This document shows, one piece after another, positions 1 to 64,000 of a stretch of DNA of 64,000 nucleotides. The notes under the pieces are model-generated. The model had not been told where the DNA came from. It saw nothing but the letters and a program-made list of their open reading frames with translations, and made no database searches. The stretch comes from Octopus sinensis (Eukaryota), in the NCBI RefSeq assembly GCF_006345805.1, contig NC_043001.1:39494001-39558000 (forward strand). Reading direction: 5' to 3'. Made by a program: the position numbers and the translations under genes. Positions within the stretch are counted from its first letter, which is position 1. Each line of letters starts with the position of its first letter.

Positions 1-1120
1 TGATTAACTATATGGTTGGCTAGGCCATATCCTACACTGCTAGATATTTTAATTATCTCGGCAGTGATTTCTGATGGCTTTCCCTGTCTTCATATTCTTA
101 ATTGCCTTATCTATTATACTGGTATCAATACTAATGCTGGTCTCTCAGTTGATTCAACATTTGAAAGTCTCTCCTCCCATGCATTTTCCACATTTAGTAA
201 CCTTTCATAGTGGCATTTCCATGCATCTTTCTTCTCTGAGTTACTAAGAGCAAATGTACCATTATCCATTCACACACATTTCTCACTCACCACATCTCTA
301 TTCTCTCTGATACACTGCTTTGCAATCCTGAACACCTCACGCCTCTGATCCTTATGCTGTAAAACATTGGTAAACTTCTTACCTTCTGCTATTCCTTTTG
401 CTATTTAAACCTGTCACCTAGCTTCCCTTCTTGCTTCCTGATATAATTCTTTGCTTCCACTATTTTTCCAGTCTTTCCAGGACAGTCTCTTTGCTTTGAT
501 CGGACTGCCTACCTTTTTGACTCACCATCATGTCACCATAAGCCTAGATGGAACTTTACACCAACCACAGAATTGGCCAGCAGACTTTGGTAGTTTGTCC
601 TGCAAGAACTTCCAATTGTTCACTAAGCTATATGTTCCCAACTTACCTCTCTTTTGTCAAAAGCTTCCATTAGACTATCTCTAAATTTCTGTCAGTTTGC
701 TGGGTCTTTGAGCTTCCATAATCTTCTTTTCCAAAATGGTTTATTTCTCAGAGTCATTCGAGCTCTAATTCTGAAGTCACTTACTAGTAACCTATATTGG
801 GTTGTACACTCTCCACCAAGGAAACACTTTGCATTTGCAAGTATCTGTCTATTTTGTTGTCTAGTGAGGGGGTAATCAATCTGGCTTATGTGCCCATCAG
901 ACTGATAAGTGATTAGGTGGCAGTCTGATTTTCTGAAGCTAGTGTTGCAGATCATGAGATTATTTGCATCACAGAACTCCAGCAGCCTTGTTCCCTCCTC
1001 ATTCCTAGAACCAAAGCTATAACCACCATGTGCACCATGCTGCCCAGTATGTTCATTGTAGTCGTTGAGACCCCCTTCAGTCATGACTACCCTCCCAGTT
1101 ACAAGTCCGGGCAAGGTTGT
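1..1120 (-). mobile_element. RTE-clade LINE fragment (APE endonuclease to RT start), decayed
   Basis: ORF 692..1114: GGYSFGSRNEEGTRLLEFCDANNLMICNTSF...SQIDY. DNA similarity to the RTE at 53-55 kb. Confidence 0.85.
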
Positions 1121-1144
1121 TTATGGAAGACCAGCAGTCACCCA

Positions 1145-1365
1145 TGCATACCAGCCTCCCCTCTCCACACCACCAATGTTATCCAAGGGAAAGGCAAGGG
1201 CCGATACAGCTTGGCACCTGTGATGTCGCAACTCATTTCTACAGCTGAGTGAACTGGAGCAACGTGAAATAAAGTGTCTTGCTCAAGAACACAATACGTA
1301 GCCCGGTCCAACTCACAACCTCACGATCATAAGCTCGATGCTCTAACCACTGAGCCATGCACCTT
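1145..1365 (-). mobile_element. tRNA-derived SINE
   Basis: Minus-strand head GCATGGCTCAGTGGTTAGAGC (tRNA A-box-like). Confidence 0.7.
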
Positions 1366-2139
1366 AACTGTTGTCACCAACTACAATAACTAAGTCACTG
1401 TCATTTGTCACTGAGGTAGTCTGCAGAAGAACCTCGTAAAATTGGTCCTTCTGGTCATCAACCAGCTCAGACAGTGGAACATATACAGAGATAAATGTAA
1501 CTGTTAATTTATCTATGATAAGTCTCAGCTCAATAACCCTATCACATATTCTGACTAATTCAATTACCTTTTCTACTTAATTTTCTGCTAAAAGTGTGCC
1601 AACACTACCCACTCCATCACTCCTGCCTACCCAGAAGAATTTGAACCTCTGTTTCTTACCCATGAGAAATCTAGTAGAGGCTCCTCTCCATCTTACTTCT
1701 TGCACACTACCACATCGACATGGTGATGCTCCAGCATTTCAATAATCTCACCAGACCTTCCTTTCATTGCACCAATGTTGATGGTAGTGGTCATAAAATT
1801 GTGTATTCAGGAGTGATAGTTGGAAAGCAGTCGTTGTAGGACCTTTGTCAACACCTGAAAAGAAGATCTGCACAAGCACATGTCAGCTTGCACAGAACTT
1901 TGGTATATAGTTTATTCAATGAATTACAATTTCCTTAATCCCATACAACATCCAAATTAAGGGCCAACAATGAGGAGAGGTAAAGGGGGTATGCAAGTAT
2001 GCAAGAAGGGCATGTAGATTTACTAGGAAGAAAGAGTAGGGTGGCTACACAGCATGGCTTATATTTCATATCTTATATATATATATATATATATATATAT
2101 AGCTCCCTCCCAAGATCTACAATCATTCTGGTCAAAAAT

Positions 2140-2595
2140 TTGGAATGAAAAGAGGAATTTCAACATGGTTAAATACAACTGAGAGAGAATACTGTACCAA
2201 CACTTACAGTAAAGCACACAAAATTGATGCAGAAACCTTTGCAATAGCAGTAGGCAAACTGCAGAATGGGAAGGCACCTAGAAGGGACCTAATAGTCGAA
2301 TATGGATACAAGAAGCTGTCATTTTATAGAAACCTATTGATATGTATGTTCAGAAGGACTATGGAAGTTCAGACTGATATACCACATTTGCTTGCTACAA
2401 GGACAAATCTTGTGGCCAAAAAGGAAATCACCGAGATGGCAGAAAGCTACAGGCTCATTGCTTGCCTAAATATTATGTACAAACTGTACACATGTTGCCT
2501 CAATCAGGACCATTGTGAATCAAACAACATTGTGACTGATGAACAGGCTGGTGGAAAGAAGGGTGTTTTGGGATATGCTGAACAATTTTTAATAT
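2140..2595 (+). mobile_element. R4/Dong-like non-LTR RT fragment
   Basis: GKAP...YRLIACLNIMYKLYT...EQAGGKKG; the rest of ORF 2145..2744 is microsatellite. Confidence 0.75.
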
Positions 2596-3874
2596 GTATG
2601 CATGCATGCATGCATGCATGTATGTATGTATGTATGTATGTATGTATGTATGTATGTATGTATGTATGTATGTATGTATGTATGTATGTATTGAGTCACA
2701 CAACACAGACACACATACATACACAACTTTCAACATCTGTTTAACCATGCCTGGTCAGGCAGGAGAGTTTTAAGAATATATATCCCTAATTAACAAACCT
2801 TTATAATGTGTAAAACATACCAACCTCTTTTTTTGTGGCATTTATAAATAAGAAGCCCCAAAATTATTAATAATACAATTCCTACAGTGCAACCAATAAT
2901 TATTCTCAAAGGGACTTCCATAATTTCTGAAAGGATTTATTAAAAAGACCTTGCATTAATACATTAAAAATATAAAGGGTTATGAAGAATTTTTCACTAA
3001 TTATTTGCCACATATTCTAAGGTCAATGGATGTTGGGGTACACAGTTGCTACTTGAAGGCTTCAAAAACAATAAAATGTACATACAGTTGTGCATCTTTT
3101 TTTTATATCAGATATTGTACAGTCAATTTCTTTACAAACATTGTAACACTAAGTGTTTGTTAAAAATACTATAAATATGTTCTGTAGTGCATTCTAGTAA
3201 TGCATTATAAGGCTCAGTGTTTTCAGATCATACCTAAAAGCTTCTTTCTACTTTTTCCTTAGAGTGTCCTTATTAGACCATCATTTCATTCCTCTTTCAT
3301 TTTCCTTTCCATCACACATGTAATTAAACAGAAATGGCTTGCCCTTATACATCCACCTGTATGATGCTATGCAAATTTTGAGATCCACAGCATCAAACAC
3401 TGCCAAATTCCTGCACTCTGGTTCTTTCCATACTGATAGAATTATCATCTATGTTATAAGTTATTTTTATGTCCACATAATTCAACTAGAAATCTTACCA
3501 CATTGAAATCAACTTCACTCTAATTATGTCGAAAATATTTAAATGAACAAACTAAGAATAAATAGTTAATTGACCAGAAAACTTCATTATCAGAGTTCAG
3601 GGAATGGTTTGCCAGTGGAAGTTTTGTGACCAGCAATTTTCTAGAATATTTCTGAAAAAGAAATTATGTTTACCTACAAATCTAAAAGTGCTTAAACAAG
3701 AATGAAAGCTAAAATTGATAATCATCTTTATAACATACAGCTAATTCTAACACATGGACTAAAAGCAGAACCTTAAGTACTTCACAATGAATTAATCAAT
3801 TCTAAATAATTCCATATAGTACGAAACAATATTTTAAGTAACTAAAGAATAATTCCAAACATGTAACAACTTAC

Positions 3875-4183
3875 CTTTAAGTCTCATGGCAAAAATAATC
3901 ACTTTTTTCCCTATGGTATTTTCCACTGTTAAGGTATAGGTGCCAAAATCATTATCTTTAATGTCTTCTATCTTTAAACTAGCACAGCTTCCTTTGAAAG
4001 GAAACTCACTTGATAAATAATCAGTTATTAAATATTTGTTGGAGTCAATTAATTTCTCATTCTTTTGCCATTTTACATCAAATTTTGGATAGGAATAAAA
4101 ACACTGTTTGAAAATTACAGATTCTCCAATTGCAACATTTCTCGTTTTGGGATTGTTTGATCTTGAACTGAAAATAGGTTTCA
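3875..4183 (-). CDS. Ig-superfamily gene, Ig-like domain 5 exon (309 nt); gene continues left of window
   Basis: TTTTTCCATCAG|TG AAA CCT ... CTT AAA G|GTAAG, phase 1-1. Motifs CFYSYP, VKWQKN, LKIEDIKDNDFGTYTLTVENTIG (I-set-like). Confidence 0.9.
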
Positions 4184-5419
4184 CTGATGGAAAAATAATA
4201 ATATTACTAACGAAAATAACAATGTATATCATAAATTTGAAACAGAAGGTGTCTAAGTTTTCAAAAAATAAATGGAAATAATAAAATGTAAACTATACAA
4301 TTCAATGACCGAATTTACTTTCAGACTGATTCTGCTAGTATTTAAGGCTAAAACATTGACAATTCTAAGCATCTGTACCATTTCACCTCCAAATTAGAAT
4401 CCCTAGTTGTCAAACGAACTCTTACCAGCCCTTCAATTACAACCTCTACACAACAACCATAGCATATTTTACAATGTATGGTTCCAGAAGATCCTCTAAC
4501 ATTGTCTCATCACACTCCACCTGATCAAGATAACAGGGACATATACATATGGCAGTCAAATCTGTCATATTAGCTACTAATATCATATCCAGTTTAACTT
4601 CCTACACATAACAAACACACAGTCAGTTACTTTCTTTCAGCTCTACTCATTACTTAAGATATTACTACTATGGCTTTTAAGTACAATAAAGCCTTTGATC
4701 ACTTAAAACTAGCAATTCAAGCTAATAGTTTCAAGTGTTATCTAAAAGTAGATAGTTTTACTTACTGATTATTTTCATATATTTGATCAAAAACAAGTGA
4801 CCAATGTGTAACATAAAAAGAAATATTTTCAAAGAAACTGTGTTTATATAGCCTGTATTAGATCCCACCTAAGAGATTTTAAGATTTGTGATAATTTAGG
4901 AAGCAATTTTCATTATCTGATATTATCCTAAACATCACCCTGAAATTGCACTTGCAAATTGACTTATTCTTGATAAGTTTAGAAATTTTTATTTCTCAAA
5001 CATGACTTAATCCAAAATGTGTGCCATCTCCATTAAAGACAATCTCTCCAATGCTGCTCAGAAGCAGTCAGTATTTCTAAGATTATACTGATAATCTTTA
5101 TTCATCAGTTCTTACATTACCTTGAATCTCAAGACATCAGAAGTGGTAGACATTTTATGTTACAAAGTGTCTTTCATACAGAGCTAAACATGATATAGAC
5201 ATTTCTTTTCTTTCTAAACAAATATAACATGATATAAAATTTAAATGAAAATTACTTGCTACTGAAAGTTTTAGGAATATTTTTGGAAAGATCTATTATA
5301 ACATTTAAAAAACAAATAATTCATATGCCAAAATTGCATATCTTTATAATTTGAATTACTGTAACAAGAAATATTTGATGTTCTTGCCTGATAAGTTAAT
5401 TTGCTATATTTTGGAGTGG

Positions 5420-5569
5420 CCCTATGGTAAGTAGCTTGTTTACCAACCACATGGTTCCGGGTTCAGTCCCACTGCGTGGCACCTTGGGCAAGTGTCTTCT
5501 ACTATAGCCTCGGGCCGACCAAAGCCTTGTGAGTGGATTTGGTAGACGGAAACTGAAAAGAAGCCCGTC

Positions 5570-5602
<33 letters not shown>

Positions 5603-5815
5603 CATGTATGTGTTTGTGTGTCTGTGCTTGTCCCCCTAGCATTGCTTGACAACCAATGCTGGTGTGTTTATGTCCCCGTTAATTAGCGGTTCGGCAAAAG
5701 AGACCGATAGAATAAGTACTGGGCTAACAAAAGAATAAGTCCCGGGGTCGAGTGGCTCGACTAAAGGTGGTGCTCCAGTATGGCCACAGTCAAATGACTG
5801 AAACAAGTAAAAGAG
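5420..5815 (+). mobile_element. tRNA-derived SINE with internal (TA)n and CR1-like 3' tail; related copies or fragments near 10480-10690, 12410-12765(-), 13320-13520, 22290-22500, 32225-32420, 41810-42100, 56030-56200, 61210-61340
   Basis: B-box-like GGTTCAGTCCC and a recurrent tail ggtgctccagcatggccacagtcaaatgactgaaacaagtaaaaga. Confidence 0.8.
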
Positions 5816-6639
5816 AGAGTAAAAAGAATATTGATTATGCAGTTGAAATGGAACAAACTAAATAATAAGAAAACTCAATAGGGAAACTATTTCACTATAT
5901 AAAATGCATGCTTAAAATTTACTTGGAAACAGCTTCAGTTCTTTTGAGAAAATGTGATACTATATAATTTATTAAAACTATAATTCTTAAATATTTACAT
6001 TTCAAACCATTCCTGAAAGTTATATTGATATACATAAAAAGAACAAAGTCCAACAATATTCTAATGGAATAAAATCAAATATATAACTGAACAATTTTAC
6101 CATTCTAAAAATAAAAATTGAATTGTAAATATTTTTTTTAAATAATTGTGGCTTTGTAAAATACTTGCCTGGAATTTTGTAGTTTGAGGATTTACTCACA
6201 TGAAAATATTCATTGCTTACATGACACTCCCATGTACCAGTATTACTGAAGGAAGGATTGTTTATAGATAATACTTTTATATTATAAGTATTCTTAGTGG
6301 TATTACTCCATTTTTGCTTCAGTTTGTATTTATAATTTGCTGGATTTCCATCAAATACAGTGCAATTAATTAGTAAAGTATTATTTGTCTCATTTGAAAT
6401 ATGAATGTTTACTTGAGGAGGATCTTTAAAAAAAAATCAGAAAGCAGTTTCAGTTTAGAAAATACGATAAAAATTCATTCAAAATTTCAGTTCCATACAC
6501 ATTTCAAAAATAAATTTATAAATAACATGGTTATAATAATACATAAACGTGCCTATGGTAATGCCACAAGAGTGCTGGCTTGCTTCACTAAGTTCCATTC
6601 AATCTTGTGGTGTGCAAACAACTGAAGCACTTGCTACTG

Positions 6640-7088
6640 CATTGAGGTTTTTTTTCATTTCTCCCTTTTTGCTTTTATTTCATAAAATATATTCCTGTTC
6701 ATATCCTGTAAGTCTTCAGATTTTAAGATTGTCATTGAACTTGTTTTCTCATACAGAATATCATAGTAAGATAGAGCTAGGGATCTAAACCACCACAAAC
6801 CCATAACCTTGGAGCAATTTGAATATGACCCTATAGTTAATGAAACATTCGTCAATATTTGAAGAGTTACTACAGTGAGATGTAGGGTCATTGAGTACAC
6901 TATATCAAATTTCCACCCATCCCTGTTTTATATATCAAATGAGGTAATTTTCCAGATGGAAGAAGGGTCTTGTAAGTTTTCTGATTTACTTAGACTTTAA
7001 TGTTTGCCAAGTTAATGCTGAGGCCCTTTGATTCCAGGTTTACTTTCACACCTGTAATTGTTTTCTAATCCTACAATAGTAGTTTCAA
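6640..7088 (-). pseudogene. Possible decayed Ig-like + FN3-like coding relic in the intron between Ig4 and Ig5
   Basis: Good acceptor at 7089. Interrupted frames give YRCESKP..LTW..SSIWKITSF..MTLHLTVV, then GGLDP/YYDILYEK/YEIKAK. Several stops and frameshifts. Confidence 0.3.
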
Positions 7089-7263
7089 CTGTAAGACCAA
7101 GAACATTAACTTATAAGAATTCCAATGCACACCCTGTCTTAAACTCTCTTAGAAGTCTTTGATAACTAGAAAGTGACTAAGCATTCAACACTGTACTTAT
7201 TATTAATTCTCATCTTGCTGACAGCACCCCTATATTTGGCTTGTAAGGCTCACATGAGTCCAT

Positions 7264-7480
7264 TTATCTACTCCTAGCTTCATCAATGATTATTAGATCA
7301 CCAAATGAGTAAACTCTGTCAAAAGCTTTCTCCAGGTCAACAAATGCCAGGTACAGTAGCTTACTTTTAGCCAGGTACTTCTGCAGTTCTTTCACTAGGA
7401 ATATGACATCAGTAATACGTCTTTCTGGTACACTGCTTAATTGCATCTCATCTAGGTTAAATCTCTCCCTAATCAATTGA
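7264..7480 (-). mobile_element. RTE RT fragment
   Basis: LYLAFVDLEKAFDRV. Confidence 0.8.
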
Positions 7481-8235
7481 GCCATAACACTTTTTCTGGT
7501 TTAGATAATCTAGACCAGCAACTTGACATCCCTCTAATTACTTATCGCTATTCTCAAATAAAATTTTAAAAACTCCCAAATATCTAACCATACAATAATA
7601 TTTATATCAGAATTTGACCAGAAGTTTATTACCTCTGAATATTCAACTTATGTGATAAAACCACACACAAATTCCAACAATACAATTAGATACAACTCGT
7701 ATAAGTATAATACAACTCGCACCCATTTTGGTATCACAGAATATTGTTTATGTTATAATGTGGATCCTCGTCCACTTGTATGTTGTTAGTGGCACTGTAA
7801 TATTCTTGTTGCCACTATTATGTTGTGGAAGTATTCCATGTTTTATTATCTTTGACTCGTCTATCATGCTATCACTGATTGATCCTCAAGGCAATGACTT
7901 TGAAACGTCTACCTTGATGGTAACTCGAATTTGTATATATCACATAAGTGACACATAACAGACTCCAACTGAAAACTCGTATGACTCTACTACTACTGAC
8001 CTCCTACAAAGACTGACTGTCTGACTTTATAGTGGCTTCTCATACCACTTTGTCATGTGGGAAGGGGTGTACCATTTTCACTACAACAGTTTATTGTTTC
8101 TTTCACTCAAAAATCTACAGCCAAACCAACATTTACAAAAGACTTAGATTTCAATAATTTTCTCATATTTGAATTTAAAAAAGAAAATGAAGACAGAAGA
8201 TTAAAATTTTCACAAGATGCTTCATTTATACTCAC

Positions 8236-8490
8236 AATAAATAGTAAAATTCTTTTCACAAGACACATTTGCTGCCATATGAATGCCCAGACACTTTACT
8301 GTTTGATGAGCTTTGGAAGGTATCACATTAAGTTCATCTTCTTTACTAGTATTTGATATATTTTTATACATCAGGGTTACACTTGTTGGTGGATGACCAC
8401 CTTTCCAACTACACTGGAATTTGGTTGGAGTATCAGCATATACTTTTCCTCCAAAAACATTTAATGTCATGGTATCTTTTTCTGGAGAAT
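8236..8490 (-). CDS. Ig-superfamily gene, Ig-like domain 4 exon (255 nt)
   Basis: ATAG|AT TCT CCA ... ATT TAT T|GTGAG, phase 1-1. Motifs FQCSWKGGHPPTSVTL and VKC (C2-set, nephrin-like). The acceptor lacks a pyrimidine tract (see findings). Confidence 0.82.
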
Positions 8491-8499
8491 CTATGAATT

Positions 8500-10010
8500 T
8501 CAGTGATGTCGTCTGCATACACTGACACTGCTTTTCTGAATCCAATTTCAAAAGGGAGCCCTCTTAACTGTTCCAACTTCTGCAGCAGAGGTTCAAGAGC
8601 CAGTACATACAGAAGAGGTGACAGCAAGCAGCCCAGACAGACTGAACATGCGATACTAAACGGTTCCAATAGATGTCCTTTTATGTTGATCACTGAGCAG
8701 TAATTCAGCCTCTGAAAACGGTACTGAAACCAGATGCTTTAAGGATAGCTTCCAAGTAGTGATGGTCTACCCTCTCAAAAGCTTCTGAATGATCTAAATT
8801 GTGCAGGACCCACCAAAACCAGCTTTAGTCCCAGCCCTCTCTATGATGTATTGCATAAGGTGGAAGTTGTTGTGGATAGACCTGCTTGGGATTATGCATG
8901 TTTGTGCCATCCCAACCATACTACCAACGACAATTGCTAACCTTTTTGCTAACACCTTGGCTAAAATTTTAAACACTGTGTTTAGCAGAGTTATGGGCCA
9001 AAAATGCCCAAGTATATCCCCATTATCAGTGTCCTTTCTCAGCAGTGTTATCACATCCCAGCAAATGGCACTAACAATTCTACCATTCTGCTGCTAGTTA
9101 TTGCAGACATCTGCCAAACAAATCTGATGTGAAAACAGAATTTGTAGGGCAGACCATCCAAACTGGGCAATTTGCAACTTATACAATCACTCATCACCTC
9201 CCATAATTCAGTGGCTGTAATCAACTTTATGCAGAACTTCGCATCCATTACTGAGAGCCATGGTAGGTCATCTGTGTATGAAGTAAAGTCTGCTACCATC
9301 GTTGACCCATCACTCTCCCCAAACAACCATACAAAGAACTGCTGGAAAGCTGCATGCATCTGTTCAGAACTGAGTAGCATGAGTCCATCCTGATCCGTCA
9401 AAAACTTGATCGAGGTTTTGTTTCCACGTCGTGTTTCTACCGTTCATGCTCATTGGATGGCTTCAGTTCCTTTATGTTTTAGCACACAGGCCTTAGCTCT
9501 GACAACATATCCTTTATGTTTTACCTCAAAGAAATGGTCAAGGGACATTCTCACCACTAACACATCGCTCACGGTGCCTTTACTAATAGCTACTTCTGAT
9601 TTACAAACTAGTTATTCCTCTAATCTATTTCTTTCTATTGCTAAATCTTTGGTAAATGCTATCAATTCTACTCTAATCATTCTCTTCAGAGTGAGCCAAC
9701 GCATAGTTGACAATAGTCCCTGTTAACTGCTGCTTAACTAGTTCACTAATCCGTGCATCCAAAATACTATTCCAATCCCTACTAGTACTAAAGTGCAAGA
9801 CATTCCCAAGAATGTTTCTAGATGCCTGAAGAAATCTGACCTTCCAGCCCCTGTTGGGGCATAAACCACTAAAAGTCTAAAGGCACCACCTTTGCTGTCA
9901 TTCATGTCAAGAGCCATCACCCTACTATCTGGGTCCAAGAAGATAGCCTGTACTTGGAGATCTAAGAATTTCCAGAGTCGCACTGCTACACTGCCACCCA
10001 CTCCCAATAG
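8500..10010 (-). mobile_element. L1/Tx1-clade LINE ORF2 relic (APE + RT up to YADD)
   Basis: FRLLVVYAP; ITLLRKD..PITLLNTVFKILAKVLAKRL; GCLLSPLLYVLALEPLL; VSVYADDIT. Frameshifted. Confidence 0.88.
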
Positions 10011-10973
10011 ATCACAAGATTAAAATATCTCATAGTCCTTGAAAATGGATGCTAGAGCATGTTTTCCGGAGATCCTTGTTTCACTAATGGCATTAAGTTT
10101 AGGCCATTTGATATTCTTTTTCTCACTTTTTTCTACCAATGAGGAACACGTTCTTTTGTCAAACATTATGATGGCTTAAGTATCAACCATCTTTAAATAA
10201 TTAAAGAAAATTGCAAAATATTTGCTTTTGCCAAAGTAGTTAAATTTTAAAAATTATTGATGCACACCCATTGCAAATCAGGGGGTGTTTCTACACAAAA
10301 ATACTATCTGCACAGCCCATACAAACTCAGAAATGCAGTGGTAGCAATAAAAATGAAAACACAGGGCTTTAGAAGGTCAAAAAGATTACAAACACTTTTT
10401 CAACTTATGGAGCTCCTATTTCCATGACTCTACAGTATGGCAGCCATAACAATAATAATAGTAATAATAATAATAATAATAATCCTTTCTACTAAAGGCA
10501 CAAGGCCTGAAATCTGGGGGAAGGGGACTAGTCGATAACATCAACCCCAGTGTTTCACTGGTACTTAATTTATTGACCCAAAAGAATGAAAGGCAAAGTC
10601 GACCTTGGTAGAATTTGAACTTGGAATGTAGCGATGGGCGAAATACTGCTAAGTATTTTGTCCAGCATGCTTGATCCCTGGCTTACCATCCATACAGGAA
10701 GTTCAAAAGATTGTCTTAACTGGTATGTCACACATATTGAGAAGAGCATTGTCACTGTGAATTTTCTTTCTCTTTTCCCCTTTATTTTCTTTGTTTACTT
10801 TTTTATTTCTGTCTTTTTTATCTCTGTCTTTCTTCCCTTTTTCTCTATCACATGATTTTGTAAATGGGCAATTTGGTGTGTTTATTTTAATGGCCTACCA
10901 ATGTATACAGTGCGTTTCTCTGTCTGTCAGCAAGAAATGGAAACAGAATTGAAAGAAGATGATGATAATAATG

Positions 10974-11009
<36 letters not shown>

Positions 11010-11012
<3 letters not shown>

Positions 11013-12015
11013 GGCAAGAAAAACCTCTCTATGGCAAATACCCAAAGAGAGCAAATAATGCAGATGTTGACAAAGCCCTGACCCATTAATGGCTAATGGC
11101 CTCTGGCTTAAAATCTGAAACAGAGGGGTTTATCATAGCAGCTCAAGATCAATGCCTACCAACAAGAAACTACCAGGCCAACATATTAAAGATCAGAAGC
11201 AGTCCAACGTGTCGTGTATGCAAGCAACAAAATGAAACCATTGACCATGTGGTCTCCAAGTGCAGTCTTCTAGCGCCTACAGAATATCTCAACAGGCACG
11301 ATAGAGCTGCACAATATATTCACTGGGTAATCTGTAAAAACCTGGATTTGCCCCATGAAAAAAACTGGTGGGAACACAAACCACCCCCAGTGCTTGAAAA
11401 TGACCACATCTCACTCCTCTGGAACTTCGCCATTCAAACTGACAGAAAGATAGATGCAAATAGGCCAGACATCATATTGAAAGACTTCAAACAAAGAACA
11501 TGCCTCCTCATTGATATGACTGTCCCAATCGATATAAACGTATCTGTCAAGACCTACCAAAAACTGAGCAAATATAAAGATCTTGAAATAGAAATCAGCA
11601 AAATGTGGAAGCTGAAGACTAAAACAATACCTGTTGTCATAGGTGCCCTGGGAATGATAGCAAAAGGGGCAGATAGCTACCTAACTCAGATACCAGGAAA
11701 CCCAAAAATGGCAGAAATTCAAAAGATAGTGCTCATGGGAACTGCTCATATCCTATGCAAAATACTTTCTATGTAATCTCAAGGTTTAAAACAAACATAA
11801 TTTTCGGTTTAAAAAAAAAAAAAAAAAATTTTCTTTTTTTAGACATTCATTAGTACAACACCCCACCCCCCAAATATATGGCACACTAGGCATAACAACA
11901 ACATGAACTTCCAACCCTGTTGTCTCTTGAGGTCTCTGGGTGAGACTTGGAGCCAACTTGTACAAATATAAAGCAAAAGTCAAACATAGAATAATAATAA
12001 TAATAATAATAATAA
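11010..12015 (+). mobile_element. R4/Dong-like LINE 3' end: CCHC zinc knuckle + restriction-like endonuclease, (AAT)n tail
   Basis: ORF 11096..11776: CRVC...ETIDHVVSKC, RHD, NRPDII, LLIDMTVP, KLSKYKDL, PVVIGALG. Confidence 0.9.
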
Positions 12016-12019
12016 TAGT

Positions 12020-13315
12020 CAATGAGAAAGGATTTGGGACAGTTATACAAGAGTTGAAACTATATCATAGCAGTAGCAGGCAAGCTTTCCAGATATCAGA
12101 AATGAATAGATCAGTATCAACAGAACAGATTATTTGAGACAGACCAGAAGAGATATTATAACCATATAAACATCAAAAAAGAAAGTATTGAAGATCAGAA
12201 ACCTAATGTAGAAGAAGCTAGAAAGCTCTGGAGTAATATTTGGGATAAGCCAGTCAATAATAATGGAGATGCAGTATGGTTAAAGAAAGTGAGGGAAGAA
12301 ATAGTGGGTGAGAAGCAGCCAGATCTAAGACCAACTAAGTGCATTAATGAGTAAAATGTTTGGAAAAATGCCAAATTGGAAGGGCCCACGAACAGATTTA
12401 GCTCAAGGGTACTCTTTTACTCTTTTACTATTTTACTTGTTTCAGTCATTTGACTGCAGCCATGTTGGAGCACCACCTTTAGTCAAGCAAATCTACCCCA
12501 GGACTTATTCTTTGTAAGCCTAGTACTTATTCCATTGGTCTCTTTTGCCGAACCACTAAGTTACGGGCACGTAAACACACCAGCATTGGTTGTCAAGCGA
12601 TGTTAGGGGAAAAACACACACACACAAACACACACACATATATACATATACATATATATACAGGCTTCTTTCAGTTTCCATCTACCAAATTCACTCACAA
12701 GACTGAACCTAGAAGCATGTGGTTCGTAAGCAAGCTACTTACCACACAGCCACTCCTGCGCCTAAAGGTTAAAAGAATTTAGTAGTTTGCATGAGAAGCG
12801 GAGGGAACAACTTCAAGATTGTCTTAGTGGAGGAATAATACCAGATTGGATGACTATTAGGAGAACAATACTCCTTATGAAAGACAAAATCAAGGGTAAT
12901 ACAGCCAGCAATTATAGACCAATCACTTGCTTACCATTAGTGTGGAAGCTGTTAATAGGAATGCTTTCAGAAAGCCTTTATGAGCACTTTGACAACCAGA
13001 AGAACAGAAAGTACCAGGAGCTAGCCATTGAATTACAGAGACTATGGAAAGTGTGGGTAAAATGCATCACAGTAGTTATAGGTGCATTGGGAACTATCCC
13101 TAAAGATTTGAACAGGTAATGAGAGGCAAAAAGGCATAAAACCCAGTTTGGTACAACTCCAGAAAACAGTATTATCAAGGACAGCTAGGATACTTAGGAA
13201 GATTCTTGTTATTTAAGGTTACTTGTTTTAGCCTGATGTTAGGAATTTTTCTTTTCCAACAGTTTAATCTGTTGTGTGTATATGAATAATAATAATTATA
13301 ATAGTAATAATAATC
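12020..13315 (+). mobile_element. Second R4/Dong-like element, internally deleted and interrupted by a SINE (12410-12765)
   Basis: KMPNWKGP / NYRPITCLPLVWKLL (RT N-terminus) joined directly to KYQELAIELQRLW..VVIGALG (REL C-terminus), then (AAT)n. Confidence 0.8.
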
Positions 13316-13544
13316 AAATTTTGGCTGAAAGCCAGCAATTTCGTGGGAGTGAGTAAATCAATTACATCAACCCTGGTGCTCAACTAGTACTCATTTTATT
13401 GATCCCAAAAGGATGGAAGGCAAAATCAGCATTGATGGAATTTGAACTCAGAGCATAAACATAGATGAAATGTTGCTCAGCACTTTGCCTAGCATGGTAG
13501 TGATTCTATCAACTCACCGCTTTAACAACAACAACAACAACAAC

Positions 13545-13588
<44 letters not shown>

Positions 13589-13607
13589 TGATGATGATGA
13601 TGATTAA

Positions 13608-13659
<52 letters not shown>

Positions 13660-14559
13660 CCTTTTATTAGTCACAATTTCCGTGAGCATGTGTTGTATAG
13701 TCCCACAGATCTTCTTTAATTTAACATTAAAAATTAATAGAAATTCATGTCATTCATATTTCTTTCTTTCATATTTCCTTTCATCAATGGTAAGTGTTAA
13801 TTTACATTTCTTCCTTTTCTTCATGCATGTTGCAGTATTTCTGTTCTTTGACTTCGGTCCTTTGATACATGTTATAATATTTTGGTTCTTTGGTATAAAA
13901 AAGAAAAACACATAACTGTTACAGCGTTTTCGAAACTGATCTCGTTTTCTGCTTGGAAATTTACAAATTTTACATACACACATGAAGCACTTATTTTTTT
14001 CTCCAAGTTTAAAATGCGACATTGTTTTTGTTATATCTACATTCCACATAACTAAATACATAAAAACAGAACAACATGTATACACACACACACACACACA
14101 TACACACACACACACAATAACAAGCACACACAAACATACAGCCCATTAGCTTCCTCCTCTACACATGTCAAACAGAACAAACAAGCAACTGACAAGACAA
14201 CATGTGCTCAAAGAAATTACCAAAGTAGTTTGTTTACAAATCAGCTACACAAAACGAAAGAATACCAAAGCAATGTATAAGCACTGACATTCATAAGCAT
14301 CACGTCAGTTCTTTTTAAAACTGTTTCTTACTTTCACTCCAACCTCTGTGCTTGCAGCTCTTACCTCAGGATTTGAGCTAGCCATTGTGGCTTTTTGCTA
14401 AAGATTGATGGAAGCAACAGAGAATAATCTTTATCATCATTGTCAACATCAATATCATCATTATTAATTTAATTTGTATGAAGGCAAGAAAGAAGATCTG
14501 AGATTCAAACTGCATAGGCAAAGAAGCAGATGGCATCAAGCAGTAACAGTAACTAACCT

Positions 14560-15340
14560 AGATTGTACTGATGACCTGGCATTACTCACAAAGAGGACAG
14601 ATTAGGCACTGGAGGTGCTGAGCAGATTAGAGTGGGAATCGGGGAAGGTAGGATTGTACTGTAATGCAAACAAAACAGAGCTGCAAGTATTCAACCATGA
14701 AATGCTTGGGTCAGTGAAAGGGAGAGACGGTAAGTCACTGAAGGTAGTTGAAAATTTCAAATACCTTGGTGCATGGGCACAAATTACTGAAAAAGACATC
14801 GTAGCAAGGAAAGCTCCTGCCTGGAACACATGCCATAAATTGAGAAAGGTATGGAGTTCAAAGTTAGCAAGGAAATTGAAAGTGAGTTTGTTTCTGGCAA
14901 CAGTGGAGTCTGTTCTTCTATATGGGGCTAAAACATGGATGCTCACTAAAGCAGTGAAGATCCAGTTGGACGGTTGTTATACAAGGATTCTTAGAATGGT
15001 ACTCAATTTCTCCTGGAAGAGTCATACAACAAACGCCAACTTATACCAGGGACTATCAAAAGTAATATTGAAGGTACAGCATAGAAGGATGAGGCTAGCT
15101 GGACATTACATCAGACACATTGATGAAATTGCTAACAAGCTAGTGCTCAGGAAACCAATAGAAGGAAGAACCAAGAGAGGAAGGAGGAAAACGACCTATA
15201 TCTACAACTTACAGGAGGATACTGGTATGGAAGGGGTACAGGAGCTAAGGACCATTATGGAAGACGAGATGAATAGGGAAAATGTGTGGAAATACTCTTG
15301 GAGCATCCTATGGGATGACCTAGATGAAATGAGATAAATA
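14560..15340 (+). mobile_element. RTE-like LINE RT C-terminal fragment
   Basis: TDDLALL upstream of ORF 14615..15337: FKYLG, VESVLLYG, RMRLAGH. Confidence 0.85.
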
Positions 15341-15464
15341 CTGTGGGATTGGTGTTTGTTTAGTTTGTGAGTGACTTGTATAACCAGGGAGTGTGTATAT
15401 GTGTAGAGATGGAGATGTGTATGTGATTTGTATTTGTACTTACAGCATTCTTTACTAAAACCAA

Positions 15465-16060
15465 GGGGATCTTTTCCATCTCAGTCACAGATTTTTAATT
15501 AATTTTTTAACTAAACAGTTTGAAACTTCGAATACTGGTAGAATTTCTCACGTAGAACATGGTTTACTCTGAACATTTTTGACAAAATTTCATATTTTAG
15601 AAGTTATTTCATGCTAAAGTTGTCATATTTTGGTAATTTCAACCAATCAATTATGTGTATTCGGTTCAAGAAAGCTACTGCTGTTTATGATAGTAATTGA
15701 AGAGGAACAACTTCCGGGTCATCTCTACTAAATGTCATCATTCTGTTCAAAGAATCAACACCAAGAAGGAAGAAATATTTACATATATTTATTTGTTTAC
15801 CTGACATCGGTGTTTTATACACACATAAAGCATGCCAGTGTTTAAAAGACCTATTGAGCAATGAGTTTGCAGCAAGTTTTTTTGTTGTTGACGTATATGT
15901 AGTTTCAAAATGCCTTCTAAAATATGAAATTTTGTCCAAAACATTCAGAGTAAACCTTGTTCTACATGAGAAATTCTACCAGTATCCTAAGTTTCAAACT
16001 GCTTAGTTAAAAAAAAATTGATTGAAAAATCTGTGATTGAGATGGAATAAATCCAACCAA
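15465..16060. mobile_element. MITE-like element with about 140-bp imperfect terminal inverted repeats
   Basis: ...tttgaaacttcgaatactggtagaatttctcacgtagaac... mirrored by ...gttctacatgagaaattctaccagtatcctaagtttcaaa... Confidence 0.75.
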
Positions 16061-16837
16061 GGGAGACCCTAGATCTTTGAACAAAAGCCAGTGACCCTTA
16101 ACCACCACAAAAACTGATGACCTCGTACGTACCATTGTAATAACTATTCACGCTCAACAGCCATCTTACACAATGATTGAAATCTGTGCATACAGGGAAG
16201 CTCAAGTACACCTTTGAACAACAAACCTTACACAAATTCTGAATGAATATTGATGCTCAGTCATCTCAATTACTGTTACATACTGTGCACAAAGCTTTTT
16301 CCATTGAAAAATTCAAATGCAGAGGTTTTTTATTGCTGATTTTCCAGTTTGAGTCATTTGGAGTAGAAGAAGTTTTCGATGTTCAAATATTACCGACTAC
16401 CCTCCACTATTTTGGGCTTCCAAGCAAACGTGACAGATAGTTGAACTAACAGGAAAATTTTAGACATATTGGTCTATTTTAGTTTATAAAAATTATATTG
16501 TGCAATGAATATTAGTTTGTATGCTGAAAAGGATATCTTATAAATTCCCAATCCTGACCAAAAATATTAATCAATTTCAGAACTGTACCAAAGGAACTTG
16601 GGCAACAGCAGTGAACACCCAACAAGTGGAGATTGTCCAGATGCTAAACCAATTATGAAACACAAGAGAGCTGGTAACACCAGAAATGATAAAGTTTGCA
16701 ACACAGCTCCATGCTTCTCAGATATTTTTCTTTGGAAAATTGTACAAATGTGAATCAATTTAAATGTAATAAATCTTCTTATACACCCTCAGTGTATTTA
16801 CAACCTTTTTATTCCCGTCATATGTGTGTGTGTGTGT

Positions 16838-16909
<72 letters not shown>

Positions 16910-16989
16910 TATTTATGTGCTCATATACAAATACATTATATACAAATATTAATAATTACAACATTCCATTTAACACCTTACAATGGTAA

Positions 16990-17460
16990 ACATTCTGGTT
17001 TTTCTGTTTAACCTGAGCTTGAAACTGAAAAGCTGTTAGAAGAAACAAATAACACCATATTGTACATCCATATAGAATGTAACCAACTACTAAATGCCAT
17101 CAAGCTCATTATCTTCCCTCTAATGCTATCTTCAACAGGGCTATAGAGTACTGCAGCAAGAATCTATGAAGCAAGCAATCTAAAGAAAGAATAAAATATA
17201 TACCAGCACCATCTAACAATGATGCAAAACTCACAGTGAAAAGACCTTATGACATGGTATAATCCACTATATAACATTGCAGAATAAATCGTGGTTTTCT
17301 TTTTTTACATTTTCCTTCCTAAACAGAGAAAAATTTACCAAATGGTCATATATCCCAAAGGTTGTTCAGAAATATCAACACTAAAGTGAGCTACAGGTGT
17401 ACAAAAACATGTCTAATATTCTCAAGAACAACAATGCAAAGTTATTACAAGCTGAAGGTA
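16990..17460 (+). mobile_element. Penelope-like element fragment (post-RT region)
   Basis: Decayed frames similar to ORF 63510..63989 (WYNP, KVSY.C..NM motifs). Confidence 0.5.
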
Positions 17461-17804
17461 AAGAGAAGGGAGCAGGCTTGCAGTTGACAAAATATACATA
17501 CATTGGTAAAGAACACATTTATATTTTGGTTATGTATCTTACACTAGAAATTAGAACTCAATGAAGCAAATGCTTTAGTAAATTTAAGCAAATTACAGAA
17601 ATGACCTCATATATTTTGAGCTCTATTAAGTCATAAGCAACCAGTGATACAGTATAACAAAAAACAAATCTTTCCAAAACTGTTTAAGTTGAGTAATTGC
17701 ATTATTGTGTTAGATATGATTTTTAAAATGTACATATATTTCACATAAAAATTTTGAACAAAACTGCTGTTTGTGCTTTACAGAAACAAAAAGTAAAAAC
17801 TTAC

Positions 17805-18125
17805 ATTTTATGAGCATATCTAGTTTCTTTGAATAACTAACAATTCCACTTTTATCCAGTAAATATGCAACACACTGTAATTCCTTAAACCTCTTATGAA
17901 GAGTTAATGTCAATTTTGATGATAAAATGATCAGCTTTCCTGATTTGCTTGAATTGTTTGAAATATTCATTGTAGCATTTTCTTGTGCTCCATTTTCCCT
18001 TGTAATCAGCCAGAAAACTGAAAATCTAGGTTTGGCATCTTTAATAAGGCATTCATAACTTTTGTTCTGATTTTCCACAGGAACTGTGTCTGAAATAGCC
18101 TTGATTGTGACTGATTTTGGTAAAA
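17805..18125 (-). CDS. Ig-superfamily gene, Ig-like domain 3 exon (321 nt)
   Basis: TTTCAG|TT TTA CCA ... ATA AAA T|GTAAG, phase 1-1. Motifs YECLIKDAKP, VFW, SSKLTLTL, LQCVA (C2-set-like). Confidence 0.9.
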
Positions 18126-19576
18126 CTGAAATAGAAGAATTGACCAAAATTATATAAATAAATGAATGAATGTTTGCATTTTAGTCTGTATGTATCTATG
18201 TGTCTTTGTATATATGTATATCTGTTACATGCTTCCTTACATAAATATGTGTTGAAAAAATAACCATTAATTTACATCTATTTTTGCCGGACTGAGGTGA
18301 CAGCAATTTTATGTTGTTTATAAATTTTTTAGTTAGATGAAAAATACAGCAGTATTATCTTCATTGAAATTAATAATCAGAAGGCATTGTACTGATTGAG
18401 CTAACTTAACAAAATATCATATATATATGGACCAACTGGAAAGTAATGTACATAGAGTTTGCTACTCCTGTGCTTTCTCTTCAGATATGCAGATGATATC
18501 CTCAGGCTCACCACTGCTATTAGAGAGACTGACTATGTATCTTGCGCAATAAATGATATTGACAACTATGTAGACATCGAAATTAAACATTTTATTGATA
18601 TTGCAACTCAGTTTCTACAAGAAAACTGCCCACAAGGTCTATCATACATTACAGGTCTATCATACATTAGCAACAAGGGCCAAGGCTACAAAATATACAT
18701 TGATATTACAGATGAATAATAGATGTAGCAAGTAGAAAATAGAACCACTAATATAAATCTAGAAGACATTTGCCCAGGTTGCTGGGCAGTGAAACTGAAT
18801 CTGAAATTCTATGTTTGGGAAGCAAAATTCTTAACCAAGCAGCCACACCTGCACCTATGTTGTCTTATGAGGGATACTGTGGTTATTTTGTAGAAATTCT
18901 CAGTTGTCATCTTTGCCACAAGTATCTAAATCTTTTTCTCTACGGTCATATGCATCAGTTAACCTTTCTCTAGACCTATTCCCAATTATGGAATCTTTTT
19001 ACCCCATATCTTCCTTCTCCCAGTTCATTTCTGTGTCTTTGTGTGTAGTACATTCTCCACTAGGAAAGTTTTGGTGTGTACAATAACCCTTTTGTCTGAT
19101 TTACAGGAGGCACAAAGAATAACAGCTCCATCCAGCTTGCTACTTAATTGAAAACACTATAGAGAGAAAATCCAAACACGCTGAAATATGATGCTCCAGC
19201 ATGGCCCTAGCATTTGGCTGAAACCAGTAAAATATTAAAGATAAAAGATATATGTATATGTATAATATAAAATGCATGCATATGTAGGTGTGTATATTTT
19301 GTGCATATAAATGTATTGGTTTCTATGTGCACATGTTTGTATATTTATTTATAAGTGTATGTAAATATGCTATAAAATGCATAAGTGGTATACATATTTT
19401 GTGTACATAAATGTGTAATATATAAAACATGCCTATATATCTATCACTCTTTTATCTATAAATTTTAACCGTACTAGTTTCTATCATTAAACAAACATTA
19501 CAGTATACCATATATTCATTTATTAAGTACAATTTATCATCATCAATGATAAATAAATAAATATATATATATATAT

Positions 19577-19778
19577 AGGGTTCAAGAAGTCTTTGGACAG
19601 ATTCCTTCAAGAAATCCCGGATAAACCCCCTACACCCAGATATGTCTCTGTAAACAATAACTCTCTACTTGAGTGGGCCATAGTGCCCAAATTCTGACTT
19701 GAAAGACTTCACCAGGTGGTGCTATTAAGTTAGACATGGCCTGGGCCAATAATGGCCGAAACCTATCAAAGTATCAAA

Positions 19779-19782
<4 letters not shown>
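19577..19782 (+). mobile_element. CR1-type LINE extreme 3' end
   Basis: FKKSLDRFLQEIPDKP..NNNSLLEW, followed by a tail ending in (tatcaaag)2. Confidence 0.65.
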
Positions 19783-19821
<39 letters not shown>

Positions 19822-20099
19822 AGGTCTAGAGAAATATTAACTGATGCATATGACCATAGAGAGAAAGATTTAAATACTTGTGGCAAAGAAAATGATGGAT
19901 ATGTATAGTGATTAACTGAATGCTATTAATATTGTTTCAAAAAAACGTTATAGGATATAACGTCAGAGGTAGCCTATAGAAAGAGGAGGGATAAAGTAAA
20001 GGAAAACTAAATAAATGAGAAGTATATGACTATATATATATTAAATAAAACCATATAGACTAGGAAAAATATATATCTAGTGAATGTGAAGTATAAGAA

Positions 20100-21420
20100 G
20101 AAAATTAATGTTTAAATTATATATAATGATAGAAATCACTTATATGAACTAAAGGTGTGTTTCTGCCAACGTTTACATCGGTATGCACGCTCTATAACCG
20201 TCATTGCAAGGGGATTTTTAGAAAAAAGAATAAAAAATAATTCAGAATTACAGAGAAGACAGAATTCCTTGCCTTTGTCATAAGGTATCGAAATTGAGAG
20301 AATCAACCTATCTAAATTAAATTGTTTATTGCGATCTTTTAGATCCCAAATTAATTTACTAAGCCCTGTAACTGTTACGTTTATTCCTATCCCTAAATGT
20401 AGAGTAATGATTACAAATTCTTTAGAAGGACTCTAGACAAGCTCAAGTTAAGAATTAAGGTTGAAGTAAGGCCAGGTAACCCTATCAGATCCCTAATCGG
20501 TAGAACCTATCCTTTTAGCAGAACCCCCGTACTGATATGAACTGCATTGTATGTAGATTGAGCCCATAAACAAACTGAAAAGCTTGGAATGTAGTCTATA
20601 GTATAAGCTGTACAGAGGAACGGTGCAGAAACAAGACAACAGTATACGTAGGGGAGACAGCACAGAGCATAAGATAGCAGGTAAATGAGCATTGAAGGGA
20701 ACTTAAGGAAAAGAAGAGCTCATCGGTTCTGTACCAGCACACTGAGTAGGAACAATGGGGCTCACTCAACAACATAGAAGTTAAAATCTTGTCCACACAT
20801 AGAACAGAAGCAATATTTAGACAAATTACGGAAGCTACACACATAATAAAATATAAACTTAGCCTAAATAGAAAACTAGAATGGAACACTAACATACACT
20901 CTCACACATCACAACCTTTGACAGAATAAACTGATAATAATATGAAACTAATACAATACACAGATAAACAAATGGAATTTAATAATTATATACATAAACC
21001 GAATAAAATAAATTAAATTAATACAAAAAAAGAAAGAAATGAAAATGCAAGTAGATAAAAGGAAATGAATAAAGTAAATGAAAGTAAATTAAACAAACAT
21101 GATTAAACAGGGGATATTGATAATGCAGATACCATACACATTCCTACACACACATTTACTAAACATAGACTCACACAAGGATATACGCATATCCAAATAA
21201 AGACACATAGGACTACGAAATGACCGGTCGTTAGTAAGGAGAGATGAAAAAGAAAGAAGAAAGCAAAGGGCCACTGATGAGGTCACAGAAATGTGACAAA
21301 AGAACTCTGGCCAAAATACAATTACTATAAAATAAAGCTGAAGCAAGTGAACACCAAATATATAGTGCATGTGTTTTCATTGGCTAAATTGGCAACAGGG
21401 TCATCCCCAAATACAACAAC
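20100..21420 (+). mobile_element. Penelope-like element: GIY-YIG endonuclease relic plus terminal repeat with hammerhead
   Basis: NVVYSISC..TVYVGETAQSIR*QVNEH (about 20590-20700) and RQITEA..LNRKLEWN. Confidence 0.8.
21269..21312 (+). ncRNA. Minimal type I hammerhead motif (G12->A) in the 3' repeat of a Penelope-like element
   Basis: GGCCA CUGAUGA G GUCAC AGAAAU GUGAC AAAA GAA CUC^UGGCC. Confidence 0.65.
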
Positions 21421-22552
21421 CTTAGAGGTAGAAGGTAGTTTCTGTAACCTAAGTGATCTAATTAGCAGTGGAGAAGGGTACTCTTAAAGTGTAGTAGTTA
21501 GAATAAGAACTGGCTACAGAAAGTTTAGAGAGCTATTTCTTTGTTGGTTAGAAAGGGCCTCTTGCTCAGAGTGAATGGCAGATTTATGATGCTTGTTTAG
21601 GAATAGCTATACCACATGGCTATGAATGCAGAGGTCATGTAAAGGCTAGACAGAAATGAAGCTACTATATTCTGGTGGATGTACAATGTCAGTGTGATGT
21701 AGTGTGTAAGAGAGGAGACTGCACTGGCATGGTCATGTTAGTGCATATTTATGAGAAGAGCAGCATAAAGAAGTACCAATTGCTATATGTGGATGGAACC
21801 TGTGGAACAAATTGGTACAAAGGGGCCTTAAGACATTGAGCCTTACAGAGGATTTGCTGTGCTTGATAAGATCTGTTCATGTAGGTAAAATTGAGGCCCC
21901 AAAGAAATGTTTATACCTACACCCCTGCTCAGAATCTGTCTCTGACAAATATCTTCCCAATAACTCATCTTCCTAACACCCATTCCCTTCACTCAAGTTC
22001 ACCTCTCATTGCATTCCCTTCCCGTTTATCTCCCACTCTCCTATCAAATCTCATGAATTTCCTTGCACACAATCTACTTCTGATGAATATATTCCTTCTC
22101 AACAACATATCTTCTTCACATTCCCTCCCTCTACTTGCATTCATTTTTCTTTTGCACTCTCATGAACTTACCCACCCACTCACCTTATCCAGTCCTCCTA
22201 CTACCTACCTGTAACTTGAGGGTACCCCACAACACATATTCTTCACCATCTTTTCTCTCTCTTCTATCCGATGATGATGTATATTTATGTATATTTATTG
22301 ATGTGTATAAGTGTGTGCAACTTAGTGTTTGTTTCTTACCACTTTACAACCATTGTAGATATGTTTACTTTCCAGTCACTTAGCAGTTTGGTAAAAAGAG
22401 ACCAATAAAAATAAGAGACTCAAAATACTGGGGTCCACATACTCGACTAAACCCTGCAAGTAATGCCCTAGTATGGTCACAGTCTAATGACTGAAATAAA
22501 TAAAGGAATAATAGAATAAAATCACACAACTGTGCAAAAAATAATTACTTAC

Positions 22553-22864
22553 CAAATACTGTAATACTATACTTGCTTGTATGGAAACCGCCTTTGCAAA
22601 TAATGTCCATGTTGTCTTCAGCTAAACTAATGCTGGTTATACTCAATGTACAGCTTGAATGTTGGCAACTAGTTTCTTGGCGTTTACCAAAATATTTAAC
22701 AATATTTTGGTTCAATGATCCAACGTATTTAGCAATAACTGTTCCATTTCCAGTATACCAAATTACTGTAGTACCAGTACCTATTGTTTTACATTTCAAT
22801 GTGAATTTTTTATCCTTTATGGCATTTGGTGTTTCAGAACTTGGGTAAAGATTCCTATTATCAT
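22553..22864 (-). CDS. Ig-superfamily gene, Ig-like domain 2 exon (312 nt)
   Basis: TTTTAG|AT GAT ... GTA TTT G|GTAAG, phase 1-1. Motifs FTLKC, VIWY, TLSITSISLAEDNMDIIC. Confidence 0.9.
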
Positions 22865-23149
22865 CTAAAAGATAAATTATTACAAAATAAATCAAGTATT
22901 ATACACCAAATGATGGAATATTTTAAGTATAATAAAACGAGTCTGTTTGTTTCTATTCCATTCCAGCTGAAAATATGAAATAAGTATTATGTGTAACAAA
23001 AATTTTTCTTTTATTCTGCAGAAGAATATAAAGCTAAATCTACTGAAGCACATTAGAAGATATTTTAAGGAGGAATGGGTTAAGTAGAATGATTGTGAGC
23101 AAGAATCATAGTTAAATATATGGCAAGTAAGTTTGTCAAATGATACCAC

Positions 23150-23187
<38 letters not shown>

Positions 23188-23217
23188 TATATATATTATA
23201 TATATATATATATATAT

Positions 23218-23592
23218 AATGATAAATCTCAGAGCGAGTTTAAAACAGTAGCGGTAACACATCGTGATGCATATTGCCATTTGAATATGGCTAACCCATA
23301 AGGGTGGATGCTACTGTAGTTTGTAACCCCAGGAAGATATCTCCTCCAGCTGGCTATAGACACACTATCTGTGTCCTCTCAGTATTTGTGAAGGGGAGTC
23401 ATCGTCCCCGTCTTCAACACATGATACACACGTACCCGAGTTTCAAGGTGTTTACCTTTCATCAGCGTGTGACAATCATGGTTGTCGATGAGAAGTCAGA
23501 TCCCTTCACAAATACATATACTTTTTCCAGTGTCGATTTGACACTGATATTGAAAAAGTGAAATCAAACAATGATAAATCTCAGAGCGAGTT
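23218..23592 (-). mobile_element. Retrozyme-like 352-bp unit bounded by 23-bp direct repeats
   Basis: aatgataaatctcagagcgagtt at 23218-23240 and 23570-23592. Contains the hammerhead and other hairpins, and no recognisable protein domain. Confidence 0.6.
23427..23471 (-). ncRNA. Type I hammerhead ribozyme, intact catalytic core
   Basis: Minus strand: CACACG CUGAUGA AAGGU AAAC ACCUU GAAAC UCGG GUA^CGUGUG. Helix I 6 bp, helix II 5 bp, short helix III, GUA cleavage triplet. Confidence 0.85.
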
Positions 23593-24464
23593 ATAAGGGA
23601 TGCTGGAGATATGTCATTTTTGCCATTGCTCCCTTAATATAATTATATACATATGTATATTATTATTAATTTAGTATATATTTATATATATATATATATA
23701 TCAATAATACAGTGATTGTTTCTTATCAGGAACAAAATGTTTAATAGGACTGCTATAGAAGTGCTCAATTGAAAGAGACAAATATATCAAACTAAGGTTA
23801 TAGAACAAACAAATGCAAGGTCATCCACAAACATTTCATAATTCGAACATTTAATCATAGAATATACATATAAACATCCCGCAAGATGGAACATAATTCA
23901 TCTGTATAAGCATATAAGAAAGTGCAAGAAAAAAGTTCATCATGGTTTAGAGTTAATACTTTAGCGATTCAGAGAAATATATTTTTTTTAAAAACATTAC
24001 AACACCTAGAAAGTAAAAATATATAGGTATATAAAAATATATAAAAATATATAGGAAGCATGTAAAAAATATATAATATATATCATGTAAATAAAATAAA
24101 AGTTCATCGTTTAGAAATCTTATAAAATTACTATTCAAGTAAGAGAAGCCTTATAGTTAAAAAAGAGGAAACCATATTTACTTAATCCCTATGGCCATTT
24201 CAGAGGTGTATTATTATGTTTAAAGCACTAGGGTGCATCAAGATAATACCTCCTTCCTCAGGGGAAAAAAATATAGAGAGACAGACATCATCGCGTACCA
24301 GGCTAACACAATATTGTGTGCTTTCCTATTGAAGCATGCATGCTTGGATAAGCCCAAAAGAAGGAATTAAAGCAGTAAAAAAATTTTCTTTTAAAGCAGT
24401 AGAGAAATAAGGCGGTAAAAAAAAAAATTTTAATTTTTTAAAATTTAAAAAAATATATATATAT

Positions 24465-25275
24465 ATACACTGGACCTGGAGGGACTGCAATCCCAGAGGC
24501 ACAATCAGTGCAAGACCTGGGTATTTACATGAGTGATGATGCAGCCTTTCATGTGCATGTCACTAAATTGGCAATGAAATGTAGGTGGCTGACCAGATGG
24601 ATTCTTAGAACCTTCAGAACAAGAGATCAGGAGACCATGATGGTCCTCTGGAGGACACTTGTCCTAAGCCACTTTGACTATTGCTCTCAGCTATGGTCAC
24701 CATCCAGTGTCAAGTTAATCACAGAACTTGAGGCGATCCAACGAAGCTACATGAAGAAGATAGCTTCTGTGCAGCATATAAGCTATTGGGAAAGACTCAA
24801 GAGATTGAGACTCTATTCCTTAGAGCGTAGGCGAGAAAAGATATGCCATAGTATACATCTGGAAGATCCTAGAAGGACTTGTCCCAAACTTGGCATCGAG
24901 AGTACACAAATGCCAGAACTGGGCGCCACTGCGTGGTGCCAAGGACTCCAAATTTGCCATCAAGATGTAGGACAAGATACTGTGATAGCCTGGCTTCTGA
25001 GGCCCACAGCTCTTCAATATCCTCCCGAAGAAGAAGAACCTAAGACCTGCATGGGGTGGATGCAGATGTCTTTAAAATGAAACTGGATCTCTTCTTGTCA
25101 GGTATCCCTGATGGACCAACTTCACAGCAGGAGGTGCAGATGAGGGCAGCTGCATCGAACTCTCTCATGCACCAAATGGCAATTGCTAAAAAGCATTTGT
25201 GAAGTAAAATCATGTAGCAACACCAAATGGTGGTGCCCCAGCATGGCCACAGCTAGTGAGCTGAAACTAGATAAA
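24465..25275 (+). mobile_element. CR1-clade LINE 3' fragment
   Basis: ORF 24508..25080: QDLGIYMS, WILRTF, SHFDYCSQLWSP, YWERLKRLRLYSLERRR. Confidence 0.9.
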
Positions 25276-25454
25276 TAAAAAAAATAAATATATATATATA
25301 ATAAAGCAGTAAAAAAAGTAGTTAAGAAAAAAGTAAATAAATAAATAAAAAAATAAAAAATGGGTGTATTAAATTAAATTAAGTTCAATTAAATTAAATC
25401 GAATTAAATTAAATTGAACCTCCATGGTTTCAAATCCTGTAAAAGCTAAATTAT

Positions 25455-26030
25455 TTATTTTCTACAACTTATTTTATTCCTATAGACTTTTAAGAATGTA
25501 GAAGAAAATTTATGGATGCAAAAGGGAATCACGTCCGTAAATTTATTCAGAATGTGCAGTCCATAACACCTAAGGATGGTAAGGGATTCCTTTATGCATA
25601 GCTTACACTTGTTAATATTTCCCTTGAAATTTGGGGTTTTAGAAATAATGGACCATTCTAGATAATAATTCTTATTATTTTTCTTCAAGTTGTGTATATG
25701 GGATGCAAGTGTAGTTGAGTTACAGTATTTGTCGCTAGCAAAAGAGCTCATATGTGATCTATATCTCGCCTTAAAGTCTATCGTGCTACCTATATAAAAT
25801 TTATTTAGCTTATCCTCGTCCTTGACTACACATTTATATATAACGTTGGTAACTAGACAGGAACCATCTAAAGGACATCTGATACCCAGATTTTCATGGG
25901 GGAGTAAGATGAGCAGCCATCCTTCAAGACATCTTTTATCTTGCCATAGATTTCCACTGCTCTATTACATTTCAAAAAGAGGAAATTCATGATGGCCTGT
26001 GCTTCAACTTTATCGAAAATCTGGTATTAA
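25455..26030 (-). mobile_element. Penelope-like GIY-YIG endonuclease fragment
   Basis: RCPLDGSCLVTNVIYKCVV..FYIGSTIDFKARYRSHMSSF..LASHIH..CKLC. Confidence 0.85.
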
Positions 26031-26649
26031 GTAAAGACTTGAACAGGCCTTAAGATGTTTACACAAACACAAGACTTTAAAAAAAATTAATGAAGGTTCT
26101 GGATAACCAATGCCCTCCACACAATTGAATATGAAAGGACAGATAAAAGGACATATACTAAACCCACACAATTCATGGTCCTCTGTAACAAACCTAGCAT
26201 ATACTTTATCAAATGTATACTACAAAACATAAACAACACAGTCAAGAAAATGAATATATGAACAACTAAAGACTTTACACTACAAGCACTACACTTGAAT
26301 TCCAAGCTGCCATAAACAAGGAGCTCTGTGAGAACACTAACATCAACCTAGACCTAATTAGACTAAGCCTTGACTTTAGACAGCAACTGATGTGAATTTG
26401 AGGTCAAAACAACACCCCATTTCTCCTGAACCCTTACTTACAATAACTAACTCCACTCAGTTCTCTTCAAACTAGCCAAATGGATGAGCCCTGAAGAAAC
26501 CATATGAAAATCATGCCAATTCGCATCTGCAACTGCCCATAATCTGTGCAGTGAAACACGTATATGTCATAAAGACCACAATAATATGCAGTATGAAATT
26601 GTAAAATAAGAGGAAATAAATTTTGAGGATGCACAAGTCTCCATGTCCT

Positions 26650-27850
26650 ATATCATTATAATTATTGCTTGAAAAACTAGAAGTAGTTGATAGCTTCCAT
26701 TACTTAAGTGACCAAGTCAGTAGTGGGGGTGGGTGCACTGAAAGTGTAGTTGCAAGAATAAGAATAGCCTGGGCAAAGTTCAGAGAGCTCTTACCTCTGC
26801 TGGTGATAAAGGGCCTCTCGCTCAGAGTAAAAGGTAGAAAGTATGACGCATGTGTACGAATAGCCATGCTACATGGCACTGAAACATGGGCCGTGACTGC
26901 TGAGGACATACATAAGCTTGCAAGGAATGAAGCTAGTATGCTCCACTGGATTTATAATGTCAGTGTGCATATTTGACAGAGTGTAAGTACCTTGAGAGAA
27001 TAGTTGGACATAAGAAGCATCAGATGTGGTGTGCAAGAGAGACGACTGTGCTGGTATGGTCATGTGGCGAGAATGGATGAGGATAGCTGAGTGAAAAAGT
27101 GCCACACTCTAGTGGTGGAGGGAACTTGTGGAAGAGGTAGACCCAGGAAGACCTGGGATGAGGTGGTGAAGCACGACCTTCGAACATTAGGCTTCACCAA
27201 GGCAATGACTAGTGACCAAGACCTTTGGAACTATACTGTGCTTGAGAAGACCTGGCAAACCAAGTGAGACCATAACATGTGGCCTATGCCAGGGGTGTAA
27301 CCACCCCACTTATGCATACCTTTCCTTTATTGGAAACTAAACTCTGCTTGTAAAGACCTGTTGATGCAAGTGAAATCGAAATCAAATTCGATGACGGGCA
27401 TCTGTGCTAGTTGAGCGCTAAGAGCACCATCCAAGCATGACCGTTGCCAGAGCAGCTGACTAACTTCCATGCCAGTGGCGCATAAAAAGCACCATTTGAG
27501 CGTGATCGTTACCAGCATAGCCTTACTGACACTTGTGCTAATGGTATGTGAAAAAATATTCAAGCAAGTTTGTTGCCAGTGCCGCTGGACTGGCTCCTGT
27601 GCAGGTGGCACGTAAGACACCATTTGAGCATGGCCGTTGCCAGTACTGCCTGACTGGCCCTCGTGCTGGTGACATGTAAAAGCATCCACTACACTCTCAG
27701 AGTGATTGGCATTAGGAAGGGCATCTAGCTGTTGAAACTGCCAGATCAGATTGGAGCCTGGTGCACCCATCTGGTTCGCCAGTCCTCTGTCAAATCGTCC
27801 AACCCATACCAGCATGGAAAGCGGACGTTAAACGATGATGATGATGATAT
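26650..27850 (+). mobile_element. RTE LINE 3' end with tandem-subrepeat 3' UTR and (GAT)n tail; solo 3' UTR copies near 28440-28740, 45320-45545(-), 48075-48360, 51800-52110, 60800-61148
   Basis: ORF 26665..26976 (RIRIAWAKFRELLPLL..LHGTETW), then 63-65 bp units and catggaaagcggacgttaaac(gat)n. Confidence 0.88.
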
Positions 27851-27960
27851 ACACATGTATGTATGTATATATATATGTGTGCGTGTGTGTTTGTGTGTGT
27901 ATATATATATATATATGTATATATATATTATTTGTATATGTGTGTGTGCACACACGTGTT

Positions 27961-27991
<31 letters not shown>

Positions 27992-28322
27992 GTATATATA
28001 TATATATAAAACTAATATATATAATTATATATATATTATATATATAGATTCAGATGAATATGGTACTTAAGTTGAGGCACCAGAATGAAGTACAGTATTA
28101 TCCATACAATTTCAAAATAAGGTAATTAAAATCAAAATCAGCAACAAGGATATCCAGAGGTAATGTAGTAAGATCGTTTCATGCAACTCCATTTAATTGA
28201 GCAATGCAATCATTACATCAATTTAAAATGCAAAGCAATCCTCAGCTGCACAAAGACATAGAATTTAATTAAATTAGAACAGATGGATACATTAATATAA
28301 TTATGACCAAAATCTCCAAACA

Positions 28323-28436
28323 GTTAAGAAAATAGACAAAGAACATGCTGTCTCACACTCCAGCATAGAAGTTACAGCATATAGAAACTTCTATGCTGGA
28401 GTGTGAGACAGCATGTTCTTTGTCTATCTTCTTAAC
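28323..28436. repeat. Near-perfect inverted repeat: 51-bp arms (1 mismatch), 12-nt loop
   Basis: 28323-28373 versus the reverse complement of 28386-28436, compared base by base. Confidence 0.95.
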
Positions 28437-29699
28437 TTCTTGGTGATTTTAGGTATGGATGATGACCATCTGACTGGTTCCCATACTGGTGGCACGTAAA
28501 AAGCACTATCCGAACGTGATGAATGCCAGGCCTGCCTGACTGGCTCCTGTGCTGATGACATGTAAAAAACACCCACTACACTCTCGGAGTGGTTGGCATT
28601 AGGGAGAGCATCAAGCTGTAGAAACATTGCCAGATCAAATTGGAGCCTGGTGCAGCCACTAGCTCTCCAGACCTCAGTCAAACCGTCCAAATCATGCAAG
28701 CATGGAAAACGGACATTAAATGATGATGATGATGATGAATAAATTCTTTTATTTTTTTATTTGTTTCAGTCATTTGACTACGGCCATGCTGGAGCACTAA
28801 ATTTTTTTTTATTTTATCAGTGGCCAGCATATAAAAGGTATTAAGGTGAAATCATATATATAATTATAATTAAGAGCATAGAAAATAATTCTAGCTTATA
28901 TGCTGAAAATAGATGCTAAATTGTTTCACCTCTTTAAAAATCACAAAGTTACACACATGTTGACGTTGAGAGAGCTTATAGGCTAGAAATTTTCAGCATA
29001 TAGGCTAGAAATTTTTCTATGCCCTTAATTATGTGTTCAGTCTCCATGTCAGTTTTGACATAGTTTCTATATCTGCACATATATATATATCATAGCTGCA
29101 CCCTTGTTACATGAGAAAAACTATTTCCAAGAAAACTTACTGAAATGCTTCATTATTGTTGCCATGTGATACCCTTATATGACTTTTAAGCCCAGTCAAG
29201 CTTTTACACATTTTATTACCTACTAGACAATTGTGCTGGCTGGCAGGAGAAACAGGTGCCACCATATGCACTCTCTTAACATGTCTTTTTAGACGTCCAA
29301 CTATGTATGTATGTATGTATGTATGTATGTATGTATGTATGTATGTATGTATGTATGTATGTATGTGAGATAACAGTTTCACTTTAATAGTTTCAGTATT
29401 AATAGTGAAACTATTGAAGTGAAAGTATCTGACATTATATTAGAGAGATGTTATTGTTTCACTTTTGACATGTATTACTGAAATAGTGGAAGAAATAAGA
29501 GATTGTTCTGGGCTCGTATTAGGCAAGAAGTTGAAAATTGTTTTTGGTCCATGACACTACTTGGACCCTAAGTAAAATATGTGTAAAATTTGAATGAAAT
29601 TGGTTGTGTAGTTCTCGAGTTTTAGGGATTCACACAGATAGACATGCCTCCTCATCTTTATATATATAGAAGATATAGATAAATAGACAGACAGATAGA

Positions 29700-29925
29700 T
29701 ATATAGATAGACACATACATACATACATACATACATACATACATACATACATACATGCATGCATGCATACATACATTCATACATACATACATACAACACA
29801 TGCATACACATACATACATACATACATACATACATACATACATACATACATACATACATACATACAATACATACATACATACATACATACATACATACAT
29901 ACATACATACATACATACATACATA
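29700..29925. repeat. (CATA)n microsatellite; many other (TA)n, (CA)n, (CATA)n, (AAT)n and (GAT)n tracts, e.g. 2595-2690, 13525-13660, 16822-16908, 30545-30650, 39765-39890, 50905-51015
   Basis: Direct inspection. Confidence 0.98.
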
Positions 29926-30242
29926 ACATTTCTGAGCCTTTTAGAATAATTAATAATTTTGTGAATTTCATCAAACCAAGAACAATTCATGGATCACATA
30001 CTAGCAACTAAATCTCTCTTCTGCAAATCAAACAAATAATCTCAGCCATAATATTGCTATTTCAATATTACTGGAATGATATAAGAAGGAAATTTATAGA
30101 TATTAAAATATTATTGACAATATTTGTTGGTTACAACTATCAGATTTTATGACTTGACTGAAACCCAAAGTTAGTGTTTAGAGAAATATATTTTGTTCAT
30201 GGTCAGGAAAATATGAAAATACGATTACTATATGGTACTTAC

Positions 30243-30518
30243 TATATAGTGGTATTGCCTGAAATTTTATCTCTTTGTCAGTGCCCTGACAAGTTAATGT
30301 TAAATCACTATTTGAAAGAAGAGTGACGTTTAAAATGTTGGCTTTTTCAGAAAGCACATTTGCTTCAAATTCATTATTTTTGATAGGTGACCAGCCAGGA
30401 CCACTCATTTTCTGTGTTCTGATTTGCCAGTATTCAACTTTTTGCTGTGCAAGACATTCAAGAGCTGTTGGTTGCTTTTTCCTGACAAATTTTACCATGT
30501 CAATTTCTTTGAGAGAAA
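30243..30518 (-). CDS. Ig-superfamily gene, Ig-like domain 1 exon (276 nt)
   Basis: Pyrimidine tract CAG|TT TCT CTC ... CTA TAT A|GTAAG, phase 1-1. Peptide has LEC...W...LTLTC (Ig B/C/F strand pattern). Confidence 0.9.
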
Positions 30519-30689
30519 CTGAAGGAAAAGAAAATATAAGTCACATATATATACATATACATACATACACATACATACATACATACATACATACATACAT
30601 ACATACATACATACATACATACATACATACATACATACATACATACATTTATATATAAATACAAACATATTGTTTAATAGCTACCTTGT

Positions 30690-31945
30690 TATTGGGTTGT
30701 CCGGAAAGTTTGTGCCGATTTTTAAAGGAAAGAAAAAGGTCAATAAATACTTGCCATTACATTTTTAATCAACCAAATATGAACCATTTTGTTGCACAAT
30801 GCATCTCCATCTTTCCTTTAACTTGAAAATACCCTCTTCCCAAAATTGAGGTGGTTTCATGGCAAAGAATTCATCATGGTATCTTTTTATGTCATCCAAG
30901 GAATTGAAATTTTTACCATTAAGACTATTCTGCAGAGACCTGAATAAGTGGAAATCCAAAGGAACAATATCTGGTGAATATGCAGCAATTTTTGTCTTGT
31001 TTCCAAAGAAATGTGCAGTCTTGCATTATCATGTTGGAAAACAACACCCTTCCTGTTGGCCAATTCTGGATGTTTCTCTTGTATTGCTGCTTTAACTCAT
31101 CCAGTTGTGTGCAGTATTTCTCAGAATTAATTGTCTGGTTACTTGGGAGAAGCTCATAGCACAGAGTTCCTTTCCAAACCCACCAGACACAAAGCAAGAC
31201 ATTTTTAGGGTGAAGACCCACTTTTGGGGTGGCTAAGGGTGGCACATGTCGCTTACTCCAGGATTGCTTTCTCTGAACATTTCAGTAGATAATCCATTTC
31301 TCATCACCTGTCACAATTTGTTTTAAAAAAAAGGCACATTTTCATTCCATTTATAAAGTGAATCACAGATGGAAATGCAATCCAAAATGTTCTTCTCACT
31401 CAACTCATGTAGTACCCAAACATCATAGTGATTTGTGTACCCAAGCATTACCAGGTGCTCATGAATGACAGATTTTGATAGGTTGAGGCTTTCTGCTAAT
31501 TCTCAGGTTGTGCAATGTGGGTTATTCTCAATTAATGACTTGATTTGGTCATCATCTGTAGTGGATGGCCTGCCTGATTGCTCTTTATCAATAAGGCTAC
31601 AATCTCCAGCTCAGAACCTTGTGAACCACTTCCGTACAGTTCTTTCAGATAAAGAAACATCATCGTAAATTGCGCATATTTCTTTGGTTGCTTGTGAGGA
31701 TTTTCCCTTTATGGAAAAAGAAAAGCATCAAGTGCCGAAAATGAACTGTCTTATCTTCCATTTTAAAGGGTTACAGAATTAACACAGGTTATAGGATCAT
31801 AAACCTTCTTCCATGAAAAGATAGCTTAAACTGTGCTCTAAATGGAGGTATAGTCAAATCCTATTTTAAGGACTCAACCATGTTCTAAAATAAGTTGAAA
31901 GGTAAGCTACTATAAATCGGCAAGAACTTTCCAGACAACCCTATA
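30690..31945 (-). mobile_element. Full-length but decayed mariner (DD34D type) with about 30-bp TIRs and TA ends
   Basis: TIR ttgggttgtccggaaagtttgtgccgattt / aaatcggcaagaactttccagacaaccct. Motifs WVLHEL, GDEKW, LLCVWW, DFHLFRSLQN. Confidence 0.92.
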
Positions 31946-34054
31946 TTTAAAATGTGTAAGTTTTCTAATGGAAAGACAACAATTTAAAATAAATGAAAAC
32001 TATGAGGATTAATGGAAAAATTCCTTTTAATATATAATTTAAAATTGAATGTGATTAGTCTTATAGAGGATATTTCAAAGAGAATGAAATGTGAGAGCTA
32101 AGTAGGAGTGACATCAATATATATCATAGATGATGCCTAAGACATCACCTTGCTGTCAATGACTCACATATTATATCTTCTAATCAGGAGGAATAATAGT
32201 TGTAAAATAAATGTCTCAATGAGAAGCATTGAGACATTATGTCTGTCATTCTGTCTGCCATTATGTTCTAAATTCAAATTCCACCAAGGTCGACTTACCT
32301 TTCATCCTTTCGGAGTCGATAAATTAAGTACCACTTGAGTACTAGGGTCAATATGATTGACTGTCCCCCTCCCCACAAAGATCCAGGCCTTGTGCCTATA
32401 GTAGAAAGGATTATTGATATAGTTAGTCATAGCAATGATCTTTCATAGACTAATGACATCAAGAATTTGTCAGTCAACTTAATTTTCCTGAAAAATCTTT
32501 GTATAAGTGAGTTTTAATATATTTTTCACATTTTTTCAACATTTTGCTTCACTCTCACTCTTTAGAACTTCTATATTGAGCAGAATATATCACCATCATC
32601 GTTATCATCATCATCATCATCATCATCATCATTTTAACATTTACTTAGGTCAGAATTTTCTATGACTGGATGACCTCTCTGCCACAAACCCCCACTTGTT
32701 TCCAGGCAAGGCAATAATCTCCCTTGGACATGTCTATGCAGAGAACTGAAAATAAACAACACATATAAACGAGTATTTTCTTCTGATTGCACAATGTATT
32801 AAGAAGCCCAGTCATGCTTTATGCAGTAGACTATGCCATCAACAAAGCCACTGTAGCACTGCAGTTGAACTACTTCACAGGTTCTGCTTGCTCTATCTCA
32901 TGGAGACCACCTTCTTGGACAGCAAGCTATGAAGACCTTCCTACTGCTTCCTTTTTGCTATTGTGTACATTTGTTTTTGCTGTACAGGACTCTTTTTCTC
33001 CTTGCATATATGTTTGTAAATATCCGATATTTTGCTTGACATTTTTTTTTTCCTATAATCAGATGTCTTGTGATTTCTAACTTTTCTTTGTAATTATTGC
33101 TGGTCCTGGACCATTCCTTGCATGCCCTTGTGATTATAATGTCCAAATTGCTATTGTTTTGTTTTTTAATGTGTGCTTAACACCCTACAATCCCTAGCTG
33201 CTTTGACTGACTTGCAGTCTGGGGGAAGGTATCTGTAGCAGTGCAGTCGAACTATTTCATTCCAGAATAGCAACACACTAGTGCTGCATTCCTCTGCTCT
33301 TTAAAAGCTAGCAGCAAAAGAATATGATGACTTCTGCCCAGCATGACTGGTGCCAAAATTCAAGTAAGAAAAGTCAGTTGCTGCCTAGAAGCAAGAAGGT
33401 TAACAAACAATAATCAATTGTCCAGTGACCTCGGTCACATGGAACAACATGCTGATGAGTTACTTATACACTCACTTGGAAACAATTTATTGCATTTTCT
33501 CTTTCACACAATGTATGGATTTTTACTGTTTATTTTCTCTGCCAGCATCACTCCAGCAGATAGTTATTTCTATCATCGCACACATCATTATACACAAGTG
33601 AAAATCACAATTACATTTGTTTATTTGTTACACTGTGCCCTCTCTCTAAATAAATCTGTTATATTAACCACCCCGCAAAAAGCCTTCTGATTATTTCATT
33701 TCCACTCACTTACGTACACCATCCTTGAACACCTTACGTTAATAACATACAAATACACACATACATATATACCACTCTCTCTCTCTCTCACTATATATAT
33801 ATATATATATATAAATTCTATAATTATGAGCATGTCTGGGAGATATCTTATGGTAGCAGAATAGTATTTAACTGCTATTTCTAAATTTTGGTATGTGGTG
33901 AAGTAAATTCTGCCGAACCCTAATTATAATTCTGCTCATAATTATAGAATTTTTGTATAATTTTACCCATAATGGTTCTTTTAAGATACCGAGCTACTTG
34001 GTAAAATTAATAATTATTAATTGATTAATTAATTTTACCCGTTATTATTATTAT

Positions 34055-34124
<70 letters not shown>

Positions 34125-34386
34125 AGTTCAGCAAAAATTTAGATTCAAATGAATATGGTACTTAAGTTGAGGCACCAGAATTTAGTACGCTATTATCCAT
34201 ACAATTTCAAAATAAGGTGATTAAAATCAAAATAAGCATACTGCATTACTGTAGTCGCAAAAATTGTGTGACAGCTATGACTGGGTTCCCATGCTTGTGT
34301 GGCATGGTGCAGAGTTCTGTTGTCAGACATAAGGGCCCTCTAGCAGCCACCTCTTCACGCAGGGCAGCACTACCTCCTCTAGGCAC

Positions 34387-34423
34387 TGTTTCTGAAGAAG
34401 AGCTTTGCTCGAAATGTAAATCA
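34387..34423 (+). ncRNA. Minimal hammerhead motif, second family
   Basis: UGUUU CUGAAGA A GAGC UUU GCUC GAAAU GUA^AAUCA. Confidence 0.6.
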
Positions 34424-34833
34424 CCCTTTCTTTCCTTCTCTGAGTATTTTATTAATACTCTGCATGTGCCACATCTTCACGTTATTGTTTTTACTTGTCT
34501 TATTTATATATATATATGATGGTCATCTTTCAGTTTTATCTGCCAAATCCAATCACATGGTTTTGGTTAATCTGGAGTTACAGTAGAAGATACTTGCCAA
34601 CGTTGCCTTGGCGTGAGACTGAAACCAAAGCCACATGGTTGGGACACAAACTTCTTAGCCATGTTTGCACTTAACTTCTAGATCACAGAATCATGTCCAT
34701 GTCTACATTTCATCTAATAGTGAATATTCTCTGATACACTTTGTACAACTCTGGATCTATATATTGGCTATGATAATAGATATAGACAGTCAGGGTCAAA
34801 AAGTGTTTATATCAGAAACATAGTGTTACTTAC

Positions 34834-34888
34834 CACAGAAAAATTGAATAATAAACAGGTATTTCAAATATAACAGATTGAATTCCAT
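34834..34888 (-). CDS. Ig-superfamily gene, first coding exon: signal peptide MEFNLLYLKYLFIIQFFC
   Basis: Minus strand reads TTTATTCTTTTGTTTGTAG|ATA ATG GAA...TTC TGT G|GTAAGT. Strong acceptor and donor, A at -3 and G at +4 of the ATG, hydrophobic 18-aa leader, and a phase-1 end matching the next Ig exon. Confidence 0.8.
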
Positions 34889-35359
34889 TATCTACAAACA
34901 AAAGAATAAACACTGATAGGAACAATTTCTACAAATAAGGAGCATGAAGTCCATGATGCAAAATACTACAATGTAGAAAATAACTTAACATTAATCATAG
35001 AAGCTTGTCTATGCAAAAACAGGAACCCACTGAACAACAAGTATTATCATGGTGAGATCATGAAGAGCAAGTATATAAGATATGATGGTGGTGGTGTTGG
35101 TGGTGATGATGATGGTGACGATTTTCCATAATTGTATTCAAGTTTTGCATTTCTAGTTTGGTACCTCTGCTTGGTACTGTCCTCTAATTTGTTGCCAAAA
35201 ACTGGGCTATTCATGAAAAAAAACTAAACATATCTCTCTGTTTTATCAGTCCCAGGCTTGGAAGAAAAGTAGGATTTCATGCTAGAATAAATGTAAAAAA
35301 TAATTTCAACTGCTGTTGTATTCCACACCAGCAAAGTCACAAAATTCCTCTAAACATAT

Positions 35360-35960
35360 TATGAGGGCTGGCAGGAAAGTTCATAGGCTGATCAAGATAC
35401 TCACATGGAATGTGATCAAATGAGGTTTATGTTTCAACATAGTCCCCTTTGCAGTCCATACATTTTTTCCATTGGGGTTGCAGTGCTTGGATCCTACTTC
35501 ATGATGTTGGTCAAAAAAGTCATCAACAACACATATGTCATGATCATTGTGACATTAGTTCCCAGCCTTGTTTTTTTTTATGTTAGAGAACAGGTGATAG
35601 TCAGATTAGGCCAAATCAGGAGAATAGGGAGGTTGATCAACCAATTCAAAACCACACTCATGCACAGCAGCCATTGAAACCAAGGACTTCTGTGCTGGAG
35701 TATATTCCTGATAAAACAAGACCACTTTGAGCATCTGGTCTTGATAGCCTTAAGTAATTTCCTCAGCAAGTTGGCATAGTACTTGTCATTGATGGTGTGG
35801 CTCTTTTGAAGATAGTTAATAGACACAATGCCTTTTGCATTCCAAAAAACTGAGACCATCACTCTGCTTGCTGATTAAATGACCTTGGCCTTTTTTGGAG
35901 TATGTGTGGTAGGGTGCTTCCACTGCATGTTGGCTTTTGCATGTTTTTGAATGTTATGAT
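35360..35960 (-). mobile_element. Mariner transposase 3' relic with one TIR
   Basis: MQWKHP..PKKAKVI*SASRVMVSVFWNAKGIV; TIR-like tatgagggctggcaggaaagttcataggctg. Confidence 0.85.
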
Positions 35961-36324
35961 TCATGTATTTACCTGAGGAAAATGGGATTTTCTAATGATG
36001 TAATGTTTCCATTAATCAATTAAAAATTCGTTGGAAACAGCTGTAGTGGATTGACATATTATCAATCTGTTGTTATTTATTTATGTGTGTGTGTGTGTGT
36101 GTGTGTGTGGATGGATGGATATATGATAGGACACAATGAGGAGCTTTGACTGCACTTTTGACATTGAGAAGAAATATATTTTTGATAAATTTTCACAAGC
36201 TTACAAAAACAGTATCAGCCAAGTAAATGATCTTCTCTAAATGCATTAAAAATATTTGAACAATCTGAACACTGTTTCAGAAAATTATCACCATTCTCTT
36301 TGAACATATAAAAAATAAATTTAC

Positions 36325-36445
36325 CTGAGGCAAAATCAGCAAGCCAAGAGGAAATGTAAATTCACCTCTTTCATTCTTCAGAATTACATTTGAAAACAAA
36401 CTCATACATATGAATATACATCATTAGACATCAGAAGGATGAAAA
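36325..36445 (-). other. Candidate 5' UTR exon of the Ig gene (121 nt), with an in-frame upstream ATG at 36405
   Basis: TTTTTGTTGCAG acceptor and CAG|GTAAAT donor. No frame is open across the whole exon. The ATG at 36405 gives 27 codons ending in phase 0, in frame with the signal-peptide exon. Confidence 0.5.
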
Positions 36446-37262
36446 CTGCAACAAAAATTTTAAACTTTTAGGTCAAATGAAAGAGAATCAGGGAAAAATG
36501 GCATGAGACATGAAATTAATCAAAAAACCTCAACATAAAATATACTCTTTAGCTTCTTCACAATCTGCTGAAGTGGCTCTCTTCCCAAAATATTTACACA
36601 ACATGCAGTTAAAGAGAAGAAATTTCTAAAATTAATCATGGCCCATTTTATCCCATCTTAGACATCAGTTTTTTAAAAAATTGACACCCAGATATTTCAT
36701 TAGCAACCTCAGTTACAAACAGGTCGAAATAGAGGAAAAATTTCTTGAAAAGAAATACTTGTCACCTGATTATTTTCCAAAATCTCTCAACTTCAACAAC
36801 AACAACAACTGTGCTGACGAATTTTTACTTCTAAAGATGATGCACCAGTATAAAATAATGAGGCAATACTTGCAATGTAATGATAGGGAGAAAATATCAA
36901 GAAATCAGAAATTATTCATTTTACCTCAGTTACTTATTTTGCACCCCACTTATATACAATACACAAATACACACACATTATATATATATATATATATCTA
37001 TATATATATATACTAGTTGCGGTGATACTAGTTGCGGATTCTAGCTCGCTCTGATACTGAGTTGAGTTGGTGCCTTCTAGTACTCAAAATTCAATATATA
37101 ACATTTATGATTATAGTATTCTACGCTGAGAAAGAGTTTCAGATAGAATTATTTAATATTAATATTTAATTCTTATGCTTTCCTAAAAACTTGATTTCGA
37201 AACGTACGTCCGTAGATAACTTAAAAATGTATGATAGATTGCCGTCATTCATTCTCTCTTAC

Positions 37263-37320
37263 CTGTTTGTGTCTGCCTTCCAATGCGTTTTTACTGAGAT
37301 CTCCCTTTTTAGTAGAAGAA
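37263..37320 (-). promoter_or_regulatory. Possible first (non-coding) exon / TSS region of the Ig gene
   Basis: Strong donor CAG|GTAAGA at 37263 with no upstream acceptor, about 800 nt upstream of the 36325-36445 exon. The 5' boundary is a guess. Confidence 0.3.
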
Positions 37321-37493
37321 ATAGCTATAACTCTTTGACTGCTATTTCTAAATTCGGTATGTGGTAAGGCAATTCGTTGCTAAACCCTTTATTGCTTAGT
37401 ATTACTTAAATCCTCGAATGAGGCTTTTAACGAAGACTACTTGGTGTAATTGATAATTATTCCAATTAATTAATTTCACCCTCATATTACGGA

Positions 37494-37528
<35 letters not shown>

Positions 37529-37747
37529 GTTTATATATTTGTTGTGCAAGATTTTTTATGTGAAGTCGTGTGTTGAAACAGATATTGTTATATTTCGGAA
37601 TACAAATATTACAGGCATCCCCCCACACACACTAAATAAACATAGACGCAAATAATAAACATGCGCAAATGAAGACATACAATAGAAATACAAAATGGCT
37701 GACGGTTAGTAAGGAGAGACACAAATAAGAAAGAAGAAAACAAAGGA

Positions 37748-37787
37748 CCACTGATGCGGTCACAGGAGTGTGACGAAAGAACTCTGG
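37748..37787 (+). ncRNA. Minimal hammerhead motif (A9->C), same family as 21269
   Basis: CCA CUGAUGC G GUCAC AGGAGU GUGAC GAAA GAA CUC UGG, inside a solo copy of the same terminal repeat (about 37610-37910). Confidence 0.6.
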
Positions 37788-37849
37788 CGGAAATTAGATT
37801 AAGATTAATGTAAAAAATAAATAACACTGAAGCAAAATAACACCAAATA

Positions 37850-38159
37850 TATAGTGCGTGTGTTTTTATTGGCTAAACTGGCAAAATGACCATTCCGAAA
37901 TATAACAATATATATATATATAAATTAGAAAAAAACCACCTTTTATCAATTCAAAAGGAAAATTAAACTTATCAAAGTATATATATTATATATATATATA
38001 ATATATATATCTATATATATATATATATACATATACTTTGATAAGTTTAATTTTTCATTTTGAATTGATAAAAGGTGTTTTTTTTCTAATTTATATATAT
38101 ATATATATTGTTATATTTCGGAATGGTCATTTTGTCAGTTTAGCCAATAAAAACACACG

Positions 38160-38165
<6 letters not shown>
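37850..38165. repeat. Fold-back palindrome (about 130-bp arms around a (TA)n spacer)
   Basis: tatatagtgcgtgtgtttttattggctaaactggcaaaatgaccattccgaaatataac and tagaaaaaaaccaccttttatcaattcaaaa are both mirrored at 38035-38165. Confidence 0.85.
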
Positions 38166-38230
<65 letters not shown>

Positions 38231-38479
38231 CATCGTAGCACTCTGTCAGTTATGACAACGAGGGTTCCAGTTGATCTGATCAATGGAACAGCTGGCTTGT
38301 GAAATTAACAAGTGTGTGGCTGAGCACTCCACAGACATGTGTACCCTTAACGTAGTTCACGGGGAGATTCAGTGTGACATAGAGTGAGTCAAGTCTGGCT
38401 CTTTGAAATACAGGCACGACAGAAACAGGAAGAAAGAGTGAGAGAAAGTTGTGGTGAAGAGTGCAGCAGGGTTCACTTG

Positions 38480-38862
38480 CACCAAACATTGTTGCTGCAT
38501 GACAATGCAAGCCCACACAGACCATTCAAACTATTAACCAATTGGGTTTTGAGGTACTGGAACACCCTACCTATAGCTCAGATCTTGCCCCTTCTGACTA
38601 TTATATCTTTGGACTACTCAAAGATGGCTTGCGAGGTCGTCAATTTCCCATAGATGAAGATATGAAGAAAGTGGTGCATAAATGGTTGTATGATCAACTG
38701 GAAACCTTCTTGGAGGGAATATGCAAGCTTGTGGAATTCTGCACCAATTGTATTGAAAATGAAGGAGACTATATAGAAAAATTACATACTTGTTTATCCC
38801 TTGCTTTTGTGTAAATACATTGAAAACACAAGAGTGCATATAATTTTTGATTCTCCCTTGTA
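38480..38862 (+). mobile_element. Mariner transposase C-terminal relic with TIR
   Basis: LHDNASPH, HPTYSSDLAPSDYYIFGLLK, EGDYIEK. Confidence 0.9.
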
Positions 38863-39157
38863 TAAACATATATATATTTGATGAAATTTTGGTCTAGCAT
38901 TTAGCATTTAGGTAACTACTACTGAAGATACAAACATATGCTGAAATCACATGATACAGCAGTCCTAACACAAGTGTTTATTAAGTTCATCTGCCAATAT
39001 AATTTGTGCTTTTTTGCATTTATAATCTATACAAGATAATTTCTAGGGACTATATACTGCAGTTTATTGCATCATTAAAATATCACATCCAAGTTAAGTT
39101 AAATGTGCAAATTAATAAATATACATACATGTATGTATGTATGTATGTATGTATGTA

Positions 39158-39198
<41 letters not shown>

Positions 39199-39848
39199 TT
39201 GTCACTTTCAAGTGCTATTGGTAACATGTAACCCAGTACAGCCTGTTGCATGGTCGGGTCGTCGGCAACTAAACCGGCAACCCCACTAAGCTTGCTTGGT
39301 GAAGAGGGTGTTTATTGGACACCCTGTGGGAAGAAAATCAAAACCCGTCAAAGGGCGGAGGAACTCTTGAGAGTCAACGGCCATCCATTAAATGTCTTAA
39401 GGCTGTATCATGTGCGGGGACATAGAAATAATCGGACATAGAAATAATCAGACTGAATACCTGATCGCGTGGTTAAACCATTGGGAGTGAAGGACTCCTA
39501 GCCTTTGTTAGGGCATCTTTCCAGGAGAAGGTAACTCAGGTAACTGGGATAACTCCGACATAAAACCTACGGCTCAGTGGTTACTGATGATGTTGACTTG
39601 TTCTTCTTTTCGGATTATGGCTGCTGTTGCTTAGTGAGTGGGATTGACTCAGTGCACAGCCTTTTCTCACTTAAAAAAAAATCTTCTTGCACAGGCATTG
39701 CATGATAACAACATTGATTAAGCTTCGTGCAATGGCCATACTCAATAACGAGGGGGCAGCCACCATGTATGTATGTATGTGTGTGTATGTATGTATGTAT
39801 GTATGTAATGTATGTATGTGTGTGTGTGTATGTATGTATGTATGTATG

Positions 39849-39879
<31 letters not shown>

Positions 39880-39959
39880 TGTATGTATGTGTTTGTTCAC
39901 ACACAGAAGTACCAAACAAATGTTCACACATTGACTATAAAGTCAATATTTATTAAAAT

Positions 39960-40560
39960 ACATTTCATTTCCAAAATTGGATAGAATCTGCAGAGAGAAT
40001 TAAATTGTTTTATGAGCACATGCCTTCCAACAGATGACCATTCTGGTCCAAGCACTGGTGATAACACAGTACAATGGAATTGCAAACCTCCAGAAGCATT
40101 TCATTTGGTATATGTGGACATTCTTATCTTTTAAGTATCCCTATACAAAAAAGAGGTCGGTCTAGTAGTGAGAGATCTGATGAATGTGGAGAGTATTCTG
40201 CTGAACATCTTCATCCAATCCACCAGTTTGGCAAAATCTTATCAAGGTAGGTCCTTACATTACTATGATGATGTGGATGTTCCCCATCTTGCTGGAAATA
40301 AAACTCCACAACTTCAAGGTACTCTTTACTGCTTAGCAAACAGATTATCACAAGTTCAAGTAAATAACACCAGTCACAATACTGTCAAAAAAGTATTGTC
40401 CAATTCTTTTGATGATAAGCTGCATTGTGCTCTAAACCTGATAAATTAAAATGAATTCTCATTTGTGAATTCACAGATCCCTGGGAGAGTCGATTGTAAT
40501 AATTAATTGAACCCTTTAAATTAAATGTAGTCTCATCACATCAAACATTTTTTGTAGGAA
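39960..40560 (-). mobile_element. Tc1/mariner-superfamily transposase relic
   Basis: FYFQQDGEHPH..VRTYLD..WIG*..SPHSSDLSLLD. Confidence 0.8.
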
Positions 40561-41768
40561 AATGAGCATTTTCCAAATATCATTCCCAGAACTCTATTCT
40601 CCAGTTTGGATTAACTTCAGTAAGGACATGGATTATTCTTCGAATGTAACTTTTTTAATGACAGTGCTTTAAAATACACTAGAATCTTCCCAACTTGCAA
40701 ATTTATAGCTTCTATAAGTGAAAGGGAATTATTGTGAGATTATTGAAATGATAGAGTGGAGACATGTATATATGTGCTGTGTACAAGAGGCGTGATGGAA
40801 GGGAGCCTCAGCTAGATTGCTTGTGGGCAAGGAATATAGATATAAATTCTTTTGGGTAAGCAGTAATGATGAGTTCGATAGTATAGTATACTTTCGGCTG
40901 GAAATGGATAAGGTGATCAATGTACTCAGAGTGTGTTATAGCATTATTAGGCTAAGACTAGTCGTATAATGTGACAGTGACATTTATCTCTGCATATACT
41001 CCCCACACTGGCCTGACAATGAACAGAGGACCATTTCTATGAGTCCCTTTTGCAGAATACCTCAACAACAAAAGAAAGTGAACTTATTAATCATGGTTGA
41101 TGACTTCAATGGATATGTTGGGAAGCATTCCAATGGATTTCATGGTATGCATAGTTGTTATGGATTTGTACTAGAAATAAAGAACACTAACTTCAGAAAA
41201 CCAGCTAGCAACTTATTGATCTGGAGGGCTCATAAACCAGATAACTTCTCACCAGAAACAGGGGCAAGCAGATGCCAATGAATGTGAAGTTCTTCTCTGG
41301 TTGAGATTGCATAACTCAACATATGTTAGTAGTTAGTGACTTTATACTTTAGGGCTTTACAGAGTCACAGATTTAGAGATGTTCTAATTGAAGCATTTGA
41401 TGAGGAGGAGGACATAGAGACATATAACATAGAGAACAACATGAAATTTTTACAAGATAACCAACTGAGGATGACAAGTGGATAACCAACTGAGGGCATT
41501 GCAAACAGAGTTGGTACAGAAACAATTGTAACAAATCATTAAAGATGTGTTAAAGAATTTTCTTTGTTTTATCATTTTGATTAGAATTTACTCTTCACCA
41601 AACTCACTTTATGATGTGATTGTCATGAAATAAGGATTATCTACAACTGAGGAATTTGGACATTGGCCTGGAATCTGACAGTGTTGATAGCCCAGTATTT
41701 GAGCTGAATGCTTCTTTGAAAATTACCTACCTTTACACTCAACCAAGACCTAAGACTTTTACCCCATA

Positions 41769-41807
<39 letters not shown>

Positions 41808-42234
41808 GAAGGCACATGGCTTAATGGTTAGGTTGTTGCACTCATGATTGTGAGTTCCTGGGTCCCAGACTGGGCATTACATTGTGTTTTTGAGCAAAGC
41901 ACTTCATTTCAGGTTCTTCTGTGATCATTTCATCATCTGACATGTGGCACATGCTGCACCTGTACAGGTAATGTCAATTTGATGAAGGGGTAAGCTTCTG
42001 TGTACACAAACATTTGATCACTACAAATCATCTGTGTGGTTGTTCGGCAAGAAATTACCAAACCTTAATACATCATCTAACAAAGGGAGAGTCCATGATA
42101 TATATACAAAATTCACCAGTATCTTTACTATTTCCTATCAATAACAGCTAAAGAGCTAGAAACACATCTGGGATAGTAGCAATGGATAGATAGGACATTT
42201 TTACAACTTTTTACTATTTTTTCTCTGTGCTAAC

Positions 42235-43100
42235 TGCAGTGAATTTGTCTTCAGGAGTGGCCATGAGAATGAGAATGGGTCCCAACTATGCGAACCTGTT
42301 CATTGGCTACATTGAGACCCAAATATTTTCAAGATCCATCGATCCCATTCCTGAACTATACAATCATTATATTGATGATTGTATCAGTGCAAGCTCACTC
42401 TTCTGCAAACAACTAGACTCCTTCCTCTCTTTTGTCCAGTGCTTCCACCCTGTCCTTGAATTCTCCTGCACCATTTCCAACACTTCCGTCACCTTTCTTG
42501 ACATTTTGGTCAATATAAACAACTCCGCACTCACTACCTCCATCCACTACAAACACACTGACTCACACTCATACCTCATCTTCTCCTCCTCCCACCCTAC
42601 TCGAACCAAGCTCTCTATCACCTACTCCCAATTCCTCCATTTGCGCAGGCTCTGCAGTGGCAATCATGACTTTGAGACTCAGTCTCAACTAATGGCTCAC
42701 TACTTCATCCTTCATGGGCATCCCCTCACCACTATCCACACCACCCATGCCAGAGCATGTTCCATGGACGGTGCCTCTGCTCTCTCTCTCCACAGACCTG
42801 CCCCACCATTGTCATCTCCTGTTTCCCCTCATTTACTACCCCTCCACCCTACCCCTCCAATGTACCATTCTCCAAGCCTTTTTGGAGACTCCAATCTGAC
42901 CCCTCCACTTCGCACATCTTCCCCAACTTACCCCTTCCCACTTTCAAATGAGCCCACAACCTGTGTGGCCTCCTGGTCCACAGTTTCTTCCCTAACCCCA
43001 CCTCCAAACCTGGCTTGTTCCCATGCTGCCACACTTGCTCCTACCTCTTCAACACCACCATCCTCACAGGCACCCATCATCATCCCAGAGAGAATGCCAA
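42235..43100 (+). mobile_element. Penelope-like RT fragment
   Basis: GVAM..MGPNYANLFIG, HYIDDCI, TFLDI, HYKHTDSHSYL..SSHP. Confidence 0.88.
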
Positions 43101-43189
43101 GACAGCAGGGATAGGAGATGATGAGCAAAAATCTCAAATCATCTAAATAGGCCACTAAAGGATAACAAACAATCCTACCGCAAACGAAC

Positions 43190-45170
43190 ATTGTTTGAGA
43201 TCGAAATTGAACTCAAATGCTCCCATGAAAAGGAGAGGGTAGAAAAGGAGGCCAGAGCTGTTAAAAATATTAAGACAACCCCTAAATCCTTCTATAGATA
43301 TACAAAAGAAGCTGCTTCAGTATGGTACAAAATAGGGCCAATACTTGAAGAAAATGGCTCACTGACTGCAGACCCCCAGAGGATCAGTGAAATATTGAAT
43401 GAACAATACAAGAGTGCTTTCACAACTCCACTGGAACTCTTGCAAGTAGCTATGCCTGATGAGTTCTTTGGCTCCACAGATCTACACAAAAAATGACAAT
43501 TATTGAAAGCATCAACGTATAGGAAACTGATGTGATATCAGCCATTGATGAGATGAGCTCAAACTCAGCAACAAGCCCTAATGGATTCCCAACAATCCTC
43601 CTAAAGAAATGCAAAGGGGGTCTAGCTAGACCACTTCAGATTCTCTTTCAGAGTTTCCTCACAACAGGGAGGCTTTCCAAAAAGTTAAAGGAAGGCATTA
43701 AAGGAGGTAGCAGAGCAGACTTTAAGAATTATAGATCTGTCTCTCTAACTTACCATATCAGCAAAGTCATGGAGCACATTGTCAGGAAGAAAATAATTGC
43801 ATTTCTTGAAGATAATGATTTGCTTCCTGATATGCAGCATGGCTTTCACTCAGACAGAAGCTGCCTTACACAGCTTTTTAAACACTATGACTGGATGTTG
43901 AAACAATTAATGAATCGCTCAAATGTAGATGTGATATAGCTTTACTTTGGGAAGGCCTTTGATAAGGTTGATCATGGGATGATATGTCACAAACTACAGA
44001 GACTCAGCATAACTGGGGAAATTGGAGAGTGGCTGCATGACTTCTTAAAAGACAGAAGCTAGGCTGTTGCAGCCAATGGAGCCCTCTTCACAGAGACATT
44101 AATAGAAAGTGTAGTGCCTCAAAGAACTGTATTGGGGCCACTACTGTTCATGGTGGCTCTTTCAGTTACATAGCCACACTTACTAGCTATGCCAATGGCA
44201 CAAAAGTAGTACAAGCAGTCGAGAAACCTTCTGATGCTAGGCTTCTACAGAAAGACCTAGATGCCATATATAAATGGGCTGAGGACAACAGCATGCAATT
44301 TAATGCAGGCAAATTCCAAGCCCTCCGCTACCAGTTATTTGTTGTTCAGAAGTCACACCAGCGATACTTTGGACCAAAAGGAGCAGAAAACCTAGAATCA
44401 CATACGGTGCATGGTCTTGGGATTGATATGAGCAACGGTGCCTTATTTCACATGCTTGTCACCAAGATGGTGGCAGTGTGCAGGCAAATGGCCAGATGGA
44501 TTCTGAGAACCTTCAGAACAAGGGAACAGGAAACTATGCTGGTCCTATGGAGGACATTTGTCCTCAGCCATCTGGACTACTGCTCTCAACAATAGTCACC
44601 CTACACTGTAGGATTAATAGCAGAACTTGAGATGGTTCAGAGATACAACACGAGGAAGACTGCATCAATGGAACAACTGAGCTACTGGGAGAGACTGAAA
44701 GAGCTATGATTCTATTCCCTGGAGTGAAGATCGGAGAGGTATGCAGTGATATATGCATGGAAGATACAGGAGGGGCTGGCACCAAACTTTGGAATTGTGA
44801 GTTATACCAGACCTTGAAATGAATGTTACTGCACTGTTCCAAAAGTCCCAGATGTCTCATCTAGGGTGAGGGCCATATACTGCAATAGCTTTGGATTCAA
44901 GAGCCCACAGCTATTTAACTCCTTGCCAAAATATCTGAGGGACTTCCATGGAGTGGGAGTAAATGTTTTCAAGAAAACACTTGGCCTCTTACTATCCAAG
45001 ATCCCAGATGAACCAATATTAAGGCAAGAAACTCAAAAGAGGGCAGCAATATCAAACTCCTTCTGTCACCAGGAGCCAAACAGATAGAATTGGCCAATTA
45101 ATAGGTAATTACAATAGCAATGCTCCAGCATAGCCACTACCTCAAGGCTGAAACATATAAAGGAATAAGA
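43190..45170 (+). mobile_element. CR1-clade LINE, 5'-truncated and decayed
   Basis: SFYRY, NYRSVSLT.HISKVMEHIV, QHGF, FGKAFDKVDHG, HLDYCSQ, YWERLKEL. Confidence 0.92.
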
Positions 45171-45219
45171 GAATATATATATATATATATTTATTTATTT
45201 ATAAATATATGTATATATG

Positions 45220-45313
<94 letters not shown>

Positions 45314-45601
45314 CACACATCATCATCATCATTGTTTAACATCCATTTTCCATGCTAGCACGGTTTGGACGGTTTGACCGGGGCCGAGAAAGCCAGAAGG
45401 CTGCACCAGGCTCCAGTCTGATCTGGCAGTGTTTCTACAGCTGGATACCCTTCCTAACGCCAACCACTCCGTGAGTGTAGTGGGTGCTTTTTATGTGCCA
45501 CCAGCACAGAAGCTTCGGCCACATTTGGATGGTGCTTTTTACGTACAGGTATCATAACTGCAATTTCCATTTGATATGTATATGTATTTGTGTGTATATA
45601 T

Positions 45602-45639
<38 letters not shown>

Positions 45640-45671
45640 ATGTATATATGTATATATATATGTATGTATAT

Positions 45672-46860
45672 AACCGAGGGAGCAAGCAGGCTTCCGGAAG
45701 AACTACAGCTCAATGGACCATATATTTGCTCTAACGCAACTGCTTGAGCGAGCAAATGAGTACAAGCTGCCTCTTTGCATTGCGTTTATAGATTATGAGA
45801 AGGCCTTCGATAGCATTGAAACCAACGCAGTGCTGAACTCACAGCTGAGGCAAGGAATCGAAGCGCAATATGTGCAGCTGCTCAGAGAGGCAAATTCCAG
45901 ATGCACCACCGACATAGCTCTACTGTCATCACCCATACGAGTGCAGGTCGAGAAGGGAGTGAAGCAAGGAGATACAATCTCCCCAAAACTTTTCACTGCA
46001 TGTCTCAAACAGATCATCAGAGGCATCGAATGGCAAGGTGGTGTCAACATCAATGGCAAGCTCCTCACTCACCTCCGTTTCATTGACGACATCATACTCA
46101 TTGCTGAAAACATGGATCAGCTTCAGACCATGCTGACGGAGCTCAACATCAAAAGTTCTGCAGTAGGTCTCAAGATGAACCGCATGAAAACAAAGTTCAT
46201 GCGGTCAGATAACGTACCAACAGGTCGAATAGTGATCGGCAGTGATGAAATAGAGGAGGTGAGAGAATATGTCTACCTGGGACAGGAAGTAAATATGCGC
46301 CGGGATATCAAAAAGGAGATCCCACGGAGAGTAAGGGCCGGATGGAAGGCGTTCAATGGCATAAGGGATGTGCTCAAGGGAAGGTTGGACAGGACCACCC
46401 GCGCCAACCTCATTAACAGTGCAGTTCTGCCTGCAATGTTATATGGTAGTGAAACATGGGCTACCACAAAGAGAGAAGAGCAAAGACTGGTAACGGCTCA
46501 AAGAGCCATGGAAAGGTCAATGCTTGGTATCTCGTTGAGAGAGCACATAAATAACAAGATCATCAGAAAGAAGTCCGGCGTGAGAGATGTCATCGCAGAG
46601 TATACTCACAGCAAGTATAGATGGGCTGGACATGTCGCCCGGCTCACCGATAATCGGTGGACGCACGCAGTTGTCGAGTGGTACCCGCGTGAGCGGAAAA
46701 GACCACCCAGAAGACCTCCACGATGGTGGAGTGACGATTTCAAGAGGACGATTGGGATCACGTAGATGAGAAAGGTGTGATCCAGAGAGGAGTGGACAGC
46801 GTGCTGTGACCAGCGGTGTCAAATGGACGCCTGACGGACTGGTCGGTCAAAGTGAAAGTG
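45672..46860 (+). mobile_element. RTE-1-like LINE, 5'-truncated, open 350-aa RT frame
   Basis: DHIF, FIDYEKAFDS, GVKQGDTISPKLF, HLRFIDDI, YVYLG, WAGHVAR. Confidence 0.95.
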
Positions 46861-46894
46861 ATATATATATATATATATATATATATAAGAAATA

Positions 46895-49640
46895 AAAGAA
46901 GGAAAATGCACACAGTTTACACAGTTTTAATACATCTTTTAATATATTTTAGATTGTTTGTTGACTGGTTTCACTTTTGCTCATCATGACATTGAAATTA
47001 TTGTAATTTCGTATTTTCTTAACAAGATTTTAGACTATGCTGTGTGTGGAGAAAATTACGAATGACTGATTCAACAAGTAGAAAAATTTAAGGGAAGGTA
47101 ATTGGTGATCGTTATTATTGGGGACAGGGGAGGTAATTGGTCATTTTTTGCTACATAGAAACGGCCTAACAGAAAAAGAAATAGATTATATTACGAATTT
47201 AAATGTAAACCTAGTCTGTTTTATGGCCTACCTAAAATACACAAGAGCAAGATAGTTAATGAAGCCTGCAAACAATCACCAGGCAAATGCATAAATATCC
47301 AAGCACCAGAAGACCCATTATAGCTGGCCCAGCCTGTGAAACTCACCACCTAAGCAATTTTCTACACATCCTTCTGAAACCTTTGCTGAAATACATCAAA
47401 AGTTTCATTAGAGGTGATCTAAATATGTTAGAGCACCTACCAAAAACAACCAATGAAGAGGCATTATTGGTTTCCTTCGACGTTATTAACTTTTAAACAA
47501 ACATTCCACATGACTATGGAATAGAAGAAATCAAATTCTGATTCGAAAAGTACCTCGAAATACTTCCGGAAAGCATAAATCAGGTCTTTATTATTGAATT
47601 TTTAAAATTTATACTACAGAACATTTATTTCTTATTTGATGACACCTACTATCTTCAAAAATGTGGAAATGTGATGGGAACGAAAGCAGCCCTTGTTCTT
47701 GTGAACCTAATAATGGGTTATTTTGAATTCATCATATATGAGGTGTCACTGCATAAATATGGATATCCATTTCACTATTATATAAGAGAGAACTGGAAGA
47801 TACCTTGAAGACTGTTTTATCATTTGGAAGGAGACCACTGATAAACTTTTGAAATCCAAATCAATACTAAATAATATAAGTCCTAGCATTCAATTCACAA
47901 TGGAATATAGCAAAGAACAGCCCCGCCCCCTTTTTGGATATTTTGATAAAAAAAAGTCAACAACCAAATTATAACTGAGATCTATCATAAACCAACAGAC
48001 TCGAAGAAATATCTCCTGTTTAGCTCATGCCACCAACACATCAAAGTAAGTATCCTATTTAATTTAGCAAAAAGGATGGACTGGCTTCTGTGCAGGTAGC
48101 ATGTAAAAAACACCATTTGAGCGTGGCTGTTGCCAGTACTGCCTGACTGGCCCTCGTGCCAGTGGCATGTGAAAATACCCACAACACTTGGAGTGGTTGG
48201 CGTTAGTTAGAGCATCCAGCTGTAGAAACCCTGCCAGATCAGATTTGAGCTTGGTGCAGCCATCTGGTTTGCCAGTCCTCAGTTAAATCATCCAACCCAT
48301 GCCAGCATGGAAAGCGGACGTTAAACGATGCTGATGATAATGATGATGATGATGATGATTTTCACAATAGTGTTTGATTGAACTACTCAGGACTTTCATC
48401 TTCAAGACCTCAGAACAACACTAACTGAAGGACAATATCCACCCTCAGTTATAGATGATAGAACTAAGCATGCTAAGAAATTAGACATAAAAACACTAAA
48501 GACAGCAAAACATAATACTACACATCATCTCAAAATGCTACTGAATATATCAAGTCACAACCCTAGAAACAATGTACAAAATCTTCCTATGCTAACCAGA
48601 GATCCAAAAATGAACAACATTCTGAAAACACATAAATTCATCAAATGTAAAAAACAACACAAATTGCTAAAGAGACTTCTAACAAATGCGAAACTTTACA
48701 CAACTAATGGTTGAAAAATGTGGACACCCAAACTGGGGAACATGCTGCAACCTACTTGAAGGCTCAGAATTCCTTTTCAAACAAGGAGAGAGGTTCACAA
48801 TTAAACCAACTTCCCTTGTGCCTCCTAGAATATAATTTATGTTATCACTTGCTCAGTTTATAGACATACCTATATAGGACAGACTAGTATGACACTGAGA
48901 CAGAGAATCACTACATAAAAAGCAGATCCAGTTCCTGCAATACAGACAAATGCCTTTGAGTGAACACATAGAGAGATGTGCAGGTAATATCCAACCAAAC
49001 TTCACAGTTTCCCCCTTCTGTCAGTGCAAAGAAACAATTTCTATACAAGAACGTTTAAATAAAGAAAATTTGTCCATCAAAATATATAGAACATGTCTAA
49101 ATATGCATGCATAATCAACTTTAATTTCAGTATATATTTCAATTCATGATTACATACCCATCACTGTACATATTTCTCCTCACTACTTTAGCTTTTGAAT
49201 TTTTGTGTATATTTTCCCTCGCCATAAAAACGACCAAATTATCTCCCCTGTCCCCAATAATAACGATCACCAATTACCTACCCCCGCTTAGATTTTTCTA
49301 CTTGTTGAATCATTGATTCATAAATTTCTCCACAAACAACATGAACTAAAATCTTATTAAAAAAATATGAAATTACAATAATTTCAATGTCATGATTAGC
49401 AAAAGCAAAACTGGTTGACAAACGCAATATAAAATATATCAAAACTATGTAAACTGTGTGCTGTTTCCTTCTTTTATTTCTTATACATGTTTTTTGCATT
49501 ACAACTCACCACGTGGGAATAATCGAAATTTCCCCCTTTGTGTTACTGTATATATATATATTCTTGTGTCTGGGGAGACTCATTCTCTTTTAGTGCCTTA
49601 GTATTTAACACACTCACCAATAAAGTTTCCACTTATTTTA
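46895..49640 (+). mobile_element. Penelope-like element (RT + GIY-YIG) with an inverted terminal-repeat copy at the 5' side
   Basis: YGLPKIHK, RPIIAGP, LVSFDV, MGTKAA; GIY-YIG-like YVITC..YIGQT. About 46900-47150 is the inverse of about 49230-49490. Confidence 0.88.
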
Positions 49641-50894
49641 GTTTCCTAAATTATATATGTGTGTGTGTGTATGTATATGTAGTTGAAAAATATTGTTATA
49701 GGTATAAATATATCATAAACAATTATATAAAAATTGTTTATGGTATATTTATAACGATATTTTTCAACTACTATTTTCCTATTCTTATTACTTGCTCTGG
49801 CTGTTTTTTTATAAATATGATGATCTTTATTAGAAATCAATATTTTCTCTCTTTTTAGACTTCTCAAAAAGTTTGAATTGTTCTTTTTTTAACTTTTTGT
49901 TTCCCATGTATGTATATGTATATGTATATGTATGTAGGTAAATAGATATAAATGTAAACAGATAGACATACAAATGGATAGATAGATAGGTAATATAAAT
50001 AGAGAAGCAGACTTACACACATACATATGCAAATTAAGACTGAAACACGTGATCATATACACACACTTCACTTCACACAAGGACAGATAGGGAGACACAC
50101 ATCCATACATTCAGACACAGTACCTAGTCACAAAAACCCATACACAGACACACTCAGACATGTACACACACACACATGCAAACACACAAACACATGAATA
50201 TGCAGAAGACATACATACAAACGTACACACATACATATATATATACGCACACACATGCACATACATGTATACACACATGCATGCATACATATATGCATAC
50301 ATACATGTGTATGCACACATACACTGACCCACACACATTGGCATAAACAAACAAAAAGAATGCAGCTCAGATGACAGACAGAGTCAATGACTTTTGAAAA
50401 GGTTGCAAGATGCAACAAAAATTTTAGGAAAAATATATAAGTAAATGAGTGGAAACTTTACCGGTGAGTGTGTTAAATAATAAGTCACTAAAGGAGAATG
50501 ACTCTCCCCAGACACAACAAAATATGCTTCAACACACAAACTCACATAAAGAATCTTGCAAACCAAATCCAAAAATGAAGAATATATTTATTTATATATA
50601 TGTATATGTCCCTCTATGTATGTACATGTACATATGTGTGTGTGTGTGGTGTGTGTGTGTGTGTGCGTGCCCGCATGTTTATGCATGTATTACACACACA
50701 TGTACTACATGGATATATTTTCAACTGAGAGGTCACAACCATATCTGATTCTTCAAGTGCTTCAATTCTGAATACGTACATACATTTACTAGATTTGCTG
50801 ACATGTATCAATGTTTTCTGGCATTGTGATGATGCACTATTTTCTATCAGTAATAAAACTGTCAACATTTTTGTTGACACGGGTATGCTAGTAT

Positions 50895-51008
<114 letters not shown>

Positions 51009-51169
51009 CATATATATATTATATTATATTATATTATATTGCATGCTAACATAAGCTACTGTGCATCTTTATCAGACAGTTAAATAGATGTAAAAAATCC
51101 AGCTTTAAACAGAATTTAAACTTTGTTATTGAACAGTTGAAATTATAAAGAAAGTTACACTTTCTTGTA

Positions 51170-51269
51170 NNNNNNNNNNNNNNNNNNNNNNNNNNNNNNN
51201 NNNNNNNNNNNNNNNNNNNNNNNNNNNNNNNNNNNNNNNNNNNNNNNNNNNNNNNNNNNNNNNNNNNNN
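51170..51269. other. Assembly gap (100 N, true size unknown)
   Basis: Run of N. Confidence 1.
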
Positions 51270-52859
51270 GCCCAGAAAATGTGCCATAAATGTGTACACA
51301 ACCAACTCCCAAGCCAAGACTGCCTTCTAGTGGCATCTCTACAACCACAGGTTCCCTTTCAGGATTCTGGGAAGAAAATATGTCACATCTCTGGAGAGCC
51401 ACATATGGAATCTCGAAGATAGAGGAACCCAATACACTATCAAGTGGAGGATCATAGAGCAGCCGGGGTTGCTATATTAACAGGAGCAGATGCTACAAAC
51501 TTTGTATGGCTGAGTGTGAAAGGATCCTCAAAGACCCCTGAAACCAGGGATTGAATTCATTGGTAAGAAAATTTACAGCCCCTGCAGGCATTTCAAATGC
51601 TACCTGCTGTATTCCTATGTCCCATAATTGAAGAACTACATGCCTTCAGGTTTAGAGTCTGATGAGTCATCCATGGAGCTAAAACTCTGTAGGGATACAA
51701 AACCATTGATCTTTATGTCTGGACAAATTCTTAACTGCATATAAATACATTACTGCTCTATACTTTAGACCTTTTGGAGATATACTGTGATTGGGAAGAA
51801 CTAAAGTGAGATCACAGCCATGGCTGATGCCAGTGTTGCATGTCGGCCCATTTAGAGTACCCCTGATGTGTCAGTTGATATGATATGCTGAGAAGACCTG
51901 TTGAATCAAGTAAAATCAAAATCGTAGCTGTGGCCAGTGCCCCATGACTAGCTCCGATGCTGGTGGCATGTAAAAAGCACTATCCAAATGTGATCGATGC
52001 AAGAACGCTTGACCAGCCCCTATGCTGGTGGTACATAAAAAGCACCATCTGAATGTGGCCCATGCCAGTACCCTACAACTGGCTCATGTGCTGGTGGCAT
52101 GAAAAACCACTATCCAAACACAAATGAATAGATGACATGAATGTATTCATGCATGTATATGTGCATGTATTTTCTTATTGAGTTTGGAAGCTGAGGCTTG
52201 CCCATGACCTTTATAAGTCTTCTAAGACTGACGAGCTTGCTTTAATGTTCTTTGAACTGTTGCAGGCCAATACCTACAGAGAATGCTATAACAAAGAGAA
52301 GATTCCTGAAGGATGATGTTCTGGAAGACAGGAAAAAGGATTCTTAGTGTGGGCTAAGGATGTGGATACACCAAAAATGACAAGAGTTAGAAAGGCAAGT
52401 GGGACAGGGGGTCACATTGTTGTAAAATACAAAACCAACCAGCTCAAAGGTACCTAATGACCCTGTGTTGGTAGTGATAGAGAAAAGACAAAAGAGAAGA
52501 CAGCATGTCTGTGAACCAGGAACTGAAGAGTGTCTGTTGTGACTCAATACCAGTCAGTTGGATGGCTCTTCTTTTGGTGTGATTGTGCATATCACAGCAC
52601 TGTACTAGATGTGGAAGGAGTACTTTATTGTAACGCTCTTGAGCCTTGTAGAATATCATTCTCCATTGGAGACTAAAGAGAGGGGCTAGTCTTCAGGATA
52701 CAGTTCAAGCTATGCTAAGGATGTTGCTGTTGCCAAGAAAGATCCTCAGTGATAATAAGACCAGCATTGGAAGCCACTGAGTGGGCTATAGCTGAATTCC
52801 ATTCATGTTTTGTTGGGTGCGGTGCAGTGGAATTTTCTTTATATAATTGGTGCATGAGT

Positions 52860-55490
52860 ATCATCATCATCATCCACTTAACGTCCGCTTTCCATGCTAG
52901 CATGGGTTGGACGATTTGACAGAGGTCTGGGGAACCAGATGGCTGCACCAGGCTCCAATCTGATCTGCAGAGTTTCTACAGCTGGATGCCCTTCCTAATG
53001 CCAACAACTCCAAGAGTGTACTGGGTGCTTTTATGTGCCATCAGTACGAGGGCACTCAGATGGTACTGGCAACGGCCATGCTCAAATGGTGCTTTTGTGC
53101 CACCTGCACAGGAGCCAGTCCAGCGGCACTGGCAATGACCTCACTTGAATGATTTTTCACAAGCCTCCAGCACAAGTGCCAGTAAGCGATGCAGGTAATG
53201 ATCACGCTCGAATGGTGCTTTTACATGCCACCGGCACAGAAGCTAGTTTGTTGCTCTGGCTTGGATGATACTCTTAGCACTCCACTAGCACGGATACCAG
53301 TCATAGAATGATTTTCATTGCGATTTCGATTTCACTTGCCTCAACAGGTCTTCGCAAGCAGAGTTTAGGTCTAATGAAGGAAAGGTACGCATTATAAGTG
53401 GACTGGTTACACCCCTGGCATACGTCATGAAGTTATGGTCTCACTTGGCTTGCCATGTCTTCTCAAGTACAGCATATTTTCAAAGGTTCCGGTCACTAGT
53501 CATTGCCTCGGTGAGGTCCAATGTTTGAAGGTTATGTTTCACCACCTCATCCCAGGTCTCTTGGGTCTACTGCTTCCACAGGTTCCCTCAACCGCAACGG
53601 TGTGTGGCACTTTTTCACACAGCTATCCACATCCATTCTTGCCACTGGCCATACCAGCACAGTTGTCTTTCTTGCACACACATCTGATGCTTCTTAGGTC
53701 CAACTTTTCTCTCAAGGTACTTACACTCTGTCAAATATGCACACTAACATTACACATCCATCAGAGCATACTGGCTTCATTCCTTGCAAGCTTACGCATG
53801 TCCTCAGCAATCACAGCTCATGTTTCACTGCCGTGTAGCTTGGCTGTTCGTACACATGCCATCATACTTTCTACCTTTTACTCTGAGCGAGAGGCCCTTT
53901 GTCACCAGCAGAGGTAAGAGCTCTCTGAACTTTGCCCAAGCTATTCTTATTCTAGCAGCTACACTCTCAGTGCACCCTCCCCCCCGCTACTGACTTGGTC
54001 ACCTAGATAATGGAAGCTATCAACTACTTCTAGTTTTTCTCCCTGAAATGTGGTGGAAGTTGTTCTCCGCACATTTCAGTGTTTATTGCTCTGAGCATCT
54101 GCCACATACAAAAAACTATCTTCCCAGTTGGCCTTCCTTTGATTTGCTGCCACCTCTTATGTGTCCGTAACTTACACAGGGTACATCTTATGGGGTTTCT
54201 ACCTAGGCCTTTTCTACAGATCGAGCAGGGCCAACTACCTGAAGGGATTGTGGTTTGCCTGACTTCCCTGCTTATTAGGACTTTGGTTTTAGCTAGTTTG
54301 GTTCTAAGGCCCTTTGATTCTAATCCTTGTTTCCACACCTGAAACTTCTCCTCTAGTTCTGATAGTGACTCAGCAATTAGAGCAAGGGTCATCAGCATAG
54401 AGGAGCTCCCAGGAGCATCCTGTCTTGAATTCCTGTTATTGGCTGGAGGACTATGATAAATAGGAGGGGGCTGAGGACTGAACCTTGGTGGATCCCTACC
54501 ACTACCTAGAATTATTTTTCACTGTAGTCGTTTGCCAACCTGTGCATAGCTTGCACAGTTCTTACTAACCATTCATATATCCCTAGTTTCATCATTGACC
54601 ATCAGATAAGGGATCCAGGGACCCTGTCAAAGGCTTTCTCCATGTCAATGAAAGCCAGGTACAGAGGTTTATCTTTGGCTAGTTATTTCTCCTGCAGCTG
54701 TCTAACCAGAAATATAGCATCAGTGGTGCTTTTCCCTGGCACGAACCCAAACTGCATCTCATCTAAACTGACTCTCTCCCTAATTAGTTGGGCTATGACC
54801 TTCTCTGTGACCTTCATTACCTGATCTACAAGTTGATACCTCTGTAATTATTTGTATCTAAAGCATCACCTTTACCTTGTAGAAGTTGACTATTATGCTG
54901 CTATACCAGTCGTTGGGTGTGACTCCTTCGTGTATCACCTGGTTAACTATATGGGTGACTAGGCAATAGTCAACACTGCCAGATATTTTGAGCATTTCTA
55001 CAGTGATTCCTGATGGGGCTTTTCCCTGTCTTCATACTCTTAATTGCTTTATCTACCAAGGTACTGCCAACTCGGAGAGCAGGTTCCTCTGTTGGGTTGA
55101 CATTCAGTAGACTCTCTTTCTCCCATTCATTTTTTTTATTGAGCTACCTTTCACAGTGGTATCTCCAAACCTCTCTCTTTGCAGCCTCGTTTAGTGCAAG
55201 TGAACCATCATCCATGCGAACACATTTCTCTCCTACAACATCATGATTCTCTCTCATACACTGTCTTGCAACACGAAATACCTCAAGTCTTGGTTCTCAC
55301 GGCACAGAACATTGGTAAATTTTTCCTATCTGCTTCCCCTCTGGCTAAATAAACTGTCTCCTTGCTTCCCTTCGGGCAGTCTGATACAATTCTCTGCTGC
55401 CACAGTTCTTCCAGTCCTTCCATGCCTGTTTCTTTTCTCTAATAGCCTTGTCAACAACATTGTTCCACCACCACATTATTTTGGTTGAGA
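52860..55490 (-). mobile_element. RTE LINE (RT region + subrepeat 3' UTR), decayed, with a short insertion near 54400-54530
   Basis: YLAFIDMEKAFDRVP, MLMTLALIA (YADD frame-shifted), WAKFRELLPLL; 3' UTR 52860-53440. Confidence 0.88.
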
Positions 55491-55799
55491 GGGGACTTTG
55501 CACAATCACAGATCTGGTCAGTGTCCCTCAACAGGTTTTCTGTACTCAAATATGATATTATATTGATATTTAAACATGATACCATTAAGAGAAGCCATTC
55601 TGTTACTTTCTTTTCAGTGGTGTCCATAAGTAGGAATGGTTATGGGTACTCAAAACAGTAGCTGATCAAAGTGTGAAAGATTCACCATTGCAAAACTGTT
55701 CTATACATTGAGTTTCATGTCTAGTGATCTCAAAACTAGTTTTATCAGTATGTTTCTTTATTTGTATAATAGAACTTCCAAAAGTTTTGCTAACTTTAC

Positions 55800-55822
55800 C
55801 AGGACTGATTCCAGACCCAGAG
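55800..55822 (-). CDS. Candidate 23-nt micro-exon; with the 4-nt exon it restores phase 1 ((D)CSGSGISP)
   Basis: TAATTTCCTAG|CTCTGGGTCTGGAATCAGTCCTG|GTAAAG. The donor flank resembles that of Y2. It needs a 46-nt intron. Confidence 0.35.
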
Positions 55823-55868
55823 CTAGGAAATTAATATAATTTTAGTAATGGATTGCCTATATACTTAC

Positions 55869-55872
55869 CAAT
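55869..55872 (-). CDS. Candidate 4-nt micro-exon (ATTG) in a third, diverged cassette copy
   Basis: TTTTACATTTTTAAAG|ATTG|GTAAGTAT. Both flanks are homologous to those of exon Y1. Confidence 0.35.
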
Positions 55873-56200
55873 CTTTAAAAATGTAAAAATAAAAATATAA
55901 AAATATTAGATAAGAGAGAAATAATATGTTAGTAGGGTGTCGATACTACCAGAATAAATGCTAATGAAATAGACTCAAACACATTCACTCATGCACATAC
56001 ACGCAACATTATAGATCAAAGATGCAATAGGCACAGGTCTGGCTGTGTGGTAAGAAGCTTACTTCCCAACCACATAGTCCTAGGTTCAGTCCCACAGCAT
56101 GGCACCTTGGGCAAATGTCATCTACTATATCCTCATAGCCTCGGGCTGACCAAGCCTTCAGAGTGCATTTTGTAGATGGAAACTGAAAGAGGCCCATCTG

Positions 56201-56229
<29 letters not shown>

Positions 56230-56232
<3 letters not shown>

Positions 56233-58620
56233 AGTTTAAGAATTTGTGTTGCAATATTCCTGATGTGAACTATGTGTTGAAACAAATATTTTGTTTTATT
56301 TTGGTCACTTCTTTTTTCGTTTTGAAAATAATTTTTTCGTTTTGCCAATAAACAGCACTATATATTAGTTCTTCACTCATTTATGGCTGTTATTCTAACT
56401 CATGTCCATAGTCCGAATATCTTTAATCACACATCTGAGATCTCGTCAGTGACACTTTCCATTTTCATGCATGCTCTTGCTCCACTTTGTCCATTCTTTC
56501 TTCTCTGATATAGATCCGTATATGTGCATGCATTTGCTTCTGTATGTGTGGTGTGTGTGTACATGTGTATGTGAGTGTGTGTGTGTCAGTGTTCTTAGTA
56601 ACACTATGACCCTGCCATCAGCCCCATCTCTTCCCTCATTGCTGCTGCTGCTGCTGCCCACGACACTAATTTTTGGTACCATTCCTCTATCGCTCTGTAT
56701 TGTGTGATTGTCCATGCTGCTGCAATTGAAGTAGATATTGTGTTGTTACTGTGTGCTGTTGGAATGTTGGCTGTGTTGTTCATATTGTTACAGCCATTGT
56801 GTGAAGTTATTTTTTGTGTTTGTGTGTGTATATGGGCTCACTTCCTATGTTGTTGAATTCATGCCTTTATAGTTTTTTTATCTAGCTCTATTCTTATACC
56901 TATCATAGGTAGTGGATATTTACTTATTGTGTATGTATTACACTGTTGTATCTGTTTTTTTTCTTTCTTCTGTCTTTAGTCGTCATGTTTTGGTGTGGTG
57001 GCAGGTGTTATTGTTCCAATCATGTGTTTCTGTTGAGTCTCAGTCTGTCTATTCTATGTTTCTAGCCTCTGTGATCTGTCTAAGTACCATGTCAGTACTA
57101 TGTGTTGATAATACCTTAACTACTATGCTATTAAGGAAGCTGCTATTTTCTGCTTGAGCATGTTGGTAGAAAACTGACAAACCTTTCTCTTCTTTGAGAA
57201 CTCCCACCAGTGTTCACCTATATGCACTCCTATGCTGCATGTTGTCTCTCCAATGCAAATAACTGTCATGTTTCTGCACCACCCCTCAGTACATCATAAG
57301 CTATACACTATATTCTAACCTTAGTTAACCTGTGGGTTCATCCTAGGGGCAAAAAAGTGCATGGCTAACAACTTTAGCCTTATCTAATGTTTTTCTAAAA
57401 GAGTATGCTAGTTGACTGCCAGAGGTAGCATCATTGAACATGACACTGGTATTTTTGTTGTCATATCATAAGTTGACCTTATGTACCTTTCTTCTGGGTC
57501 CTTTCTGTGCTTCCCATATTTACTCCTGCATTTCCTGTATTTAGTCCTTTGCATCATCACTATGATAGCTTCATACTTAGCTCTGGCTCCTTTGTGTACT
57601 TCTAATCCTGTTCCTTGGGTTTTAACTAGAGAACTGCATGCTGTGGATGAAGCATTGTCTGTATCTTCCAATCCATACGGTTGCACAGATGAGACACATC
57701 CTCATCACTCTCATGAAGTCTGCTATAAGGATATTGCACTGGAGTTGTCCAAAATAGCTGTTCTTGTGGACCAGGCATTTAGAGGCCATGGATTTGGTAT
57801 AATGGTGTGAAGGATCTGGACTTACTGTTCTTAGCAAGAGTCCATGTCCAAAACTGGTAGCCTATAGTTTGGGTACTTGTAGAGTAGTCTATTATTACTT
57901 AATACTCTGGTGGATGGAGTTAGCTATTTGCTGGATGCTCTCCATAGTGTTAGCTTCTAGATCATAACATAGTTTGTAGGGGTGCTTTGGCTATTATCTT
58001 GATATCATCTACATAGCGGGAGTACATAGTTAGTGTTATGGAGTTCTTCGCTAATTTCTCTTTGAGTTTCATATCCCACCATACCATATATAGTCACATC
58101 ACTAGCAATACTGACATTAATAGCTGCAACATCTTTTAGGTGTATATCTCGTCATTAAACTGAATGTGGTTTAGGTACTTGCACCCACTGCATGTGCGAA
58201 CATTCTTGTAATCTGATCAGCATTTTTAGGGTCTGTATAGCTCTGATCCATTGTTCCACCTCTCTCTCTGGGTTTTCTTGGCCATAGAAGTTATAGTAGT
58301 GAGTCAACCTCTTACTGATCTAGTGGGCAGAAACAATTAAGTCATGTTCATGTAAGTAATCATTGTTACATGTCAGTCTCAGGAGGAGGCCCAGTTCTTC
58401 TGTGAACATCACAAAACTCCATGTCACTCTCCTTGATCACCTTCACACATTTCTCCACAGCAAAATCAACATCAATGGATTGGTATAAGGGTACTTCGTC
58501 CATATTGCCTATTATGTATCCCTCAGATTGTAGGCACGGTTTCATTCATTGATCCTGCTGAAGAGGCCCTCTGTGCTGTCACACATATCCAAGGACACTT
58601 TTGATCAGAGGGCATATGAT
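56230..58620 (-). mobile_element. Decayed Penelope-like element, same family as 20100-21420
   Basis: DNA homology of about 57040-57200 to about 20720-20890; HHYTKSMASKCLVHKNS; terminal repeat with hammerhead relic near 56230-56460. Confidence 0.65.
56411..56453 (-). ncRNA. Decayed hammerhead motif, same family, at the 3' end of a minus-strand Penelope-like element
   Basis: Minus strand: GUCA CUGACGA G AUCUC AGAUGU GUGAU UAAA GAUAUUC GGAC. Confidence 0.4.
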
Positions 58621-59462
58621 CATAGAAAGGAAGTAGGTAGTTGTTGGCAACATTGACTCCACAGATCAGTCTCATTGGTGGTCCTGTCACATTGTTGTTA
58701 CATTATGGTCCTTGTAGGATGTCATTATTAGTGGCCTTACAATTAGAAATGATTTGCTTACCAAAATCGAAATATAATAATCTGTCCTTATTGGACTCCT
58801 ACAAATCTATCAATCAAGAGAAATTCCTTGCTTTACATAAAAATGTTTTGAAATTTGCATCTTAATTTTTGACAACTTATCAATGTGAGCAGTTTTCTTT
58901 TTTTTTTTTTTCAAATTGAATTATGCAAAAAATCGTGTATGTACCAGACCTTCAAAAACCAGAGTAATGAACTAAGAATAGCAGTTGCTTCAGAGGCATG
59001 TGATATTCCTAAACTTTCAAAAACAATAAAAATTAAAATAGCAGTTCCATCCTTCTCACTAAACAAAAGGTTAGTTAGCTTTGATAAAATTATCAATTTA
59101 TCAAAATTAGTTTAGATATGTCATTTACATATAATGTTATTTAGGAATCGAGGTAAGTTTTCAAAATTAAATTTGGTTTGTGCTTGGTTGTTATGATTTT
59201 CTGTTTGGTTTTGGTTCCCCACTACCACTTGACAATCAGCGTTGGTTTGTTTACCTCCACAGAAGCTAGTAATAGATACTGTTTGTTTTTGCAATGTTTA
59301 ATTTGATTTTTCTCCCTCCCTTGTCAACACACGTGTTGATAAGTGAGTGGGTAGGGAAGGACGATAACTGATAAGCCAATGATGTGAAAGTAGCTCCTGT
59401 TAGTCTTCTTAACACTGACTGATACTCAAAGAAAGAATGAATCAAGATATTTGCAAACTTAC

Positions 59463-59504
59463 CTCCGGGTTTCTTTGAAATGCTGACATGAGCATCATCC
59501 ATGT
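59463..59504 (-). CDS. 42-nt micro-exon Y2: (D)MDDAHVSISKKPG
   Basis: TTCTTTTTTGAATTTCTTAAAG| ... GGA G|GTAAGT. Phase 1-1, open. Confidence 0.78.
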
Positions 59505-59754
59505 CTTTAAGAAATTCAAAAAAGAATTAAAAACAGCTACAACTAACATTTATATTATGTTAATGTTGTATTGATACTACCATAATAAACACTAATGAGA
59601 TAAAATCAAAAACACTTACACACACATACATGCATATACACATATGTTAACAGACAAAGAGTGAGTGATACATTTCATTATTGTTAGCTTTCTGTTTTTA
59701 TTTAAGATTATTTCTAAGAACATGTTGTGTACTAACAATATTGATTCTACTTAC

Positions 59755-59808
59755 CCAGTTCTTCCATACAAAGATATTCTGGTTCATTAACTTCAGCATG
59801 TTGTTCTT
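59755..59808 (-). CDS. 54-nt micro-exon X2: (E)EQHAEVNEPEYLCMEEL
   Basis: TTTCTCGATGCTGTAG| ... CTG G|GTAAGT. Phase 1-1. PEYLCM is identical to X1 at protein level despite synonymous codon changes. Confidence 0.8.
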
Positions 59809-61144
59809 CTACAGCATCGAGAAATTAAATGAAATATGGGTACATTTATTATTTGGAGAGGATGTTCTAAATATTTTGTAAGTGGCACAGATAGTAGCAT
59901 GTATATATATATATATATATATATTTTATATAGAAACATGAATTTAGAAACAGAAGTTATCTAAATCCAGTAGAAGTTCATGTACAATAGAGGTCCTTTA
60001 TCCTCTCATTCACATATTGTAAAAAGATAAATATTACCTAAGAAATTTATTTGGTATGAACAAAAGGACTAAGGCAATTTTGGTTAATGTGCCATTTCAA
60101 AGTTAGAGTTTAGAAAAAGGGTTCCTCAGTAAAATGGCACTAAAAATTCTATTTCATAAGCAAAGTGCTATTAATTAGGTAAAAGTAGGATTTGATCTCA
60201 GAATGCGCTGACACTAAAGTTGATTATGTCAATATTTGGTAGGGTATTTCCATCACTTCAATATTCAACTGATATTTAAAGGTGACAATGTTATCATTAA
60301 GAGATACCATTAACAAATACCTTCACAGAAATAAAAATTCCTTCTTAAATTACTTTCTTGTTAGGGTAATTCATAAGCAGGAGTGACTTTGAATACTCAA
60401 CAACAACAGTTGATCACATTCCCCATAGCAAATTTCTTCCATACTTTGTGTTTCATGTCTAGGCAAACATCCACAGAATTCGATATTAGTTACATGATTA
60501 TTTGGTTTATTCATATGAATAAAGGTTTAAAAATATATGCTTATGAACTGCAATATTAAGGGTAAAGTTTAACAAAAAGGTAAAATATCAGAGTTAAATA
60601 GGAATGTCTGCAAGAATTGTATTGCATATGCTATGAAATTTTAACATTTTCAAAGTTTTGCAGGTGTAGCTGTGTGGTTCATTTCCACTGTGAAACACCT
60701 TATGCAAGTGTAATAGTGTAATTTACTACAGCCCTGAGCCAATGACAAGAAGCTGAAAGAAAACCATTATATATCAATAAAAAAAGAATATATATACATA
60801 TAGATGAGCATGATCATTGCCAGAGCAGCTCACTGGCTTCCGTGCTGGTGGCATGTAAAAAGCACCATTTGAGTGTGATCATTACCAGTGTCGCCTTACT
60901 GGCACGTGAACAAAATATTTGAGCAAGGTAATTGCCAGTGCCGCTGGACTGGCCTTTGTGCCAGTGGCACATAAAAGCACCCACTACACTCTCACAGTGG
61001 TTGGCGTTAGGAAGTGCATTCAGCTGTAGAAACTCTGCCAGATCAGATTGGAGCCTGGTGCAGCCATCTGGTTTGCCAGTCCTCAGTCAAATCATCCAAC
61101 CCATGCTAGCATGGAAAGCGGATGTTAAACAATGATGATGATGA

Positions 61145-61200
<56 letters not shown>

Positions 61201-61443
61201 GTCTGTCTGTCTGCCATAGCAGTTAGGCAAAAGAAATCAATAGAATAAGTACTTGAGTAGATTTGATGGACTAAACCCTTCAAGACAGTACTTCTGCATG
61301 GCCAAAGTACCATGACTGAAACAAGTAAAAAATAAAAGACATATATAAAGCTTCCTATTGCTCAAAGAAAGAATGAACCAAGGCATTTGCTAACTCTTGC
61401 TCTAATGAATGTAATGTTATTAATGGATTGCTTTTGTACTTAC

Positions 61444-61485
61444 CACCAGAGTTCCTTGAAACATTAACATAAACACTGTCCTTGT
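61444..61485 (-). CDS. 42-nt micro-exon Y1: (D)KDSVYVNVSRNSG
   Basis: T-rich tract TTTTAATTTTTTAAAG| ... GGT G|GTAAGT. Phase 1-1, open, and paralogous to 59463-59504. Confidence 0.8.
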
Positions 61486-61702
61486 CTTTAAAAAATTAAA
61501 AATAGAATTAAATACATGGTTATAAATAAATACTATGTTAATATTGTGCAGATACTACCATAATAAACACACTCACATACAAACACATGCATTGATAGGC
61601 AAAATTTCCAGTGTGATGCATTTCATAATTGTTAGCTTTCTGTCTTTATTCAAGATGATTTCTAAGATCATGCTGTGTACTAACAATATTGACAGTTATT
61701 AC

Positions 61703-61756
61703 CTGGTACTTTCATGCATAAGTATTCAGGATAACTTACTTTAGCATGTTGCTCTT
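61703..61756 (-). CDS. 54-nt micro-exon X1: (E)EQHAKVSYPEYLCMKVP
   Basis: TTTTTGATACTTTAG| ... CCA G|GTAATA. Phase 1-1, open, and paralogous to 59755-59808. Confidence 0.8.
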
Positions 61757-62353
61757 CTAAAGTATCAAAAACAAGGTAACACCAATGTCCTCTCAACAAT
61801 TAGTCAGAGATGATTTTTAAAATGAGAATATCTGAAATAAGCTTGACTGCTCTCACAAATGAGAAAGCTAAAAATGAACCCAACCACTCTCAAAAATTAA
61901 GTAAAAGAAAAACCAGAAAAATAATCCAGAATCCTTGTCTGGTACCAGATTAATCCCAAAATCTACTCAGTTCATGCTAGTCATGAGACCAAACATTCCT
62001 GAATCCATCCAGTAGTTCTTGAGATATCTTGTCCATGGACAAACAAACAAGCAAACAAATGCTACTAAAAACAATACCTCTGCCTTTGCTAAGGCAGAGG
62101 TAATTAGGCATATTCGTTGTTTGATATTGCATAGAAAGAAGTGGAAAAAAAAATTATATATTTTTTTGTATAAACATGCATAGATGCAGCCCTTGATGTG
62201 TGGTAACAATCTTGCTATCTAACCACATGGCTCCAGTTCAGTCCCACTCCATTTTCTTCTATAGCCTCAGTTCAACCAAAACCTCATGTAGCATGAATTA
62301 TTGGCAAATTGTTTCTTCTGTCTTCCTTTTCTCTTGGACTTTCCTCTGTCTCC

Positions 62354-62390
62354 TGTTTCTGAAGAAGAGCTTTGCTTGAAACTTAAAACA
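62354..62390 (+). ncRNA. Minimal hammerhead motif, second family
   Basis: UGUUU CUGAAGA A GAGC UUU GCUU GAAAC UUA^AAACA. The 3' flank is shared with the 34387 copy. Confidence 0.6.
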
Positions 62391-63499
62391 ACCTTTCTTT
62401 CCTTCCCTGAGCGTCTTTTAATACTTTACATGTAACACATCCCCGTGTTGTTGTTTTTCTCTTCTTGTGTTTTCCTTAATTTTTTTGGATTAATTATATA
62501 TATATATAAAGGAGTGTATAAAGATTTATACACAAAGAGAAGTCCCTTGACAGGACTTCTTACATGCTAAAAGAGGCAGTTAAGCCCAAACCATGAAAAA
62601 AAAATTCTAAAGGCATGTTGATAATGGCACTAGAATGAATAGAACCAAAGAAAAAAAATTAGTAGTTAATCTCATACTCAAGCTTCCCTATTAATGAGCA
62701 AATGAATTAATTTGTCATTCGTAGTTCATCGGTGGGATCACAAAAAGAATCCATAAGTAAGTCCTCTCAAGGGTCTTCTCTCTGTATAAATTTCCATACA
62801 CTCTTATATATGAAAATGTGTGGTCTTATGACTTTTAGTATGCACGTGCACCACTGGTAATAAATTATTCTAATTTTTTACTCCCTTAACTTACACAGTA
62901 AAATTTTCCTAATTCTGAAACCATATAAGACACAGTTTAAATCTATTATTTGCTGCTGGCTATGTGAATGCACTTGTGCACTTGATCTGAAGTCATAAAG
63001 GATAAAGATGGAGCTCACATGTGTTTTTGGTACATATTAAGCTACATAATTTTGCATTCTTATAGCAATTTCCAGGCATGAGCGTTGGTTGTGTTCACAT
63101 TTCTGGTACATCTTCAGTTGGCTCTGGGCATGGAAATGTTGTTGTTGCTGCTGGTGTTGCTGGAGCTGCCATCAGTGCTGTTATCATTACAAAGCACGTG
63201 TTTGGCAATATCACAGCAGCTGTTGTCATTGTGGTGATCATCTTTGGACATGGCATTGGTGCTGTTGTCGCAAATGATGATGTTGAGAATACTAAGTGTA
63301 GGGCCAGTAGCCCCGCTGGTATTGCTGGTGTCGGCATGGTCATAACCTCCAGCCATAGTGCTGGTGTTGGGTTCGTTCGCATTGGTACTAGTGTTTCTTC
63401 CACTGTTGCTGCTGCTGTTGCTGTTAATGTTTTGAACGAGCTGTTGCTGCTATTACTATGGTTGCTAGGTCTGAGTACCACCATAGCCTCATAAATGAC

Positions 63500-64000
63500 T
63501 CCCTCAGCCTCACATTGTCCCCCTCCTCTGGACAGTCATTGTGCTCCCTGCTAGAGCAACCAACTCCTCCCACATTTTATAGGTATTTGCTAATATACTT
63601 TTCATGTTGGGTGTGCAACTAAAGGAGACCCTTAGGTTGTGCCTATTGAACAAACGTCTATACCTGAGTGTCTGCATGAAGTGTTTGTCTACTAACCTGA
63701 GGAATATTCTTCCCACACAAATCTTGACATTGAATAAGGGAAGTAGAGCAAACCAAACGATGCTCCAGTGGCACTTTCTTTTATTGGTGCTAGAGTCCAG
63801 TATGTAGGTGATGCAGTCCTTAAACTCACTGAATGCCAGTTCCTCATTGTAATATGGGGCTGCAGTGTCGAAACTTTCTTGACTTGAGGATAATTTCGAG
63901 ATCTTGCTAACACCCTTCACTAGGTTCTTGAACACAATAGGGAGTGGGTAGGAAGCTGTGTAGATGTAGGAAAGCCTCTCGTTTGGCATGTGGTAGGGCC
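63500..64000 (-). mobile_element. Penelope-like element fragment (post-RT region)
   Basis: FDTAAPYYNEEL, IVWF, GRIFLRLVDKHF, LFNRHNLRVSFSCTPNMKSIL. Confidence 0.8.

Follow-up and report, generated by a model that had tools for sequence, protein, structure and literature searches.

The DNA analysed here, referred to as the window, is a stretch of 64,000 nucleotides from Octopus sinensis (C5:39,494,001-39,558,000). Its right-hand part holds the 3' portion of a minus-strand gene of about 100 kb, which runs from about window +162 kb to +59.4 kb and belongs to a tandem cluster of paralogues of the same build. The gene consists, in order, of immunoglobulin (Ig) domain exons, one transmembrane (TM) exon, a juxtamembrane part, and a series of alternating micro-exons of two kinds, A and B. 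It is already in RefSeq as LOC115212116, an uncharacterised protein. The Ig1 and Ig2 exons lie at +161.9 kb and +149.4 kb; further Ig exons at +131.3, +128.8, +123.5, and +118.7 kb are 100% identical to the LOC115212116 protein, and that at +121.2 kb is 98.8% identical. The TM exon (window +114794..+114690) encodes EITEVTLGTIIGCFVGIVLLITLVLLIY / GTIIGCFVGIVLLITLVLLIY, followed by NSHKIR. The next paralogue downstream, orthologous to O. bimaculoides LOC106874069, occupies 2823..30518 (-) of the window. It has Ig exons at 30518-30244, 22864-22554, 18125-17806, 8481-8237, 6423-~6164, and 4183-3876 (-) and a TM exon at about 2823-2930 (-); the A/B cassette tail that belongs to it falls outside the window, to the left.

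Pfam Ig_3, I-set, and C2-set_2 matches above the cut-off were obtained for the O. bimaculoides orthologue of the parent gene and for the paralogue, and the Ig exons inside the window, which belong to the downstream paralogue, also give Ig matches above the cut-off. RefSeq models of the family start with a hydrophobic leader, for example MEFKLLYWKHFLTVQCLCVCL, and contain one hydrophobic span, after which come basic residues and, towards the C-terminus, the tail; the topology is taken from the positive-inside rule. The first-pass annotation of the window, made from the sequence without database searches, had proposed the cytoplasmic tail of a cell-surface receptor, and the Ig and TM exons of a same-strand gene were indeed found to the right of the window. 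Since the cassettes lie 3' of these exons on the same strand, they are read as encoding the cytoplasmic tail of a type I protein of the Ig superfamily.

Four micro-exons of this tail lie within the window, all on the minus strand and all of phase 1-1. A1 (61703..61756, 54 nt) encodes EEQHAKVSYPEYLCMKVP, B1 (61444..61485, 42 nt) encodes DKDSVYVNVSRNSG, A2 (59755..59808, 54 nt) encodes EEQHAEVNEPEYLCMEEL, and B2 (59463..59504, 42 nt) encodes DMDDAHVSISKKPG, with a histidine where the motif tyrosine is expected. An AG precedes each exon and a GT follows it, the donors being gtaata, gtaagt, gtaagt, and gtaagt, respectively; A1 is intact, but its donor is the weaker one. The boundaries, lengths, and phases given in the first-pass annotation were reproduced base for base, as was the predicted joined peptide EEQHAKVSYPEYLCMKVP-DKDSVYVNVSRNSG-EEQHAEVNEPEYLCMEEL-DMDDAHVSISKKPG, and the synonymous codon differences that it had described inside PEYLCM between A1 and A2 are present.

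The same annotation had counted only two copies. The array holds about nine tandem cassette units, each an A exon of 54 or 60 nt with a B exon of 42 nt, and extends beyond the right edge of the window; A1 with B1 and A2 with B2, here called units 1 and 2, occupy places 7 and 8 in this series. Unit 1 (61359..61823, -) consists of A1 and B1 with a 217-nt intron between them and a flank on either side, and unit 2 (59423..59891, -) has the same layout with a 250-nt intron. The two can be aligned across about 360 nt, intron included, at 75% identity, which marks an old duplication. Unit 1 is the most diverged of all units and its upstream flank is 56% identical to that of unit 2. Unit 1 shows full-length homology to at least 40 genomic units, which are located in two C5 clusters and on unplaced scaffolds. 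In both units 1 and 2 the A acceptor is displaced by 6 nt, in frame, relative to all other units, whose A exon measures 60 nt. Cassette copies are confined to arrays that follow Ig and TM exons on the same strand. With the unit alignment, the genomic copies, and the letter-exact occurrence of B1 and A2 in the LOC115212116 protein, the four-exon pattern is far beyond chance.

The array also contains remnants. A dead third unit (55781..56010, -) retains the 3' part of the intron and the B splice sites, but its B exon is deleted (aaag-ATTG-gtaagt) and a SINE-like repeat replaces the A half; in position it matches B3 (DLDDVYVNVSKKPD) of the O. bimaculoides orthologue. Further dead exons lie at +67.3 kb (A') and +74.6 kb (pseudo-A). 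A SINE-like insertion with a (TA)n run (60789..61206, -) sits in the spacer between units 1 and 2, outside the cassette; the genome holds at least 40 copies of this element, which are 85-90% identical. Between B2 and the next gene, searches with a (G/D)YQ-stop pattern and with the terminal-exon DNA of the paralogue returned no stop-bearing terminal exon, nor were the O. bimaculoides ends ATMFYTSTH and GKISQNFWDDLIYV present there.

The evidence on exon use comes from predicted RefSeq models. In these, B1 and A2 are found letter-exact in the LOC115212116 protein, and the O. bimaculoides orthologue includes the counterparts of B1 (DMDGVYVNVSKNSG), A2 (EEQHAEVNEPEYFCVEDL), and B2 (DMDDAHFNISRKPD), the last with its histidine and used in RefSeq isoforms of that species. 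Cassette peptides occur in RefSeq proteins of three Octopus annotations. The use of B1 and A2 is very likely, and that of B2 likely, although without the tyrosine. A1 had been placed in the spliced tail with the other three, but it occurs in no annotated protein: the A1 peptide is absent from all retrieved annotated proteins (three length classes), no orthologue of A1 was found in any model, and B0 is joined to B1 in the models of both species. Protein fragments carrying an A1-B1 or A2-B2 junction were not found in a 5.8-billion-cluster database with tail queries of 113 and 253 residues. Whether A1 is used is uncertain.

Every A and B exon is of phase 1-1 and has a length that is a multiple of three, and the suggestion that such frame-neutral exons could be recombined by splicing agrees with the annotated isoforms, in which cassettes are skipped independently in both the orthologue and the neighbouring paralogue. 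Single cassettes of 14 or 20 residues distinguish the predicted isoforms X1-X8 of O. bimaculoides LOC106874069, and also X5 of LOC106879981; alternative 3' ends are seen as well. The further proposal that the tail was built by cassette duplication is supported by about nine units, some of them 99% identical, and counts that differ between species; 'ERE-type' units number 5-6 in O. sinensis and 2 in O. bimaculoides. Cassettes are thus gained, as seen in the 99%-identical neighbours and the species counts, lost, as seen in the dead exons, and skipped singly in the isoforms of the sister species.

Selection on the exons had been claimed from the unchanged PEYLCM, and this claim stands in part. 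Between units 1 and 2, dN/dS is about 0.16 (Fisher p=0.0012 for synonymous against nonsynonymous changes). The cross-species DNA tests, which used the cassettes of the neighbouring paralogue, gave 90.7% identity for the cassette exons of O. sinensis and O. bimaculoides against a neutral background of 93.2% (p=0.13), so there is no net purifying selection at the nucleotide level between species. In that paralogue, YLxM is kept in both species in two of three orthologous A exons, the third (unit -43.5k) has cysteine for tyrosine in O. sinensis, and one cassette exon is dead in one species. AG and GT are retained around both exons of all full units; every exon indel is a multiple of three in length, and none falls in exon B. 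In nine diverse units there is no in-frame stop, where an intron-calibrated neutral model expects stops in 5.2 units (P=0.001). Relative to the neutral model, conserved codons show a weak excess (10 vs 6.3, P=0.08), and hypervariable codons are in excess (P=0.001). Constraint is mainly on the reading frame and the motif cores. Two other sources of constraint were considered and rejected. Selection on the cassette introns, as a reason for the alignment of paralogues, does not agree with a between-species identity of 92.9% against the 93.2% background (p=0.62). A conserved RNA structure in the cassette intron is not indicated by RNAalifold, which for 13 units gave -9.5 kcal/mol over 510 columns with a covariation term that was not favourable (z=-2.6 against column shuffles).

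We consider it probable that units 7 and 8 of the array encode part of the tail of an Octopus-restricted type I protein, in which the tyrosine motifs are putative SH2 docking sites. The alternative that best survives, though still unlikely, is decay at the 3' end of the array: the four exons, or some of them, would be relics, with A1 in particular unspliced and the frames of unit 1 preserved by chance. The missing A1 peptide and the direct B0-B1 junction fit such decay, as do the divergence of unit 1 and of its flank, the dead neighbours (unit 3, A', and pseudo-A), the loss of tyrosine from B2, and the A1 donor gtaata, where gtaagt is the A and B donor in most other full units; a stop-free frame of 18 codons is by itself not significant. 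Against decay stand the inclusion of B1 and A2 in the models of two species and of B2 in those of one, the low dN/dS between the units, and the retention in A1 of an acceptor, a donor, the frame, and PEYLCM. The in-frame replacement acceptor common to A1 and A2 would also be hard to account for had the exon no longer been in use once the acceptor moved.

The consensus of exon A is EEQxAExSxPxYLxM, and that of exon B is xMDxxYVNVSxKPx. The tyrosine is present in 12 of 13 A exons and in as many B exons; methionine occupies +3 in 11 of 13 genomic units, and asparagine +2 in 10 of the 13 B exons. Among the annotated family tails, 21 of 26 A-type motifs are YxxM. Both A1 and A2 carry YLCM, and B1 carries YVNV. 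The loss of the tyrosine from copy 2, which had been noted as HVSI, is seen in B2, and the histidine is common to O. bimaculoides. Conservation of YxxM in related species had been set beforehand as a test, and the YLCM of A2 was found to be YFCV in O. bimaculoides. A fit to the ITIM consensus had also been proposed. It is correct for B1 (SVYVNV), but in the family position -2 is D or G in most B exons (DDVYVSV, DGTYINV, DGAYVNI), the sole other fitting unit being ISYVNV, so that the family as a whole does not share the ITIM fit. An ITAM was rejected as well: its spacing fits, with 8 residues from YxxM to YxxV in every unit, but the +3 residues are M and V/I, not L/I.

Phosphorylated YxxM is a ligand of the p85 SH2 domain and phosphorylated YxN is a ligand of the Grb2 SH2 domain. 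A gene of the p85 type with an iSH2 region is present in the O. sinensis genome. A signalling role of the tail is plausible from its motifs. In the proposed mechanism, engagement of the ectodomain would lead to phosphorylation of the acidic-tyrosine motifs, which would then serve as SH2 docking sites, YxxM of the p85/PI3K type and YxN of the Grb2 type, with one docking pair per A+B unit spaced Y-x11-Y. Because the docking motifs are carried per cassette, cassette number and splice choice would together set the number and kind of sites. Docking of p85-type and Grb2-type SH2 domains is a reasonable expectation from such sequences, and actual binding of p85, Grb2, or SHP by the tail motifs is something that we only infer.

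The regular arrangement of the tyrosines could also be read differently. Each A+B unit may be a paired-tyrosine module with ITAM-like spacing that, instead of offering separate p85 and Grb2 sites, recruits a protein with tandem SH2 domains; candidates are a kinase of the Syk/Shark type, a phosphatase of the SHP2/Csw type, and p85 binding through both of its SH2 domains. In every unit the two tyrosines are 12 residues apart, as 6 residues follow the tyrosine in A and 5 precede that in B; A and B are co-duplicated as one block of about 500 nt; and ITAMs and the Y740/Y751 pair of PDGFR have comparable spacing. We nonetheless regard this reading as improbable, since the +3 residues (M and V/I) are unlike the L/I of canonical ITAMs and the pairing is broken in RefSeq models, where the skipping of single A or B exons splits the units and B-B and A-A neighbours occur.

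Less probable still is that the motifs act unphosphorylated, as YxxPhi sorting signals for AP-2 in a tail that drives endocytosis of a scavenger or adhesion receptor. YLCM, YLPM, YVNV, YVSV, and YINV all match Y-x-x-(L/I/M/V/F), but the presence of 10-20 repeats is hard to account for, as one signal normally suffices, and conservation in the family is wider than the signal, covering N at +2, S at +4, KP at +6/+7, the acidic run before the tyrosine, and EEQxAE. Acidic residues upstream of tyrosine are typical of tyrosine-kinase substrates, which also counts against sorting. Finally, a non-coding dispersed repeat with accidental AG...GT-bounded open frames would account for a whole unit of about 500 nt, introns included, that is present at least 40 times with exons no better conserved than introns, but it is effectively refuted by the restriction of the copies to same-strand arrays downstream of Ig/TM exons in the two clusters and their scaffolds, the lack of stops, the exon indels in threes only, and the peptides in the proteins of three Octopus annotations.

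Searches for relatives of the tail outside Octopus found none among 1.84 billion representatives (HMMER); the only other matches were false ones to ankyrin or low-complexity sequence, and no homology to the tail of PECAM-1 (CD31) was detected, Octopus proteins alone being recovered. PECAM-1, whose cytoplasmic tail is encoded by exons 9-16, offers a close architectural comparison in several respects. Like the putative octopus receptor, it is a multi-Ig type I protein with a cytoplasmic tail split over several very short exons, and individual tyrosine-bearing tail exons are included or skipped, for the octopus in predicted models. Skipping of such exons in PECAM-1 alters signalling and binding, and its 19-residue exon 14 has a functional tyrosine (PMC2132561). 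The tail exons of PECAM-1 do not form a tandem repeat and carry two ITIM-type tyrosines, whereas the octopus A/B pair is repeated up to about nine times and its copy number varies between sister species.

Similar features are found in other receptor families. The CEACAM1/CEA family, Siglec/CD22, FCRL, and LILR/KIR form tandem clusters with fast-evolving Ig ectodomains and tyrosine motifs on small exons; they have alternative long and short tails, and both motifs and genes are gained and lost between close species. These vertebrate clusters use ITIM, ITSM, or ITAM motifs, whereas in the octopus family YxxM and YxN dominate, without a conserved ITIM fit. As no orthology is detectable outside Octopus, the relation is one of analogy, not membership. 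Repeated YxxM/YxN motifs in a disordered acidic context also occur in the tails of CD28, ICOS, and CD19 and in the IRS/Gab/DOS docking proteins, but there the sites are few and in ordinary exons, or lie on cytosolic adaptors; the octopus motifs are putative docking sites, and the YxxM of A2 is lost in the sister species. Nephrin, Sns, and Kirre resemble the octopus family in having many C2-type Ig domains and a tyrosine-rich tail that recruits SH2 adaptors (putatively so in the octopus); the CD80-like C2-set Pfam matches in the octopus are weak, just over the cut-off (22.6-26 bits vs 21). The octopus family differs from them in that no fibronectin III domain or YDxV motif was seen, and in being Octopus-restricted and tandemly amplified.

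To our knowledge, no tyrosine-motif families of immune-type or recognition receptors have been described in cephalopods. A literature search by topic and by locus names returned nothing on an octopus cassette-tail family, and the SPLASH paper (PMC10370119), consulted for evidence on octopus splicing, does not touch this locus. We tentatively suggest, as a possibility rather than an expectation, that the C5 clusters at 39 Mb and 115.6 Mb encode Octopus-specific, fast-diversifying recognition receptors whose output is tuned by cassette gain and loss during evolution and by combinatorial cassette skipping within individual cells. The role of such receptors could be immune, in self/non-self recognition, or neuronal, and the tails would then be a cytoplasmic counterpart to ectodomain diversification. 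If the tails signal as proposed, the locus provides a natural series of 1 to about 10 docking units, with Tyr-to-His and Tyr-to-Cys variants and both live and dead exons in sister species. With such a series one could study how receptor output depends on the number and order of docking sites, and how micro-exon duplication gives rise to signalling diversity.

The public annotation of the locus also deserves attention. Of the four micro-exons in the window, only A1 and B2 are missing from it, and the LOC115212116 model, which includes the other two, is chimeric: it spans 764 kb, has 5' exons that lie some 330 kb upstream of the Ig exons found here, and makes a 300-kb jump after A2. Repeated cassettes have thus misled automatic annotation, and gene counts and expression estimates for the cluster therefore call for manual curation.

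The window, C5:39,494,001-39,558,000 of the 2.72-Gb Octopus sinensis assembly, contains four minus-strand micro-exons, A1 (61703-61756, 54 nt), B1 (61444-61485, 42 nt), A2 (59755-59808, 54 nt), and B2 (59463-59504, 42 nt), all AG/GT-bounded and of phase 1-1. Their joined sequence gives exactly the peptide reported in the first-pass annotation. One A exon of the YxxM type and one B exon of the YxN type form a cassette; the two cassettes, u1 (A1 and B1) and u2 (A2 and B2), can be aligned over ~360 nt, intron included. The spacer between them holds a SINE-like insertion (60789-61206) present in at least 40 copies of 85-90% identity on many chromosomes. In all other units exon A is 60 nt long (gaAG/CTGTGGAAGAACAA...); A1 and A2 both lack that acceptor and share a new in-frame AG 6 nt downstream, the site used by RefSeq in both O. 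sinensis and O. bimaculoides. A third, dead unit (~55781-56010, minus strand) has a SINE-like element in place of its A half (a related element, ~56020-56200), and its B exon is deleted between retained splice sites (aaag/ATTG/gtaagt). Read-through past the B2 donor would add 65 residues before a stop; a local search for the stop-bearing terminal exon of the gene did not find it.

The cassette array extends beyond the right window edge on the minus strand. In transcription order, with '+' marking window numbering extended rightwards, exons A and B lie at +85463..85404 (AEREQDAEDSEPRYLSVKHP) and +85161..85120 (DTDDIYVNVLRKPD) in unit 1, +81710..81651 and +81410..81369 in unit 2, and +75644..75585 and +75344..75303 in unit 3. 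A pseudo unit follows, with an A exon at +74.6 kb that has lost its donor and no B exon; unit 4 comprises +73602..73543 and +73298..73257, unit 5 an A exon (+67860..67801) with no B, and unit 6 an A' exon at +67302, its donor GT changed to GA, and a B exon at +67016..66975 (DMDDVFVSVSRKPD). Units 7 and 8 are u1 and u2, and unit 9 is the dead unit. The same strand carries, upstream of the array, a transmembrane (TM) exon (+114794..114690, GTIIGCFVGIVLLITLVLLIY, then NSHKIR), five Ig exons at +118.7, +121.2, +123.5, +128.8, and +131.3 kb, and Ig2 and Ig1 at +149.4 kb and +161.9 kb, with Ig domains above Pfam cut-offs. Four of the five Ig exons are 100% identical to the RefSeq protein P0002 (LOC115212116) and one is 98.8% identical. 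The TM and Ig exons anticipated to the right of the window are thus both present, and because they lie upstream on the same strand, the proposed cytoplasmic-tail reading is right. Judged from gene structure, the micro-exons encode the predicted cytoplasmic portion of a type I IgSF protein from a tandem cluster; the feature is real, and a modular receptor tail is its correct reading.

Downstream of the micro-exons, the Ig-like ORFs (30518..3876) and a TM exon (~2823-2930) in the window are parts of the next paralogue. This gene is orthologous to O. bimaculoides LOC106874069 (85% identity) and has its own A/B tail beyond the left window edge. The intergenic DNA between the two receptor genes includes a 100-N assembly gap (51170-51269), and the O. 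bimaculoides alignment restarts at the edge of the gap (position 8757 of the comparison DNA L047 = window 51169). The window also contains a GIY-YIG nuclease-domain ORF (25455-25961, minus strand; Pfam E=1e-4, just above cut-off; compare Penelope-like elements), a 363-aa reverse-transcriptase-like ORF with a FIDD motif (45674-46765, plus strand), and further reverse-transcriptase- or endonuclease-like ORF fragments throughout. Long (TGTATGTA)n-type microsatellites (29550-30010 and 2590-2710) gave spurious tblastn matches to the YLCM peptide because they translate as YVCMYVCM...; they are unrelated to the cassettes.

Public annotation already covers part of the micro-exon tail, within a protein listed as uncharacterised. 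P0002 (1220 aa) carries ...EREQDAEDNEPKYLPMKHP DMDDVFVSVSRKPD DKDSVYVNVSRNSG EEQHAEVNEPEYLCMEEL..., including array units 1-5, B6, B1, and A2 and omitting A'6, A1, and B2. Its mapping spans 764 kb (C5:39,226,000-39,990,000), with the window inside, and passes over other paralogues: the Ig exons of its 5' part map to 39.96-39.99 Mb and its body plus tail to 39.553-39.625 Mb, and further tail exons, at 39.226-39.254 Mb, follow A2 after a jump of 300 kb. The model is almost certainly chimeric, the repeated cassettes having misled the prediction. In O. bimaculoides, the orthologue LOC106879981 (P0003/P0020) terminates with ...DMDGVYVNVSKNSG EEQHAEVNEPEYFCVEDL DMDDAHFNISRKPD DLDDVYVNVSKKPD, then ATMFYTSTH or GYQ and a stop. 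It retains YVNV in B1 and possesses B3, which is deleted in O. sinensis. The reported lack of the motif tyrosine in B2 holds in both species, with His at that position, but conservation of YxxM in related species fails for A2, which reads YFCV in O. bimaculoides. A1 is absent from the RefSeq models of both species, no protein with A1 or O. sinensis B2 was found in a 5.8-billion-cluster database (three length classes), and a literature search including five locus names found nothing on the receptor family. The suggestion that frame-neutral exons are recombined by splicing agrees with predicted RefSeq isoforms (models, no reads), in which single 14- or 20-residue cassettes are skipped: one B exon of 14 residues is missing from isoform X5 of LOC106879981, and in isoforms X1-X8 of LOC106874069 cassettes of 14, 20, and 14 residues are independently present or absent, together with two alternative 3' ends.

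Purifying selection, claimed from the sequence in the first pass, is upheld in part. Between u1 and u2, pS is 0.67 (12/17.8) and pN 0.23, giving dN/dS of ~0.16 (synonymous versus nonsynonymous, p=0.0012). Between species, the cassettes of the neighbouring paralogue, standing in for u1 and u2, are 90.7% identical in exons against 92.9% in cassette introns and 93.2% in background non-coding sequence, and the exon changes are mostly amino-acid replacements. Exons are also not better conserved among paralogous units (A 71.6% and B 73.8%, versus 76-83% for intron parts). Exon indels are all multiples of three, with none in exon B. Relative to a simulation of neutral evolution, calibrated with the divergence of introns, nine diverse units contain no in-frame stops (0/9 observed, 5.2/9 expected, P=0.001), 10 codons retained in at least eight of the nine (6.3 expected, P=0.08), and 10 hypervariable codons (3.4 expected, P=0.001). 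In a 13-unit set, Q3, A5, P10, and L13 of A and S10 of B are invariant, and the tyrosine is retained in 12/13 A exons and 12/13 B exons. Taken together, the paralogue tests and the between-species comparison indicate that selection maintains reading frames, splice sites, and the cores of the motifs, and that other peptide positions change at or above the neutral rate. Conserved cores amid fast turnover are typical both of short linear motifs in disordered tails and of receptor families that evolve fast. Synonymous divergence exceeds intron divergence among paralogous units (u1-u2, 0.67 versus 0.25, p=3e-4; 67 of 78 pairs; means 0.36 versus 0.21), although between-species divergence of the cassette introns is at background level. 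A search of the units for conserved RNA structure found none; the excess may owe something to bias in the method and to the small number of sites.

The motifs lie in an acidic context (EDSEPRYLPM, DMDDVYVNV); of 26 annotated A motifs, 21 have YxxM, and 10 of 13 B exons carry N at +2. YxxM is the SH2 preference of p85 and YxN that of Grb2, and a p85-type iSH2 gene was found in the genome. The A motif would accordingly be a putative docking site for the p85 SH2 domain and the B motif for that of Grb2. Alternatively, tandem-SH2 proteins may recognise each A+B unit as an ITAM-like Y-x11-Y module, or the tyrosine motifs may be YxxPhi sorting signals. The proposed ITIM fit is confined to B1, since most other units have D or G at position -2. 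Among known systems, the feature most resembles PECAM-1-type multi-exon tails (PMC2132561) and fast-evolving IgSF receptor clusters.

The ~340-nt unit occurs in at least 40 genomic copies (65-81% identity), located at C5 38.5-39.9 Mb, C5 115.62-115.69 Mb, and on unplaced scaffolds. ERE-type units are mutually 89-99% identical (99% between units 2 and 3) and number 5-6 in O. sinensis versus 2 in O. bimaculoides, so part of the amplification took place at about the time of the species split or after it. By sequence divergence, u1 and u2 are old, with 75% identity between them and 70-78% to every other unit, u1 being the most diverged. Live and dead exons differ between the sister species in the neighbouring gene (C5:39,443,000-39,451,000 versus L047 80,500-86,600), where one O. 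sinensis A exon has Tyr changed to Cys (PKCLEM versus PKYLEM) and another, intact in O. sinensis, is dead in O. bimaculoides through a 5-nt deletion and loss of splice sites. Among 1.84 billion representatives searched with HMMER, tail homologues were found in Octopus proteins only (O. sinensis, O. vulgaris, and O. bimaculoides); the remaining matches were ankyrin or low-complexity. At C5:115,623,737-115,693,721, cassette matches on opposite strands are mirror-symmetric about ~115,658,730 (115623737/115693721, 115626192/115691261, 115635736/115681893), with paired units identical or nearly so; the symmetry stems either from an assembly artefact or from large-scale inverted duplication of a second receptor cluster. 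The O. vulgaris protein P0010, from the same cluster as the micro-exon gene, has a tail unlike A/B, with four (D/E)LYAKVNKP repeats and, at its end, NYAELEF and TIYADLIL, of which TIYADLIL matches an ITSM-type TxYxx(V/I/L); the kind of tail cassette therefore varies between paralogues.
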